DNA of 62,151 nucleotides, the filler included, from Nemertoderma westbladi (taxonomy: Eukaryota > Animalia > Xenacoelomorpha): the NCBI GenBank assembly GCA_032718475.1. It is 3 parts of 3 records of this genome, joined end to end, with 100 filler letters (N's around TTAATTAATTAA, not from the genome) between each part and the next. Parts side by side here need not be neighbours in the genome. Positions count along the whole stretch, not along the records: positions 1 to 29,128 come from JAUCBJ010008554.1; 2 more parts are not named here. The stretch is one strand, 5' to 3'. Every line of letters begins with the position of its first letter. Positions within the stretch are counted from its first letter, which is position 1. Shown here piece after piece: positions 1 through 62,151 of the stretch. The position numbers were made by a program, and so were the translations under genes. The notes below the pieces were generated by a model. It was not told where the DNA came from. It worked only from the letters and a program-made list of their open reading frames with translations, and ran no database searches.

Positions 1-2728
1 ACGCTCGCTAACCTAAATATAAACTCCTTATAATATGGATAAACTCATATATAGCAGATATGACGGAGTTGATAGAAGATGGTCTTGGTATCGGGGAGCG
101 ATATACTCTACTTTTACAAGCGTTTGTTAATAGCTTAATACGCGGCGACGTTAGTCCAACTGCTGCGGAGGACGATGGTCGTTATATCGAACCGCCAATG
201 TCCCAAGAGCAGCTCGCGCGAGTTGGACTATAGAAAATTCGCTGCTCGATATACGCAGCTTAATGGTACGTATATGGGCTTCTTAACTACTGATCATCCT
301 ATCGATTTACACAATACGGACTATGTCGACTATATATCCTGCCCAGCGGAGTCGGAACCCTAAACTGAAATTCGAATGCGAAAATTCTATTCGAAATCGG
401 CTCGAAAGAAAAGACATTAAAGAAACAAATAAACGCGGTAACTCCAACATATATTTGGAATTCTTGATAGAAGCATTGTAACAACAAATAAATATCATCC
501 GCGTTTCCCCTACCAGACGTACGTTTTTGGGTATTATTACGGTAAAGGCCCTAGATCCAGCCAATAAACGGAAAGACATAAACATCCACGGAAACGTTGT
601 GTTAAACACAGTTGTGCTCGTTATATTTACTTGAGTTTCGAGCGAAACTTGTTTGACGCATCACCTATGCTCACTCGGCTCGAACGATCCTGGAGTAAAC
701 CTACGATCAGAGTCCCGGAATACTCGGTCAAACCTCCTCATTCCTTAGTTGGACCTCAGACCTGCGATCTTGGTGGTGTCGCGGATCCTCGCGGACTGTA
801 TTCACTGTTCAAAGATCTAGTGCTACCCTAACAATTAATCGGTAACACTCCGACAGTGATTTCTAGCTAGCCGCCCATCTTACCTAGCCGGATTGTGACG
901 CGGACACCTAATATCACTATCCAACTGTATGGTCGTCCACGTTTAACGCGATACGACCCCTCATCAAGGTGAAGGAGAGCGTTGTACGAAACGAGTTAAA
1001 CGCTATTTTATAAAGATCAAAAAGGAAACCTGCGTTTGTTCAGATAAACGTAAGTTATAACAGTGAGTCCAATCAGTAAACGAATTGGCCTTATCTCAAT
1101 TCGATTGGGAAATCCAGAATCTCTAAGAAGTTGTCGAACTTGGACGATCCTATTCTCTGCGAGAGTTTTTGGATGAACGTATCCAGCTACGAGCGGAGGA
1201 AAATCAGCTCGAGGAGAAGCATATCGAAACGGCAGATACCTCGACCACAATCCTACACCTTCTGATGCAATCATATTGCACCCTTCACCCAGGAGTTATG
1301 GCCCTCCTAGTAAAGTGGCTCCCCCCAAAGAGAAAAGACTCTTGCTAGCCTCAAAAAACTGCGTAAACGCCGTCTGCGTAAGAAAGACTAACTGTTTAGA
1401 GTATCTTTATGTTTTAGAAACTGTGATTTTTATATTTTATAGACTGAAAATCCCATTTTCTGGGAGCGGTGTAAAAGCCTTTGCTGAATTGCCCCGTTAT
1501 TTTTATTATCTTTTACATTAAAATACTCTGTAGTTGATTTAATAAGTGTAAGAGACCGTATTATTGCTGTATCTGTGTTTTTAGAGGATCTAAGACCTAT
1601 TTCCTCCGTATGTGTACTGTGAAAGGCATATTTTATGATTCTATGGCAATTCGTGACGCAAAAGGGTGATAGCTACTCTTGAACAGTAGTTACTATGACT
1701 ACGGTTAACAGCTGACATTCATACGTGTTGATTTCCTTTGTTCTACGGCGTCTCTCAGCTCAGTCAGCCAATGAGAGCGTTTTTGTGGCTCCTTGTACAG
1801 AGAATTTCCGAGAAATGACGCAATGCCTATGTGCAGTGTTTACATTCAGTCTTGAGCCAAAGAAAGAACGGCTTGGAAGTATTTTTGTGCTGTACTGCTT
1901 TTTAGTCGTACACTAGTAGGTTTAATTATAAAGGGCATATATCCTTTAACTGTAAATATCTCACTGCTGCAATTTAACATACCTGATGACTGCTGACTGA
2001 TCATACATGCTGACTGCTGAAACATTGCAAACTCGTAACAATCAGTGTTCAGTTGTTGTTTTATACTGCTATTTGCGGTCAGTTCTTCATAATATGGTTG
2101 ATGAATTATTATATTTGGAATAACGATAAACAACCCCGAAACCCAATGTTCTTGATATACCGAAGGTAAGAGAGAAGGGTTACAGATAAACGATTGTGAC
2201 TTATGTTAAAGTGGTTTGAAGTGAATCTAATGTTATTTGATAGACCCTACATGAGTCAGCCTGTGTTCCTTTTATATGTGACTAAAATCAGTGAAGATTG
2301 GCAGATTAGTGTGCAGTATTGTGCAGCATTGTGTATGAGTGAGTCTGTTAAAGAAGCAATTCCTAAAGAATGCGCCATATATGTGAATTATAATTAAGCC
2401 ATATCGTTGTGAGTAGTTTAAGTCATAACTCTGTTTATATAGATAAAGCGCCACGTCCTAAAGGAACTGTTAATATTACCGAAGGTGAATAATATTGTCA
2501 GAGATTATATAATACTGTCAGTCGAATAATACATTAGGCTTACATAGCAATAAAAATTAAACCGTCGAACCCAATCTCCCGGGAATATCCAGCGGGTGAA
2601 TGGTCGCGCACGGATTGGTTTCGACTAGTGTAGTGAATCAAATACTTGTCATAGACTAAAAAGCGATTTATTATCTAGAAGACATTCTAATTTGGCGGGT
2701 TAAACTGCCAAAGGTCTGAAAGCGCGAA
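1..2728. mobile_element. Diverged, decayed Polinton/virus-like segment (paralogue of 4872-6127 and 10673-12420)
   Basis: 1235-1495 is similar to ~5260-5525 (ccttctgatgcaat...ctcaaaaaactgcgtaaacgccgt); 2100-2728 is similar to 11810-12420. The ORFs are broken and no domain is recognisable. Confidence 0.6.
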
Positions 2729-4871
2729 CACTGACATCTTCTCCGCTCCTAGAGGCAGATCGGCGGTCAAATCGTGAATTTCTTTCGAATAATGTAGATC
2801 AACTATGCAATAATAACCAGTGTCCCCACTCGCGTCTACTGTAGCTAGGTCTATGGGGGTAGTTACGAGTTTAATATTAGCGTAGGGAAGTTTCTGGCTC
2901 AGGGCGCAGCCGTAAAGGTTATTCGCATCGATGGGAATTAGATATTTCTCGGGGAGACTGGAGTCATAGTCGGGTTTATCGGGAATATTTGCATCTACGG
3001 AATGTGTATTCAAGAAAACTAGACCACCCCTAATATTTGTTTCAAAGTCCGAGTAGATGGAAGCGTCTGATAGTAATTGAATTTCTGATTGCGTGAATTT
3101 CAGCGCCGCGTCGTAAGTTAATCCGGGGGCAGTGAAGTACATTACGGGCTCGAGTCCATAATTAGTAAGACAGAGGGATCGGAACTGCTCGAAAGTATCA
3201 GCCAATAGGGTAACGTCTAGAACCAAATAGCCAATCATATAGTCGAAGATTGTTGCGCAGTTTAATTCATCCCAAGTAGTAAGCGCGCGCTAGTAGTAGG
3301 GTCTTGGGCGGCTCTGCGACAGTTAGACCCAACTGACACCCATTGGGTGTCATATGACACCCAATGGGTGTCAGTTGGGTCTAACTGTCGCAGAGCCGCC
3401 CAAGACCCTACTACTCGCGCTGATAGTTTTCTGCGCTACATTGTTCCAATTTGAGATCATTATAGAAGCTTTCTATTGGGGGGAGTGTAGTTTCGTGTAG
3501 GTTTGAAATATTTTGAATGTAGGAATATGGGAATACGCCCTTGTTTTTTATTGTGTTATCGCTAATGTTGGGATAGAGTTGGGTCATTTGAGCTAGTGTA
3601 TGGGGTATGGCTGTTGCTAGGTTACTGTTATTTTTAGTGAGATAACTACTAAGATTATCTAGGCTGGCAGTCATAAACTGATAGGAATCTAGAAAATTAA
3701 TGGAGATACTTTCTTTAGCGTTGGCTGTTGGTGTACTCGGATCGATTGGAAAGCTAACTTTAAGGTGAATATAAGTTTCGGTGTTTTTTGGTATTACAGT
3801 CATTTTCCAGTGTGTTCTAGAACTATCGGTCATTCCTTCTTTTAGTAGTAAATGCATATCGAATTTCCTCAAGTTATGAAATATAATATAAAAATTATTC
3901 CGTTTTAGGGAAAGTTTCCTGTTGCAGCTGACGCAAGCAAGCCCCTCGATACTCCCCGCTATAATGATCGTGATCGCGGACTTTGGTGCTGAGATTGTCA
4001 TTGAGGTTTAAATTATGAGAATCGGGGGTTAAATTACAGTTGCAGACGTAGCATTGTGTAGCGTTATTAAAGTCAGTTTGTTGGCTAGTAGTGAGTTGCA
4101 TGGGGGCGTGCGTGTTTGTACTAGAAATGGACCAATCGTATAACTCCCTACAATGACTTTCCATAGCGGTTAGAAAGTCGCGCATTACGTGGTTACTGCC
4201 ATCGTCGCGGAAAATTTGAACATCTGTTTTAGGAGGGTTAATTAATTTCTGATTTGGTACTGTATAAAAGGCTGCCGCGCTAGCTATATGTTTCTGTGGG
4301 AGTATTGTTTGTAGGTTCTAGAATAGTTTCAATGTCGGCGTATATACAGAAAGGAGGGGATAGAGTCTTATCGTATCGGTCAAATTTAACCAAGAGATTT
4401 TCGGGCATATACTCGAGTTGGCGTTTACCCGTATAGCAGCGCTCTCGATGTTCTCCCAATGATTTGTCAGTGTAAAAGGCTCTGAGACAGCGTTCGCAGT
4501 GCGTCTTGTTGCCGGTAGAAGTAGCTTTAGTATTTATTAATCTATCTATGTTAGTAATAGCTACGTAGTGGGCGGGGTTTTTGCTTGTGGCTTCGATAAA
4601 TAATAAGTTTAGTACAGTTTTACCGGAACAGTGCGCGCTATCTGGTTGACTTAGAATGGAGAGTTCTTCCGTATTACTCCAATAAAGAAGGTTTATACAG
4701 TATATAGGGTTTGCTTTCAGAAACTGGGGAATACCAGTTACTCTGTCCACTGGGAAACTTAAATTGGAAAAATCAAACATGTTTAGGAAAGGAGTAAACG
4801 TTGAAATTCTTTTGATATTATTTTGTTTTCTATCAATTTTCTTATAATTTGCAGCGGCCAATACTGCGTAT
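2729..4871 (-). pseudogene. Protein-primed family B DNA polymerase (pPolB) of Polinton/Maverick/adintovirus type, truncated at both ends and frameshifted
   Basis: ORFs 4280-4861, 3895-4185, 3411-4001 and 2687-3238 join into one reading: C2H2-like CERCL..HRERC, YADIET, CYVC..VRDHDHYSGEYRG..C..CN (endonuclease VII-like), IIFHNLRKFD, FLDSYQFM, KGVFPYSY, DVTLLAD, IRGG, DANNLYG (motif A). Single-base frameshifts near 4295 and 3945; insertion at 3292-3415; motifs B and C are absent. Confidence 0.92.
3292..3415. mobile_element. 124-bp perfectly palindromic mini-element with Polinton-type AGTAGT termini and 6-bp TSD
   Basis: Starts AGTAGTAGGGTCTTGG, ends CCAAGACCCTACTACT, centre TGTCAT|ATGACA. Flanked by CGCGCT (3286-3291 and 3416-3421). 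Removing it plus one TSD restores the PolB frame (NYQRALTTWDELNC...). Confidence 0.9.
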
Positions 4872-4992
4872 CAATTGGTCAAGGTAAACTCATTCAGAAA
4901 ACCTTACAATGTTTCAAGAATAGAAAAGGACGTAATACCTCCCTATAATCTCGATGGATTTATTAAAACTCGATTAGTCCATTGGAATTTAT

Positions 4993-5433
4993 ATGTATTG
5001 TTCAAGGAATAAAGAATATGGTGATTTGTTCATAAACTCACATCCTGAGTTACAAGAAGTTCATAGACAACCATGTGAATATAAAGCCAGAGAACGCGAA
5101 TTAGAGAAAACAATCAAACCAAGGAAATTTCTCACTACACACGGTCAACCTACCGCTGTCGTACAAACGACCCATCAAGGACCGGTAAGAGCTGCCATCC
5201 TGAAACGAGCTCTAAAGGTTGTTCGCCCTCGTTCCACCGATGTTGATATCGATCAACCAGGTACCTCGACCGGCGGATACACCGACCGTAATCCAAAACC
5301 TTCTGATGCAATCGTATTGCACCCTTCCCCCAGGAGTTATAGCCCTCCTAGTAAAGTGGCTCGCCCCAAAGAGAAAAATACTCTTACTAGTCTAAAAAAA
5401 CTTCGTAAACGCCGTTCACGAAAGAAGGACTGA
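4993..5433 (+). CDS. Unknown Polinton/virus-associated protein (probably a C-terminal fragment) with K/R-rich tail
   Basis: 146-aa ORF ending SLKKLRKRRSRKKD; near-identical copy at 10794-11234 and a diverged frameshifted copy ending at ~1392. Confidence 0.45.
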   Translation: MYCSRNKEYGDLFINSHPELQEVHRQPCEYKARERELEKTIKPRKFLTTHGQPTAVVQTTHQGPVRAAILKRALKVVRPRSTDVDIDQPGTSTGGYTDRNPKPSDAIVLHPSPRSYSPPSKVARPKEKNTLTSLKKLRKRRSRKKD

Positions 5434-6253
5434 TAGTTTAGAGTATTTTTGTATTTTAGAAACTGTGATTTTTTATATTTTATAGACTTGAATCCCACTT
5501 TCTGGGAGCGGTGTAAAAGCTTTTGCGGACATAACAAGTCATTTTTACGCAATGCGCAGAATACTCTAAAATAGCCCTAAAATTGTTCAACTACGCGTCG
5601 GAAAGAAATTAGAACCAAGATGACGAAATCTGTCAGCTGATTCTTTGTGTACATGGAGATTTATTTGTTCAAGCTTATTTGAGCCAATCAGAGCAATCTT
5701 CCCAGTTATGCCAGCAGAGACCTACCTAAGAAAACTAGCGCATGCGCATTTAGGTATCGTTTTTCTGAGAATTAGATTCCTCTCAGAATTCTGTACTAAG
5801 TACGGTCTTTTCAGACTTTAGCCCAAGAACATCTGATGGCTGGAGTTATAAGGACGTAAATCTATTAACTGAATCACTGCACCACGAACAATTCATGCAA
5901 TTCAAATCATACGCATCATTCATGCGCATTTAATGACTGAACACATACTGACTGTTCACCGCACTGTTTTACTGCTGTTTTTTTATATTGTGTTAATTGT
6001 TGTTTATATTAATGGATGTTATATTTGGAGAATACCGATAAATAATCGTAAACCCCTCAATCTTCTTGATTACTGAGGTAAGCGGAGAAAGAGTTTACCG
6101 TTAGCAACTGCGACTTAAATTATAGTGCCTCAGTGAGTCATAGTCTATGCCTCAGTGAGTCATAGTCTATGCCTCAGTGAGGCATAGTCTGTGTCAAGTC
6201 TTAAATGAGAGTCTTACAAATTCGAACGTCAACGAACAAATTCGAAGGTTACT

Positions 6254-6345
6254 GTTCCACCTTGGTGTAGTGGTTGCGTAGAATTCACATCTCTCGTATG
6301 TCATGGGTTCGACCCCTGCATGAACCAGGGCAGTTTTCGTTCGGT
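6254..6345 (+). mobile_element. 5' fragment (tRNA head) of the SINE found at 20291-20576
   Basis: TTCCACCTTGGTGTAGTGGTTGC...GGGTTCGACCCC...CCAGGGCAGTTTTCGTT matches 20297-20385; A and B boxes present. Confidence 0.75.
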
Positions 6346-6429
6346 CAGCAATAAGCCTAACGTTGCAAAATGCAGTATTATTGCCTAGTAACCAATTCAT
6401 GGCTACCGTATGGTTTTCACTTTGAGACA

Positions 6430-7080
6430 TTTCGTCCTCTAGCGGCAGACTGGGGAACTTCATACTACTCTGTGACTCTGCAAAAGATATAGCCTATGCC
6501 GTAGTAGATGCCGTTTGGGGGGTCAAAATTAAGTAATAATATATCTAAATAAGTCTCAAACATCTTGCCTCATGGCTCGCCCCTTAGAACTCTTAAGCAA
6601 TATAACTTCATAGTTTTGCGGATTGTAAATAACAAAGCTAGAGAAGATGTTAATTTTCAAATAATACACCCTCTAGCGGCAGACAGGGGAACTTCAGACT
6701 ACTCTATGTCTCCGCAAAATATATAGCCTATGCCGTAGTAGATGCCGATTGGGGGGTCAAATTAAGTAATAATATATCTAAATAAGCCTCAAACATCTTG
6801 CCTCATGGCTCGCCCCTTAGAACCCTTAAGCAATATAACTTCATAGTTTTGCGGATTGTAAATAACAAAGCTAGAGAAGATGTTAATTTTTAAATAATAC
6901 GCCCTCTAGCGGTAGACAGGGGAACTTCATACTACTCTATGGCTCCGCAAAAGATATGGCCTAATGCCGTAGTAGATGCCTACCGAGTTTAAACCCATTC
7001 GGAATGAAAATAGCAAAGTTAGAGAAGATGTTAATTTCAGATCATATGCCCTCTAGCGGCAGACTATGGAACTGCAGACG
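6430..7080. repeat. ~233-bp tandem repeat (2 full plus partial copies)
   Basis: Unit starting CCTCTAGCGGCAGAC recurs at ~6436, 6670, 6902 and 7049. Confidence 0.9.
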
Positions 7081-7439
7081 GCTGGATATAGGTAAGAGTA
7101 ATTAGTAATCAGAGCTGTCACGGGGTGGGGGGGGGGGGGGTGGGGCGCTTGGATACAACTATTATTAATAAGCTGTTGCTTGGTTAAAGCTAATTGGGGG
7201 TCAAAGGTCAAAGGTCAACGATAAAGCTGTCTTGATATAGATAAGAGTAATTAGTTACCAGTAAGGGAGCTGTATACCCTATGGCTAAGTATAACGAGAT
7301 GAAAGTCCATGAGGTCATATAGAAACCAATATATAAAACTAATTATTGGTAAATCTAAAATAAAGTACAATTAATTAATTTAAAATTAAATATAAATAAA
7401 TAAGTATTAATGAATAAAAGAGCTGCGGTGTCACTTATG

Positions 7440-7762
7440 ACACCCTCTTGAGCCGGCTCTGCGACAGTTAGACAACACTGATGACCCATTGTGTGTCAGG
7501 GCGCTAATCAGTCTGATTAATTAGGATAATCAATTAAACCCTAATTAGGAGTCATATGACACCTGTTAGGGTTTAATTGTACTAATTAATTGATGACACC
7601 TGTCAATTAGGGTCTAATTAGCCTAATTGGGAGGTGTCACCCAGACAGTCTGGCGCCAATGACACCCAATGACACCCATAGGGTGATAATTGGGTGTCAT
7701 ATGACACCCAATGGGTGTCAGTTGGGTCTATCTGTCGCAGAGCCGCCCAAGACCCTACTACT
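7440..7762. mobile_element. Polinton-type terminus with internal fold-back symmetry
   Basis: Ends ...CCAAGACCCTACTACT followed by CGCGCT and PolB sequence. 7455-7475 is inverted relative to ~7725-7746; multiple TGACACC/GGTGTCA motifs. Confidence 0.85.
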
Positions 7763-10672
7763 CGCGCTGATAGTTTTCTGCGCTACATTGTTCCAATTTG
7801 AGATCATTATAGAAGCTTTCTATTGGGGGGAGTGTAGTTTCGTGTAGGTTTGAAATATTTTGAATGTAGGAATATGGGAATACGCCCTTGTTTTTTATTG
7901 TGTTATCGCTAATGTTGGGATAGAGTTGGGTCAATTGAGCTACCCGGTTGAAAATTCATAGTACATTTCCTAAGATTTGCAAGTTCCTTGCTATCAGTTT
8001 ATTACACTTGTCAAAATATGTTTAGTAACAAAAATTTGGTAAACTTAATAGAGCATGTAAGTTATTTCTTTAGTTTTAATAAATATTGCAAGTGTTACTC
8101 TGCTCTCTTATATTTTGCAGGTACTTGCCATGTTCCTGCAAAGTATTGCATATATGCAGATATAGGCTTACTGCAGTACTGTTAGTTGTTGGGCAAGTTT
8201 GTACTTGCCTGAGTCTAGGCATAACAATGTCACTGTATTAATTTAACAGTTCAGTAGTTTCAGTGGGGCTTGCCAGTTGTCAGGTCTGAATGCAGCTATC
8301 TCAGGTAGCCCATGACCTCCACGAAAGAAATTAAACGTTCATATTTGTTTCTTTTTTCCTGCAAAGCTGAACATCTATGAAATATTGTTTAATATAGGTA
8401 AAAAATGCTGACGTTGTTAGTAATATATCAAATTGGGACATTGACATTAGGTAATTTAACATCCTAACTGGATCGAAAATGAATATGAACCAAAACAAAC
8501 GAATATTTAGCATTCCTATTACATTATTCAGTTTTGCGTTCATTTTTGGTGATTTAATGAGTGATTCCTCTGATTACCAAAGCTGCTATGTTAGAAAGAA
8601 ATAAGAAAAGAAAATAATGATGAAAGAAAACCGAAAATTTTTGTTTTGTTTAAACCAAATACCATTAAATTTTGTTGAGATAAAGCAGATATTTGGATGT
8701 TGGAATGCTCAAGCTATTAATATCACAAGATAAATTTTTTTAATCGCAAAACATTATTTTTTAATTTTACAGTTTTCTTATGCTTCAATAGCTTTTGTGA
8801 ATTATTTACATTTTTGAATAGATATAAAATGTCAAATGACCTATTACAAGGTCTTAAAGTTAATAAATTGTCCTAGATTTATCAATATGAATATTCTATT
8901 TTGTCTGAAAATAAAATAAATTATATAAATCTAACAAATCGAATTCGAATATGTGGGTCATCACCAAAATATATCAAGGATACTCTCATATCACTATGGA
9001 TTAAATATTTTCATATATACTCTGCTGTTTCCTATTCTAAATGTATAGGGTATTGTAGGTGTAGGCCTGTAGAATGTAGGGTGTAGGGATTGGATAACGT
9101 ACCCCCCACCCCCCTCTCATCTACACAGAACATGCACACACATGCACAGTGCAGTGATTGGTCAGTCTAACTTTTGAGTTTTATATTCTAATTTGCATTG
9201 ATAAATTTATAATTACTTTCTATATACATGACATACTGTTTACAATTACCAAGTGCCTTATTAAAACTTGACATTCATAGAAAGATTTGGCTTATTAAGT
9301 GATATACTTTACATATCTTGGCAAGTACTTGTTAAGAAGATAGCAAGTAGACTTTACAAGTACTTAGTATGTGTAACAGGGATTTTCAACAGGGTAGTGT
9401 ATGGGGTATGGCTGTTGCTAGGTTACTGTTATTTTTAGTGAGATAACTACTAAGATTATCTAGGCTGGCAGTCATAAACTGATAGGAATCTAGAAAATTA
9501 ATGGAGATACTTTCTTTAGCGTTGGCTGTTGGTGTACTCGGATCGATTGGAAAGCTAACTTTAAGGTGAATATAAGTTTCGGTGTTTTTTGGTATTACAG
9601 TCATTTTCCAGTGTGTTCTAGAACTATCGGTCATTCCTTCTTTTAGTAGTAAATGCATATCGAATTTCCTCAAGTTATGAAATATAATATAAAAATTATT
9701 CCGTTTTAGGGAAAGTTTCCTGTTGCAGCTGACGCAAGCAAGCCCCTCGATACTCCCCGCTATAATGATCGTGATCGCGGACTTTGGTGCTGAGATTGTC
9801 ATTGAGGTTTAAATTATGAGAATCGGGGGTTAAATTACAGTTGCAGACGTAGCATTGTGTAGCGTTATTAAAGTCAGTTTGTTGGCTAGTAGTGAGTTGC
9901 ATGGGGGCGTGCGTGTTTGTACTAGAAATGGACCAATCATATAACTCCCTACAATGACTTTCCATAGCGGTTAGAAAGTCGCGCATTACGTGGTTACTGC
10001 CATCGTCGCGGAAAATTTGAACATCTGTTTTAGGAGGGTTAATTAATTTCTGATTTGGTACTGTATAAAAGGCTGCCGCGCTAGCTATATGTTTCTGTGG
10101 GAGTATTGTTTGTAGGTTCTAGAATAGTTTCAATGTCGGCGTATATACAGAAAGGAGGGGATAGAGTCTTATCGTATCGGTCAAATTTAACCAAGAGATT
10201 TTCGGGCATATACTCGAGTTGGCGTTTACCCGTATAGCAGCGCTCTCGATGTTCTCCCAATGATTTGTCAGTGTAAAAGGCTCTGAGACAGCGTTCGCAG
10301 TGCGTCTTGTTGCCAGTAGAAGTAGCTTTAGTATTTATTAATCTATCTATGTTAGTAATAGCTACGTAGTGGGCGGGGTTTTTGCTTGTGGCTTCGATAA
10401 ATAATAAGTTTAGTACAGTTTTACCGGAACAGTGCGCGCTATCTGGTTGACTTAGAATGGAGAGTTCTTCCGTATTACTCCAATAAAGAAGGTTTATACA
10501 GTATATAGGGTTTGCTTTCAGAAACTGGGGAATACCAGTTACTCTGTCCACTGGGAAACTTAAATTGGAAAAATCAAACATGTTTAGGAAAGGAGTAAAC
10601 GTTGAAATTCTTTTGATATTATTTTGTTTTCTATCAATTTTCTTATAATTTGCAGCGGCCAATACTGCGTAT
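7763..10672 (-). pseudogene. Second copy of the pPolB fragment, interrupted by a DNA transposon
   Basis: ORFs 10081-10662, 9696-9986 and 9386-9802 match copy 1; the sequence resumes at 7763-7942. Confidence 0.92.
7943..9394. mobile_element. Non-autonomous DNA transposon with CCC...GGG termini and 2-bp TA TSD (CMC/EnSpm-like)
   Basis: TIR CCCGGTTGAAAATTC / GGATTTTCAACAGGG; TA on both sides; the empty site GAGC-TA-GTGTATGG is visible in the duplicate at ~3590-3603. Confidence 0.88.
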
Positions 10673-10793
10673 CAATTGGTCAAGGTAAACTCATTCAGAA
10701 AACCTTACAATGTTTCAAGAATAGAAAAGGACGTAATACCTCCCTATAATCTCGATGGATTTATTAAAACTCGATTAGTCCATTGGAATTTAT

Positions 10794-11234
10794 ATGTATT
10801 GTTCAAGGAATAAAGAATATGGTGATTTGTTCATAAACTCACATCCTGAGTTACAAGAAGTTCATAGACAACCATGTGAATATAAAGCCAGAGAACGCGA
10901 ATTAGAGAGAACAATCAAACCAAGGAAATTTCTCACTACACACGGTCAACCTACCGCTGTCGTACAAACGACCCATCAAGGACCGGTAAGAGCTGCCATC
11001 CTGAAACGAGCTCTAAAGGTTGTTCGCCCTCGTTCCACCGATGTTGATATCGATCAACCAGGTACCTCGACCGGCGGATACACCGACCGTAATCCAAAAC
11101 CTTCTGATGCAATCGTATTGCACCCTTCCCCCAGGAGTTATAGCCCTCCTAGTAAAGTGGCTCGCCCCAAAGAGAAAAATACTCTTACTAGTCTAAAAAA
11201 ACTTCGTAAACGCCGTTCACGAAAGAAGGACTGA
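10794..11234 (+). CDS. Second copy of the K/R-tailed ORF
   Basis: Identical to 4993-5433 except one K>R change. Confidence 0.45.
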   Translation: MYCSRNKEYGDLFINSHPELQEVHRQPCEYKARERELERTIKPRKFLTTHGQPTAVVQTTHQGPVRAAILKRALKVVRPRSTDVDIDQPGTSTGGYTDRNPKPSDAIVLHPSPRSYSPPSKVARPKEKNTLTSLKKLRKRRSRKKD

Positions 11235-14188
11235 TAGTTTAGAGTATTTTTGTATTTTAGAAACTGTGATTTTTTATATTTTATAGACTTGAATCCCATT
11301 TTCTGGGAGCGGTGTAAAAGCTTTTGCGGACATAACAAGTCATTTTTACGCAATGCGCAGAATACTCTAAAATAGCCCTAAAATTGTTCAACTACGCGTC
11401 GGAAAGAAATTAGAACCAAGATGACGAAATCTGTCAGCTGATTCTTTGTGTACATGGAGATTTCTTTGTTCAAGCTTATTTGAGCCAATCAGAGCAATCT
11501 TCCCAGTTATGCCAGCAGAGACCTACCTAAGAAAACTAGCGCATGCGCATTTAGGTATCGTTTTTCTGAGAATTAGATTCCTCTCAGAATTCTGTACTAA
11601 GTACGGTCTTTTCAGACTTTAGCCCAAGAACATCTGATGGCTGGAGTTATAAGGACGTAAATCTATTAACTGAATCACTGCACCACGAACAATTCATGCA
11701 ATTCAAATCATACGCATCATTCATGCGCATTTAATGACTGAACACATACTGACTGTTCACCGCACTGTTTTACTGCTGTTTTTTTATATTGTGTTAATTG
11801 TTGTTTATATTAATGGATGTTATATTTGGAGAATACCGATAAATAATCGTAAACCCCTCAATCTTCTTGATTACTGAGGTAAGCGGAGAAAGAGTTTACC
11901 GTTAGCAACTGCGACTTAAATTATAGTGGTTTTTGTGTGAATTAAATGCTATTTCATAATCCCTACGTGTCAGTTGCAATCCTCCTTATATATGATCAAA
12001 ATCAGTGACGGTTGGCAAATTAGTGTGAAGTCGTGTGAAGGTTAATAAAGCATCTCCTAAAGAATGCGCTATTTACGAAGCTCTATGGCCATCTAGTTGT
12101 GATTAGTATAAGTCATAACTCTGTTTTATACTTAAAGCGCCACGTCCTAAAGGAACTGTTAATATTTCCCCGAAAGTAAATATAGTTGTCAGAGATTATA
12201 TAGTAGCGATCAATCGAATAATACAAAGTAGCTTACACCGCAATACTTCCTCCGGAACCCGAATCCAGTCTCCCACACCGTGGGTCATACGCCGCGCACG
12301 GACTGGCTTCGGCAGATGTAAATTCAGTGCACCAGGTAATTGGTACGGGCAAAGTCGATTCATAATCAAAAGGACAATTAAAATTGGCAGGTTAAACTGC
12401 TAAAGGTCTGAAAGCGCGAAAACTGGCCAATCTCTCTACCAGCCGTTCCCCATTCCCTCTACCAATCAATCTCTACCAGCATTCCCAGCACCTGGCTGCC
12501 TTACACACACATCCTACCCATCGATGTACCAGCCAACTTGCATGTTGGCCAATAAATTAGCAGTATTTAATGATAATCAATTTTTTATGCCGTTTTAATT
12601 ACTTTAGATCAATTAAAGACACATTTATTAAAGCAAATCACTTGAACTAATTAAAAACTATAATATAATGGGGTATGTGGATTACATCTGTATAATTTTT
12701 AAGTATAATTATTGAAGTCTTATACTGTAAAATAATTAATTTCCTTTAACAGGCAGGTTGAAAGTGCTGTTTTTACCATAATCAATTTAATTAACTAATT
12801 AACTGCTATTATCTTAGCTTCTCGAAGGCCACACGAAAATTCAACTTGGAAAATTTATAAACTTTTGCCAAACAACATGTGTACCAAGTTTGGATAGATT
12901 TCATTAAAGATTGGCCGAGCTATTAACGTTTAAAATTGAACACTGCAAAAAAAGCGTCAGAACGACAGGTTGATTAATGGTACCACTACGCTAAGGCTCA
13001 CTCACTTCGTGGCTCGCCCCACAGACACACCGATTGAATTAGTGGTACCTGTACTGCTGTATGCTAAGCTCGCTTACTTTCGTCGCTCGCCCCACACGAA
13101 GGTCGAAAAGATTTTATTCTAATTAAATGAGATAGTTTCTTATGAATGATGAGATGAATGAAATGAGATAGTTTTCTAAAAGCTAAAAACAAACTGCGGC
13201 ATTCTGATTCACATTCAAATGTTTACGTATCACCTGATTTGACCCGACTTCAGTCTGAACAGGCATTCCTTCGACGTAAATCAAATCGCGATTCGAACAA
13301 TGTTGGGCGAAGTTCAGGAGGCGAAACATCAAACCCGATTGCCACCCCCACTGAAAGTTCGGACTCGGAAAACCACTAAAGGGAGAAAATTCCTGTAATT
13401 CAAACCCGCTTGTACAGTGTTGTACTTTTAATGCTCAGTCATTGGGTAACAAACTATTGGATCTTGAACTGTTTTTATCCGATTCAAGATGTGACTTAAT
13501 CGGTATTACCGAATCGTGGTTAACTGATGATATTACCGACGAGATGTTAAGTGGCGATGGGAAATTTAATGTGTATAGAAATGACCGTACTACTAGAGGT
13601 GGCGGTGTGGTCTTACTTGTTAAAAAAGAAATAATTGCTATAAAGGTTCCCCTAAATAACATGAAGTATGGTAGCGATATTGAAGTTGTTGCAGTAGATT
13701 TACTAAGTAACACTCCATCTCGTGTAATATGTGCATATAGATCGCCATCTTCTAGTATAGATACTGATACCCGTTTTTGTAAATATTTATCAGATTTATG
13801 TGAGGTACAGTACCCAGTCGCACTCTGTGGTGATTTTAATCTCAGACTATTTGACTGGCAAACAAATTCACACCCAGACAGTCCATTGTATAGTGTGTGA
13901 AGAGAATGGACATGGTTCTAGAATATAGAGTAAGAGAGGGTGACTAAAATTTTAAGAGTTAATTTACGCATAGCTAACCCTCAGGCATTTTATTAATAAT
14001 TAATTATATAATAATTTATAATAAAAGACCACACTCTTATTATTTTATTACACAATGCGTAGCTAGTATATTTTGAAATTATAAAAAAAAAATTTGTGAA
14101 AATATTGATACCTCTGACTCTGCGTGTCTAATATCTGTTATTTTAATCTACGAATTACGAACTTGATATCTGATTTGTCCAATTAATC

Positions 14189-15022
14189 ATGGGAGACTCT
14201 GCAACCGATACGTTTAACAAATGCCAAGACGCTATTTTATCACTTTTCGCCAAAGTAAAGCAAAAAAAGAGCGTTTCCATCGAGGACGAGAAGCTTATAA
14301 CGGCGCAACTCCATGCTATGAACTCACTGTACATGACGAATCTCGCCTCACTACCCCCAGTTTGGGAGAAATTAGCCAACTGCCAACAGGAACTAATCGA
14401 AGCAAAGAACGACCTAATTAAAGAAGTACGTCGGAACCCAACCACAGCCGGAGAAGGAACTGCCGGTACCGGTACACAAATCGGCCCAGCCCCACGTAAC
14501 TACAGCAATGCAGTTAGGAACGGAATTCCTGTACTTCCCCTACCTACGGGACCCGCGATACAGGTAGGGCACAACACTTTACACGCAAATTCAAGACCTC
14601 AGTCCACAATCACACGCGGGTGCAAAGTTGGTGGCCCCCTTCGCGCTGTAGCTTCAGCTTCTGAACGGCATATTAACAAGGAAATTATACCCACAGAAAG
14701 GAAGGCTCACATCTGCATAGGCCGCCTCGATCCAACGACCACAAGTGACGACGTTAAAAACTACCTCAGTAGCGAAAATCTTCCCTATGACGATGTGCTA
14801 TCCGTGGCGCTACATCCAGACTCACAGTATGCTACCTTTCACCTGATATGCAATCAAACTCACCGCAACTCCTTGATGGATCCTGACATCTGGGGGGAAG
14901 GGATATCTATTAAAAACTATAAAATGTCAAAAGACGAGCGCCAACGCTTTGGCCTGAAGCCACGTGACAACCGATCACTAGGAAATACAGTCTCTGGTTT
15001 GGAACAGCGTGATGTTATGTGA
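14189..15022 (+). CDS. LINE ORF1 (helical/coiled-coil N-terminus plus RRM-like C-terminal domain)
   Basis: 277 aa immediately upstream of ORF2; ICIGRLDPTTTSDDVKNYL...YATFHL...DPDIWGEGISIKNY is typical of LINE ORF1 RRM-like domains. Confidence 0.8.
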   Translation: MGDSATDTFNKCQDAILSLFAKVKQKKSVSIEDEKLITAQLHAMNSLYMTNLASLPPVWEKLANCQQELIEAKNDLIKEVRRNPTTAGEGTAGTGTQIGPAPRNYSNAVRNGIPVLPLPTGPAIQVGHNTLHANSRPQSTITRGCKVGGPLRAVASASERHINKEIIPTERKAHICIGRLDPTTTSDDVKNYLSSENLPYDDVLSVALHPDSQYATFHLICNQTHRNSLMDPDIWGEGISIKNYKMSKDERQRFGLKPRDNRSLGNTVSGLEQRDVM

Positions 15023-15034
15023 CATACAGCATAC

Positions 15035-18000
15035 ATGGGACTGCAGTGCGCGAGACAGCAGACCTCAACCTCCATGGGACCCGGCACTAACCCCGACGGC
15101 ATGGTCGCTCCCAGACCCGGCACCGACCCCAACGCCACGGTCCCTCCTGGGACCGGCACCGATCTCGAAGGCACGATCCCTCCCAGCACACATCCCCACG
15201 GCGTGGTCCCTCCCGGACCCGCCACCGACCCCAATGCTGTGGTCCCTACTGGGTCCGGCACTGATCTCGAAGGCGCGATCCCTACCAGCACACACCCCGG
15301 CGGCGTGGTCCCTCCCGGACCCGGCACCAGCCCAAACATTAATCACTATGAGCGAGTCCCAGCAGCTATTATTAAGGTTAAGTTATGGAATGTAGAAGGC
15401 TTATCATACATACTCAACTCGATTTCAGATGATGAGCTATTTCAAAATTCGGACATTCTCTTACTTACAGAAACATTCTATCTTGGTACAAATCTGGATT
15501 GCATCTCAAATTACTACGCATATATACAACAAGCAGAGAAACAAGGATGAGGTCGCCCAAAAGGCGGATTAATGATTCTGGCAAAGCCATGGATTAACCC
15601 ATCCCCTGTTTTCAAATCAAACTGTTGCATTATCATAAAATCTGATCTAGCATACTTTTCTGTTTTCTACTTCCCTCCAGATACACCTATATCACATATA
15701 ACCTTAGAGATCACATCCTCCTTGACCCAGACCGATAACTCATGCCCAATAGTGGTTGGAGGTGACTTCAACTGTAGAGTTGACTCTGGGGAACGTGGAC
15801 ACCAACTAACAGACTTTCTGACATCACTTGGCTTTATTGCTTTAAATTATTCATCATCTCATACCTATATATCACCCCAGGGCGAAAGCACAATAGACTT
15901 GATCTTTATAAAATTCACAAATACTTTACCTGATTCAACGCCAAAGCCCCAAATAACACTTAACCCCATTAGAAAACACCAAAGCGTGTCAGCTGAAATT
16001 CCATTCACAAACAATCCTGTACATATGGAGACTCGACCAAAAGCCTTAAGCAGAAAGCTTAACATGTCCTATCTGGAAAACCACCACAACATCCCATCTA
16101 TGGTTGAAGCAATAGATAACTCCGACCCCAATAAGGCAACAAAACTATTAGCTGAAATAATTTCCAGTTCAGTTTACCCCAAAGGGAAAAGACTACATAA
16201 AGGCAAACCATGGTTTGATCAGGAATGTTGCAATATAAAACGACAACTTATATCAGCCATACAATCTCGAAATATTTCAGCTGCTCATTCAACTCACTTC
16301 TATCAGCTCCGTCGATCATATAAAACTCTTATTAAAACTAAACGAGCTGCATTTGAAGAAAATTATTTCCTGGAAAGAATCCAAAAGTCAGATATAAACC
16401 CCTGGAGTCTTCTTAAAACTAGGAAACCAACTGTCGCTTCAGTAGATTTAAATAAACTGGAGACACATTTTCGAAACATCATCGGAACTAACAAAGACCC
16501 AGCACAGTTACCCGCAGCTGCCACTGTAACACAGAGTGAAACCTCCGCGGACTGTTGGTATAACGATAAAATATCAACTGAAGAAGTAACTAGAACTATT
16601 AATGAGGCGGGCAATAACAAAGCCAGTGGTCCAGATCAGCTCTATTATGAGCATTTAAAACAAGTTCCACCAGTGATAATCGCCTTGATCACTATGTTGT
16701 TCAATGTGTGCCTCTGCCTAGGGAAGATACCTGATTTGTGGAAAAGAAGTATAATTGTAATACTTTACAAAGGAAAGGGGTCTCTAATGGAACCTGATAA
16801 CTATCGTGGCATTGCCCTTCTCTGTGTGCTGCTTAAAACTCTCACTTCTATTATCAATAAACGAGTGCTCAAACATATTATAATTCGGTTACCAGCTGCC
16901 CAGTTTGGCTTCATTCCAGGGAAATCTGCACAACAAGCAATTAGGCGTCTTCTTAAGGAAATATCATCAAATCTAACCTCGAAATCGTGCCCAGAACGTA
17001 AAGTTTACGCAGCATTTATAGACTTTCGTAAAGCCTTTGACTTTGTCAGTCGCGCCATTCTACTCTCAAAATTATATGGGTTTGGTATTAAAGGGAAATT
17101 GTATCTATTAATTAAAGATCTGTTTACTAATAACGTCCAGGTGTTTGATGGTTTACGTCTTTCCGACGTCATAACCCAACTCAGAGGTGTGCTGCAAGGT
17201 GACTCCTTCTCACCCACCTGCTTCGTAGTATTTATCGCAGATCTAGCTATAGCACTGCAGAACGCAGCCCAAGCACTTCGGTTCCTGTTCTATGCGGACG
17301 ATCTGGTCTTCTATTCTTCAAGGCGAGAGGATATCCAAACGGGTCTTGATGCACTTTACAACTGGTGCCAGCTCAATGGGATGGAAGTAAATTTAATTAA
17401 AACAAAAATAATAAAGTTCAGGAACGGGGGGCCATTAGCAAAGGATGACATATTTCTATATAATAACAAACTTGTCCAAATCACTAATGAATATGAGTAC
17501 CTGGGAATTATTTTACAGCCGTCACTATGTTTCGCAAAACATGTCCAACATAAAAAGATAAAAGCCTCGAAAGTTATTGGGTCACTTACGTTCTTGCCTC
17601 ACATCTCAGTCGATGCAGGTATGAAGATCTATAAGATGAAAGTTGAACCATTGGTCCTATACTCAATAGCGGAATTTGGCAAGTATCTCACCCTAGCGAA
17701 TCTAAAAGAACTCGACAAGGTGAAATCAATGTTCATAAAACGAATGCTCCGGCTGCATCAATCTTCCTCAGCAACACTAGCACATAAACTTGTCAAAGAG
17801 TATACGCTTGTGGAAGAATTAATCTCAAAATCCCCTCAAATTCTCAACCCTGATGTTGTTGAAAAATACAAGATACATCGTAGAGACAGAGTAGGAAATT
17901 TCGAACAGGAGGGTTACTTATCTGGACCGGCGTTCCAAACGTCTGTATGGCACCAAGCCAACCAAAGCAACCGCCACTTACTCACGCGCTGTACCTCGCA

Positions 18001-18166
18001 CGGGTTCCATCATAAGATTTGCGCCCACAACCGCTCATTCCATTCCCCTCAACAGAGCTGCGTGTGCCGGTACTGCGGCCAATCCGCCCACCACCGCTAC
18101 CACGTATTGGATTGTACCAGCTGTCCCTCTCTATCCGTCATTGCCCATGTTAATAACTCAGTTTAA
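15035..18166 (+). CDS. LINE ORF2 (Pro/Gly/Thr repeat + APE endonuclease + reverse transcriptase + Cys/His C-terminus) with one in-frame TGA at 15548-15550
   Basis: 15035-15550 and 15572-18166 are in the same frame. Motifs: WNVEGL, LTETF, G*GRPKGG, GGDFN, STIDL, ASGPD, NYRGIAL, QFGF, DFRKAFD, GVLQGD, FYADD, YLG, HGFHHKIC..CVCRYC..HRYHVLDC. Confidence 0.92.
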
Positions 18167-18279
18167 ATATATATTTTATTAATTTATTTTTATGTCATCA
18201 CTACCGATTTGCGTTTTATACTTACAATTTTAGATTCGATACAGAATATACATTATACATTTTACCCCGTCCGGGGTGT

Positions 18280-18319
<40 letters not shown>

Positions 18320-20290
18320 ATTTGCAAACTTTATCCTGGATAATGGTTTAACTCAATTACAGTACAACCCCACACGATTGAGTAGTGTTCTTGATTTGGT
18401 GTTTACGTCAGATGAGTTATTTATTTCTAATGTTCATGTTTCTGCTGGTTTAGGTACGAGTGATCACGATGGATCAGTATTTTTTAGCATTTTCACCCCG
18501 CAACCGGAAACTTATGATGACCGCGATTTTTATTATGATTTTAAAAATGCAGATTATGTAAACTTTTCTAGATTTGTTGATAATAATAATTGGGTATCCG
18601 AGTATGAATCATGTATATCTGTAAATGACTACTGGACAACATTTAGTAATATTTTAAAATCTGGTATAGAACGTTTTGTTCCTCGAATTTTACTGCGAAA
18701 GTCAAATAAGAGATCATATCCGGCTTACGTACGAACTCTTCAAAAAAAGAAAAAAATAGCGTGGCGGCGAAGACACACTGTAGATGGCCAGGCCGAATAC
18801 AAAAGGTGTGCCAAAGCAGCTTCAAAGGCGGTTTACCGTGCCGCATGTATTCGTGAAAATAAGATACTAAGTTCTGGTAAGTCGGATGCAATTTTCTCTT
18901 ACGTAAATTCAAAGCGTAACAATCGAGCTGGTATTTCCGCTTTTAAGTACAATGGTAGTATTATTGTTGACGATTGCGCGAGAGCTAATATACTTGCAAG
19001 TGTGTTTACAGAAAATTTCACCACTGATGATAATGTTTTGCCAAATTTTACCAATAAAGTATCTTCTAGTGTGCATATATCGAATATAGACTTTTCACCT
19101 GTTAATGTTTTTTCAGTTCTTCGTAAATTAGAGACTAAATTAAGCAGAACTCCTGATGGTTTACCATGTTACATATTTTCTAAACTGGCGCGTTGTCTGG
19201 CGGCTCCTTTATCTGTAATTTTTAAGGTATCATTTGAATCACACACTTTACCCGACATATGGCGTACAGCCGATATTATACCCTTATTTAAAAAGGGAGA
19301 TCCAACTGATCCTTACAATTATCGTCCCATATGACTTACTTGTATTGGTTGTAAAATAATGGAATTATGTATAAAAACAGAATTGCTTGATTATCTACGG
19401 ACAAACCATATAATAACAAAGTCTCAACATGGTTTCATGAAGAGACGGTCTACATGTACACAACTTTTGGAATCTACAAACCAATGGTACAAACACCTTG
19501 ATAATCGCAATTCCGTTGATATAATTTATGTAGATCTAGCTAAGGCCTTTGACTCTGTGGTACATAACAAGTTGGTGCATAAGTTGTCTTGCTATGGTAT
19601 ATCAGGTAATTTATTATTATGGATTAGGGCTTTTCTTTCCAATCGCACGCAACGCGTGGTTGTTGGAAATCAGCATTCGATAACTTGTGACGTCATTTCC
19701 GGCACCCCCAGGGTAGTGTATTGGGTCCCCTTCTCTTCCTGTTGTTTGTAAACGACCTGCCAGACATAATTAGTCCAGTTACCTGTCAGCTGTTTGCCGA
19801 CGATTTGAAAATGTATGCGAAGAGTGATGATAGTCATCTTTTAATTTCAGCTATTCAGAGGTTGGAATTTTGGACCAAAAACTGGCAGCTTAAAATAGCA
19901 GTTGATAAATGTAGAGTTATCCATGTGGGTGCAAAGAAAGTGAATGGTGCAGTCGATTTTTATTTGAATGACATTTTAATTAATTCTGATTGTAAGTTCA
20001 AAGACCTAGGTGTCCTTATTGCTGATAATTTAAAGTTTGAACTACATTGTAAGGAGAAGGTTTCTAAGGCTCTCAAAATCGTTAATTTAATATTTCGTTG
20101 TTTTTATACAGATAATATGAGTGCATTGTTGAAAGCGTATACAAGTTATGTCAGACCTATACTTGAATATTGCACCCCTATTTGGTCACCGTTTCAATTG
20201 GGTAGTATAGATCTAGTTGAACGCGTGCAGCGTTATTTTACACGCAGGTTATACGCCCGTTGTGGCCTGAGTCGTAATAATTATATTAAA

Positions 20291-20576
20291 CATAGGTTCC
20301 ACCTTGGTGTAGTGGTTGCATTGAATTCACATCTCCCGTAGGTCGTGGGTTCGATCCTCACATGGGCCAGGGCAGTTTTCGTTTCGGCACGAATGCTTTA
20401 AAGGAACCAGCCAGGGCGCATCTCTGCCTTGCATCCTTAAGTGGTAGCTAAATGAGTACTGGAGTTTCCTCTGAGGAGTAAAGTTCTGGGGGGACCGCAC
20501 TGGAAATAAGTCGTCAGACTTTGTGCGTAATCCCTGGCCTAGCGGCCGAAGAAAATTTACTTTACTTTTTACTTTT
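20291..20576 (+). mobile_element. tRNA-derived SINE inserted in the CR1 ORF2
   Basis: A box TGGTGTAGTGG, B box GGTTCGATCC, central GCCTTGCATCCTT..GGTAGCTAAATGAGTAC, (TTTAC)n tail; the CR1 frame NNYIK|RLEFLNLQPL rejoins across it. Confidence 0.88.
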
Positions 20577-21508
20577 AACGTTTAGAGTTTTTAAATTTGC
20601 AGCCACTGGATGTCCGTAGAATTATATTTGATTTAAAAATGACTTACAATATTTTTAATAATGGTGTTGATTTAGATTTTAATTCATTTTTTACTGCATC
20701 GTGTCATTCTACGCGTAGCAATGGTTATAAATTATTTATAAATCGTTATAGACTCCAGATTACTAAGTACAGTTTTGCAAACCGAGTAGTGCCAATTTGG
20801 AATAGTTTGCCGCCAGACGTTGTAAACGCGCACAGTTTAAATATTTTTTCAAGAAAATTGCGTAACGTAGAACTAATGCAACACTGTCTTTTTGACAGAC
20901 ATTTGTAAATATTTTTATTTTGTATATACTCTCATGTGCATTTTTTAAATTCTCATATATTTGTGCCCATTTTTTAAAATCTGCTTCATCACACACTGTT
21001 TGTTCATGGTTACATATTTGTTATTTTATGCTACTACGTACGCTTATTTGTTGTAATTACATAACGTTTTTATCAGTTTATTGCATCATAGATTACAATA
21101 ATTTTAAATTACTTACCGTTATACTGTATAATTAGTAAAGCTTTCGAAATGAGTATTCCGATCCGATGCTAGGTTACCTATTAGTGCTCCCGGAAGGGAA
21201 CCTTGGTGATTTTCTCCCTTTAATTTTAATATTTTAATCTGTGTGTTTCCGATTTAAATTTTAATATTAATTGTGAAATAAATAAATAAAATAAAATAAA
21301 TTATGTCGCAATCGCAAAGTCTAATTGATTTTAATACGGTTTCACATTCAGTATAGCACTGTCAGATATGGGGATAGTACAGTACGGTACTGCAGTATAA
21401 CTGACTGACTGAGTATGCAGTATTACTGTATGCTGGCATGCAGGTCAGCAGGTATGCAGATGGTGGTACTGACATACAGACATAGGCCTACTGACTGATG
21501 TAGCCTAC

Positions 21509-22425
21509 CGGTCCTACTAATTACCCAACTTTACCCAAATCTACCCAACTTTACCCAAACTTACCCAACTTTACCCCACTTTACCCAACTTTTTACCCAA
21601 CTTTACCCAAATTTACCCCACTTTACCCAATACCACCCAACTTTACCCAACTTTACCCAATCGAATACCCAACTACCTATCTGCCGACCAGTGCTGCAGT
21701 GATGCAATACAGTACAGCAGAAGGCTTACTTACTTACTACAGTACCGGACCAGTAGGCCTACTGTCTGACAGTAGCATTCCAGCAGTTAGTCTGTAATAC
21801 AGTAGGTCATAGTAGGAATGGTTTGTATCAGTGTAGGCCTATGCAGCTATCTGGCTATGGCTTCATGTTTATAGCTGTATAGTCATACTCCAGTCAGCCA
21901 GTACTTCAGTACTTATAATCATAACATCTGAACATAACACATCCAGACATCAATAAAATGATCAATATGGCTGTATGAGGGTGCATTTCGGGGTAGTGAT
22001 GTTCTATAGAATAGACTTTAGTTTATTGTTTTGGTTAGAATAACGTGCCACTATAACCTGTTCCTTTCCCTAAATTGAGAATTTAACATTCAGGTTGAGA
22101 TATGCATCAAGTTTCCCTCTGCAGCCTTGCCTCCACTCCAATCAGCCATTGGCAGATTGGATATGGTAGATAGGCCTAACTACTGAACTAATTGATTAGG
22201 CCTGATGATGGATTGATGGATTGAAATGATTGGGTAAAGTTGGGTGGTATTGGGTAAAGTTGGGTAAAGTGGATTGGGTAATTGATTGGGTGAAGTTGGG
22301 TAAAGTTGGGTGGTATTGGGTAAAGTGTGGTATAGTTGGGTAAAGTTGGGTAAAATTGGGTAAAGTTGGGTGAAGTTGGGTAAAGTTGGGTGGAGTTGGG
22401 TAAAGTTGGGTATTTAGTAGGACCC
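21509..22425. mobile_element. Foldback-type element with tandem 10-mer (TTACCCAACT) arms and 8-bp TSD
   Basis: TIR (C/G)GGTCCTACTAA; arms 21521-21675 and 22230-22412 are inverted; TSD TAGCCTAC at 21501-21508 and 22426-22433. Confidence 0.88.
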
Positions 22426-22792
22426 TAGCCTACTGTACGACATACACAACCTGTCACCTGTCAGCCTGTAGGCCTATATAATACTGTAATAAGTAATTTC
22501 TATCGCTATCGGTTCAACATCCAAGGCAGCAGCTGCATCGGCAATAATATATAGGCTGATAGCTGGATAGGCCTACGTCAGTACGTAACGTAGGCCTACT
22601 CCCACTCTTAATAATTACCGTAATAACCTTCTGACCTCTATCAGTTTATTATCATACCGGTCAGCGGCAGCGGTCAGCCGGTACGGGGGGATACATGACC
22701 GAACGTAATCAGGATCGAATGTAACATAGTTATTTCGTATCGAACGTAGCCTCAATTATGTTACATTGGATCCTATAACTATGTTACATTCG

Positions 22793-23054
22793 GGTACAAT
22801 CCGGATTCAGGGCCCTCCACGCTCCACCTATTCTGCTGTGCTGTGTGTTGTTTACTCTGACCCAACTGACCGGTTGTTTTGGTTAGATGTCCCGCCTCTG
22901 TAACCTGCTTCTTTCCCTGATATGGTAAAGTGGCCGTTTATTGTTTTGGTTAAAAAGGGCCGCCTCTGTAACCTGCTCCTTCCCTTTATTTTGTAAAATG
23001 ACTGTTTATTGTTTTGGACTGGCAGACTGGAGGGCCCCCAGTCCGGTTATTACC
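22793..23054. mobile_element. Small MITE with GGT termini and 8-bp TSD (Merlin-like)
   Basis: Imperfect TIR GGTACAATCCGGA..GGGCCCTCCA / TGGAGGGCCCC..TCCGGTTATTACC; TSD TACATTCG. Confidence 0.78.
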
Positions 23055-23135
23055 TACATTCGATCTACAAATTACTAAGCTCGAATGCAACATTGCCATT
23101 TACAGATTTAAAGGAGCAGGTTACAGACAGACAGA

Positions 23136-26100
23136 CAGTCGGTGAGAAGTCAAAAATTGGACTTGAGTCCAAAATTGGACTTCGACTCCAGTTCAAGTCC
23201 AAAATTGGACTTCTGTGAGTCCAATATTGGACTTCAAATCAGCCAATTGTTCCAGGGCCTTGGGTAATTGGATCGGGCGGGATTTTTTTTTTTTAATCGA
23301 AAATATATCAAAAAATAAGAGTTTTGAACAGGGGGACCTGAAATTCACCAGGGGGAACTTTTTTTATAAGGCTTTGAATTTTTACAAAAGTCCAATATTG
23401 GACTTTAAGTCTAATTTTGGATGTGACATTGAGAATCAAACTTAAAGGTACATGAAGCATGACAGATGAGAGACAGCCAGACAGCTATTAAGTTATGGAA
23501 AGTTACCTTTGCAGCTCTGTCTGTATGTATCTTCAGACTGTACTTAGAATATAGGCTAAATGGTACATTCTAGCATTCTAGGTACTTTGTACTTTACTTT
23601 TAGCATATTGTTTACATTCATGTTATGTCTAACCTTACAGCCTTATGTACCCAGGATTTTAGAGCAGTAGAGTCTTTAGGACTAGATTAGATTATGCTCC
23701 AACAAATATTTAATTACAAATTATATTTGGTGGAAACTGGTAGCAATGCCAGGTTTGCCAACAACAGCTGCTGCTAAGGCTAACTACAGTACAAGCTATG
23801 ATTTCGTCTAAGCCTATGGGAGACCTATCAGAAAGAAATACTACAAGTTGATGCTACCACCATCTCTTCTAATTTTTCCATACAACAGGAAGGGTGTTTT
23901 AAAACAGCTGTATAATGAAAGGGGGTTAGTAACTGATTAACATGTTGGGGTCTCCACATAATAAGTACAGAAGTATAAAGTAACACACGTCATAATTATA
24001 AACCAATTGAGGGAAAGGAACAGGTTACAGAGGCAGGCTTTTCTAACTAAAGCAATAAACGGCCACTTTTGACTTTACCAATTGAAGGAGCCCTATCACC
24101 TCACCACATACTACTACTACAATCGGCATGCTGCATTACAGCTGCATTATATATATAGACCCTATTACTGTATTAACCCAGTAAAAAATCCGCATTCGTA
24201 ACGCATGGGATGGCGCATATTTCACGCATTCGTAACGCATTCTGAAATGTTACATAGATGAACCATGCGATACGAATGCGAAAACCGAACCAAATACGCA
24301 TCCTTTATTCGCATATCGAATGTTATACGAACCTTATTCGAATCCCGCACATTCTACGAATGCGTCCCTAATCTTATACGAATGTTTCCCGCACACGATA
24401 CGAATGCGTCCCACATGTTATATACGAATGTTTCCCATGCTATACAAATGCGTTACGAATGTTTTACGAGTGTTATACGAATGTTTACCGCAGGATTTTT
24501 ATTTTTTTATTATTTCGCTACAGTTTACATAGTTTTAACAGTTTACAACTGATAAAACGTGTCCATTTTATTTTATTTTTTTTAAATATACTTGATATTC
24601 CGAATCGAATATGAAAGCCATTTTCAATTTCCCCAAAAAAATGTTCAGATATTATTCAAGAGCACGCAATTTCAGACGTGAATCGTTATAGTTATTATTA
24701 TACTTATTAATTATTATTGATGGTTTATTATTTTTTATGATATTTTATTATGATATTATTTTATTATTATATTATATTATTTTATTATTATATATATTTT
24801 CATTATTATTATATATATATTTTATTACTTATTATCGAAAAAAAGCGAATTAATATTCTAGAATATAGTAAAAAAAACATTGAAATTATGTTGATGCATC
24901 TCATAAAATGTATGCATTTGATGTATTTTGTCTGTAAGATTTTTATACCATTAATAAGTGTAGGGCCTACTGTAGCAGTAACCGGTAATTAACTGCTACA
25001 GTATATCAGTAGACTTTTTAATGGCTTTTTATAGCGAATTAAACAAATTCGACTTGGAGGCCTAAGAAACTGTGTGAGAATATCACGTACATACGCGATA
25101 CGCGAAATACACACGTACAATTTAATAAAAATGCCACATGCTTTATAATATGTATTGGTACTGTACTGTAGGCCAGGTGAGATAAATATTGACAACATAA
25201 AACTACTGTAATAACTTTGGGAAATGAGTACTACTGTACAGGGGCTAAAACTATGGGTGGGGGGGGGGGGGGGGGGGGGGTGCCTAGTGCCTACATACTA
25301 TAAGTATGCCTACATACTGTAGTTCGTTAAGTTAATACAGTAGTTTTATGTTGTCATTATTTATCTCACCTACCCTACAGTGCATAACCTTTATATTATT
25401 ACAGTATATCAAGCATGTTGGTAAAGGGAACAGGTTTATATACCAAAATAATGGGGAACCAAAATAATAAGTGGGAGTTGAGAATTACTGGGCAACCCAT
25501 TAAATAAATATATAGTAAAAGTACATAGGACTGGCTGACTGTTAACAAAGGGGGAGAGCTACTAAAACTAATAACACTACTGTATGTTCGATTATTTGCC
25601 GAATGGTGATTGGTCAGTATTACAGTCTGTACGGTACTCTAATTGAGAGTGCTTTGCATGCGTATCACATGCGTCACGAATGGACCACGAATAATTTTAA
25701 GCGTGGCGTGGCTAAGCATTCGTATCGCATGTGGTACGAACGAATGAACCACGAATTATTTTTTGTGTGGAGTGGAAGCATTCGTATCGCATGTGCCACG
25801 AATGATGAGCCACGAATATATTTACAAGTGAAATCTCACATGCGATACGAATACTATACGCATTCGTTAAATTATTCGGACTGACGAACCATTGACGAAG
25901 GCTTCACGAATCTTAAATAACATTGCACGCACCTTTTACGAATGCTGCATGTGGTACGAATGCGTTACGCATGGGGATTTTTTACTGGGAAGAATGCTGT
26001 GCCGGCTTGTTGACAAAAGTGCGCCTCCACAACTCCCTTCAGCTCTTACACTCTTACAGCCTTATCACCCATGACGTACATTTGCTAGATCATCCGCATT

Positions 26101-26785
26101 TTCAAGGCCAGTGTCCTTTAAGACAGTAAGAAAGATGCGTCTCAAGAAAGTCATGGGCTGTCCACCATGCTTATTCACTCCATGAGGTGCACTGGCTGGT
26201 CCTCACGGCTTAAAAGCGATGTCCTGCAAAGCGGAGGCGGCTTTGTTCTAGTGTCAAGCTTGGGGGAACCAATGACCGAATGAGACACCTCCAACTCCAA
26301 TGTTATATTGTGTCTGGTTGGAGTAGATGCAGAGATGTGTATATTGTACTTGACACAGTGAACCTAATCAAAACAATTAGTCAATAAACATTAACTCAAT
26401 TACATAATAGGTTACAGTTTTCAGTAGTCTTATTTTTGCCATAGGCCCTACGAAAATACTACAGGTATGGGTATGAATGAACTATACAGCTATAACTCAA
26501 CTACCGCTACCGCGGTATACACTGCTAAGGAAGTAAGGCTACCGCAAAGCCATATAATAAGCCTTATAATAATTAATTTGATCATTAAAATAATGTTGCA
26601 TTGTAATTATGTAATATATATGTACTGATATGGGATGCAGTTTTGATTTAAATACCGATATACAGTATGGCAGCATGGGTACACTTGGAGTTGTACTAAA
26701 GTCCAATATTGGACTTTGGAGTCCAAAATTGGACTTGAAGTCTAAAATTGGACTTGAAGTCCAATTTTTGACTTCTCACCGACTG
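23136..26785. mobile_element. DNA transposon with CAGTCGG termini and 5-bp TSD (Transib-like TSD length)
   Basis: TIR CAGTCGGTGAGAAGTCAAAAATTGGACTT; subterminal AAGTCCAA.ATTGGACTT palindromes; TSD ACAGA. Confidence 0.82.
24177..25989. mobile_element. CMC/EnSpm-like non-autonomous element (CCC termini, 2-bp TSD)
   Basis: TIR CCCAGTAAAAAATCC; TSD AA; many subterminal CGAATG/CATTCG repeats. Confidence 0.82.
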
Positions 26786-26898
26786 ACAGAGGCGTGTTGG
26801 CAGTTGGGGGAACCAAAACAATAAACGATTAAGTTAACAGATGTTACAAGATTATGCAGGTTACTTTTATTTAAATGCTGAAAGGAGCAGGTTACAGA

Positions 26899-27809
26899 CC
26901 AGGCAGCCAGGTTGGAATTCATGCATGAGCGCGCAGGTACGCTTTGTTGTTTTGAAATCACCGCGCACCTGAAATTGGCTCGTCGCGCACCTCATCATAT
27001 GTCATAATCCAAACAAAATCGCGCAGCTCATGTCATGCATATCTCAAAAAATCGCACAGTTCATAAGAACAATTTTACATTCCTATTTTACAAGTTTGAG
27101 CGTTTTAAGCTTATCTTTACGTCTGTCTGTCTGTACGTTGAATCTAGGCTTACATAATAAATGTAATTTTTGCAACATCAAAATTGTTAATATTAAAAAA
27201 TATTTTTTTAATCCACTACTATGGTGGCCCATCGGGCTCACTGCTTTTATAACAGAAAATATTATTTTAGATTACAAACAAAACATGTACCGGTAATTTC
27301 AAAAAAACGAATATTGAAATAGGTACCAGTCTGCCAATAATACTTTGTATAGGCCTACCTAACAATTAGGCTTAAACATACAGTTGGCTTATAATTAAGT
27401 CATACTTATAATACATTGTTACTTTCTGACTTTACCTGTTTACTAACGTAACATCGGCATAGCATAGACCTAATAACAATACAACAATAGAGTACTGTAG
27501 TTAAAATAAATAGACAAATTCAGCTCCGGTTGCCGGTATTACAGTATTATGGTGAAGTGATTTGACTGTTTGAAGAATTGGAAATGAGAAACTAATGCGA
27601 GCGCAGCGAGCTAAAATTTTATTGTGTATTTTCGTGATTTCAATTAATTTGTGGTGCGCATCAGAGGCAGAGCTGCGCGCTGAGGCGCAACGCGCACCTG
27701 TCTCACACCCGAACGCCCACCTGTCTCACCCAAACGCGCAACGCGCATCTGGTTTGCGGTCATTCGCGCAGGTACGCGTCCGAGTTTTGCAGCATGAATT
27801 CCAACCTGG
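26899..27809. mobile_element. hAT-like MITE with 8-bp TSD
   Basis: TIR CCAGGTTGGAATTCATGC (left end has a small local duplication); TSD GTTACAGA at 26891-26898 and 27810-27817. Confidence 0.78.
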
Positions 27810-28360
27810 GTTACAGAGGCGTGTTGGGGGAACCAAAACAATAAACGAAAGTTAACACATGTTACAAGATTGCAGGTCACTTAATTGGTTAATTGGGTCT
27901 TTGTTTTGTACTCACCAACACCAAACTGTTTCTTCCTGTAAATAAATGAAGCATTTCATCGGTTAATTCCTGAAATCAAAACACAACTGAAATAAATGTA
28001 TGTTACATTCGAGCTTAGTAATTTGTAGATCGACATGTAACATAGTTATAGGATCCAATGTAACATAATTGAGGTTACGTTCAATTCGTAAAAACTATGT
28101 TACATTCGATCCTGATTACGTTCGGTCTGTCACCCGGTACGGGGTAGGCAGGTAGGTACGGTAGGCCTACCGGTCAACCGGTAACCTTTCAGCCTTTTCA
28201 ACTGTCTGACTATTTAATATTCATTTATTATAATAAAAGTTTGAAGTTTTGAGTACCGTACTGCCGTACCGGTATGCCGAGCGTAGACCGTAGACAAGCG
28301 TTAGCGTTAGGCCTATACTGTTATAGGCCTAACTGCTATTACTGAATATGCCTTACTGGA

Positions 28361-28894
28361 CAGTCGGGCTGTCGGGGAGAAGTTATATTTTCAACTGACT
28401 GACTGAGTTGAAATTTCAACTTTATTTTTTAAAATTCAACTTTTTATTAAAATTCAACTTTTGGAGTAGGCCTAGAGTTTAAAATTCAACTTTTTTTTTT
28501 AATTCAACTTTTGGAGTAGCTTTGGAAATACTGAAATATGGAATCCATTACTGGCTGACTGGTATTCCATTGTATAATAATTATGACATTCAGCGGTAAT
28601 TAAATAGGCCTATATCTAATAAATTCCCGTAGTATTTCAGCTAATTTGCAAATGTAATCACTTAAAATGTTTTAAAAAAAGTGTTCCCGACGGTGAAAGT
28701 TTTTATTCCATCGGTAATGAGGGTTGATTTTTCGAGTTACATCCATAAAAACAATAAAAACACCCCTTCTGTCACATCTTGGGGGCCTTCTGCGCCTCCT
28801 GCCATTTTAGAGTTGAATTTACAACTTAAAAGTTGAATTTAAAAAAAAAGTTTTAAATTTCAACTCAGTTGAAATTTGAACTTCTCCCCGACTG
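28361..28894. mobile_element. Second CAGTCGG-terminus MITE with 5-bp TSD
   Basis: TIR (CA)GTCGGGGAGAAGTT / AACTTCTCCCCGACTG; TSD CTGGA at 28356-28360 and 28895-28899; AGTTGAA/TTCAACT subterminal repeats. Confidence 0.8.
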
Positions 28895-29128
28895 CTGGAA
28901 CTGTGGAATAGGTCAGTTCAGTAGGTTCACTAGGTTGATCACTGCTGCAGCTGCACTCACAGACTCAGGCACTGACAGACTGACAACTGACATAGACAGA
29001 TAGACCTACTAATTCATTGTATTGAACAAAAGTTACCGGTATTTTTTAGCGGTACGGTCACGGTAGCCTACGCCTGACCGCAGACCGGTCTGTAATCAGT
29101 AATGTAATGTAATGTAATTGCACTCCAA

Positions 29129-29228
29129 NNNNNNNNNNNNNNNNNNNNNNNNNNNNNNNNNNNNNNNNNNNNTTAATTAATTAANNNNNNNNNNNNNNNN
29201 NNNNNNNNNNNNNNNNNNNNNNNNNNNN
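29129..29228. other. Assembly spacer (N44-TTAATTAATTAA-N44)
   Basis: 100 bp with a six-frame stop linker; artificial. Confidence 0.97.
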
Positions 29229-29882
29229 TCAGCAGACCATCATAGTAGTCTACACTAGAGAAGCCCCTAGCTAAATAGCCTGGGTGTAGAAGAGTGAATA
29301 TAGTGAATATGAGTACGATCACAACAAGTGAGAGAGGTAGCCTGAATTGGCGATGGAACTGCAGTTGAAGAGAGTAGTGGTTAAAAGGAACTCAGGATAT
29401 TATTATCTTTTGAAAAAAGAGCCCCCGCAACAAAAAATTTACAACATAACATGAAAAGCACCACTAAGATCGTTTCTACTTGTAGTACAGTTTGTTGGCT
29501 TGTTCAGGTATATTTAATACAGTATCAAATTTTGGTAATTTTTTGTATCTGATAAAAATTATCTTAGCCAATTTGCATTACCAACCTCTACCTGATACAA
29601 CTACCCCCTTGTACTTGCTGAACTCTGACCTGTGATATCACGTATGGCATAAATAAATATACAAATTCAAAGATTAGCAGATATCTGAGACGAATGTTAA
29701 TAAATTAACTAAATAATGTTGATAAATTTAATTCGTACCATATGAATTATATTTATTATTTTAATTACTTTATATTGAGATAAATGGTGAAACAATAATT
29801 TCAACTGGTATTTACATACTAAGCACAAACGTTAGTGAAGCGAGTTTCTTCACCATAGGCTAATTTCGTATTTATTTGAATT

Positions 29883-31430
29883 ATGAATTCAGTTAACAAA
29901 TATGAAGTCCCCGAAGAGGAGAGTGAGAGTGTCAGTAGCCCCCCAACAGACAACCTTCTACACGCGCAGGTAAGAGTAAGATCAACTCTACAACTGGAAT
30001 CCAGCCACCGGAATCTCTTCCTGGCTGTTACGGTTGCTACCTTGGGATCGTTTGCCTTCGGCTACACCATGGGATTTTCATCGCCGGCTCTACCTTTAAT
30101 GGTTAACGATGGAACCATCGATAAGAATAATGAATCTATAGTTGGAAGTATTGTTACGATTGGATGTTTGGTTGGGGCTTTAATAACTGGAGAGTTAGCC
30201 GAGAGGTTCGGTAGGAAGACAATGCTTATGACATTGACTGTTCCGTATGCGGTGGGGTGGGTTATGGTATGCAGCGCTACTAGAGAACTGTATTACCTAC
30301 TTCTGATTGGTCGGTTATTTACAGGTCTTGGTGTTGGAATGTCCTCATTGGTTGTACCGATGTATGTTTCCGAAATTTCTGTACCACAATATAGAGGATT
30401 GTTGGGGTCAATGTTCCAGCTGACCATCACACTGGGAATTCTTTTAGTTTATGCACTGGGTTGTTTCATAACTAATTGGCGAATATTAGCTCTAATTGGA
30501 ATGACATTTCCGGTGCTTCTGTTATCCATGATTTTTATGACAGAAACTCCTCAGTGGTACTTAAAATTTGACAGATTTGATGACGCTATTGAAGCCTTGG
30601 TTTGGTTGAGACGTAGTAATAGAGAAGATGTTGGTGAAGAAATCAAAGAAATAATCGATAATTTAGAAAAAGGACAAAATGAAAGTTTTAGTCTCAGCGA
30701 TTTTAAGAAACCTCTTGTGTACAAACCGATAATATTAAGTTGTCTAATCTTAGCATTCCAACAATTATCTGGTAATGGCGCCGTAGTAACATATTCTGTG
30801 GACATATTCAAGAGCGCTGGTTTTACCGACAGCGCTTTAGCTAGTGTATACTTAGCAATATTACAGGTGGTTGCGACAATTGTTATGGGTGTTTTGTTGG
30901 ATAAGACTGGTAGAAAGGTTCTGTTGATAGTGTCGGGGATTGGTATGACAATAACAGCTGTGGGCTTCGGTGCATATTTCGCCATTAAAAACTCCCAAAG
31001 CCATAACCACCCACCTACTGGAGAGTTGTCCACTGTTGCTCCCCCTCCCACATACCACTGGTTGGCCTTATCATCTATGCTCCTCTACATAACGTTTTTC
31101 AACCTCGGCTGGGGTGGAACACCATGGATTATAGCTTCCGAAATTTTACCCCAGAAGATAAAGCGCTTCGCAAGCTCCTTGGCCACAGCCTCTATGTGGC
31201 TATCATTGTTTATTGTCGCCCTAGAATTTGATAACATGAACGACAGCCTCGGAGAAGATGTCACATTCTGGATATTTGCTGGTGTAACAGTTTTGGGTGT
31301 TTTATTTGTGGCGTGTTTTCTGCCGGAGACCAAAGGTAAATCCCTGGAAGAGATTGAACTGTATTTTGAAGGTGGGGGAGCGAGGGAAACAGTTCGGGCG
31401 CCCTGGGTGGAAGCGTATCAAGGAGACTAA
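29883..31430 (+). CDS. MFS sugar porter, Tret1/GLUT8 (SLC2A8)-like, intronless
   Basis: 515 aa with ~12 hydrophobic segments; GFSSPA, ERFGRK, GRLFTG, YVSEI..RGLLG, ETPQW, QQLSG, DKTGRK, GWG.PW..SEI.P, PETKGKSLEEIE. Confidence 0.95.
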   Translation: MNSVNKYEVPEEESESVSSPPTDNLLHAQVRVRSTLQLESSHRNLFLAVTVATLGSFAFGYTMGFSSPALPLMVNDGTIDKNNESIVGSIVTIGCLVGALITGELAERFGRKTMLMTLTVPYAVGWVMVCSATRELYYLLLIGRLFTGLGVGMSSLVVPMYVSEISVPQYRGLLGSMFQLTITLGILLVYALGCFITNWRILALIGMTFPVLLLSMIFMTETPQWYLKFDRFDDAIEALVWLRRSNREDVGEEIKEIIDNLEKGQNESFSLSDFKKPLVYKPIILSCLILAFQQLSGNGAVVTYSVDIFKSAGFTDSALASVYLAILQVVATIVMGVLLDKTGRKVLLIVSGIGMTITAVGFGAYFAIKNSQSHNHPPTGELSTVAPPPTYHWLALSSMLLYITFFNLGWGGTPWIIASEILPQKIKRFASSLATASMWLSLFIVALEFDNMNDSLGEDVTFWIFAGVTVLGVLFVACFLPETKGKSLEEIELYFEGGGARETVRAPWVEAYQGD

Positions 31431-31654
31431 ATGAGATCTCGGAGAATGGAAGAACGAGAATGGACATTCTTGTGTACAATATTAAACACGATGTGATACA
31501 ATTGTTGCAAATTAATGAATAAATTACCATGAATAATAACTTAAACTGAAAATTCAAATTTTACATAATTAACGAGTTTTTAAATGTTCTTTATATTAAT
31601 GCGGGAGAATAAACTAGAAAATAAAGTAAGGTACGAAAAAGACACAAAAAAACC

Positions 31655-31720
31655 TGACCTGGGATCGAACCCGTCACTTTCACATCTCAAGTCTGGCGAT
31701 TTACCGAGTGAGCTAACTGA
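31655..31720 (-). other. tRNA-like fragment (SINE head or tRNA pseudogene)
   Basis: Minus strand reads TAGCTCACTCGGTAAA...GGGTTCGATCCCAGG (A and B boxes); the cloverleaf is not convincing. Confidence 0.5.
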
Positions 31721-31864
31721 GATAAATCACAAGAACAATGACAAGAATTACATTATTAAGGGTCGCTCTTTCCTACAACAACTACCTACCTCTATAATAA
31801 AGAGGCAATTTCGTTATAAATATAAATGTTATTATAAATATTCGCTATAAATGTCCCCTTTTAG

Positions 31865-32633
31865 CAACTGAAGGGAACGTAGTCTCTCAACGTAACGTAA
31901 CGGCTTACAACTGAAGGGAACGTAGTCTCTCAACGTAACGTAACGGCTTACAACTGAAGGGAACGTAGTCTCTCAACGTAACGTAACGGCTTACAACTGA
32001 AGGAAACGTAGTCTCTCAACGTAACGTAACGGCTTACAACTGAAGGGAACGTAGTCTCTCAACGTAACGTAACGGCTTACAACTGAAGGAAACGTAGTCT
32101 CTCAACGTAACGTAACGGCTTACAACTGAAGGGAACGTAGTCTCTCAACGTAACGTAACGGCTTACAACTGAAGGGAACGTAGTCTCTCAACGTAACGTA
32201 ACGGCTTACAACTGAAGGAAACGTAGTCTCTCAACGTAACGTAACGGCTTACAACTGAAGGGAACGTAGTCTCTCAACGTAATGTAACGGCTTACAACTG
32301 AAGGGAACGTAGTCTCTCAACGTAACGTAACGGCTTACAACTGAAGGAAACGTAGTCTCTCAACGTAACGTAACGGCTTACAACTGAAGGGAACGTAGTC
32401 TCTCAACGTAACGTAACGGCTTACAACTGAAGGGAACGTAGTCTCTCAACGTAACGTAACGGCTTACAACTGAAGGGAACGTAGTCTCTCAACGTAACGT
32501 AACGGCGTACAACTGAAGGGAACGTAGTCTCTCAACGTAACGGCTTACAACTGAAGGGAACGTAGTCTCTCAACGTAACGTAACGGCTTACAACTGAAGG
32601 GAACGTAGTCTCTCAACGTAACGTAACGGCTTA
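31865..32633. repeat. 43-bp minisatellite, 18 copies
   Basis: CAACTGAAGGGAACGTAGTCTCTCAACGTAACGTAACGGCTTA head-to-tail with no spacers; one 38-bp unit. Confidence 0.98.
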
Positions 32634-33022
32634 CAACAATTGTCATCCTCGAAATTCATCGTTGTTAGATTGATTTGGTGACGTCATAAGATACGTTGCA
32701 TTGCATATTCACACTCGTCGTATAAGACTCATTACAATATATTCATATTGTTATAGATAGATAGATTAATTTAAACATTATGTAAAAACAATAACAAATA
32801 CACCAAACAATGTACCGGTATAAAGGTATTGTCCAACATAACATATAGGATTACCCCTAAACCTTTGCAGCTTATTTCCAAGGGGGTTCTTTGTTTTACT
32901 TAAGAATATATAATATATTAGATATTCGAATATAAGGAGTATAATATATTCATTTCCCAAAAAAATAAATATTAGGTAAAATAATTTTAGTTGAACTAAA
33001 TTTGCATATTAAACTCCCTTAC

Positions 33023-33502
33023 CTCGGCGCCGTGACGGAGTGTGGCCACGTTCTCATCCGATCGCCACAACGCGCCTCGATGGGGCAAGTCTGAATCAAC
33101 CGCGAGCGCCTGCCGCTGGATGGCGTCCAGCAACGCGTCGGGACTAAGCAACGCGGAATCCCTCACGACGGACAACAGCTCGGAGAGCGGCACGATGGTA
33201 AACCGAACGGCGGAGGCGACCAGATCCACGGAGCAGCCGGGATTCGCCGAGATCCACTGACGAACCGTCGCGAAGATCTCCACCTCGGGCGCGTAGAAGG
33301 AGTCCCGTCGGACGAGACGCACCAGCGAGGACTGCGACAGGCCGAGGAACTGTTCGTGACGGAGGATGTCCCGGGCATTCCGATCGAGGAAATCGAGACA
33401 ACTCGAGGCGAGATCTTCCAGCATGTAGAGATTCGCCGCGTCGTAGATTACGCAGGCCGTGTCCGTCTCCAGACGGCCCTGTAGGTAGGCTGATATAGAG
33501 AC
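33023..33502 (-). CDS. BTBD9: BTBD9 second coding exon (BACK domain)
   Basis: Acceptor CTTACAG in phase 0 with exon 1 (DLE|VSISAYL); ACVIYDAANLY..RDSFYAPEVEIF..LLSVVRDSALLSPDALLDAI..ENVAT.HGAE; donor GTAAG at 33022. Downstream exons not found. Confidence 0.9.
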
Positions 33503-35640
33503 CTGTAAGGGTGGGAATTTAAAGATTATTAAGTAAATTATAACTCGATCAACGTCTGTTCCTGCTTTTCCCGACGCGCGGCTCGCATCCTTTAGATAAA
33601 ACATAAGATAAAAAAGGGTACCGTAGTGGAATTTTTGAGTAAAGTTAGGCAGTGGAAAGCGGTAATGTGGAATAAGTCGGCCCTACATACTAAATAACAC
33701 GAGTGAGGAGGGCCTTCGTGCAGCAGAAGCTCCAAGCCATATCAGCGAACAATTATAATTATACTATGGCTAGTTACATAATCTGATATTGGAGGGCCAC
33801 CGAGGTTAATCAAGGGTCGAGAGAATAAGGTATACATTTTGACATGTAAAAAGATGATAACTGTACGTACGTACATAAACCATGTCCTGGAATATAGTGT
33901 CGTTATTCAGGAACCTGCCCCCTCCCCCCAAAAAAAATTTGTAACAGAGTTAGTTTCATCTCCCTCCTCCTCCGTGTGTGAGCTAGAATTTTTATTTTTG
34001 CTTTCAAACTTTAGCTACAAGCGTTTGAAAAAAGTTTCTCGGGCGAGGGGATCTACTAATGTTCAGAACATTCACCATACCAAAAAAGCATTAAAAAACA
34101 CTAAAAAGGACTGCTGAAAAAAATGTGTCAGCAGGGTTAAGTAGAGATCCTTTTACTTTACTCGTTTACCTCACATTTAACGCGATAACTTAGTTACGTT
34201 CAAACTTTTAATTTAAAAGTTAATATTTTAAAGAAAACAACAACTTTTATAAAAATATTTTTTATCCACTTTGTAATCCACATTTCCTCGAAATACCGGT
34301 AAAAGGAATTTTTCCTCGAAACAAAAATTCTTTTACTACGCGAAATAAAAAGTCGGACAAAAAAGGTTACTTTCTTTTTGTAAAATAAATACTTATTTTA
34401 TTTTTACGCATTCGTGATCAGAGATCAGGGGCCAAGATCGAACACATTTTCCAAGAAAATACCCAATTCTAGGTGAGAAAAAATATTGGAAGTGGGGAAT
34501 ACCAAACTGGGTATTCCGGATTTGTAAACAAATGTTAAAGAATCGACATTAAGACAGGTTATATAGACAGTAGAAAGTAAACACATGGTTTGATAAGATA
34601 TAATTTCTTGGGCTACGGTTCCGTGATATGCCACTCACTACATTTTATCTACAAAAAGTTAAAAAAGTGTTTTAATTAATACCAGTACATATGGTGTTAC
34701 ATTTTTCAGATAGCTAGTGTTTTTTATGGCGCTATAGGAAAAATAATTATTTAATACATGGGAAATAAAGTAGAACTTTTTTTTCACTATTCTCGAGGCA
34801 TTTTATTTACCGAGCATCAGCGAGGTTAATAAAGGGTCGAGGGAATCTCGTGTTTTTTCCCATGTAATACGTAATTTTATTCTTAAATTGCTACTTTTTG
34901 TTGCTTAATTCTTTAATAAAACGTACAGCGATATATAGTGGTACAAAATAAATTGAACTATAATAGTATTTTACTATATTGCTTCCATAGTTACTGCGAT
35001 TCCAATTATTGTACTCTTCCAACTCCTGATGCTGCCTTACTCAATGTTACATAATTTAGTGACCTCGAATAATTATTACGTAACTAAAGAGCCGCTTAAC
35101 TACATAAAATATGTCAAAATTGGATATTGAGTTCGCCTTGCAGACACTAAAGTTGCAATAACTTTTGAATGTGTGAAATAAAATTTAAGAAATTCAACCA
35201 AAAATATTTAATTTTACTTTTTTCGCCGGGAAAAAAAGTAAAATCAATGTAATCCTACGGGATACTTTTTTCCCTAGGGAAAAAAGTGAAACTTTTTCTC
35301 CCGATTTTGGTCTAAATTCGAGCGAAAAGTAACAATTTAAGAATAAAATACAACATTTTGGCATTAGTATAGTCTAGTTTTGGTTAGAAAACACCACCAG
35401 TGTAACCTCCTCCTTTCCCTTAATGTTATCAATCAAATGAAATTAATTCTAGAAATATACTAAACACACATTTGGTGTTTACGGTAATTCTGCTCAATTG
35501 ACTCGTATTTTGATGGTACTATTCTAGAACATATCCTTATGTATTTTGGGGGTACTATTGAGGGTACTATTTTAAAGGGTACAACATCTCCATCAACGAC
35601 TGTCTGAAGACAGGTCCGAACCTCCTCCCGCTACTCTTAC

Positions 35641-36682
35641 AACATGTCCTGGAATATAGTGTCGTTATTCTGGTACCCCCCCCCGCCCCCCCAAATTTTT
35701 CCACAAATCTTAATGAGATTGTATGAAACTTGAAACAGAGTTAGTTTCACCTCCCTCCTTGCTGGGTGAGCCAGAAATTTTATTTTCGCTTTCGTTCTTT
35801 AGCTACAAACGTTTAAAAAAAGTGTCTCCGTCTATATTGCACCAGTTACACCGCAGTTATTCTTCAAACATTTAGTGATTTGTAGGTACTGGTCCGTATA
35901 TGTGAAAATATATTCGAATTTTGCATGTATTTGCTTCTGCTGCAGGCCATTTATTATATTTATATAATAAATACACAATGTTCTAGAACATTTTGATTAT
36001 GTATGAATATCCATATACTAGTATGGTAAGTGAAGTAAGTGAAGTAAACTTATTTCTGTGTGTGAGGGGGTCCAGCAACAAGTTGCTGGAAGTTATATAC
36101 CCAGCAACTTTTTAAAAAACCTTTTTTAAATCCAATTTTTAGATTAGTGCTAATATTCGATAAATTGAGTGATTTGATATTATATATAAATGACTGGAAA
36201 TGTTAGCTATTTGTTTTGAAATAATTGTTATTTTCTTGAGCAACAAGTTTCTGTGTGTGAGGGGGTCCAGCAACAAGTTGCTGAAACAAGTTTCGGAAAC
36301 AAGTTGCAGAAACAAGTTGCAGCAACTTGTTTCTGTGTGTGAGGGGGTCCAGCAACAAGTTTCAGAAACAAGTTGCAGAAACAAGTTGCTCCGTGTGAGG
36401 GGGGCCTTATACTAGTATTATCATTTAGGCATTGCATTGTTTCCAAGCTACTTATGAGATAAACAAAATGTTCTAGAATATTGTGTATTTATTAAATAGA
36501 ATAAATGGCCTGCAGCAAAAGCAGATACATGCAAAATTCGAATGCCCATATACCAGCTATTTCCCAACCAAATTCAAATATTGTGTTACATATTTGGAAT
36601 CTTTCCATGGCCAGCTTTCAAGTAGTACCAACAAATCACTATAAGGTAGAAGAATAACTGCGGTGTAACTGGTGCAATATAC
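35641..36682. mobile_element. Long-palindrome non-autonomous DNA element (relatives at ~33880-34050 and 55813-56600)
   Basis: CATGTCCTGGAATATAGTG end; inverted pair TATATTGCACCAGTTACACCGCAGTTATTCT (35832) / AGAATAACTGCGGTGTAACTGGTGCAATATA (36651). Confidence 0.65.
36045..36407. repeat. AACAAGTT(G/T)C and GTGTGAGGGGG repeat cluster, possibly a Harbinger-type MITE remnant
   Basis: TGTGTGAGGGGGTCCAGCAACAAGTT x3; ends GTGTGAGGGGGCC-TTA; the left TIR was not found. Confidence 0.5.
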
Positions 36683-39600
36683 ACTTTTCTAGTTCTAGTT
36701 CTAGAGTTCTAGAACAAAAAATATATAATATACACTAATCTAAAACAAAAATAAAATTAAAAAATTATTGTTCTAGAATATATAGCTAGTAATTTATTAA
36801 ATTTAAAATAGCTTGTAATAAAATTTTTTTTTTTATTTATACTAATGTTGGTTAACATTAATCAATACACTACTTAGAGACAACACTAGCTAATACCTTT
36901 AAACAAACACTAGCTAACATCAAAAACACTAGCTACTTTAAACAACAAGTTTTTAAGGCTATAGAGTTCCGTATAGCACTAATAAATTAAAAAATTATGT
37001 TCATAGAACATTGTGTAGCTAGTTTTTTTTTAATTTTAAAATAGCTAGTAAATTTAAAAAAATATATTATTAAATAAATTTTTAAATACATTTAAATTAA
37101 TATTGATTATAGAGATTTTGTATACCGTTGTAACTGATTAGTTTATTTATCCGTTGGGTATTGGCTTTTGTTAAATGCCTTTAATATTTCGTGGAATCCG
37201 TTTCATTTTCCTTTATTTATCCGTTGCCTCCACATGTATTCTGTCAGTTTTTCGGAGAATTTATCTTCATAGTTAAGGGGGGTGGGGGGGGGGGGGGGGG
37301 GGTACACACCCCTATGGACCTTTTTTTGCAAATGGCTATAATTTCTGCTTGTGGATAGTTTTGTATATTTTATACCTTTCGGGGGATTAACATATGGCCA
37401 AAGATTGGGTTCAAATAAAAAATTTTCAAATTTGCGTCGCCCTCTAGCGGCCACCAGCGAAATTGTTAATTTCACTAAAAACACTACTAGTCTCACAATT
37501 TTGGGCGAAAATTTTCGAAACTTGATTTTTCTGAATCAGCATCCTCGGCTCCACAAAACTTATCGGTTACATTTTTTGTTTACGTCTTAAATATTATTAA
37601 CTAATATTAATTATTATTTAATAGATATTAACTGATTTCAAGAAATTATTATGGCACAATTCAAAATTCTAACCGATAACTTTTGATCAAAACCCGAAAA
37701 TAAATCAAACAAAAAAAATTTCGAAAATTGGTTAAGAAATGGCCGAGTAGTAGTATTTTGAATGTGAAAAATACAATTCCGAGATAAACGCATTTAAAGT
37801 TTGAGAACAATATATTTCAAATGTTCCCGCTATTTTCACGTACTGGTATCTCCTTTTCTTTTCCCATTGGTTATCCCCTATACATTTTGTGATTTCTCAA
37901 TGGATTTTATGAAATTTGGTTCAAATAAACCCCTACCCACATTTAACAACCTGTAAAAATATTTTTTTGAGTGCTTGCCAAAAAACACTTCGCGCAGCAC
38001 GTGATCAAATTTCATTGTGGCATATTGATTTGATTGCATACCATTTCGTCATTTAGTAATAAATAGTCATGGAATAATGAGGCAACCTTAACAAACTTTC
38101 AAAATTATATAAAAATTTCCATATACTTTTATAATAAGCCTTTACACAGAACATTAAGCTTTGCGCAGCACGTGAAACCTTCGCGCAACACGTGAGACAT
38201 TCGCGCAGCACGTGTATGTTTCACGTAGCACTTGATGACTTCTCACAGCACAGTTAATTAATCGAGCAGCTCGGAAAGCCTTTTAATCAGAATGAGAAGC
38301 CTTCACGCGGTACATGAAATGTTCATGCTGCACCACATGAAGACGCCTATGTGAAGAATACCAGGATTTCACTTTTCGGTCGACTTTTTATTGGAATTTT
38401 AAATATGAATATTTTTAATTTTTTTTTAATTTATCTTTATTGAGTGTTTTGTAGCGCTTATTTCTGTCTTATAACCTGTACATATACTAATTCGTTTATT
38501 GTTTTGGTTAGATTCAGGCCTTCTGTAACCTGTGGTTTTGGTGAATACCTGGTATTCTTCACATGGGGGTAACTGCAAAGTGAAATAAAACGGCAGAAAG
38601 TCTGGTATTCTTCACATGGGCCCATGAAGACTTCGCGCAGCACGTGAATTATTCTCAGAGCCTGTGGAATTTAAAAAATAATAAGTTTATGGTTGTTCCT
38701 CGCAATTTGTATTACCAGCTATTGCTATATGATGGTTCACTTTAGTTATTACTAGTCGACAACTAGTCCATTAGACAACTGTTCAATATGTAATACAAAA
38801 CTCACAAATATATATTAATTAAAATTTGATGGACATGTTGACAGACAGACAGACATACAAACAGACAGGCAGACAAACTGAGAGACAGACTGACATACAG
38901 ACATAGTGATTAGATAATTCCAAACATGAAAACAGACATCGACATTAAGAAAAATCCCATCAGCAAACATTTCAGATTGCTTATTTTATGCTCTTTTTAA
39001 TATTTCGACGGACAGACAGACAGACATACCGACGGAAAACCAGCCATTACTCGAGAAGTAAAAACGAATCCGCTATAATCTCGCTAATCCGTTTCCAGAT
39101 TTGAAATCCTCATTAATTTATACTCTAGAAACAAAAAATAAAAATTTTGACCTGAGGGGGGGGGGGGGGGGAGGTGTACGTACCCCCCCCCCCCCCCCCC
39201 CCTAATGCACTCCTCACACGAAGCTCCCTGGCGACGTATATTTTTTTCTTATTTTTCTCTGAACCTGTATTTAATTGCCTTAATTTATGCATTTCGCACC
39301 CCAAAAATTTTTTAAATAATTTTTTTTAATCACAAGCTATTTTAAATTTGAAAAATAACTAGCTATATGTTCTAGAACTAGAACATTATATTGAATTTTA
39401 TTTATGTTCTTGAATAGTGTATAATATCTATATTGTGTTCTAGAACTCTACATTGTTGCCATGGTAACAATGATTTATGTTATAAAAATGTAGTGCTATA
39501 CTCGGAACTGTTACCGTTTTTACTAATAATGTACAAGTTCAACATTAATCAACAAGAAAAACACAGCAGTAGATGATGACCTGAAAACATTTGGCCTGTC

Positions 39601-39765
39601 CCCCCCCCCCCCCCCCCCCCAAGTAGGGCTGGCCAAATGCACCTTCCTAAATTATTGCTTAAAAAATATACAATAATACATAGTATTATATAGAATATAT
39701 CATAGTATAAAACTTTTTTTGTAAATGTAGTGGCATGACGGAACCGTTACCGTTTCTTGTTCCTT

Positions 39766-40860
39766 TTAAAATTTCCCGTTTTCATCATCGGGTTCATATA
39801 TAGTACTACCGGTAGGTTTGCCAATATTGCACTGCGAATTGCTGAAGGCTACGACACTGTTGGGTTTGCTGCAACTGGCACCAACAACGGTTGCCGACTT
39901 CTTCTCGGGACTGTAGGCCCTCGACCGTAGACTGGTGACCCTCGACCGTGGTTGACTCGGCACCCCAGACTTCCTCTTACTTTCTCGACAATTCTCAAGC
40001 ATTGACTTCCGCTGCTCTGAAGCCAGCCCCGCACAAATTAAGCACAACACGGTGTCCTTCTGCTTGGAATAAAAAGGTTGATCGGCGAGACACTTTCCGC
40101 ACGTGCTGCATACAAAACACGTCTCGTGATAGTAGTTAATCGTGTGTTCATCCCGGCGCCAGGGCAGTGCACCACTATTGATGGTCGCGTGGCACTTGAT
40201 GCATTTACGGGCGTATGTTTTGTGATGACATTGGAGGCATATTGGATAATTGTTATGTACGTAGTACTGCTTGCCTGAAAGTACATTCGAACAGTCATGA
40301 CATCGGAAACAGCTCTGGTGGTAACCCTCGTCTTTAAACACGACCCCCTCCCGTACCGGTTTCTTGCAGTGTTTACAAGGAACCTCGTGTTTGTTATGTT
40401 GCTCTCGACAAGAATGACACACGTTACGCCCCTTAACAATGTTGAACTTTTGAGTGTCGATAGGTTTTTTGCAGCTGGCACAAAGGAAACACGCCGCATG
40501 GTAATGATCCTCCATAAATATCATTATGTTGCCATCAAGAATGAGTTCGAAGCAGGTTGGACATGTTTTCGCGAAATTTTCAGCGTAACAACGTCTGCAA
40601 CTGAGCCCGCTAATACAATTACTAATCAGACTCTTAACGACATGCAAATTGCCCAACTTACTACTGCCTATTGGCAAAGTTGACCCCGCAGTGTCAAAGA
40701 ACTTGGTGTCACACAGACTTTCCTGACAGTAAACACAGTTAAAACATTCCTCGTGAAAGTATATACCACGGTAATTGACAGCTCGTAATTCCTTTAGCGG
40801 ATTCTGACATTTTTCGCATTTACCTAGCGCACTATTGTTACGAATATTTTGTTCTTCCAT
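39766..40860 (-). CDS. Four-LIM-domain protein (FHL/paxillin-like arrangement) nested in BTBD9 intron 1
   Basis: Four C-x2-C...H-x2-CF-x-C-x2-C...C-x2-C repeats and a Ser/Arg-rich tail; probable 75-nt in-frame intron at 40610-40684. Confidence 0.88.
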   Translation of the reverse strand: MEEQNIRNNSALGKCEKCQNPLKELRAVNYRGIYFHEECFNCVYCQESLCDTKFFDTAGSTLPIGSSKLGNLHVVKSLISNCISGLSCRRCYAENFAKTCPTCFELILDGNIMIFMEDHYHAACFLCASCKKPIDTQKFNIVKGRNVCHSCREQHNKHEVPCKHCKKPVREGVVFKDEGYHQSCFRCHDCSNVLSGKQYYVHNNYPICLQCHHKTYARKCIKCHATINSGALPWRRDEHTINYYHETCFVCSTCGKCLADQPFYSKQKDTVLCLICAGLASEQRKSMLENCRESKRKSGVPSQPRSRVTSLRSRAYSPEKKSATVVGASCSKPNSVVAFSNSQCNIGKPTGSTIYEPDDENGKF

Positions 40861-42059
40861 GTTAATATTCAGGAAGCTGTTTGTATAATAATTTACATAA
40901 TAAATAGAAAAATATGTTCCTAAGTTTCTATGGTACCGCGATAACCTGTGTGTTATTTAATCCTCCATTTATTTATAGCAGAAATATAGTTTTTTTTAAA
41001 TTTTGAATCATAAAATGTACTATACAATGATAGCTTTTGAACACAAAATTTCAAAACAATATAGTAATTAGTATCTATTTATGTTATTGATTATACAGAA
41101 AGAAAGTACTGCAATTCACCACAGTAGGATCTCTGATAGTTATAATTATTCGTCAGAAGGTAGTGCTATATCTGGAATGTAAATTAACAGTCAATTCAGA
41201 ACAGACTCGTTCAATTTATCAGATAATAATACATTAAATAAACAAGAAATAACCCTTTGTCACTAATTTGAGTTAACCGAAAATCAGATATTATGTTCAC
41301 GAGTGTTGAGTTTTACACGTACCATGGCATTTTGACCTACCAAATCAAAATGCAATACACTCGGATAGAGTTGTGCAATATGTTTCGATATAGTAATAAT
41401 CGTACTCAATTTAAATTTGTGATAAAAAAAATTGCGTATTTTCGAATACTTTACTCTTATCGGGTTACCATTACTTTACTAATAAGGAATAAGATAAGCC
41501 CAATTTAAATGTTTGTGATTAATTTCGGTCTACTCCATTCTAAATCTCGAAAGTCGAAACTGTTAAACAGTGACACATTACTTAGTTAGCTAATTAGATA
41601 AATATGGAGAAAATATTAGTTACTTTTTCCCTAAAATAATAGGATTGCATTAAATTTACTTTTGTAGAGGCGAAAAAAAAACAAGTAGAATTTCTTAAAT
41701 ATTATTACATGGAAGAGCATCGAAGTAGAAATGTTTGTACGTAAATTGAGCAAAATCCATGCAGACACTCAAAAGTTATTGAAACTTTAGTGTCTGCAAG
41801 GCGAACACCAAAACGGTTACGTTTTAGTTACATAATAAATAATCGAGAACATTAAATTACTTAACAAGGCAACATCAGTAGTTGAAGAATTCAATGATTC
41901 GAATAGCAGTAACTATCTGACCATGGGGGGAAGCAAATATATAGGCTATCTGTCTACAAAAAAACACTCGGAAATATAGGGAAAAAAACACCCCTTACAA
42001 CTCAAAGATTGTTGTGGTTAAAATTCGTTTAAAGCAGCACAACACTAGACCAAGCAGCA

Positions 42060-42370
42060 GCTTGGTCTACCGGTAGTGGTGACATTATTGAGCTTCCAAT
42101 CAAGAGTCTCTGGTTCGATCCCGAGATGTGGCAGCATTGTTTGGGCACAGCGCTTTAATTGTTGAAGCCTAGCCCAGCCCTAGCTTTCATCCTTGAGCGG
42201 TCGATAAATGCAAACCAAGATATCATGGTAAACAGAGTGGAAGGGTTTAGGCCTACTGTGGAAGATCACCCATGGTGGTGAACAGGTATTCATTGGGTTA
42301 ACGACCGCGACCGGTTATAGTGGAATTTCTGAGATAATGACTTAGCACCTTAGGGTTAGGGTTACATGAC
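42060..42370 (+). mobile_element. Degenerate tRNA-derived SINE
   Basis: GGTAGTGG A-box-like, GGTTCGATCCC B box, and GCTTTCATCCTTGAGCGGTCGATAAATG similar to the central domain of the 20291 SINE. Confidence 0.65.
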
Positions 42371-42483
42371 AGTTTTAATTACCTAGGGTTGAGGCCGTCA
42401 CTACTGTAACGAGTGCAAACAGCGAGTTTCATACATACAGTATAAAAATCCCTGACAGGAGGGCCCTGAAACCGGTTCTTACC

Positions 42484-43651
42484 CAGGGTTGGCAACCAAT
42501 GGTTTTTCTCACCATTGGTTTTTTATGGTTTTTTGGTTTAACCAACTTTAAAAAAAAGGCGAAAAAATTGTTTTTTTATGGTTTTTCATAAAATTTTACA
42601 ATTAACGCTGTAAATAATATAAAGCAGACTGGTAGTCGCGTTTCTTTTTCATTTTGCACTGTTAGAAGGAAAAAATTTCGCTCACTTCATGAGTTTTGCA
42701 TTTTGCTCGCGTTTCTTTATCTTATCATTTTGCACTGTTCAGCTGTTAGAATGAAAAAATTTCGAACACTTTGAGTTTTGCTCGCGTTTCTTTTTCATTT
42801 TGCACTGTTACATATGTAGAATGAAAAAATTTCACTCACTTTGAGCATTGAGTTTTGCTCTTGTTTCTTTTTCGTTTTGCAGTTTTGCACTGTTAGAAGG
42901 AAAAAATTTCGCTCACTTCTGAGTTTTGCTCTCGTTTCTTTTTCATTTTGCACTGTTAGAATGAAAAAAATTCGAACACTTTGAGTTTTGCTCGCGTTTC
43001 TTTTTCATTTTGCACTGTTAGAATGAAAAATTTCGCTCACTTTGAGTTTTGCTCGCGTTTCTTTATCTTATCATTTTGCACTGTTCAGCTGTTGGAATGA
43101 AAAAATTTCGAACACTTTGAGTTTTGCTCGCGTTTCTTTTTCATTTTGCACTGTTACATATGTAGAATGAAAAAATTTCACTCACTTGTGAGTTTTGCTC
43201 TCGTTTCTTTTTCATTTTGCACTGTTAGAAGGAAAAAATTTCACTCACTTTGAGTTTTGCTCGCGTTTCTTTATCTTATCATTTTGCACTGTTCAGCTGT
43301 TAGAATGGACAAATTTCTCTCACTTTGAGTTTTGCTCGTGTTTCTTTTTCATCTGTTCATTTTGCAATGTTAATGAAAAGGTTTTGCTTGCTTCGCTGGC
43401 GTATGTTTCTCGTTTACATTGTTAAAATGTGGTGTGCGCGTTTTTTTTCGGTGCATGCGCGGTATAGCCTATTGCTGTATTGCCCAATATTGCGCGGCTG
43501 AAAAATTGCTGTAGGCCCCTATTGGATTTTTAATTAAACCACAGAAAAACCATAAAAAACCATAAAAAACCGAAAAAAACCATAAAAAACCAAACAATAA
43601 AACCAAAACCAAAATTTTTTTTTCAAAAAACCATGGTTTTTGCCATCCCTG
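42484..43651. mobile_element. hAT-like MITE containing a ~60-bp minisatellite (42635-43370)
   Basis: TIR CAGGGTTGGCAA / TTGCCATCCCTG; GGTTTT/AAAACC subterminal repeats; TTCTTACC at 42476-42483 and 43660-43667. Confidence 0.8.
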
Positions 43652-43801
43652 TCTGCCTGTTCTTACCCAACCCTGAGCAGCTAAGTCTGACTGTCTGAGG
43701 TTAAGGCTCTATCGCAATAGCAAACTACCCTACACAGTTCAGCAATTGCGATATTTCAGCGAACCCAAACACTATCAAAAGCAAATTCTGAAATTTCTTA
43801 C

Positions 43802-44257
43802 CTCGAGGTCAGTGAACCCGTATTTATTAGACAAGCCAAGAACGTTGATCACCGTTGTGGTGGAAAGATCAGCGAGATTCATCCGGCCCGTGTATACGTA
43901 CTTAATGAGAACGGTGAAGGCCTCCGGAGTGGAATCGGGGAACTCAATAGCGGTACCGGTATCGGAGGAATGTGACTCCTTAAGGCCGCCGTAGAGGAGG
44001 GCCCGGAAGTACTCACTACGAGCTGCCAGAATGGCTCGATGGCAGTGGAACTTCTCGCCTTCCACATTGAAGACAACGTCATGGTAGGAACCGTGATGGA
44101 AGAGGAGGCCGACGTCGTCGGAGAGATTGTTGATGTGCTCGATGTTTGCGGAGGCTGTATTCTGGTTGCTGCCAATCTCGTCAGACAGAAAGGAGAGGAC
44201 AGGCTCGCCGCCGCCAAGGTTGCTAGGCGGACCCCCGCCTGGGTTGTTTGCACTCAT
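43802..44257 (-). CDS. BTBD9: BTB/POZ domain-containing protein 9, first coding exon (BTB domain)
   Basis: DVVFNVEGEKFHCHRAILAARSEYFRALLYGGLKES...LIKYVYTG...LGLSNKYGFTDLE; donor GTAAGA at 43801. Confidence 0.92.
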
Positions 44258-46828
44258 TAATTTCTGAATTTATAGATTCATTTACAATAATCCTGTAATC
44301 AGATACTACTGTACTACATTAATTGGTAGGCAAACTACCGGTACCGGTTCTGTTACCGTTAAGCTACAGAAGATTGAAAGGTTTGGTATGATTTCACATG
44401 CGGTTAGTGAGTTTGAATTGAATTGTTGTTGTTATATTTTTATTTTGGTTTTCTTCATATTATTTGTGAAAAGTAAACCTTTAATCCCTCTATTCAGAGG
44501 CGGATTTAGAAAACTGACGGGGGGGGGGGGGATACACGAAAATTTTTCAATTTATCAAAGCGCATATTGTATAAAACTTTCCACAACTATTTGATTAATA
44601 TATTCAATATATTTGCCACAAATATATTAATTAAAATTATGATACATTATTTATTCAAGCTTATTTGCTTATAAGATATAATATTATTATTAGGATAAAT
44701 TATTATCGCTCTGCTAGGACGGCAATAAGACCGCTAATCACCATAATAATATATAATATAACGTAATTAAGTTAATTAAATACCCCGTCAGCCGTCACTC
44801 TATACTTGTAGGCTCCCGTATTCCAAGGCATTCTTGCTATTGCCTAGCCTGTGCTGTTTCTATATTTGTGATTCGCTTCCAGTTGTATTTTGTGTTTTAT
44901 TAAAAATAAATATAACTATTTACATACTTGTGTGTAGCATGGCCTACGTGTGTAGAGTACCCCTTTACTGTGTGATGATCCAAGTGGCTTTGTTACACGA
45001 ACGAACGTTAGTGAGTGAGTGGAAATGAAGCCACGAGGATCAGAACACTGTAATGTACTTTGCAACATGTATGTATGTAGTTTTACTCCAAAATTTTAAC
45101 ATTACGAAATGATTGTACATATATTATAAGTGATAGAAACTGCATAAATTAAATTAGTTGCTGTATAAATAAATGTCATAAAGATAAAAATGACATAAAT
45201 TATATTATAAATAAGTTAGGTTATACTGTACTGTATTTATGGTGGTACAAATTTCCAATTAATACCTGCCTTTCATCAATAGCGTGTGCGCCGTACAAAC
45301 AATAGGAATTCCTAGTAATCTCGCCAGCCTAAATAAAGGAAGTTGATATTGCCCTGGCTTTCGATTCCCGGCCTGGTTTGGGAGGCGTTATACTGTACTC
45401 TGGAGTTTTATATTACCCCAAAAGAGAAAAATTGGCTTTTACTGTAGTAGGCCTTATCTTGTCTACCAATAAAATATTGTACAGTCAGTTAAATTAAGTA
45501 TTGTTTGAAGTCAATTTTGGATTGATAGATTTTTAAAAGTGCTGTGGCTGGACATATGACATAGCGTTACCACCTTGAAAGTTGGACAGGGGGATCGGGT
45601 GGGGGGGGGGGGGGGTGTCCCCCTGCCCCCCCCCCCCCCCCCCCTGTTAAATTATACCAACTTCTATTTACCTGTAATTTTAACTTTAACTTTTTTAGAC
45701 TATTCTACAGCCTAACATGTTATTATATTTATATTGTATTTCCATTTGTCTGTTACCTACCTGTCTGGTACCTTTTTAATTACAACACTAGACCTATGGT
45801 GCTACTGTATTAGCTTAGAGTTTTGATTTTATTTATAATGTGTACAGTACAATTTCATAAGTTCGATTTGCATAACGTAAAGTGTTCTTTTAATTAATAG
45901 TGTGAACAGTTTGATTTCGTTCATTCAGTTTACAACTGTTAATTTTATTTATAGTGTGTACGGCTGTAAGTGTACAGTACGGGCTTTATAAGCAATATAG
46001 CTAAATATGCCCTATTATAATTAAATCCTATATCAGGTTCCCTGCGGCCCTGCTTTTTGAATATGTACTCACTGTGGGGCGAGCCACGCAGTCAGGGCGA
46101 GCCTTAGCGAACAAATATAATTAGTAAATAGGGCAAAATTTCATGTCCATCTGATTGTCTGTATGTCTGTCTGTCTATGTACCTGTCTGCCTGTCTGTCT
46201 GAACACAAATTTGTGTTCACAGTTACGACGAATCGAAGCACCTGGTTACAAATTTGTGTTCCCAGGTACGAATCTGCACTATGTTACAAATTAGTCAGTA
46301 CATGCGGATAGGATGAGCTACATTTCGGAAATACCCTATACCACGACCAGCATATTAACCTTGTTTGGAATAAAGCGCTTTTAAAACAATCATTAGAAAT
46401 ACAGTAATAATTATCATTATCAACATTAAATCTGAATTCGAAAAATAGTAAGAGGAAAACACACCGCCTTTTTCAACATTTTCAAGAATTTGTAGAAAAA
46501 AATTAGTTAGAAAAATCTATAAATCTATAAAAAAAAAATCTATAAAAAAAATCTATAAAAAATATTCGTGTCAAAAGGCGGATTTTTTTCAAATAAAGTG
46601 TATTTTCATGACCCGCATTTCATGAGTATGAAATGCGCAGCACCCCGCACCATGCACGCGTATGAGCTCTTGGTTAAAATCCAGTCCAGCTCTGTCAAGC
46701 AAAGACCAATTTGAATTTAAAATAGTCTCATTAACGGAATCGTAAGAATCTACAAATAAGATATTCATTACTTTTATTTACAAAATGAAAATAACAAAAT
46801 AATTATACAGTACTCTGAGTAGTGATTG

Positions 46829-47502
46829 TATGGTGGCCGAGAAGGGACAATTTAAAAAGTATTTCATTTCGAGTAAAAAAAAAAAAAAAAACAACATTCA
46901 TGAAATTATTGTTTTTGTCGTTTTTTTTAATTTCACTACAAACTTTGCCGTAAACGAGCATTAACACCAGTCGGAATGTGTTTAAGAAGTATTCTAACAG
47001 TTTCTCGGCGAAGGTTTATAAAGGGCCGACTCCATCTCCATAAGCGTCGATGAATTGTTCGATACCCAGAATTAAATGCAGAAAATTCAACAAGTTCCGA
47101 TTCTAACGCACGTAATACACGAGGAAGTGACTGCTCGTAACAACGGCATCTAAGACTTAAATCAGCTCTACGACGTTTAATTGTCCTATCGCTTATACAG
47201 TAATTATTCCATGTTGCAATTTCAATAGCACCCTTGTATCTCTAACAGTAAAACGTAGGTAATAATACGCCGAAATTAAGATATCCATTTCTGGATTTGC
47301 CAAAACAAGCATGTTGGCCTAAAGCCTGTTTTAAATCTCCCTCTCAAAACCTTCCTTACTGAAAACAAAATTTCGTATTTGTCGTTTTTTTTTATTTCCT
47401 TTAAAAAAAACGACAAAAACAAGAATTCATGAATAATTTGTATTGTCGTTTTTTTTACTCGAATTTAAATATTTTTTAAGTTGTCTCTTCTGGGCCACCA
47501 TA
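46829..47502. mobile_element. TIR element with TATGGTGGCC termini
   Basis: ~50-bp imperfect TIR; direct repeat GTGATTG on both flanks (boundary ambiguous, 7-11 bp). Confidence 0.78.
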
Positions 47503-47973
47503 GTGATTGTAATACGGCAATAAAATAATTAAAGAAAGTAACACCCCCATTGAATGCACCTCAATCTGTCGTCAAGGGAAATTAATAGGAGCCTACTACA
47601 TAATTATTGCATTGTTAGAAGGAGTTGAAGCTCTTCCCTAGACATAACAGGAAATTCCCTCCCTACAGTATTTTGTTTCAATGGCATACTAAAAAAATGC
47701 AGGCATGCTCTATCATCTAAACTGTATGAAAGGTTGTTGCTCGTTGTGCATTTGAGCACCTACAGTATCCTTCCCTGCAATTATAAAGGCAGATAGGCCT
47801 GTGTATAGAGTACTGTCAGACTACTGCTGGACTGTGGACTGTAGCCCAGTAGCCAGTCGCCTTGACTGCAGGACTGTAGCCTAATAATCCTGCCGTCCTG
47901 GTCCTGTAATCGTATTCATATAGACTTCAGACGCCATCCCAACCACCAAACCGCTGAACTGTATTACAGTATT

Positions 47974-49245
47974 ATGAACCCCGACGTAAAACGACTGTTG
48001 TTAGGAGTTGTTGTTCTCTTTCTTACAGACGTTCTTTGGGTGGCATCATCGGAAGTCTCTAGAATGATTTACCACGACCGCGCTTACAACAAACCCTTCC
48101 TTACAACCTACGCCAAAACATCCATGTTCGTCATATATCTAACGGGGTTTGCATTTTATAGACCTTGGCAACGGCAATGCTCCTGTTCATATTTGCGATT
48201 TAAAAGACCTAGATTTCCACATATTAAACCAAGTAATATTGAAACATATGGTGAAACTGAGAGCCTGATTACTGGTACCGAGTATACTAATGTAATTAAC
48301 GACAGTACCGGTACGAGTAACATTACCTCCGAAGATAGTGTATCAGAGAGTGGTTTATCGATAATCCGATCGGGTGAGGCTACCGGTAATCATTCTAAAC
48401 TACCAATCAGGAGCCATCTAAGAATCTCTCTGATATTTTGCTTGCCCTGGTTTTTAGGCTCATTAACATACGGTTTGGCGTTGGGTCAGAGCGAGGCTGC
48501 TATCGTTAACATACTCTCGTCTTCCTCGGGTCTATTCACTCTGTTATTGGCCGCAGTATTTCCTAGTTCCCATGGCGACAGGTTTACAGCGACCAAGTTT
48601 CTCGCCGTTTGTGTCTCTATAGCCGGTATTGTTATCGTTGTACTTTCCACAGTGGACAATAACAGTAATCCATTATCGGTGGACATCGGTTGCGTGTGGG
48701 CGCTTATTAGCGCTATATTCTACGCCATTTATATTGTGTCGCTAAAGCGTCAAGTTAACAATGAAGACAGAATAGATATTCCATTATTTTTCGGTTTTGT
48801 TGGTCTTTTAAATATTTTTCTTTTATGGCCATTTTTCTTTGTTTTTCACTACACCGGTTTTGAAGTTTTCCAGTTGCCACCTGATTTAGATACCTGGATG
48901 TTTATTGTAGCCAATGGCCTCATTGGAACTGTATTTTCTGAGTTTCTATGGTTATGGGGATGTTTATTAACGAGCTCATTGGCTGCTACTATATCACTTA
49001 CTCTCACTATACCTCTCACCGTGCTCTGGGATATGTTTATGCGTCACGATTATTTTTCGGTGGAATTCCTTTGCGGAGCGGTTCCCTGTTTTCTCTCATT
49101 TATCACAGTTTGCGTTTTGCAACATTATAATGACTGGGATCCGGTAGCCATGGCAATGCGACGTTTATTGGAACTGCTGTCGAAATGTTGTGCGAAAAAT
49201 ATAATAAGCAGACGGCGCTCGCGGAACCTCTTACACCCACCGTGA
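47974..49245 (+). CDS. SLC35F5: Solute carrier family 35 member F5-like (DMT/EamA superfamily), intronless
   Basis: DVLWVASSE, YNKPFLTTYAKTSMF, VNILSSSSGLFTL, GDRFT..K, DIPLFFGFVG, NGLIGTVFSEFLWLWGCLLTSSL, YNDWDPV. Confidence 0.93.
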   Translation: MNPDVKRLLLGVVVLFLTDVLWVASSEVSRMIYHDRAYNKPFLTTYAKTSMFVIYLTGFAFYRPWQRQCSCSYLRFKRPRFPHIKPSNIETYGETESLITGTEYTNVINDSTGTSNITSEDSVSESGLSIIRSGEATGNHSKLPIRSHLRISLIFCLPWFLGSLTYGLALGQSEAAIVNILSSSSGLFTLLLAAVFPSSHGDRFTATKFLAVCVSIAGIVIVVLSTVDNNSNPLSVDIGCVWALISAIFYAIYIVSLKRQVNNEDRIDIPLFFGFVGLLNIFLLWPFFFVFHYTGFEVFQLPPDLDTWMFIVANGLIGTVFSEFLWLWGCLLTSSLAATISLTLTIPLTVLWDMFMRHDYFSVEFLCGAVPCFLSFITVCVLQHYNDWDPVAMAMRRLLELLSKCCAKNIISRRRSRNLLHPP

Positions 49246-50872
49246 ACAAAACCAATACCGTCGCTGCCATTCATAATTAATTTCAATCTACAATTTATTT
49301 GATTTTTTAATATAATTGTAAATATCGGTATGTGATACTTTGCGAGGTGCTATATGCTACAGTGATGCTTCTATATCCGCTACCACCAGATAGGTGGAGG
49401 ATTTTCGATTTCGACGCTATAAATTCATTCATTTGATTGCTCCCAAAAATAAAACCGTAACCTGTTCTATTGAATTTCGTATGTTTTTTGGTTAGAATAA
49501 CGTGCTAACTGTAACCTGATCTTTTCTCTTTATTCATAATTTAATCTTGAGAAGAAATATTAATTCTCCGAGATTGGATTTGCATTGGGCACACTCTCCT
49601 CCACCATCGGTGTTTTTGTTTTGAAAGCCATAGATTATATCGACTACTATTACTATTTTTAATTTAATTTTTATTTAAAAAATTTTGATGATCGATTTTT
49701 ATTTAATTCAAATATGATTTTTTCGAATTCATGATAACCGTTATAGTCTAATAATAGCCATCTAAGTAGCAGTAGCACTACACTCAGTCCAATATCCAAA
49801 ATGCCTGGTGCCAGCATGTGTTCCGTAGCATTACTATTTTTAATCAGCTATGTATATATAGTGACATTAATACACTATTAGCTAGCATGCCATATTAACC
49901 ATCTACAACTTAATTAAATTATGAATTTGGGTTGTAAAAATGTTTTTTTTTGTGTTTTTCTAGTAGAAATGACCTCAAATATGGAGTAAAACACCATAAA
50001 TATATTTTTTTAATATTTTGGTAAGGTTTTTAGCGGTTGTAAGCTTTTACCGATAGAAATTTTGATGGTATAAGGGTTTTCGAGGTCGTTCTCGATAAAA
50101 CTTGTTAAAATATTTTCTCGCAATTCAATTTGATTATCAAATTTGTACTACTTGTATTTTTCGTGCCGGATATTGACTTAACACATATCCAAAAATGCCC
50201 CAATCAACCATGTACGAAATATTTCAGTGTCATATTCGTGATCAGCAACCCAAAAAACCTATGGTCATAAAATAAATTTGATTTTGTGGTGATTTTTCAT
50301 TATCATTTCATTTATCATTCTCATTCATCATATTTGCACTACTTGTTTTTTTTGTGCCCCAGAGGGCACATTCCAAACTACGAGCCATTAAAACTTTTGA
50401 AAATTTTCGCACGAAAAACACTGGAGATGGGTGCCAGAAAGGGACGAAGGGACCACAGCGCGAAATCTAACATAGCCATGTAAATGGCGTTTGCTCTGTT
50501 GGAAAGCCCATTAAATTTTAGGAAAAGTAACGAAATCTCGGTGTCCCCAACAAACCTTACTCAAAGATACAGTACAGTTGAACTACAACAAAAGTTATGA
50601 AATTAACCTCCCTCCCCGGGCTAGGGTTAAGTGACAATGTAGTATAATATATCAAAGAAATTACATAATACGAAATTAGGGTTAAGAATGTTCCATAATA
50701 TGGTGTCTTTAAAATAAATATTTTAACATAAATTATATAAATATGAATAAAATAGCCTTGTGCGTGCATGTGCAAACTATGCAACTTTTCAACGCTTATA
50801 TATCTCATTAAAAGCTCAATTACAAATAATTTATTTAATTAATATCACTAGGCAGCCATACTCGAGCTGAAT

Positions 50873-51435
50873 ATTTATTTATTTGTACTTCCCTCCTGTT
50901 TCACTCTAACATACTTGAGGCCGGTACGTCCGCTGTTAGAGATAGGATATGCAACTAAAGACTGTCTGTTCAGTAGAAGTGGAATAAAGGCGAATGTCAG
51001 GGGAGAGTGGCTGAACATATTAGCGCCATTGAAGAGGCCTGATAGGTCGAAACGTACGTATAGCAAATGGTTCAACCCCGGTGACGTGCTTTCTCATTCT
51101 TTCCATTGCTGTACAACTTCTTATTGTACAATATCATTCAATAAAGTTGCGTAAATTACGATACAATATGAAAAATTTGAAAGATATTAAAATAAAGTTA
51201 TTGTAAGTTGTTGTAAAGTAAAAGTTAAGTAAAATTACTCAAATGGCTTTCAAGTTCAACAATGCCTTTAAGTAAATGCGCTTTCACTCTTATGTTTGAA
51301 GGTCTCGGATATCGGGGATTGTTGGATTTCCGCGGGCAAGTTGTTCCATAACTGCGGCCCAACGTACTATATTGATTGTGCGCCCGCGACTGTGCGTTTT
51401 TGTTTTTGTGGTGTTGTTGCGTGTGCAGAGCCACT
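50873..51435 (-). mobile_element. 3' fragment of an L2/CR1-group LINE
   Basis: Minus strand reads QSI*YVGPQLWNNLPAEIQ..ETFK at ~51290-51385; AAATAAAT tail at ~50873-50885. Confidence 0.65.
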
Positions 51436-51437
51436 TC

Positions 51438-51943
51438 TTACATTGGATCCTATAACTATGTTACATTCGATCTACAAATTACTATAAGCTCGAATGTAAC
51501 ATACGTACTGTACATTTATTTATTCAGTTGTTTTTTGATTTCAGGAGTTAACCAATGAAATGCTTCGTTTATTTACAAGAATAAACAGTTTGGTGAGTAC
51601 AAAACAAAGACCCAATTAAGTAACCTGCATAATCTTGTAACATGTGTTAACTTTCGTTTATTGTTTTGGTTCCCCCAACACGCCTCTGTAACCTGCTCCT
51701 TTCAGCCTTAAAATAAAAGTAACCTGCATAATATTGTAACATGTGTTAACTTTCGTTTATTGTTTTGGTTCCCACAACACGCCTCTGTAACCTGCTCCTT
51801 TAAATGGCAATGTTACATTCGGCGCTTAGTATTTTGTAGATCGAATGTAACATAGTTATAGGATCCAATGTAACATAATTGCGGTTACGTTCGATACGTA
51901 ATAACTGTTACATTCGATCCTGATTACGATCGGTCATGTATCG
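51438..51943. mobile_element. Uninterrupted, one-end-truncated, inverted copy of the MULE-like MITE at 22689-28135
   Basis: Same TGTTACATT/AATGTAACA TIR modules and two ~100-bp internal repeats, with no nested inserts. Confidence 0.85.
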
Positions 51944-54900
51944 ACATGGTTAGACAGTTAGAACTTTTTTCTAAGTAGTTTAGTACCGTACTGTAGTACA
52001 CGTTTAGAACAGTTAGTACTGTGTAGCAGTAGGTACTGAATTGCTGACATGTTGACACCGGTAATACAGTATGACAGACTGAGTACAGTGTACAGCAGTA
52101 CAGCAGTACAGGAATACAGTAAAAGGGTGTAGGTCTGCCTGTAGGTAGGGTACCTGTCTGACAGTACTGCGGTACTGTTACTGTCTGACTCATAAGACAG
52201 TCAGACAGTGACAGTACAGCAGTAAGAAGCGAACTTTATCCCGGTCTGCCTGTACGCTGTACACCTAAACTCATGTGTCATGTACGCTGTACACTTCACA
52301 GCTTCAGCACTTGTCTTCCTGTACCTACGCCAGTACGCGGTCTGACTGCAGACTGTCTGAGGACGGTAGTGCTGTACCGGTAGCCAGGCTGCCAGGTATC
52401 GCAGTAAGGCTGTAAGGCCTACCGGTAGTGCCTGAGTGCGGTAGTACAGTACACAGTAGTAGGACTACTGTACCCGTACCGTAGTAAATTACCGGTCTGC
52501 CGGTACGGTACCGGGTACCGGCAAGTGAATCAGTGTAATTAGCGTTCTATCGAACCTTGATTTTGGACAGAACCGATTCGGATAATTCAGTAATTGAAAA
52601 ACCGAACCGGACTGCCAGACAAATTACAGAATTTTTCAGAATTTTATTTCAGTTGTTGTTACATACTTCTTAGCTTACTGTACTTGAAATTATCTAATCA
52701 TACTGCTGTAGTGCTGTACTGTATTTCAAATTGTTTATATTTTTGAATTGAATTCTGTGAATTTATTTTACTACCGGTATGTATCTAAACTGTTATCCTA
52801 AGTGCATCTTATTGCCTGGCATGCCTGGTAACTTCTCCCTTTATTTTATTTTAATTTAATGTTTTTTTAAATTATTATGTTAAATATAAATAATGATAAT
52901 GAAATGAAATGAAATGAAAAAAGAATTACCGGTAGGCCTAATAAAATGAAATAGGAAATCAATAACAATTGCATATGATAATAGGCCTAACTGCCTAATG
53001 CAGTAGGCCTAATGCAATTAAAAGTAAATAATACGATAAGGAATAGGCCTATATAATTAGAAAAAAACTACCGGTATCTAAAATATAAAATATTATATTA
53101 TTATTATTACATATTTGTATGTATTTCCTGCTACTCTTACTGTCAGACTGTCTTACTGTTACTTACTGTCTAGAGTTAACTCTAACTGCTCTTTGGCAGT
53201 TTGGGGCCGTTTACCAGGTTAAACAAGGAGTGAGAAACGAATGTTAGAAATTACTGAATTAGAATATCAGAATATCTCTGATATAGGCTATATCAGTATA
53301 TAGGCTGATAGGCCTAATTCTTTCAGTCAGTCAGTCTTTAGTTTCAGAAAATTTGAAATATTGCTTCTGCTTTTATATAACGTAGTACCGTATTACTATA
53401 TAACGTAGGAGGCCTGTACATTAATTACAATGACAAAGTCAGAACAGAAAGTTATGTGTATATGTATATAATGTATATGTATATGTATATAATGTATATA
53501 TATATAATATGTATATAATACCGTCCGTAACTGAATAACAAACAATAATACCGTACAATAGGAAATCACCAAATGTACTTGGATAGCAAATATATTAAAT
53601 ATTTTAATTAATTTGTTAGTTTATATAATACTAATTCTAGGCCTAATTAAAATATACAATCATGGAAATCCATTAAAAAAATATAAAAAACGACTAGAAA
53701 ATATACACCGAATCGGTGTCTGAGAGGAAAAAAAGAGCCGATTCGGTGTATTTTCGAGAAAATTGAATTCCTGGTTCGGTGTACTAAACAATATTGACCC
53801 CGAATCGGTACTTCTGCATCTGCAGGCTGTATGAAAATATCACAAGCCCCGATTCGGGGTACAGGGAAGGGGGTCTTGTCCTGGATACCCTGATTTGGGG
53901 TATAATTTACATTAGATTTTCCGGTACAATATTGAAGCCGGAAGATTTCATTATTTTTATGTATGTATATTATTTATTATGTTTTCTTTTTTGTAGAACA
54001 CACCAATGTGTATTTGAATACAGGAATATGTTAATACGAAATTGCGGAATTAAAATCTTCACATGCGGAAATGAAAGATAAAAAATGTACCGGTACTACT
54101 AAAAACTGAAAAATGTTTACTATCACTATGTAGTAAAGTAAATGTGTAACCCAGAATCGGGGTTTGCTTCTATACCCCGATTCGAGGTATTTTCCCTTAT
54201 ATAGGCGTACTGATTTTGATTTTAGCCTGTCCCAATGATATCTGGGGAAATCAATATTTTTTGGCCTACACCTCCTAGTTAGTATAGTAGAGTAGAAAGA
54301 GACTTAGAGGTAGGCCTACTTTATTACCGATCGTACTCATAGGGCGTACAATATGATCTTATACTGTTATATGATCATATATGATCTTATATTGTACCGG
54401 TTACGTCTTATAATTCATCTTATATACGCTTCACAAATCGTTGTAAATTCCCAATTCTAGCTCCCCTCAACCGCCACGTGTTTCTTTCATCAGCACCTGA
54501 CCCGTGGATCGGCGCCGTTGGTTCGCGCTGAGAACGGGGTGATGGCTGGGAAATGTCTGCATGTGAGAATGACGCTATTCACTTTTTGATATATCGAAGC
54601 TGAGACGATCTCCACTTGATCGCGATATTGTTCTTCCTACTCTTCAGCTCTTCGTTAATTGTTCTGTTAATGGAATAAATATATATAAATATATACACTG
54701 GTGTACCTATATTTATGTGATCTTTTGGCGGATTGGTGGATTATTGAATTATAATACTGCATTTAACCTTAACTGAATTAGTTTCGCCGTGTTTCACAGT
54801 CGACGAGTATGTATTACATCAATATACTAGGCCTATCGGTTCCCATTTTCGATGGACATCGCGCTGATATTTACCAATATATGCCTAATTATTCTTTGCT

Positions 54901-55812
54901 GTTGTTATACGTTTTGGTTTTCAAATAAAAGTGATGAGGAGGGAAAACCATACCAACGTAAAAATATAGTAATAACTTCTGATTCTACAATCTACGTCAG
55001 TCATTGCTAATCGCTAAATTACCTGATTAGAGTAAACCGTTCTTGCAACCTTTCAATCGTAAGTAAAATTAATTAGCTAGTCGTGTGGATTTCCAATTAC
55101 ACACACAATTAATTTATTAATTACATTCTAGTTAGGCTTTCTTTTAGCCTTCCAGCGTACTATTCCACTGTCAGTCATGAGAATCTCATAGCTCTTCACT
55201 TCACCGCCACCTTTTGTTACCTTGGGATCATTTTACTTTCATTTTTTTATTTGTCACCACAAAATGCTAAAATAAGTGCCTATTTCCGGAATTATTTTCT
55301 GCTTATCTAGGCCCTATGTATTTTGACAGGTTAGTAAATTAATAGTTATACTTAATCTATAATATAATATAATTCATATCATATGTAATATTAATAAAAG
55401 TACCGTACTTGTATTTATTATTAATAATTTTTTGTCGCCGGGAAAAATAGGAATTATTTGACAATACAATACTCAGGCCTACAGTATATATATCCTAGGT
55501 ACCGGTATATATTAAATATATGTTCTCACTCAACAATATATTTTTATTGTTATTCTACTTTTTTTATCTTAATTTCAAAACCAGTACTGATTGGTACTCA
55601 TTTTAATCTCGGGTTCGAAATTATTGTTACTACGACAAACATCTAGCTAGACCTAAAACTGTAACTTGAAAAATCTCGTAGCATTTTTCTGTGGTTCAAA
55701 ACCATTTCCGAAGCTCCCGTGCAAATAATTATATATCGCCCGTCTATATATAAAATCATATGAATTGGACGTCTGTATTCTATTTTGATATATAAAATAT
55801 ATATACAAGGCC

Positions 55813-56529
55813 TATGTCCTGGAATCAATCTTTAGCTACAAGCGTTGGAAAAAGGTGTCTTGGGCGATATTGCACCAGTTACACCGCAGTTATTCTACAA
55901 TAGTTAATCTTATAGTGATTTGTTGGTACTGTTAGAAAGCTGGCCCTGCAAGGATTCCTAGTATGTAACACAATCTGAAATTCGTTGAAAAATAGCTGAG
56001 CTATGAGCGTTCAAATGTTACATGGTTTTGCATCTGCCCAAGGCTATTTTATTCTACTTAATTAATACACCATATTCTGGAACATTTTGTTTATGCATGA
56101 ATAGCTAGGCCCTATGTAATAGTATGATTAAATAGGTATTGTATTGTTGCCCAGCTACGTATGGGATAAATAATATGTTCCAGAATATGTTGTATTTTAT
56201 TGAATAAAATAGCCTCGCTCCGCTCATGAAAATCCATGCAAGTTTTGAACGCTCATATCTCAGCTCTTTTAAGACGAAATTCAGATTGTGTTACATATTA
56301 CGAATCTTTCCATAGCCAGCTTTCTAACATTCCCAACAAATCACTATATACGGATGAAGAATAACTGCGGTGTAACTGATGGAATATCGCCGGGGACCCC
56401 TTTTTCAAACGCTTGTAGTTGCTAAAGAATGAAAGCGAAATTAAAATTCTGGCTCACCCAGCAAGGAGGAGGGAGGTGAAACTATCTCTGTTTCAAATGT
56501 CATGCAATCTCTTTAATATTTGTTTACAT

Positions 56530-56560
<31 letters not shown>

Positions 56561-56600
56561 TTATATACCTGAATGACTGCACTATATTCCAGGACATGGT
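55813..56600. mobile_element. Long-palindrome DNA element, same family as 35641-36682
   Basis: ATGTCCTGGAAT ... ATTCCAGGACATGG; mirrored AGTTACACCGCAGTTATTCT. Confidence 0.72.
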
Positions 56601-56974
56601 GCATGCATATGTTGCTATATTATATATCGATTATATACTGAAAATAATGTAAACATTGAATTATCTTAGTATCCCATGAATTCTTCTTACTTTGTTTTTT
56701 GAAAATATTCTAGAAAATATACATACTATCTATTCATATTGTTTAGAAATACCGTTCTAGGACAAATACTGTTGTCCTAGAACATGGTATGAAAAAAATT
56801 GTTTTTTTTGGTGTATATTTTTAATTGATTGCTTTTTAATTTGTAAGTCATTACAAAAAATTGATTATATTTGTATCTCGTGGTTTTTATGATGTAGCCA
56901 GTGTTTTATTATTAGCTTGTTTAAAAAAAATTACTTAAAGAACATAATGAAGAAAATAAGAGACTTCTAGAACA

Positions 56975-57074
56975 NNNNNNNNNNNNNNNNNNNNNNNNNN
57001 NNNNNNNNNNNNNNNNNNTTAATTAATTAANNNNNNNNNNNNNNNNNNNNNNNNNNNNNNNNNNNNNNNNNNNN
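56975..57074. other. Assembly spacer (N44-TTAATTAATTAA-N44)
   Basis: Same linker as 29129-29228. Confidence 0.97.
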
Positions 57075-57570
57075 CTCATCGCGTGTCCGTTCCACCCCTC
57101 ACGAACCCCGAAGGGAACGATCATCGAGAACCAGTACGGCTTGGCTAAGGGGTCTGTCGTCGGTTCCCATCGCAAATCCCAGTACAAGCAGTCAGCGTTC
57201 CGAGTTCTTTTCAGTCTCGTAGTAGCTGCCGTTGACCAGAGACCGCTAAGGGCAGTTCTCGTCAAACCCGTCCTGTGGCCAGCCCTTTCGCATGTCCGTC
57301 CCACCCCTCACGAACCCCGAAGGGATCGGTCATCGAGAACCAGTACGGCTTAGGTCAGGGGGCAGTCGTTACTTGGCCACCCGTTCGCGTGTCCGCTCCA
57401 CCCCTCACGAACCCCGAAGGGAACGATCATCGAGAACCAGAACGGCTTGGCTACTAAGGGGCCGTCGGTGCCCGTCGCAAATCCCTGACACAAGCAGTCA
57501 GCGGTCCGAGTTCTTTTCAGTCTCGTAATGGCTGCTGTTGGCCAGGGACCGCTAAGGGCAGTCCTTGTCC
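57075..57570. repeat. GC-rich compound tandem repeat at the contig edge
   Basis: CCACCCCTCACGAACCCCGAAGGGA..GATCATCGAGAACCAG at ~57092, 57301 and 57398; AAGCAGTCAGCG.TCCGAGTTCTTTTCAGTCTCGTA twice. Confidence 0.85.
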
Positions 57571-57871
57571 TTTAGGCCTGGCGCATTACCAAATCCACCC
57601 CTACAGGCAGCAGGAAGTTGGCCAGGGCCTAATAGTACTCAGGCTAACCTGAATACTGCTTGCATTTTCCATCCCCCCCTGGCCCTTATAACTATGAAAT
57701 TATTCCCGTACCCTGTAAGTTGCCCCAAAGTTCGCCCATAAATCGCCCCCAGTTTCTTGAATGTGCCCAAAACCCATGGTCCCGCACCCAGTAGTAATAT
57801 CGGAATAATCAATTTTAAATAAATACAAAAATATTCAACTCGCGTTATGGAAAGTTGAAATACCGCGAACA

Positions 57872-58022
57872 TAAAGTTTACCGTATAATAAAGTTTACCG
57901 TATAATCAAGTTTACCGTATAATCTAGTTTACCGTTTAATAAAGTTTACCGTATAATAAAGTTTACCGTATAATAAAGTTTACCGTATAATCAAGTTTAC
58001 CGCATAATAAAGTTTACCGTAT
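57872..58022. repeat. 17-bp minisatellite AAAGTTTACCGTATAAT, ~9 copies
   Basis: Direct reading of the sequence. Confidence 0.95.
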
Positions 58023-58099
58023 AGGCTAATCAAGTTATCTAGATTACATAAGAAAACAATTTGTTCTAAAATATTTTCTATAAAAACATTGTTACGTAC

Positions 58100-58286
58100 T
58101 TCTTTATCGGTGGATGTATCCATAGCACCATGCAGGTCATCTATTCTCTTGAGAGCAACCTTCAACTCATTCTCTTTCGATTTACATAATTCTTCCACGT
58201 CCGACAATCGCCTCTCTGATTCAAATCTTTTTCTGTTTGCTTCCTCCTCTTTCAAATTCAGATGGGAAACTTTCTCGTTTAATTCC
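58100..58286 (-). CDS. MYO18: Internal exon encoding the C-terminal coiled coil of a myosin-XVIII-like protein
   Basis: TTTTGCAG acceptor and GTACGT donor; ELNEKVSHLNLKEEEANRKRFESE...ELKVALKRIDDLHGAM resembles recalled MYO18A KEAEASRKKHELE...DLKLAFKRIGDLQAAI. Confidence 0.72.
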
Positions 58287-59039
58287 CTGCAAAACATAAC
58301 AGTTTTATTACAAACTTAGTCTCATTTGTTTACGAGGATAGAATCATTCAAATTGAAACATATTGTATTAAGTTTATAAAAGATTATGTCCCGGGCATTA
58401 TCAATAAAATGTTTACAAACAAATGTTTCGGAATTTGGTATGTTGATGTTGATGATATCCATGGGCACCTTTTTTAAAACTCTTGTATCTAAATAATGAA
58501 AGTGAATAATAAACATTCTGAACCGAGCGTCAGTACCGAGTCAAAGATACCAACCAAACCAACAATCGCAAGTGGTTTCAACTGGTTTCATGTACTGTAT
58601 TAATATGATGTAATAATCACCAATTGAATTATCATAATTGTTAGTAAAGACTGTTTGTCAGATAAGATAACTGAGAGTTGAGTTGCCATAGTCTGATAAT
58701 CATGTTTGTTTTGGAGTCATAATAATAAAGAATAATAATAATTCCGATATGAAATATTTAATCGTCATTCGATCATAGTTCAGTAATTGATCATATTAAA
58801 ACGAATACACAGTAGAGGATGGACACACCGACACCGACATTTACAATTAAGTAATATAATTCTTATTGTGGTAATTAAAATGCCATTAAAAAGTCATACG
58901 TCATGTTTACTACATGTAATAACTACCTACTGACCTTATACCGTAAGATTTTGTTGTATACCTATCCCTGTATCCTATACAGTACAGTGAGAGAGGGATA
59001 ATTTAGTTAATTAATAAATATCCGTGCCGTTTAGTTGCA

Positions 59040-60884
59040 ATGGGTGTAATAGCTTTAACCTTCGAATTCTTATACACCTACCCAACTGTTTTATTCTCTG
59101 TAACTGTAGCAATATTGGGCTCTGTCATCGTTGTAAAACTACGGGGCGGACGACCAAAGGGTCCCAATCCCTTCGCGAGTAACGCAATACGTTTGGCGGA
59201 ACCGCTGGTAACGGACAACGCCGTGCGTAAAGCGGTCCTCAAACAGAAGTTCCATCGGGACAAGGTTCCCGGGGAGCTGGACGCTATCGTTATAGGGTCT
59301 GGGATAGGCGGGCTAACCGTGGCCGCTATACTAGCGAAGGTTGGTAAGCGGGTGCTGGTACTGGAGCAGCACAACATCGCAGGCGGTTGCACTCACACCT
59401 ACAGGAACAAAGGATTCGAGTTCGATGTCGGAATACATTACGTCGGAGAGATGGGGAGCGGTCAGGCGAACCGATTCATAGTGGATCAGCTGACGGAGGG
59501 CCAACTGCAATGGGAGCCCATAGTGGACGACTTCGACCACGTGGTTATCGGCGACGAAGATTATCGGACTTATAAGATCCACGGGAATTACGATAGATTC
59601 ATCGACGGGATTATCTCTGACTTCCCGGGAGAGGAACCTGCGATTCGCGAGTACGCGAAACTTCTGCGACACAAAAGGATGCGAATATCTCAGGCGTTCG
59701 CGCTGAAGATGATACCCTTATGGGCGAGCAGACTGCTGGTCGCTTTGGGTCTGCACCACAGACTGTCTGCGTTCTTTGGAGCGGCGTCCCAAACCGTCGA
59801 TAACTACCTGGAAGCTCTGACAAGCGACCCCGAGTTGCGAGCAGTCCTCGCGTACAACTTCGGGGATTACGGGGTGATCCCCGACGAGGGATCCCTGGGG
59901 ATGCATCTCAGTCTGAACCGGCACTTCCTACGCAACGGGGTCTACTTCCCGGTGGGTGGAGCGTCGCAGATCGCATTCGCGATGATCCCGGTGGTGGAGC
60001 GTCCGGGCGGGGCCGTCCTCACCGGGGCGCGCGTCGCCCGGGTGCTGATGACGCCCTCGGGCGCCGCCCACGGCGTCGAGGTCCGACCCAAGTCGGGCGA
60101 GGCCGTACAGCTGTTCGCCCCGGTGATTATCTCGGCGGCGGGACTCCCCAACACCCAACGACTCCTCCCCTCTCCGCTCAGTCTCGGCCCCAGTACAGTG
60201 GGCCCCGGTCCCGGTAACGCCGCTATCTCCCTGTTCGTCGGACTCTCCGGCAGCCCCTCAGAGTTGAACCTCCCTGGACGTCACTACTGGGTGTTCCAGA
60301 ACAACCGACTCTCGGAATCCGTCCGGGAGTACCTGTCGTTGGACGCTGAGACCGCCGGTCGACGGAAGCCGCCGCTGGCCTTCGTCACCTTTCCGAGTAG
60401 TAAAGACCCCACGTGGGAGTCGCGTTGCCCTGGGAGATCAGTGTGCACGGTGGTCTCCCTGGTTAACTACGAGTGGTTCCGTAGCTGGGAGACCGAGAGA
60501 CACAAACGTCGAGGAGAGGAGTACGAGGCGACGAAGGGAGCGATAGGTAGGCGGCTGTGGGAGCGGGTGCTGGACCTGTTCCCGCGGCTGGAGGACAAGG
60601 TTGTCCACATGGAGGTCGGGTCCCCGCTGTCCAACAACCACTACATCGGGTCCACCGCGGGGGAGATCTACGGGCTGCACCACGGCGGGGCGCGGTTCGA
60701 CCCGTGGACCTTCGCCCAACTGCGGCCGGCCACCCGCGTCCCAAGGTTGTATCTCAGCGGGCAGGACGTCTCGGTCTGCGGGTTCTCCGGGGCCATGATG
60801 GGCGGGTTGATATGCGCCTCCGAGGTACTGGGAAGGGACCTAACTACCGATATTAAACACCTAATGGCCAAATCAGCTAAATAA
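59040..60884 (+). CDS. RETSAT: All-trans-retinol 13,14-reductase (retinol saturase)-like FAD oxidoreductase, intronless
   Basis: N-terminal membrane anchor, PLVTD..RKAVLKQ, DAIVIGSGIGGL, VLVLEQH.AGGCTH, FEFDVGIHYVG, GDYG, FPVGGASQIA, FPSSKDP, GEIYGL.H, LYLSGQDV..CGFSGA. Confidence 0.95.
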   Translation: MGVIALTFEFLYTYPTVLFSVTVAILGSVIVVKLRGGRPKGPNPFASNAIRLAEPLVTDNAVRKAVLKQKFHRDKVPGELDAIVIGSGIGGLTVAAILAKVGKRVLVLEQHNIAGGCTHTYRNKGFEFDVGIHYVGEMGSGQANRFIVDQLTEGQLQWEPIVDDFDHVVIGDEDYRTYKIHGNYDRFIDGIISDFPGEEPAIREYAKLLRHKRMRISQAFALKMIPLWASRLLVALGLHHRLSAFFGAASQTVDNYLEALTSDPELRAVLAYNFGDYGVIPDEGSLGMHLSLNRHFLRNGVYFPVGGASQIAFAMIPVVERPGGAVLTGARVARVLMTPSGAAHGVEVRPKSGEAVQLFAPVIISAAGLPNTQRLLPSPLSLGPSTVGPGPGNAAISLFVGLSGSPSELNLPGRHYWVFQNNRLSESVREYLSLDAETAGRRKPPLAFVTFPSSKDPTWESRCPGRSVCTVVSLVNYEWFRSWETERHKRRGEEYEATKGAIGRRLWERVLDLFPRLEDKVVHMEVGSPLSNNHYIGSTAGEIYGLHHGGARFDPWTFAQLRPATRVPRLYLSGQDVSVCGFSGAMMGGLICASEVLGRDLTTDIKHLMAKSAK

Positions 60885-62151
60885 ATTCGCTCCCCTGTCA
60901 ATCATTCCAACATACTTAACTTAATTCCTTAAATTAATACCCGACCCAACTAAGTACACATTTTAAGTGTCCGTCTTCATTATTTAACAATGCGGAGTCG
61001 CTTCTAGAATATTTTTATAATTCGTGGAGTGGAGATATAATTAATATTTTTTTCCAAAAACTGTAATTCATTATACCTGTATCTGTAACATTTAATTATT
61101 TATTTTTTTGGCTATGTGTGCTTACTCTTTGGCTAAGAAGGATTTTGACAGCGAAAAATATGATTAAATTCTACCAGGATTCATAAGTATTTGATAGTGG
61201 CGCCGCCCGTTCGTTCATAATAGATTATTTGAGTTAAATGTAAATACTAAACAGTGATACTAATACGTGAGCTGAGTAACTATGGGTGGATGACAAAGAT
61301 ATCCAAAGAATATCTCTAGTGGAACATATTTATTTATTACTGGAAATTCTAATGAAATTAGAATAATAGAAGCCAAACTGGGGAAGAATAACGAAGAATA
61401 ATAAGATGAATAATTGAAGGGCTGAGGATAAAAAGGTCCTATGTGACATTTGGTGCTATGAGACCTAACTTGATTATAATTAATCATAAAACGAATAATT
61501 CGAATAAACAATAATTCGTATTATACCATATATACCACACTCCGGCTATGTTTTTATATTGTACGGGGGGGGGGGGGGGGGGAGTGGGGGGGTTACGACC
61601 TCGCGTCAAAATATCACATATTTGTTGTTTCTTTATTTCACCTAGAGCATAATTTAATGGGATTTCAAATATGAAAATGGCTTAGCGAGATCTGTTGCAT
61701 GCATTTTGATAAATTACCTGAAGAAGCCCTGATGGGAGAAAGCTTGTAATAACTGTTGTTATTAATTCCATTAGTCACCTGAGGTCAACCCGCCCTACCA
61801 TAATCTATCGAACATCGGGATATAAAAAATTAGTAATTTACGGGACATTTTAAACCAACAATCTGAAGGCAACCACTAATTTGCGTTTTACTCGAAATGA
61901 CTTTTTGTGACTTGCGGTCTTTTTACATTGCCACAGCAGGACAACAACTGTAATGTGTAGGTAAAAAAAAACGCAAAAGTGTGATTATCTCAGTGTCACA
62001 TAGGACCTTTTTATGCTCAGACCTTCAATTAATTTACCGGTATCTATCTCGGTAACTTGAATTAGCATGTAATTTTTAATTATATCAAAAATTGCCTCAT
62101 ATATTAAGGTGACTTTATAATAATTTACACTAATATTAGCGAAGATTTATC

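What the first reader, a model, noticed from the sequence alone, without database searches (positions are those of the whole stretch)
3286..3421. 124-bp perfect hairpin 'mini-Polinton' with AGTAGT ends and a 6-bp TSD, sitting inside a pPolB gene
Seen: a flawless 62+62-bp palindrome bounded by AGTAGTAG...CTACTACT and duplicated CGCGCT; excision restores the PolB frame. Known: (AGT)n termini and 6-bp TSDs are hallmarks of Polinton/Maverick integrase-mediated insertion, and those elements are normally 15-20 kb. Inference: this is either a MITE-sized non-autonomous Polinton (replication origins and integration ends only) or the scar left when a Polinton recombined between the palindromic TGTCATATGACA sites of its two TIRs, analogous to a solo LTR. 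It also shows a Polinton-type element inserted into a Polinton polymerase gene.
Basis: partly seen in the sequence, partly recalled or inferred. Interest (0 to 1): 0.82.

Follow-up and report, generated by a model that had tools for sequence, protein, structure and literature searches.

The report
Collapsed Polinton end forms perfect hairpin
A perfect 124-base DNA hairpin with the ends and insertion scar typical of Polinton virus-like transposons interrupts a broken Polinton polymerase gene in an animal genome; it is a rare form rather than an abundant mini-transposon, and is likely what remained when a longer inserted element deleted itself between the 24-base palindromes inside its two ends.

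Summary
In detail: 3292-3415 is a perfect palindrome with (AGT)n ends between two CGCGCT. Read contigs of two samples show the same site without the insert, so the 6-bp duplication is real.

Bases 3342-6127 recur at 7689-11928 (>99%), with the same right junction but a longer end that continues inward into a branched self-complementary 338 nt. That end holds one 24-bp palindrome at positions 51-74; deletion between two such cores predicts exactly 124 bp.

In reads the terminus occurs with many flanks and nearly always continues inward; summed depth drops 200- to 1,500-fold at bases unique to the fold-back. So this is not a high-copy MITE.

Best reading: in-place collapse scar of a longer Polinton-ended insertion (0.6). 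Rivals: hairpin integrated as such (0.2), assembly artefact (0.1). No listed contig spans the hairpin's left junction, and no gene-bearing parent was found.

New variant of known transposon decay; modest interest.

The parts
3286..3291 (+). Left copy of the 6-bp target-site duplication (CGCGCT)
   Evidence: insert-free site in read contigs
3292..3415 (.). Perfect 124-bp palindrome with (AGT)n...(ACT)n ends: 50 bp of terminus + 24-bp core + 50 bp of terminus
3342..3365 (.). 24-bp palindromic core; inferred deletion junction between the two ends of the parent
   Evidence: identical to 7689-7712; read depth falls away after 3365
3416..3421 (+). Right copy of the target-site duplication
2730..3285 (-). 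Downstream piece of the interrupted pPolB gene; homology ends near 2730
3422..4870 (-). Upstream pieces of the interrupted pPolB gene, with frame changes near 3940 and 4300
4978..5433 (+). 151-codon open frame with a basic C-terminus, duplicated at 10779-11234; no family found
6126..6190 (+). Duplication breakpoint at 6127/6128 (2-bp microhomology) followed by three 22-bp tandem units
6128..7424 (.). Gene-less DNA next to the long end, with 233-bp tandem repeats; likely interior of the parent insertion (inferred)
7425..7762 (+). Long, uncollapsed right end of the same insertion; folds into a branched hairpin with the last 10 nt unpaired
   Evidence: -106.3 kcal/mol, z = -18.3, 0 of 100 shuffles; 73 of 74 terminal bases match the hairpin
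7689..7712 (.). The 24-bp palindromic core in its native setting (positions 51-74 from the terminus)
7763..11928 (+). Second copy of the 6-bp site and right flank (equals 3416-6127), interrupted by a 1,452-bp TA-flanked insert at 7943-9394
   Evidence: 2 differences in 254 bp and 5 in 2,534 bp

Best explanation
The hairpin is likely the collapse scar of a longer Polinton-ended element that inserted into one copy of a multi-copy pPolB gene, duplicating 6 bp, and then likely lost its whole interior in place. Each end of the parent carries a 24-bp perfect palindrome at positions 51-74 (shown for the right end, inferred for the left). A palindrome reads the same in both orientations, so the two cores of inverted ends are also direct repeats. 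Slippage, single-strand annealing or template switching between them would delete the interior and leave 50 + 24 + 50 = 124 bp, a perfect hairpin with the TSD untouched: a 'solo-TIR' counterpart of a solo LTR. A local tandem duplication (new junction at 6127/6128) preserved a copy of the uncollapsed right end with about 1.6 kb of adjoining DNA and the same flank; it happened before, or in the same repair event as, the collapse (inferred). Shown: palindrome, TSD, insert-free sister copies, duplicated junction, longer native end, rarity of the fold-back. Inferred: order of events, the repair pathway, and Polinton identity of the parent (about 0.85). No host function is proposed.
For: Same right junction twice, once folded back and once with a long end. 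The long end matches the hairpin for 73 of its first 74 bases and then diverges, exactly at the end of the core; the core is the only palindrome over 10 bp among 7 found in that end and predicts a 124-bp product. In reads the terminus begins at 3291-3292 beside unrelated flanks (loose-end agreement 0.51-0.6 in X1 and X3) and continues inward like the long end (6 contigs in X1, 2 in X3); summed depth goes from 18,278 / 12,557 / 60,195 at 3362-3365 to 12.4 / 13.3 / 309.5 at 3366-3368. Four contigs of X3 fit two places of a stretch that ends 15 bp past the axis, which is what centre-spanning contigs would do (my inference, they are not listed singly). Insert-free site in 3 of 4 runs, 2 samples. 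End motif and 6-bp TSD match Mavericks (PMC8097293 passages).
Against: No listed contig spans the hairpin's left junction in any of 4 runs, and X1, the same sample as X3, has 0 contigs fitting two places. The uncollapsed allele with both ends was not seen. No integrase, ATPase or capsid gene lies in the window (0 hits for 13 queries). The long end at 7425-7762 could also have been copied from another locus during repair of a break in a pre-existing hairpin; the window cannot tell the two apart. The four X3 contigs could be library fold-backs at the palindrome.
Confidence: 0.6

Rival explanations
1. The hairpin formed off the chromosome as a snap-back (defective) replication product of a Polinton, by fold-back at the same 24-bp core, and integrase inserted it as a 124-bp unit. 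The long end at 7425-7762 was later copied in from another family member when a break in the fragile hairpin was repaired, which also produced the duplication.
For: The product is the same 124 bp and keeps both complete termini and a clean TSD. X3 shows some depth (309.5) at fold-back-specific bases, which could be a few loci. An unchecked note of this scan (e1-7883901) describes palindromic Polinton-ended elements that integrated as units in another genome.
Against: Needs an ectopic template to explain a long end at the identical junction, where the scar model uses local sequence only. Fold-back bases are at most 0.5% of neighbouring depth and near background in X1 and X2, so such products are not accumulating.
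Confidence: 0.2
2. Assembly or library artefact: a long insertion is really present and the assembler short-cut from one core to the other, or two haplotypes were placed in tandem.
For: A graph with words of 24 bases or fewer would make exactly this product. No listed contig spans the left junction or the right one. The two flank copies differ by only 7 bases in 2,788, as alleles might.
Against: The assembly runs unbroken through two 99.8% identical 2.5-kb copies of a multi-copy family, which short-word graphs would not resolve (inference: long reads). X3 has depth past the core and 4 contigs that fit two places. The junction at 6127/6128 is specific, with microhomology.
Confidence: 0.1
3. An abundant MITE-like family of 124-bp hairpins mobilised by Polinton proteins.
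For: The terminus is multi-copy and sits beside many flanks.
Against: Those termini continue inward instead of folding back; summed depth drops about 1,500-, 950- and 200-fold at the fold-back-specific bases.
Confidence: 0.04
4. The ends belong to the same family as the interrupted pPolB gene (self-insertion), or to a non-Polinton element with a 6-bp TSD.
For: Near-identical termini and pPolB are both deep in X1-X3 at similar levels, and both are missing or only diverged in X4.
Against: The pPolB-side sequence continues past 11928 collinear with an older relative (1230-2733; 69-85%) to a different, non-folding end near 12425. Among DNA transposon ends known to me, (AGT)2 plus a 6-bp TSD is the Maverick signature (comparison with other superfamilies recalled).
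Confidence: 0.06

Closest known systems
Polintons/Mavericks of animals (PMC8097293 and PMC10748475, passages read)
   Same: 5'-(AGT)2//(ACT)2-3' end motif, 6-bp TSD, long structured ends; the interrupted gene is a pPolB whose relatives in viral contigs sit beside rve integrase (6 of 7 loci scanned) and A32 ATPase (6 of 7).
   Different: 124 bp instead of 13-25 kb, no genes, zero spacer; parent with genes not found.
Polinton remnants at the C. elegans eri-6/7 locus (PMC11414722, passages read)
   Same: Polinton insertions decay in place and leave TIR-only remnants together with local duplications and inversions.
   Different: [quoted passage not shown]
Microhomology-mediated miniaturisation: Gnome, Elf and Goblin MITEs from Ozma in Aedes aegypti (PMC3814204, abstract read)
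   Same: Internal deletion between short direct homologies leaves both ends and the TSD.
   Different: Homology there is 6-8 bp of interior sequence and the products amplified; here it is a 24-bp palindrome inside the ends themselves, which fixes one product size, and the product did not amplify.
Palindromes in the TIRs of endogenous virophages and PLVs of Halocafeteria (10.64898/2026.07.28.741278, passages read) and of casposons (PMC4046053, passages read)
   Same: Palindromes inside TIRs near the TSD; elements nested in one another.
   Different: Reported there mostly for elements with non-pPolB replication genes, in protists or prokaryotes; no collapse product is described in the passages seen.
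Solo LTRs; AAV double-D fused terminal repeat (both recalled, not read)
   Same: One fused end left after recombination between an element's two ends.
   Different: LTRs are direct repeats; inverted ends normally invert and do not delete, unless they hold a palindrome as here.

Membership tests
Polinton/Maverick | 5'-(AGT)2//(ACT)2-3' or (AG)3//(CT)3 end motif | tested here: met
   terminus position confirmed by varied flanks at 3291-3292
Polinton/Maverick | 5-8-bp (usually 6-bp) target-site duplication | tested here: met
   insert-free site lacks 130 = 124 + 6 bases; range
Polinton/Maverick | TIRs of 100-1,500 bp | tested here: inconclusive
   62-bp arms in the hairpin; only one long end (at least 338 bp of structured sequence) is in the window, so the parent's TIR length cannot be measured
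Polinton/Maverick | pPolB and rve integrase (plus ATPase, capsid) encoded between the TIRs; 13-25 kb | tested here: not met
   the hairpin has no genes; 13 integrase/ATPase/capsid queries give 0 hits in the window. It is at most a remnant, not a member in the full sense
Polinton/Maverick | An autonomous element in the genome with these same ends | not testable with these tools
   no whole genome held; pattern scans of viral and metagenome contigs found nothing relevant
MITE (non-autonomous miniature family) | Short, gene-less, TIR- and TSD-bounded | tested here: met
MITE (non-autonomous miniature family) | Many copies of the same short form at different sites | tested here: not met
   fold-back-specific depth is 0.07-0.5% of adjacent depth in 3 runs, with nothing laid in the fourth; contigs can drop such forms, so a few copies are not excluded
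Penelope-like fold-back insertion | Hammerhead motif and a one-sided tail beyond the palindrome (features recalled and notes) | tested here: not met
   both arms end at the TSD with no tail; Rfam scan of 1-14000 gave only 7 sub-threshold miRNA-hairpin matches and no ribozyme

The most novel reading that the evidence does not exclude
An animal Polinton family has ends that fold into a branched, parvovirus-like hairpin of about 330 nt, and a 24-bp palindrome in those ends programmes one stereotyped 124-bp snap-back genome, made only of the two origins and integrase sites, which the parent's polymerase and integrase can still copy and insert: the minimal Polinton replicon, and a ready substrate for testing the never-reconstituted Polinton integration model.
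Probability: 0.15. Interest if true: 0.62.

Novelty: new variant of a known kind. Interest (0 to 1): 0.33.

Why it matters
If the best reading holds, inverted-repeat elements whose ends contain a palindrome have a predictable deletion route that leaves a fixed-size hairpin scar, as LTR elements leave solo LTRs. Such scars could be counted to estimate Polinton turnover, and they would be missed by searches that need genes. The locus is unusual in keeping both the product and a copy of the precursor end side by side. The strongly folded native end is a lead on how this family's ends work. It remains a single, probably neutral event in a dead element, so the impact is limited unless more hairpins with their own TSDs turn up.

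Tried and rejected
No whole genome is held, so copies could not be counted in the assembly.

Exact-pattern scans: terminal 20-mer in metagenome contigs, 0 hits; core 18-mer and inner 19-mer in viral contigs, 0 hits each. A gapped terminal pattern gave 2 metagenome loci, both bacterial or prophage-like DNA with no other likeness to the window; rejected as chance.

28 viral loci with pPolB relatives share no nucleotide similarity with the end at 7425-7768. 2 of 28 begin with an (AGT)n-like end. The first 340 nt of 4 loci with recognisable ends fold weakly (z -3.9 to 0.2; 30 block shuffles each), so the branched hairpin is not general among these relatives.

Rfam hits over the hairpin are sub-threshold miRNA models that any long stem attracts. 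No tRNA in the window. The 151-aa frame has no Pfam family and no usable Atlas hit. tblastx of four non-pPolB segments against the 28 loci: 0 hits.

Run X4 has no cover over most of the pPolB and none at 97% over the hairpin; absence in contigs proves nothing.

Nine literature searches listed no title or abstract start on a Polinton fold-back scar; 'solo TIR' occurs 0 times in the 15 papers listed. Subscription papers, Repbase entries, Kapitonov and Jurka 2006 and all supplements were not seen, so absence from print is not shown. Double insertion at one site (PMC5932611 passages) does not fit: there is no TSD at the axis. PMC3014272, PMC12220804 and 10.1101/2025.02.07.637071 (passages) added only background on TSDs and nesting.

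Full report
1. Observation. Bases 3292-3415 equal their own reverse complement with no mismatch, start with AGTAGTAG, and are flanked by CGCGCT on both sides. The next best perfect palindromes in the window have 12-bp arms. Folding as DNA gives z = -21.7 against 200 shuffles. The window is animal-type DNA with LINE reverse transcriptases and ordinary host genes; no whole genome is held.

2. The interrupted gene. The frame to the right carries Pfam DNA_pol_B_2. The frame to the left finds 198 longer proteins among 1,255 candidates, the best at 44-49% identity, with named hits from a coral, insects and a spider. In 7 of 7 intact relatives tested, the two flanking pieces align to adjacent residue ranges (for example 515-686 and 689-881 of P0007). 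Of 28 viral contigs with related polymerases I scanned 42 frames from 7: rve integrase in 6, A32 ATPase in 6, a double-jelly-roll capsid in 2, at E <= 1e-4, two integrase hits lying under Pfam's cut-off. So the target is a Polinton-type pPolB. This copy has further frame changes near 3940 and 4300 and its homology ends near 2730; it is a dead fragment. Whether its frame would be continuous without the insert is left open.

3. The TSD is real. Five public runs hold the region; four were laid on 2700-4300. The pPolB is a young multi-copy family: its long contigs have depths of about 1,100 (X1), 1,500-1,800 (X2) and 5,000-6,000 (X3), against about 15-35, 18-78 and 60-220 for diverged paralogue contigs. 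Depth is not a copy number, but the contrast is large. A 363-bp X2 contig at depth 1,542 crosses the site with 130 bases absent and 6 letters fitting either side; X1 and X3 show the same insert-free site as loose ends, and diverged paralogues cross it too. The insert is therefore 124 bp plus one duplicated hexamer.

4. Bases 3342-3595 recur at 7689-7942 (2 differences in 254) and 3594-6127 at 9395-11928 (5 in 2,534), with a 1,452-bp TA-flanked insert between the two parts. The second copy has the same right terminus, hexamer and flank. Read inward, it matches the hairpin for 73 of 74 bases and then continues into different, palindrome-rich sequence. Its terminal 338 nt fold into a branched hairpin (-106.3 kcal/mol, z = -18.3, 0 of 100 shuffles), whereas six other 338-nt windows nearby do not (z -2.4 to 0.9). 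Beyond 11928 the second copy stays collinear with an older relative at 1230-2733, so the derived junction is 6127/6128, which has 2 bp of microhomology.

5. Mechanism. The long end holds seven perfect palindromes of 8 bp or more; the longest, 24 bp at positions 51-74, predicts a fold-back product of 124 bp, the observed size. Two inverted ends that each contain this core present it as a direct repeat, so deletion between the cores leaves 50 + 24 + 50 bp and both hexamers. This step is inferred; the arithmetic and the precursor end are shown.

6. Family or single event. I laid the four runs on 3262-3368, which ends three bases past the core, at 97% likeness. Termini begin at 3291-3292 next to unrelated flanks (agreement 0.51-0.6 in X1 and X3), so the end belongs to a mobile multi-copy family. 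After the core they continue as in the long end (6 contigs in X1, 2 in X3). Summed depth falls from 18,278, 12,557 and 60,195 at 3362-3365 to 12.4, 13.3 and 309.5 at 3366-3368; X4 laid nothing. The fold-back is thus rare, and the abundant-MITE reading fails. X3 has 4 contigs that fit two places, X1 and X2 none; I read these as centre-spanning at low copy, but they are not listed singly and could be library fold-backs. Against my reading: no listed piece spans the left junction in any run (167 pieces were not shown). A rare branch between two deep nodes is what such contigs drop, and these samples need not be the assembled individual, so the locus itself is unconfirmed by reads.

7. Rivals. Integration of a ready-made snap-back hairpin gives the same 124 bp, but needs an ectopic template to put a long end at the identical junction (0.2). 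An assembly short-cut is possible in principle, but the assembly resolves 99.8% identical repeats here (0.1). An abundant MITE is contradicted (0.04). Self-insertion or a non-Polinton parent cannot be excluded without a full element (0.06). No integrase, ATPase or capsid gene lies in the window (0 hits for 13 queries), and public contig scans found no carrier of these ends.

8. Comparison with what is known. The end motif and 6-bp TSD are the commonest Maverick signature (PMC8097293 passages; size ranges from PMC10748475 passages). TIR-only remnants with local rearrangements are known from C. elegans (PMC11414722 passages). Miniaturisation by microhomology is known for MITEs (PMC3814204 abstract). 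Palindromes in TIRs and nesting of such elements are reported for virophages and PLVs (10.64898/2026.07.28.741278 passages) and palindromic TIRs for casposons (PMC4046053 passages). The hairpin works like a solo LTR of an inverted-repeat element (analogy recalled). It is not a Polinton in the full sense, since it has no genes, and not a MITE family. Nine searches listed no report of this exact product; subscription papers, Repbase and supplements were not seen. Unchecked notes of this scan describe gene-less or reduced Polinton-ended elements, including giant palindromic ones, in other genomes; none concerns this place or this sequence.

9. Verdict. Real in the assembly, with a true TSD; most likely a one-off collapse scar whose precursor end survives 4.3 kb away. 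New variant of a known kind; interest 0.33. The bold case, a minimal snap-back Polinton replicon that is still integrated, has probability about 0.15 and would deserve about 0.62.

Noticed in passing
window 7425-7762: The native end folds into a branched hairpin of about 330 nt (z = -18.3) with an internal inverted, diverged copy of the terminus at 7446-7498, leaving the last 10 nt unpaired; four related viral contig ends checked do not fold this way.
   Followed up: partly
window 2689-2733 and 12384-12425: A 42-bp end, 93% conserved between two otherwise 69-85% alike segments (1230-2733 and 9395-12425). Summed depth over 2700-2753 is 260,000-420,000 in X1-X3 with varied flanks after 2730-2732, so it ends a very abundant repeat, and it abuts the pPolB at the point where homology stops.
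   Followed up: partly
window 3415 / 3291 (run X2): One contig at depth 24 joins a right terminus almost directly to a left terminus: a possible circle junction or end-to-end tandem of the parent family.
   Followed up: no
window 7943-9394: 1,452-bp AT-rich insert with imperfect TIRs of about 15 bp and a TA duplication, without a frame of 100 codons, present in only one of the two flank copies; likely a non-autonomous Tc1/mariner-like element.
   Followed up: partly
window 3292-3330 (runs X1-X4): Loose ends show other subfamilies that share the first bases of the terminus but differ further in; run X4 holds only such diverged ends and little of the pPolB family.
   Followed up: no
window 6254-6341 and 20296-20383: 88-bp repeat (87.5%) that lies at the end of a reverse-transcriptase frame in one place and next to the long end in the other; ARAGORN and Rfam call nothing.
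   Followed up: partly
window 29129-29228 and 56975-57074: Two 100-bp N spacers with a 12-bp linker: the window likely joins three separate pieces.
   Followed up: no
window 29880-31430, 39766-40956, 47866-49245, 59007-60884: Long uninterrupted frames: sugar transporter, four-LIM protein, EamA transporter and a GC-rich flavin amine oxidase, the last much richer in G+C than its surroundings.
   Followed up: no
L022 1553-1653, 11572-11751, 15740-15763: A Polinton-like viral contig with an (AGT)n-like start carries dispersed 24-28-bp perfect palindromes of one family, also present in L023.
   Followed up: no
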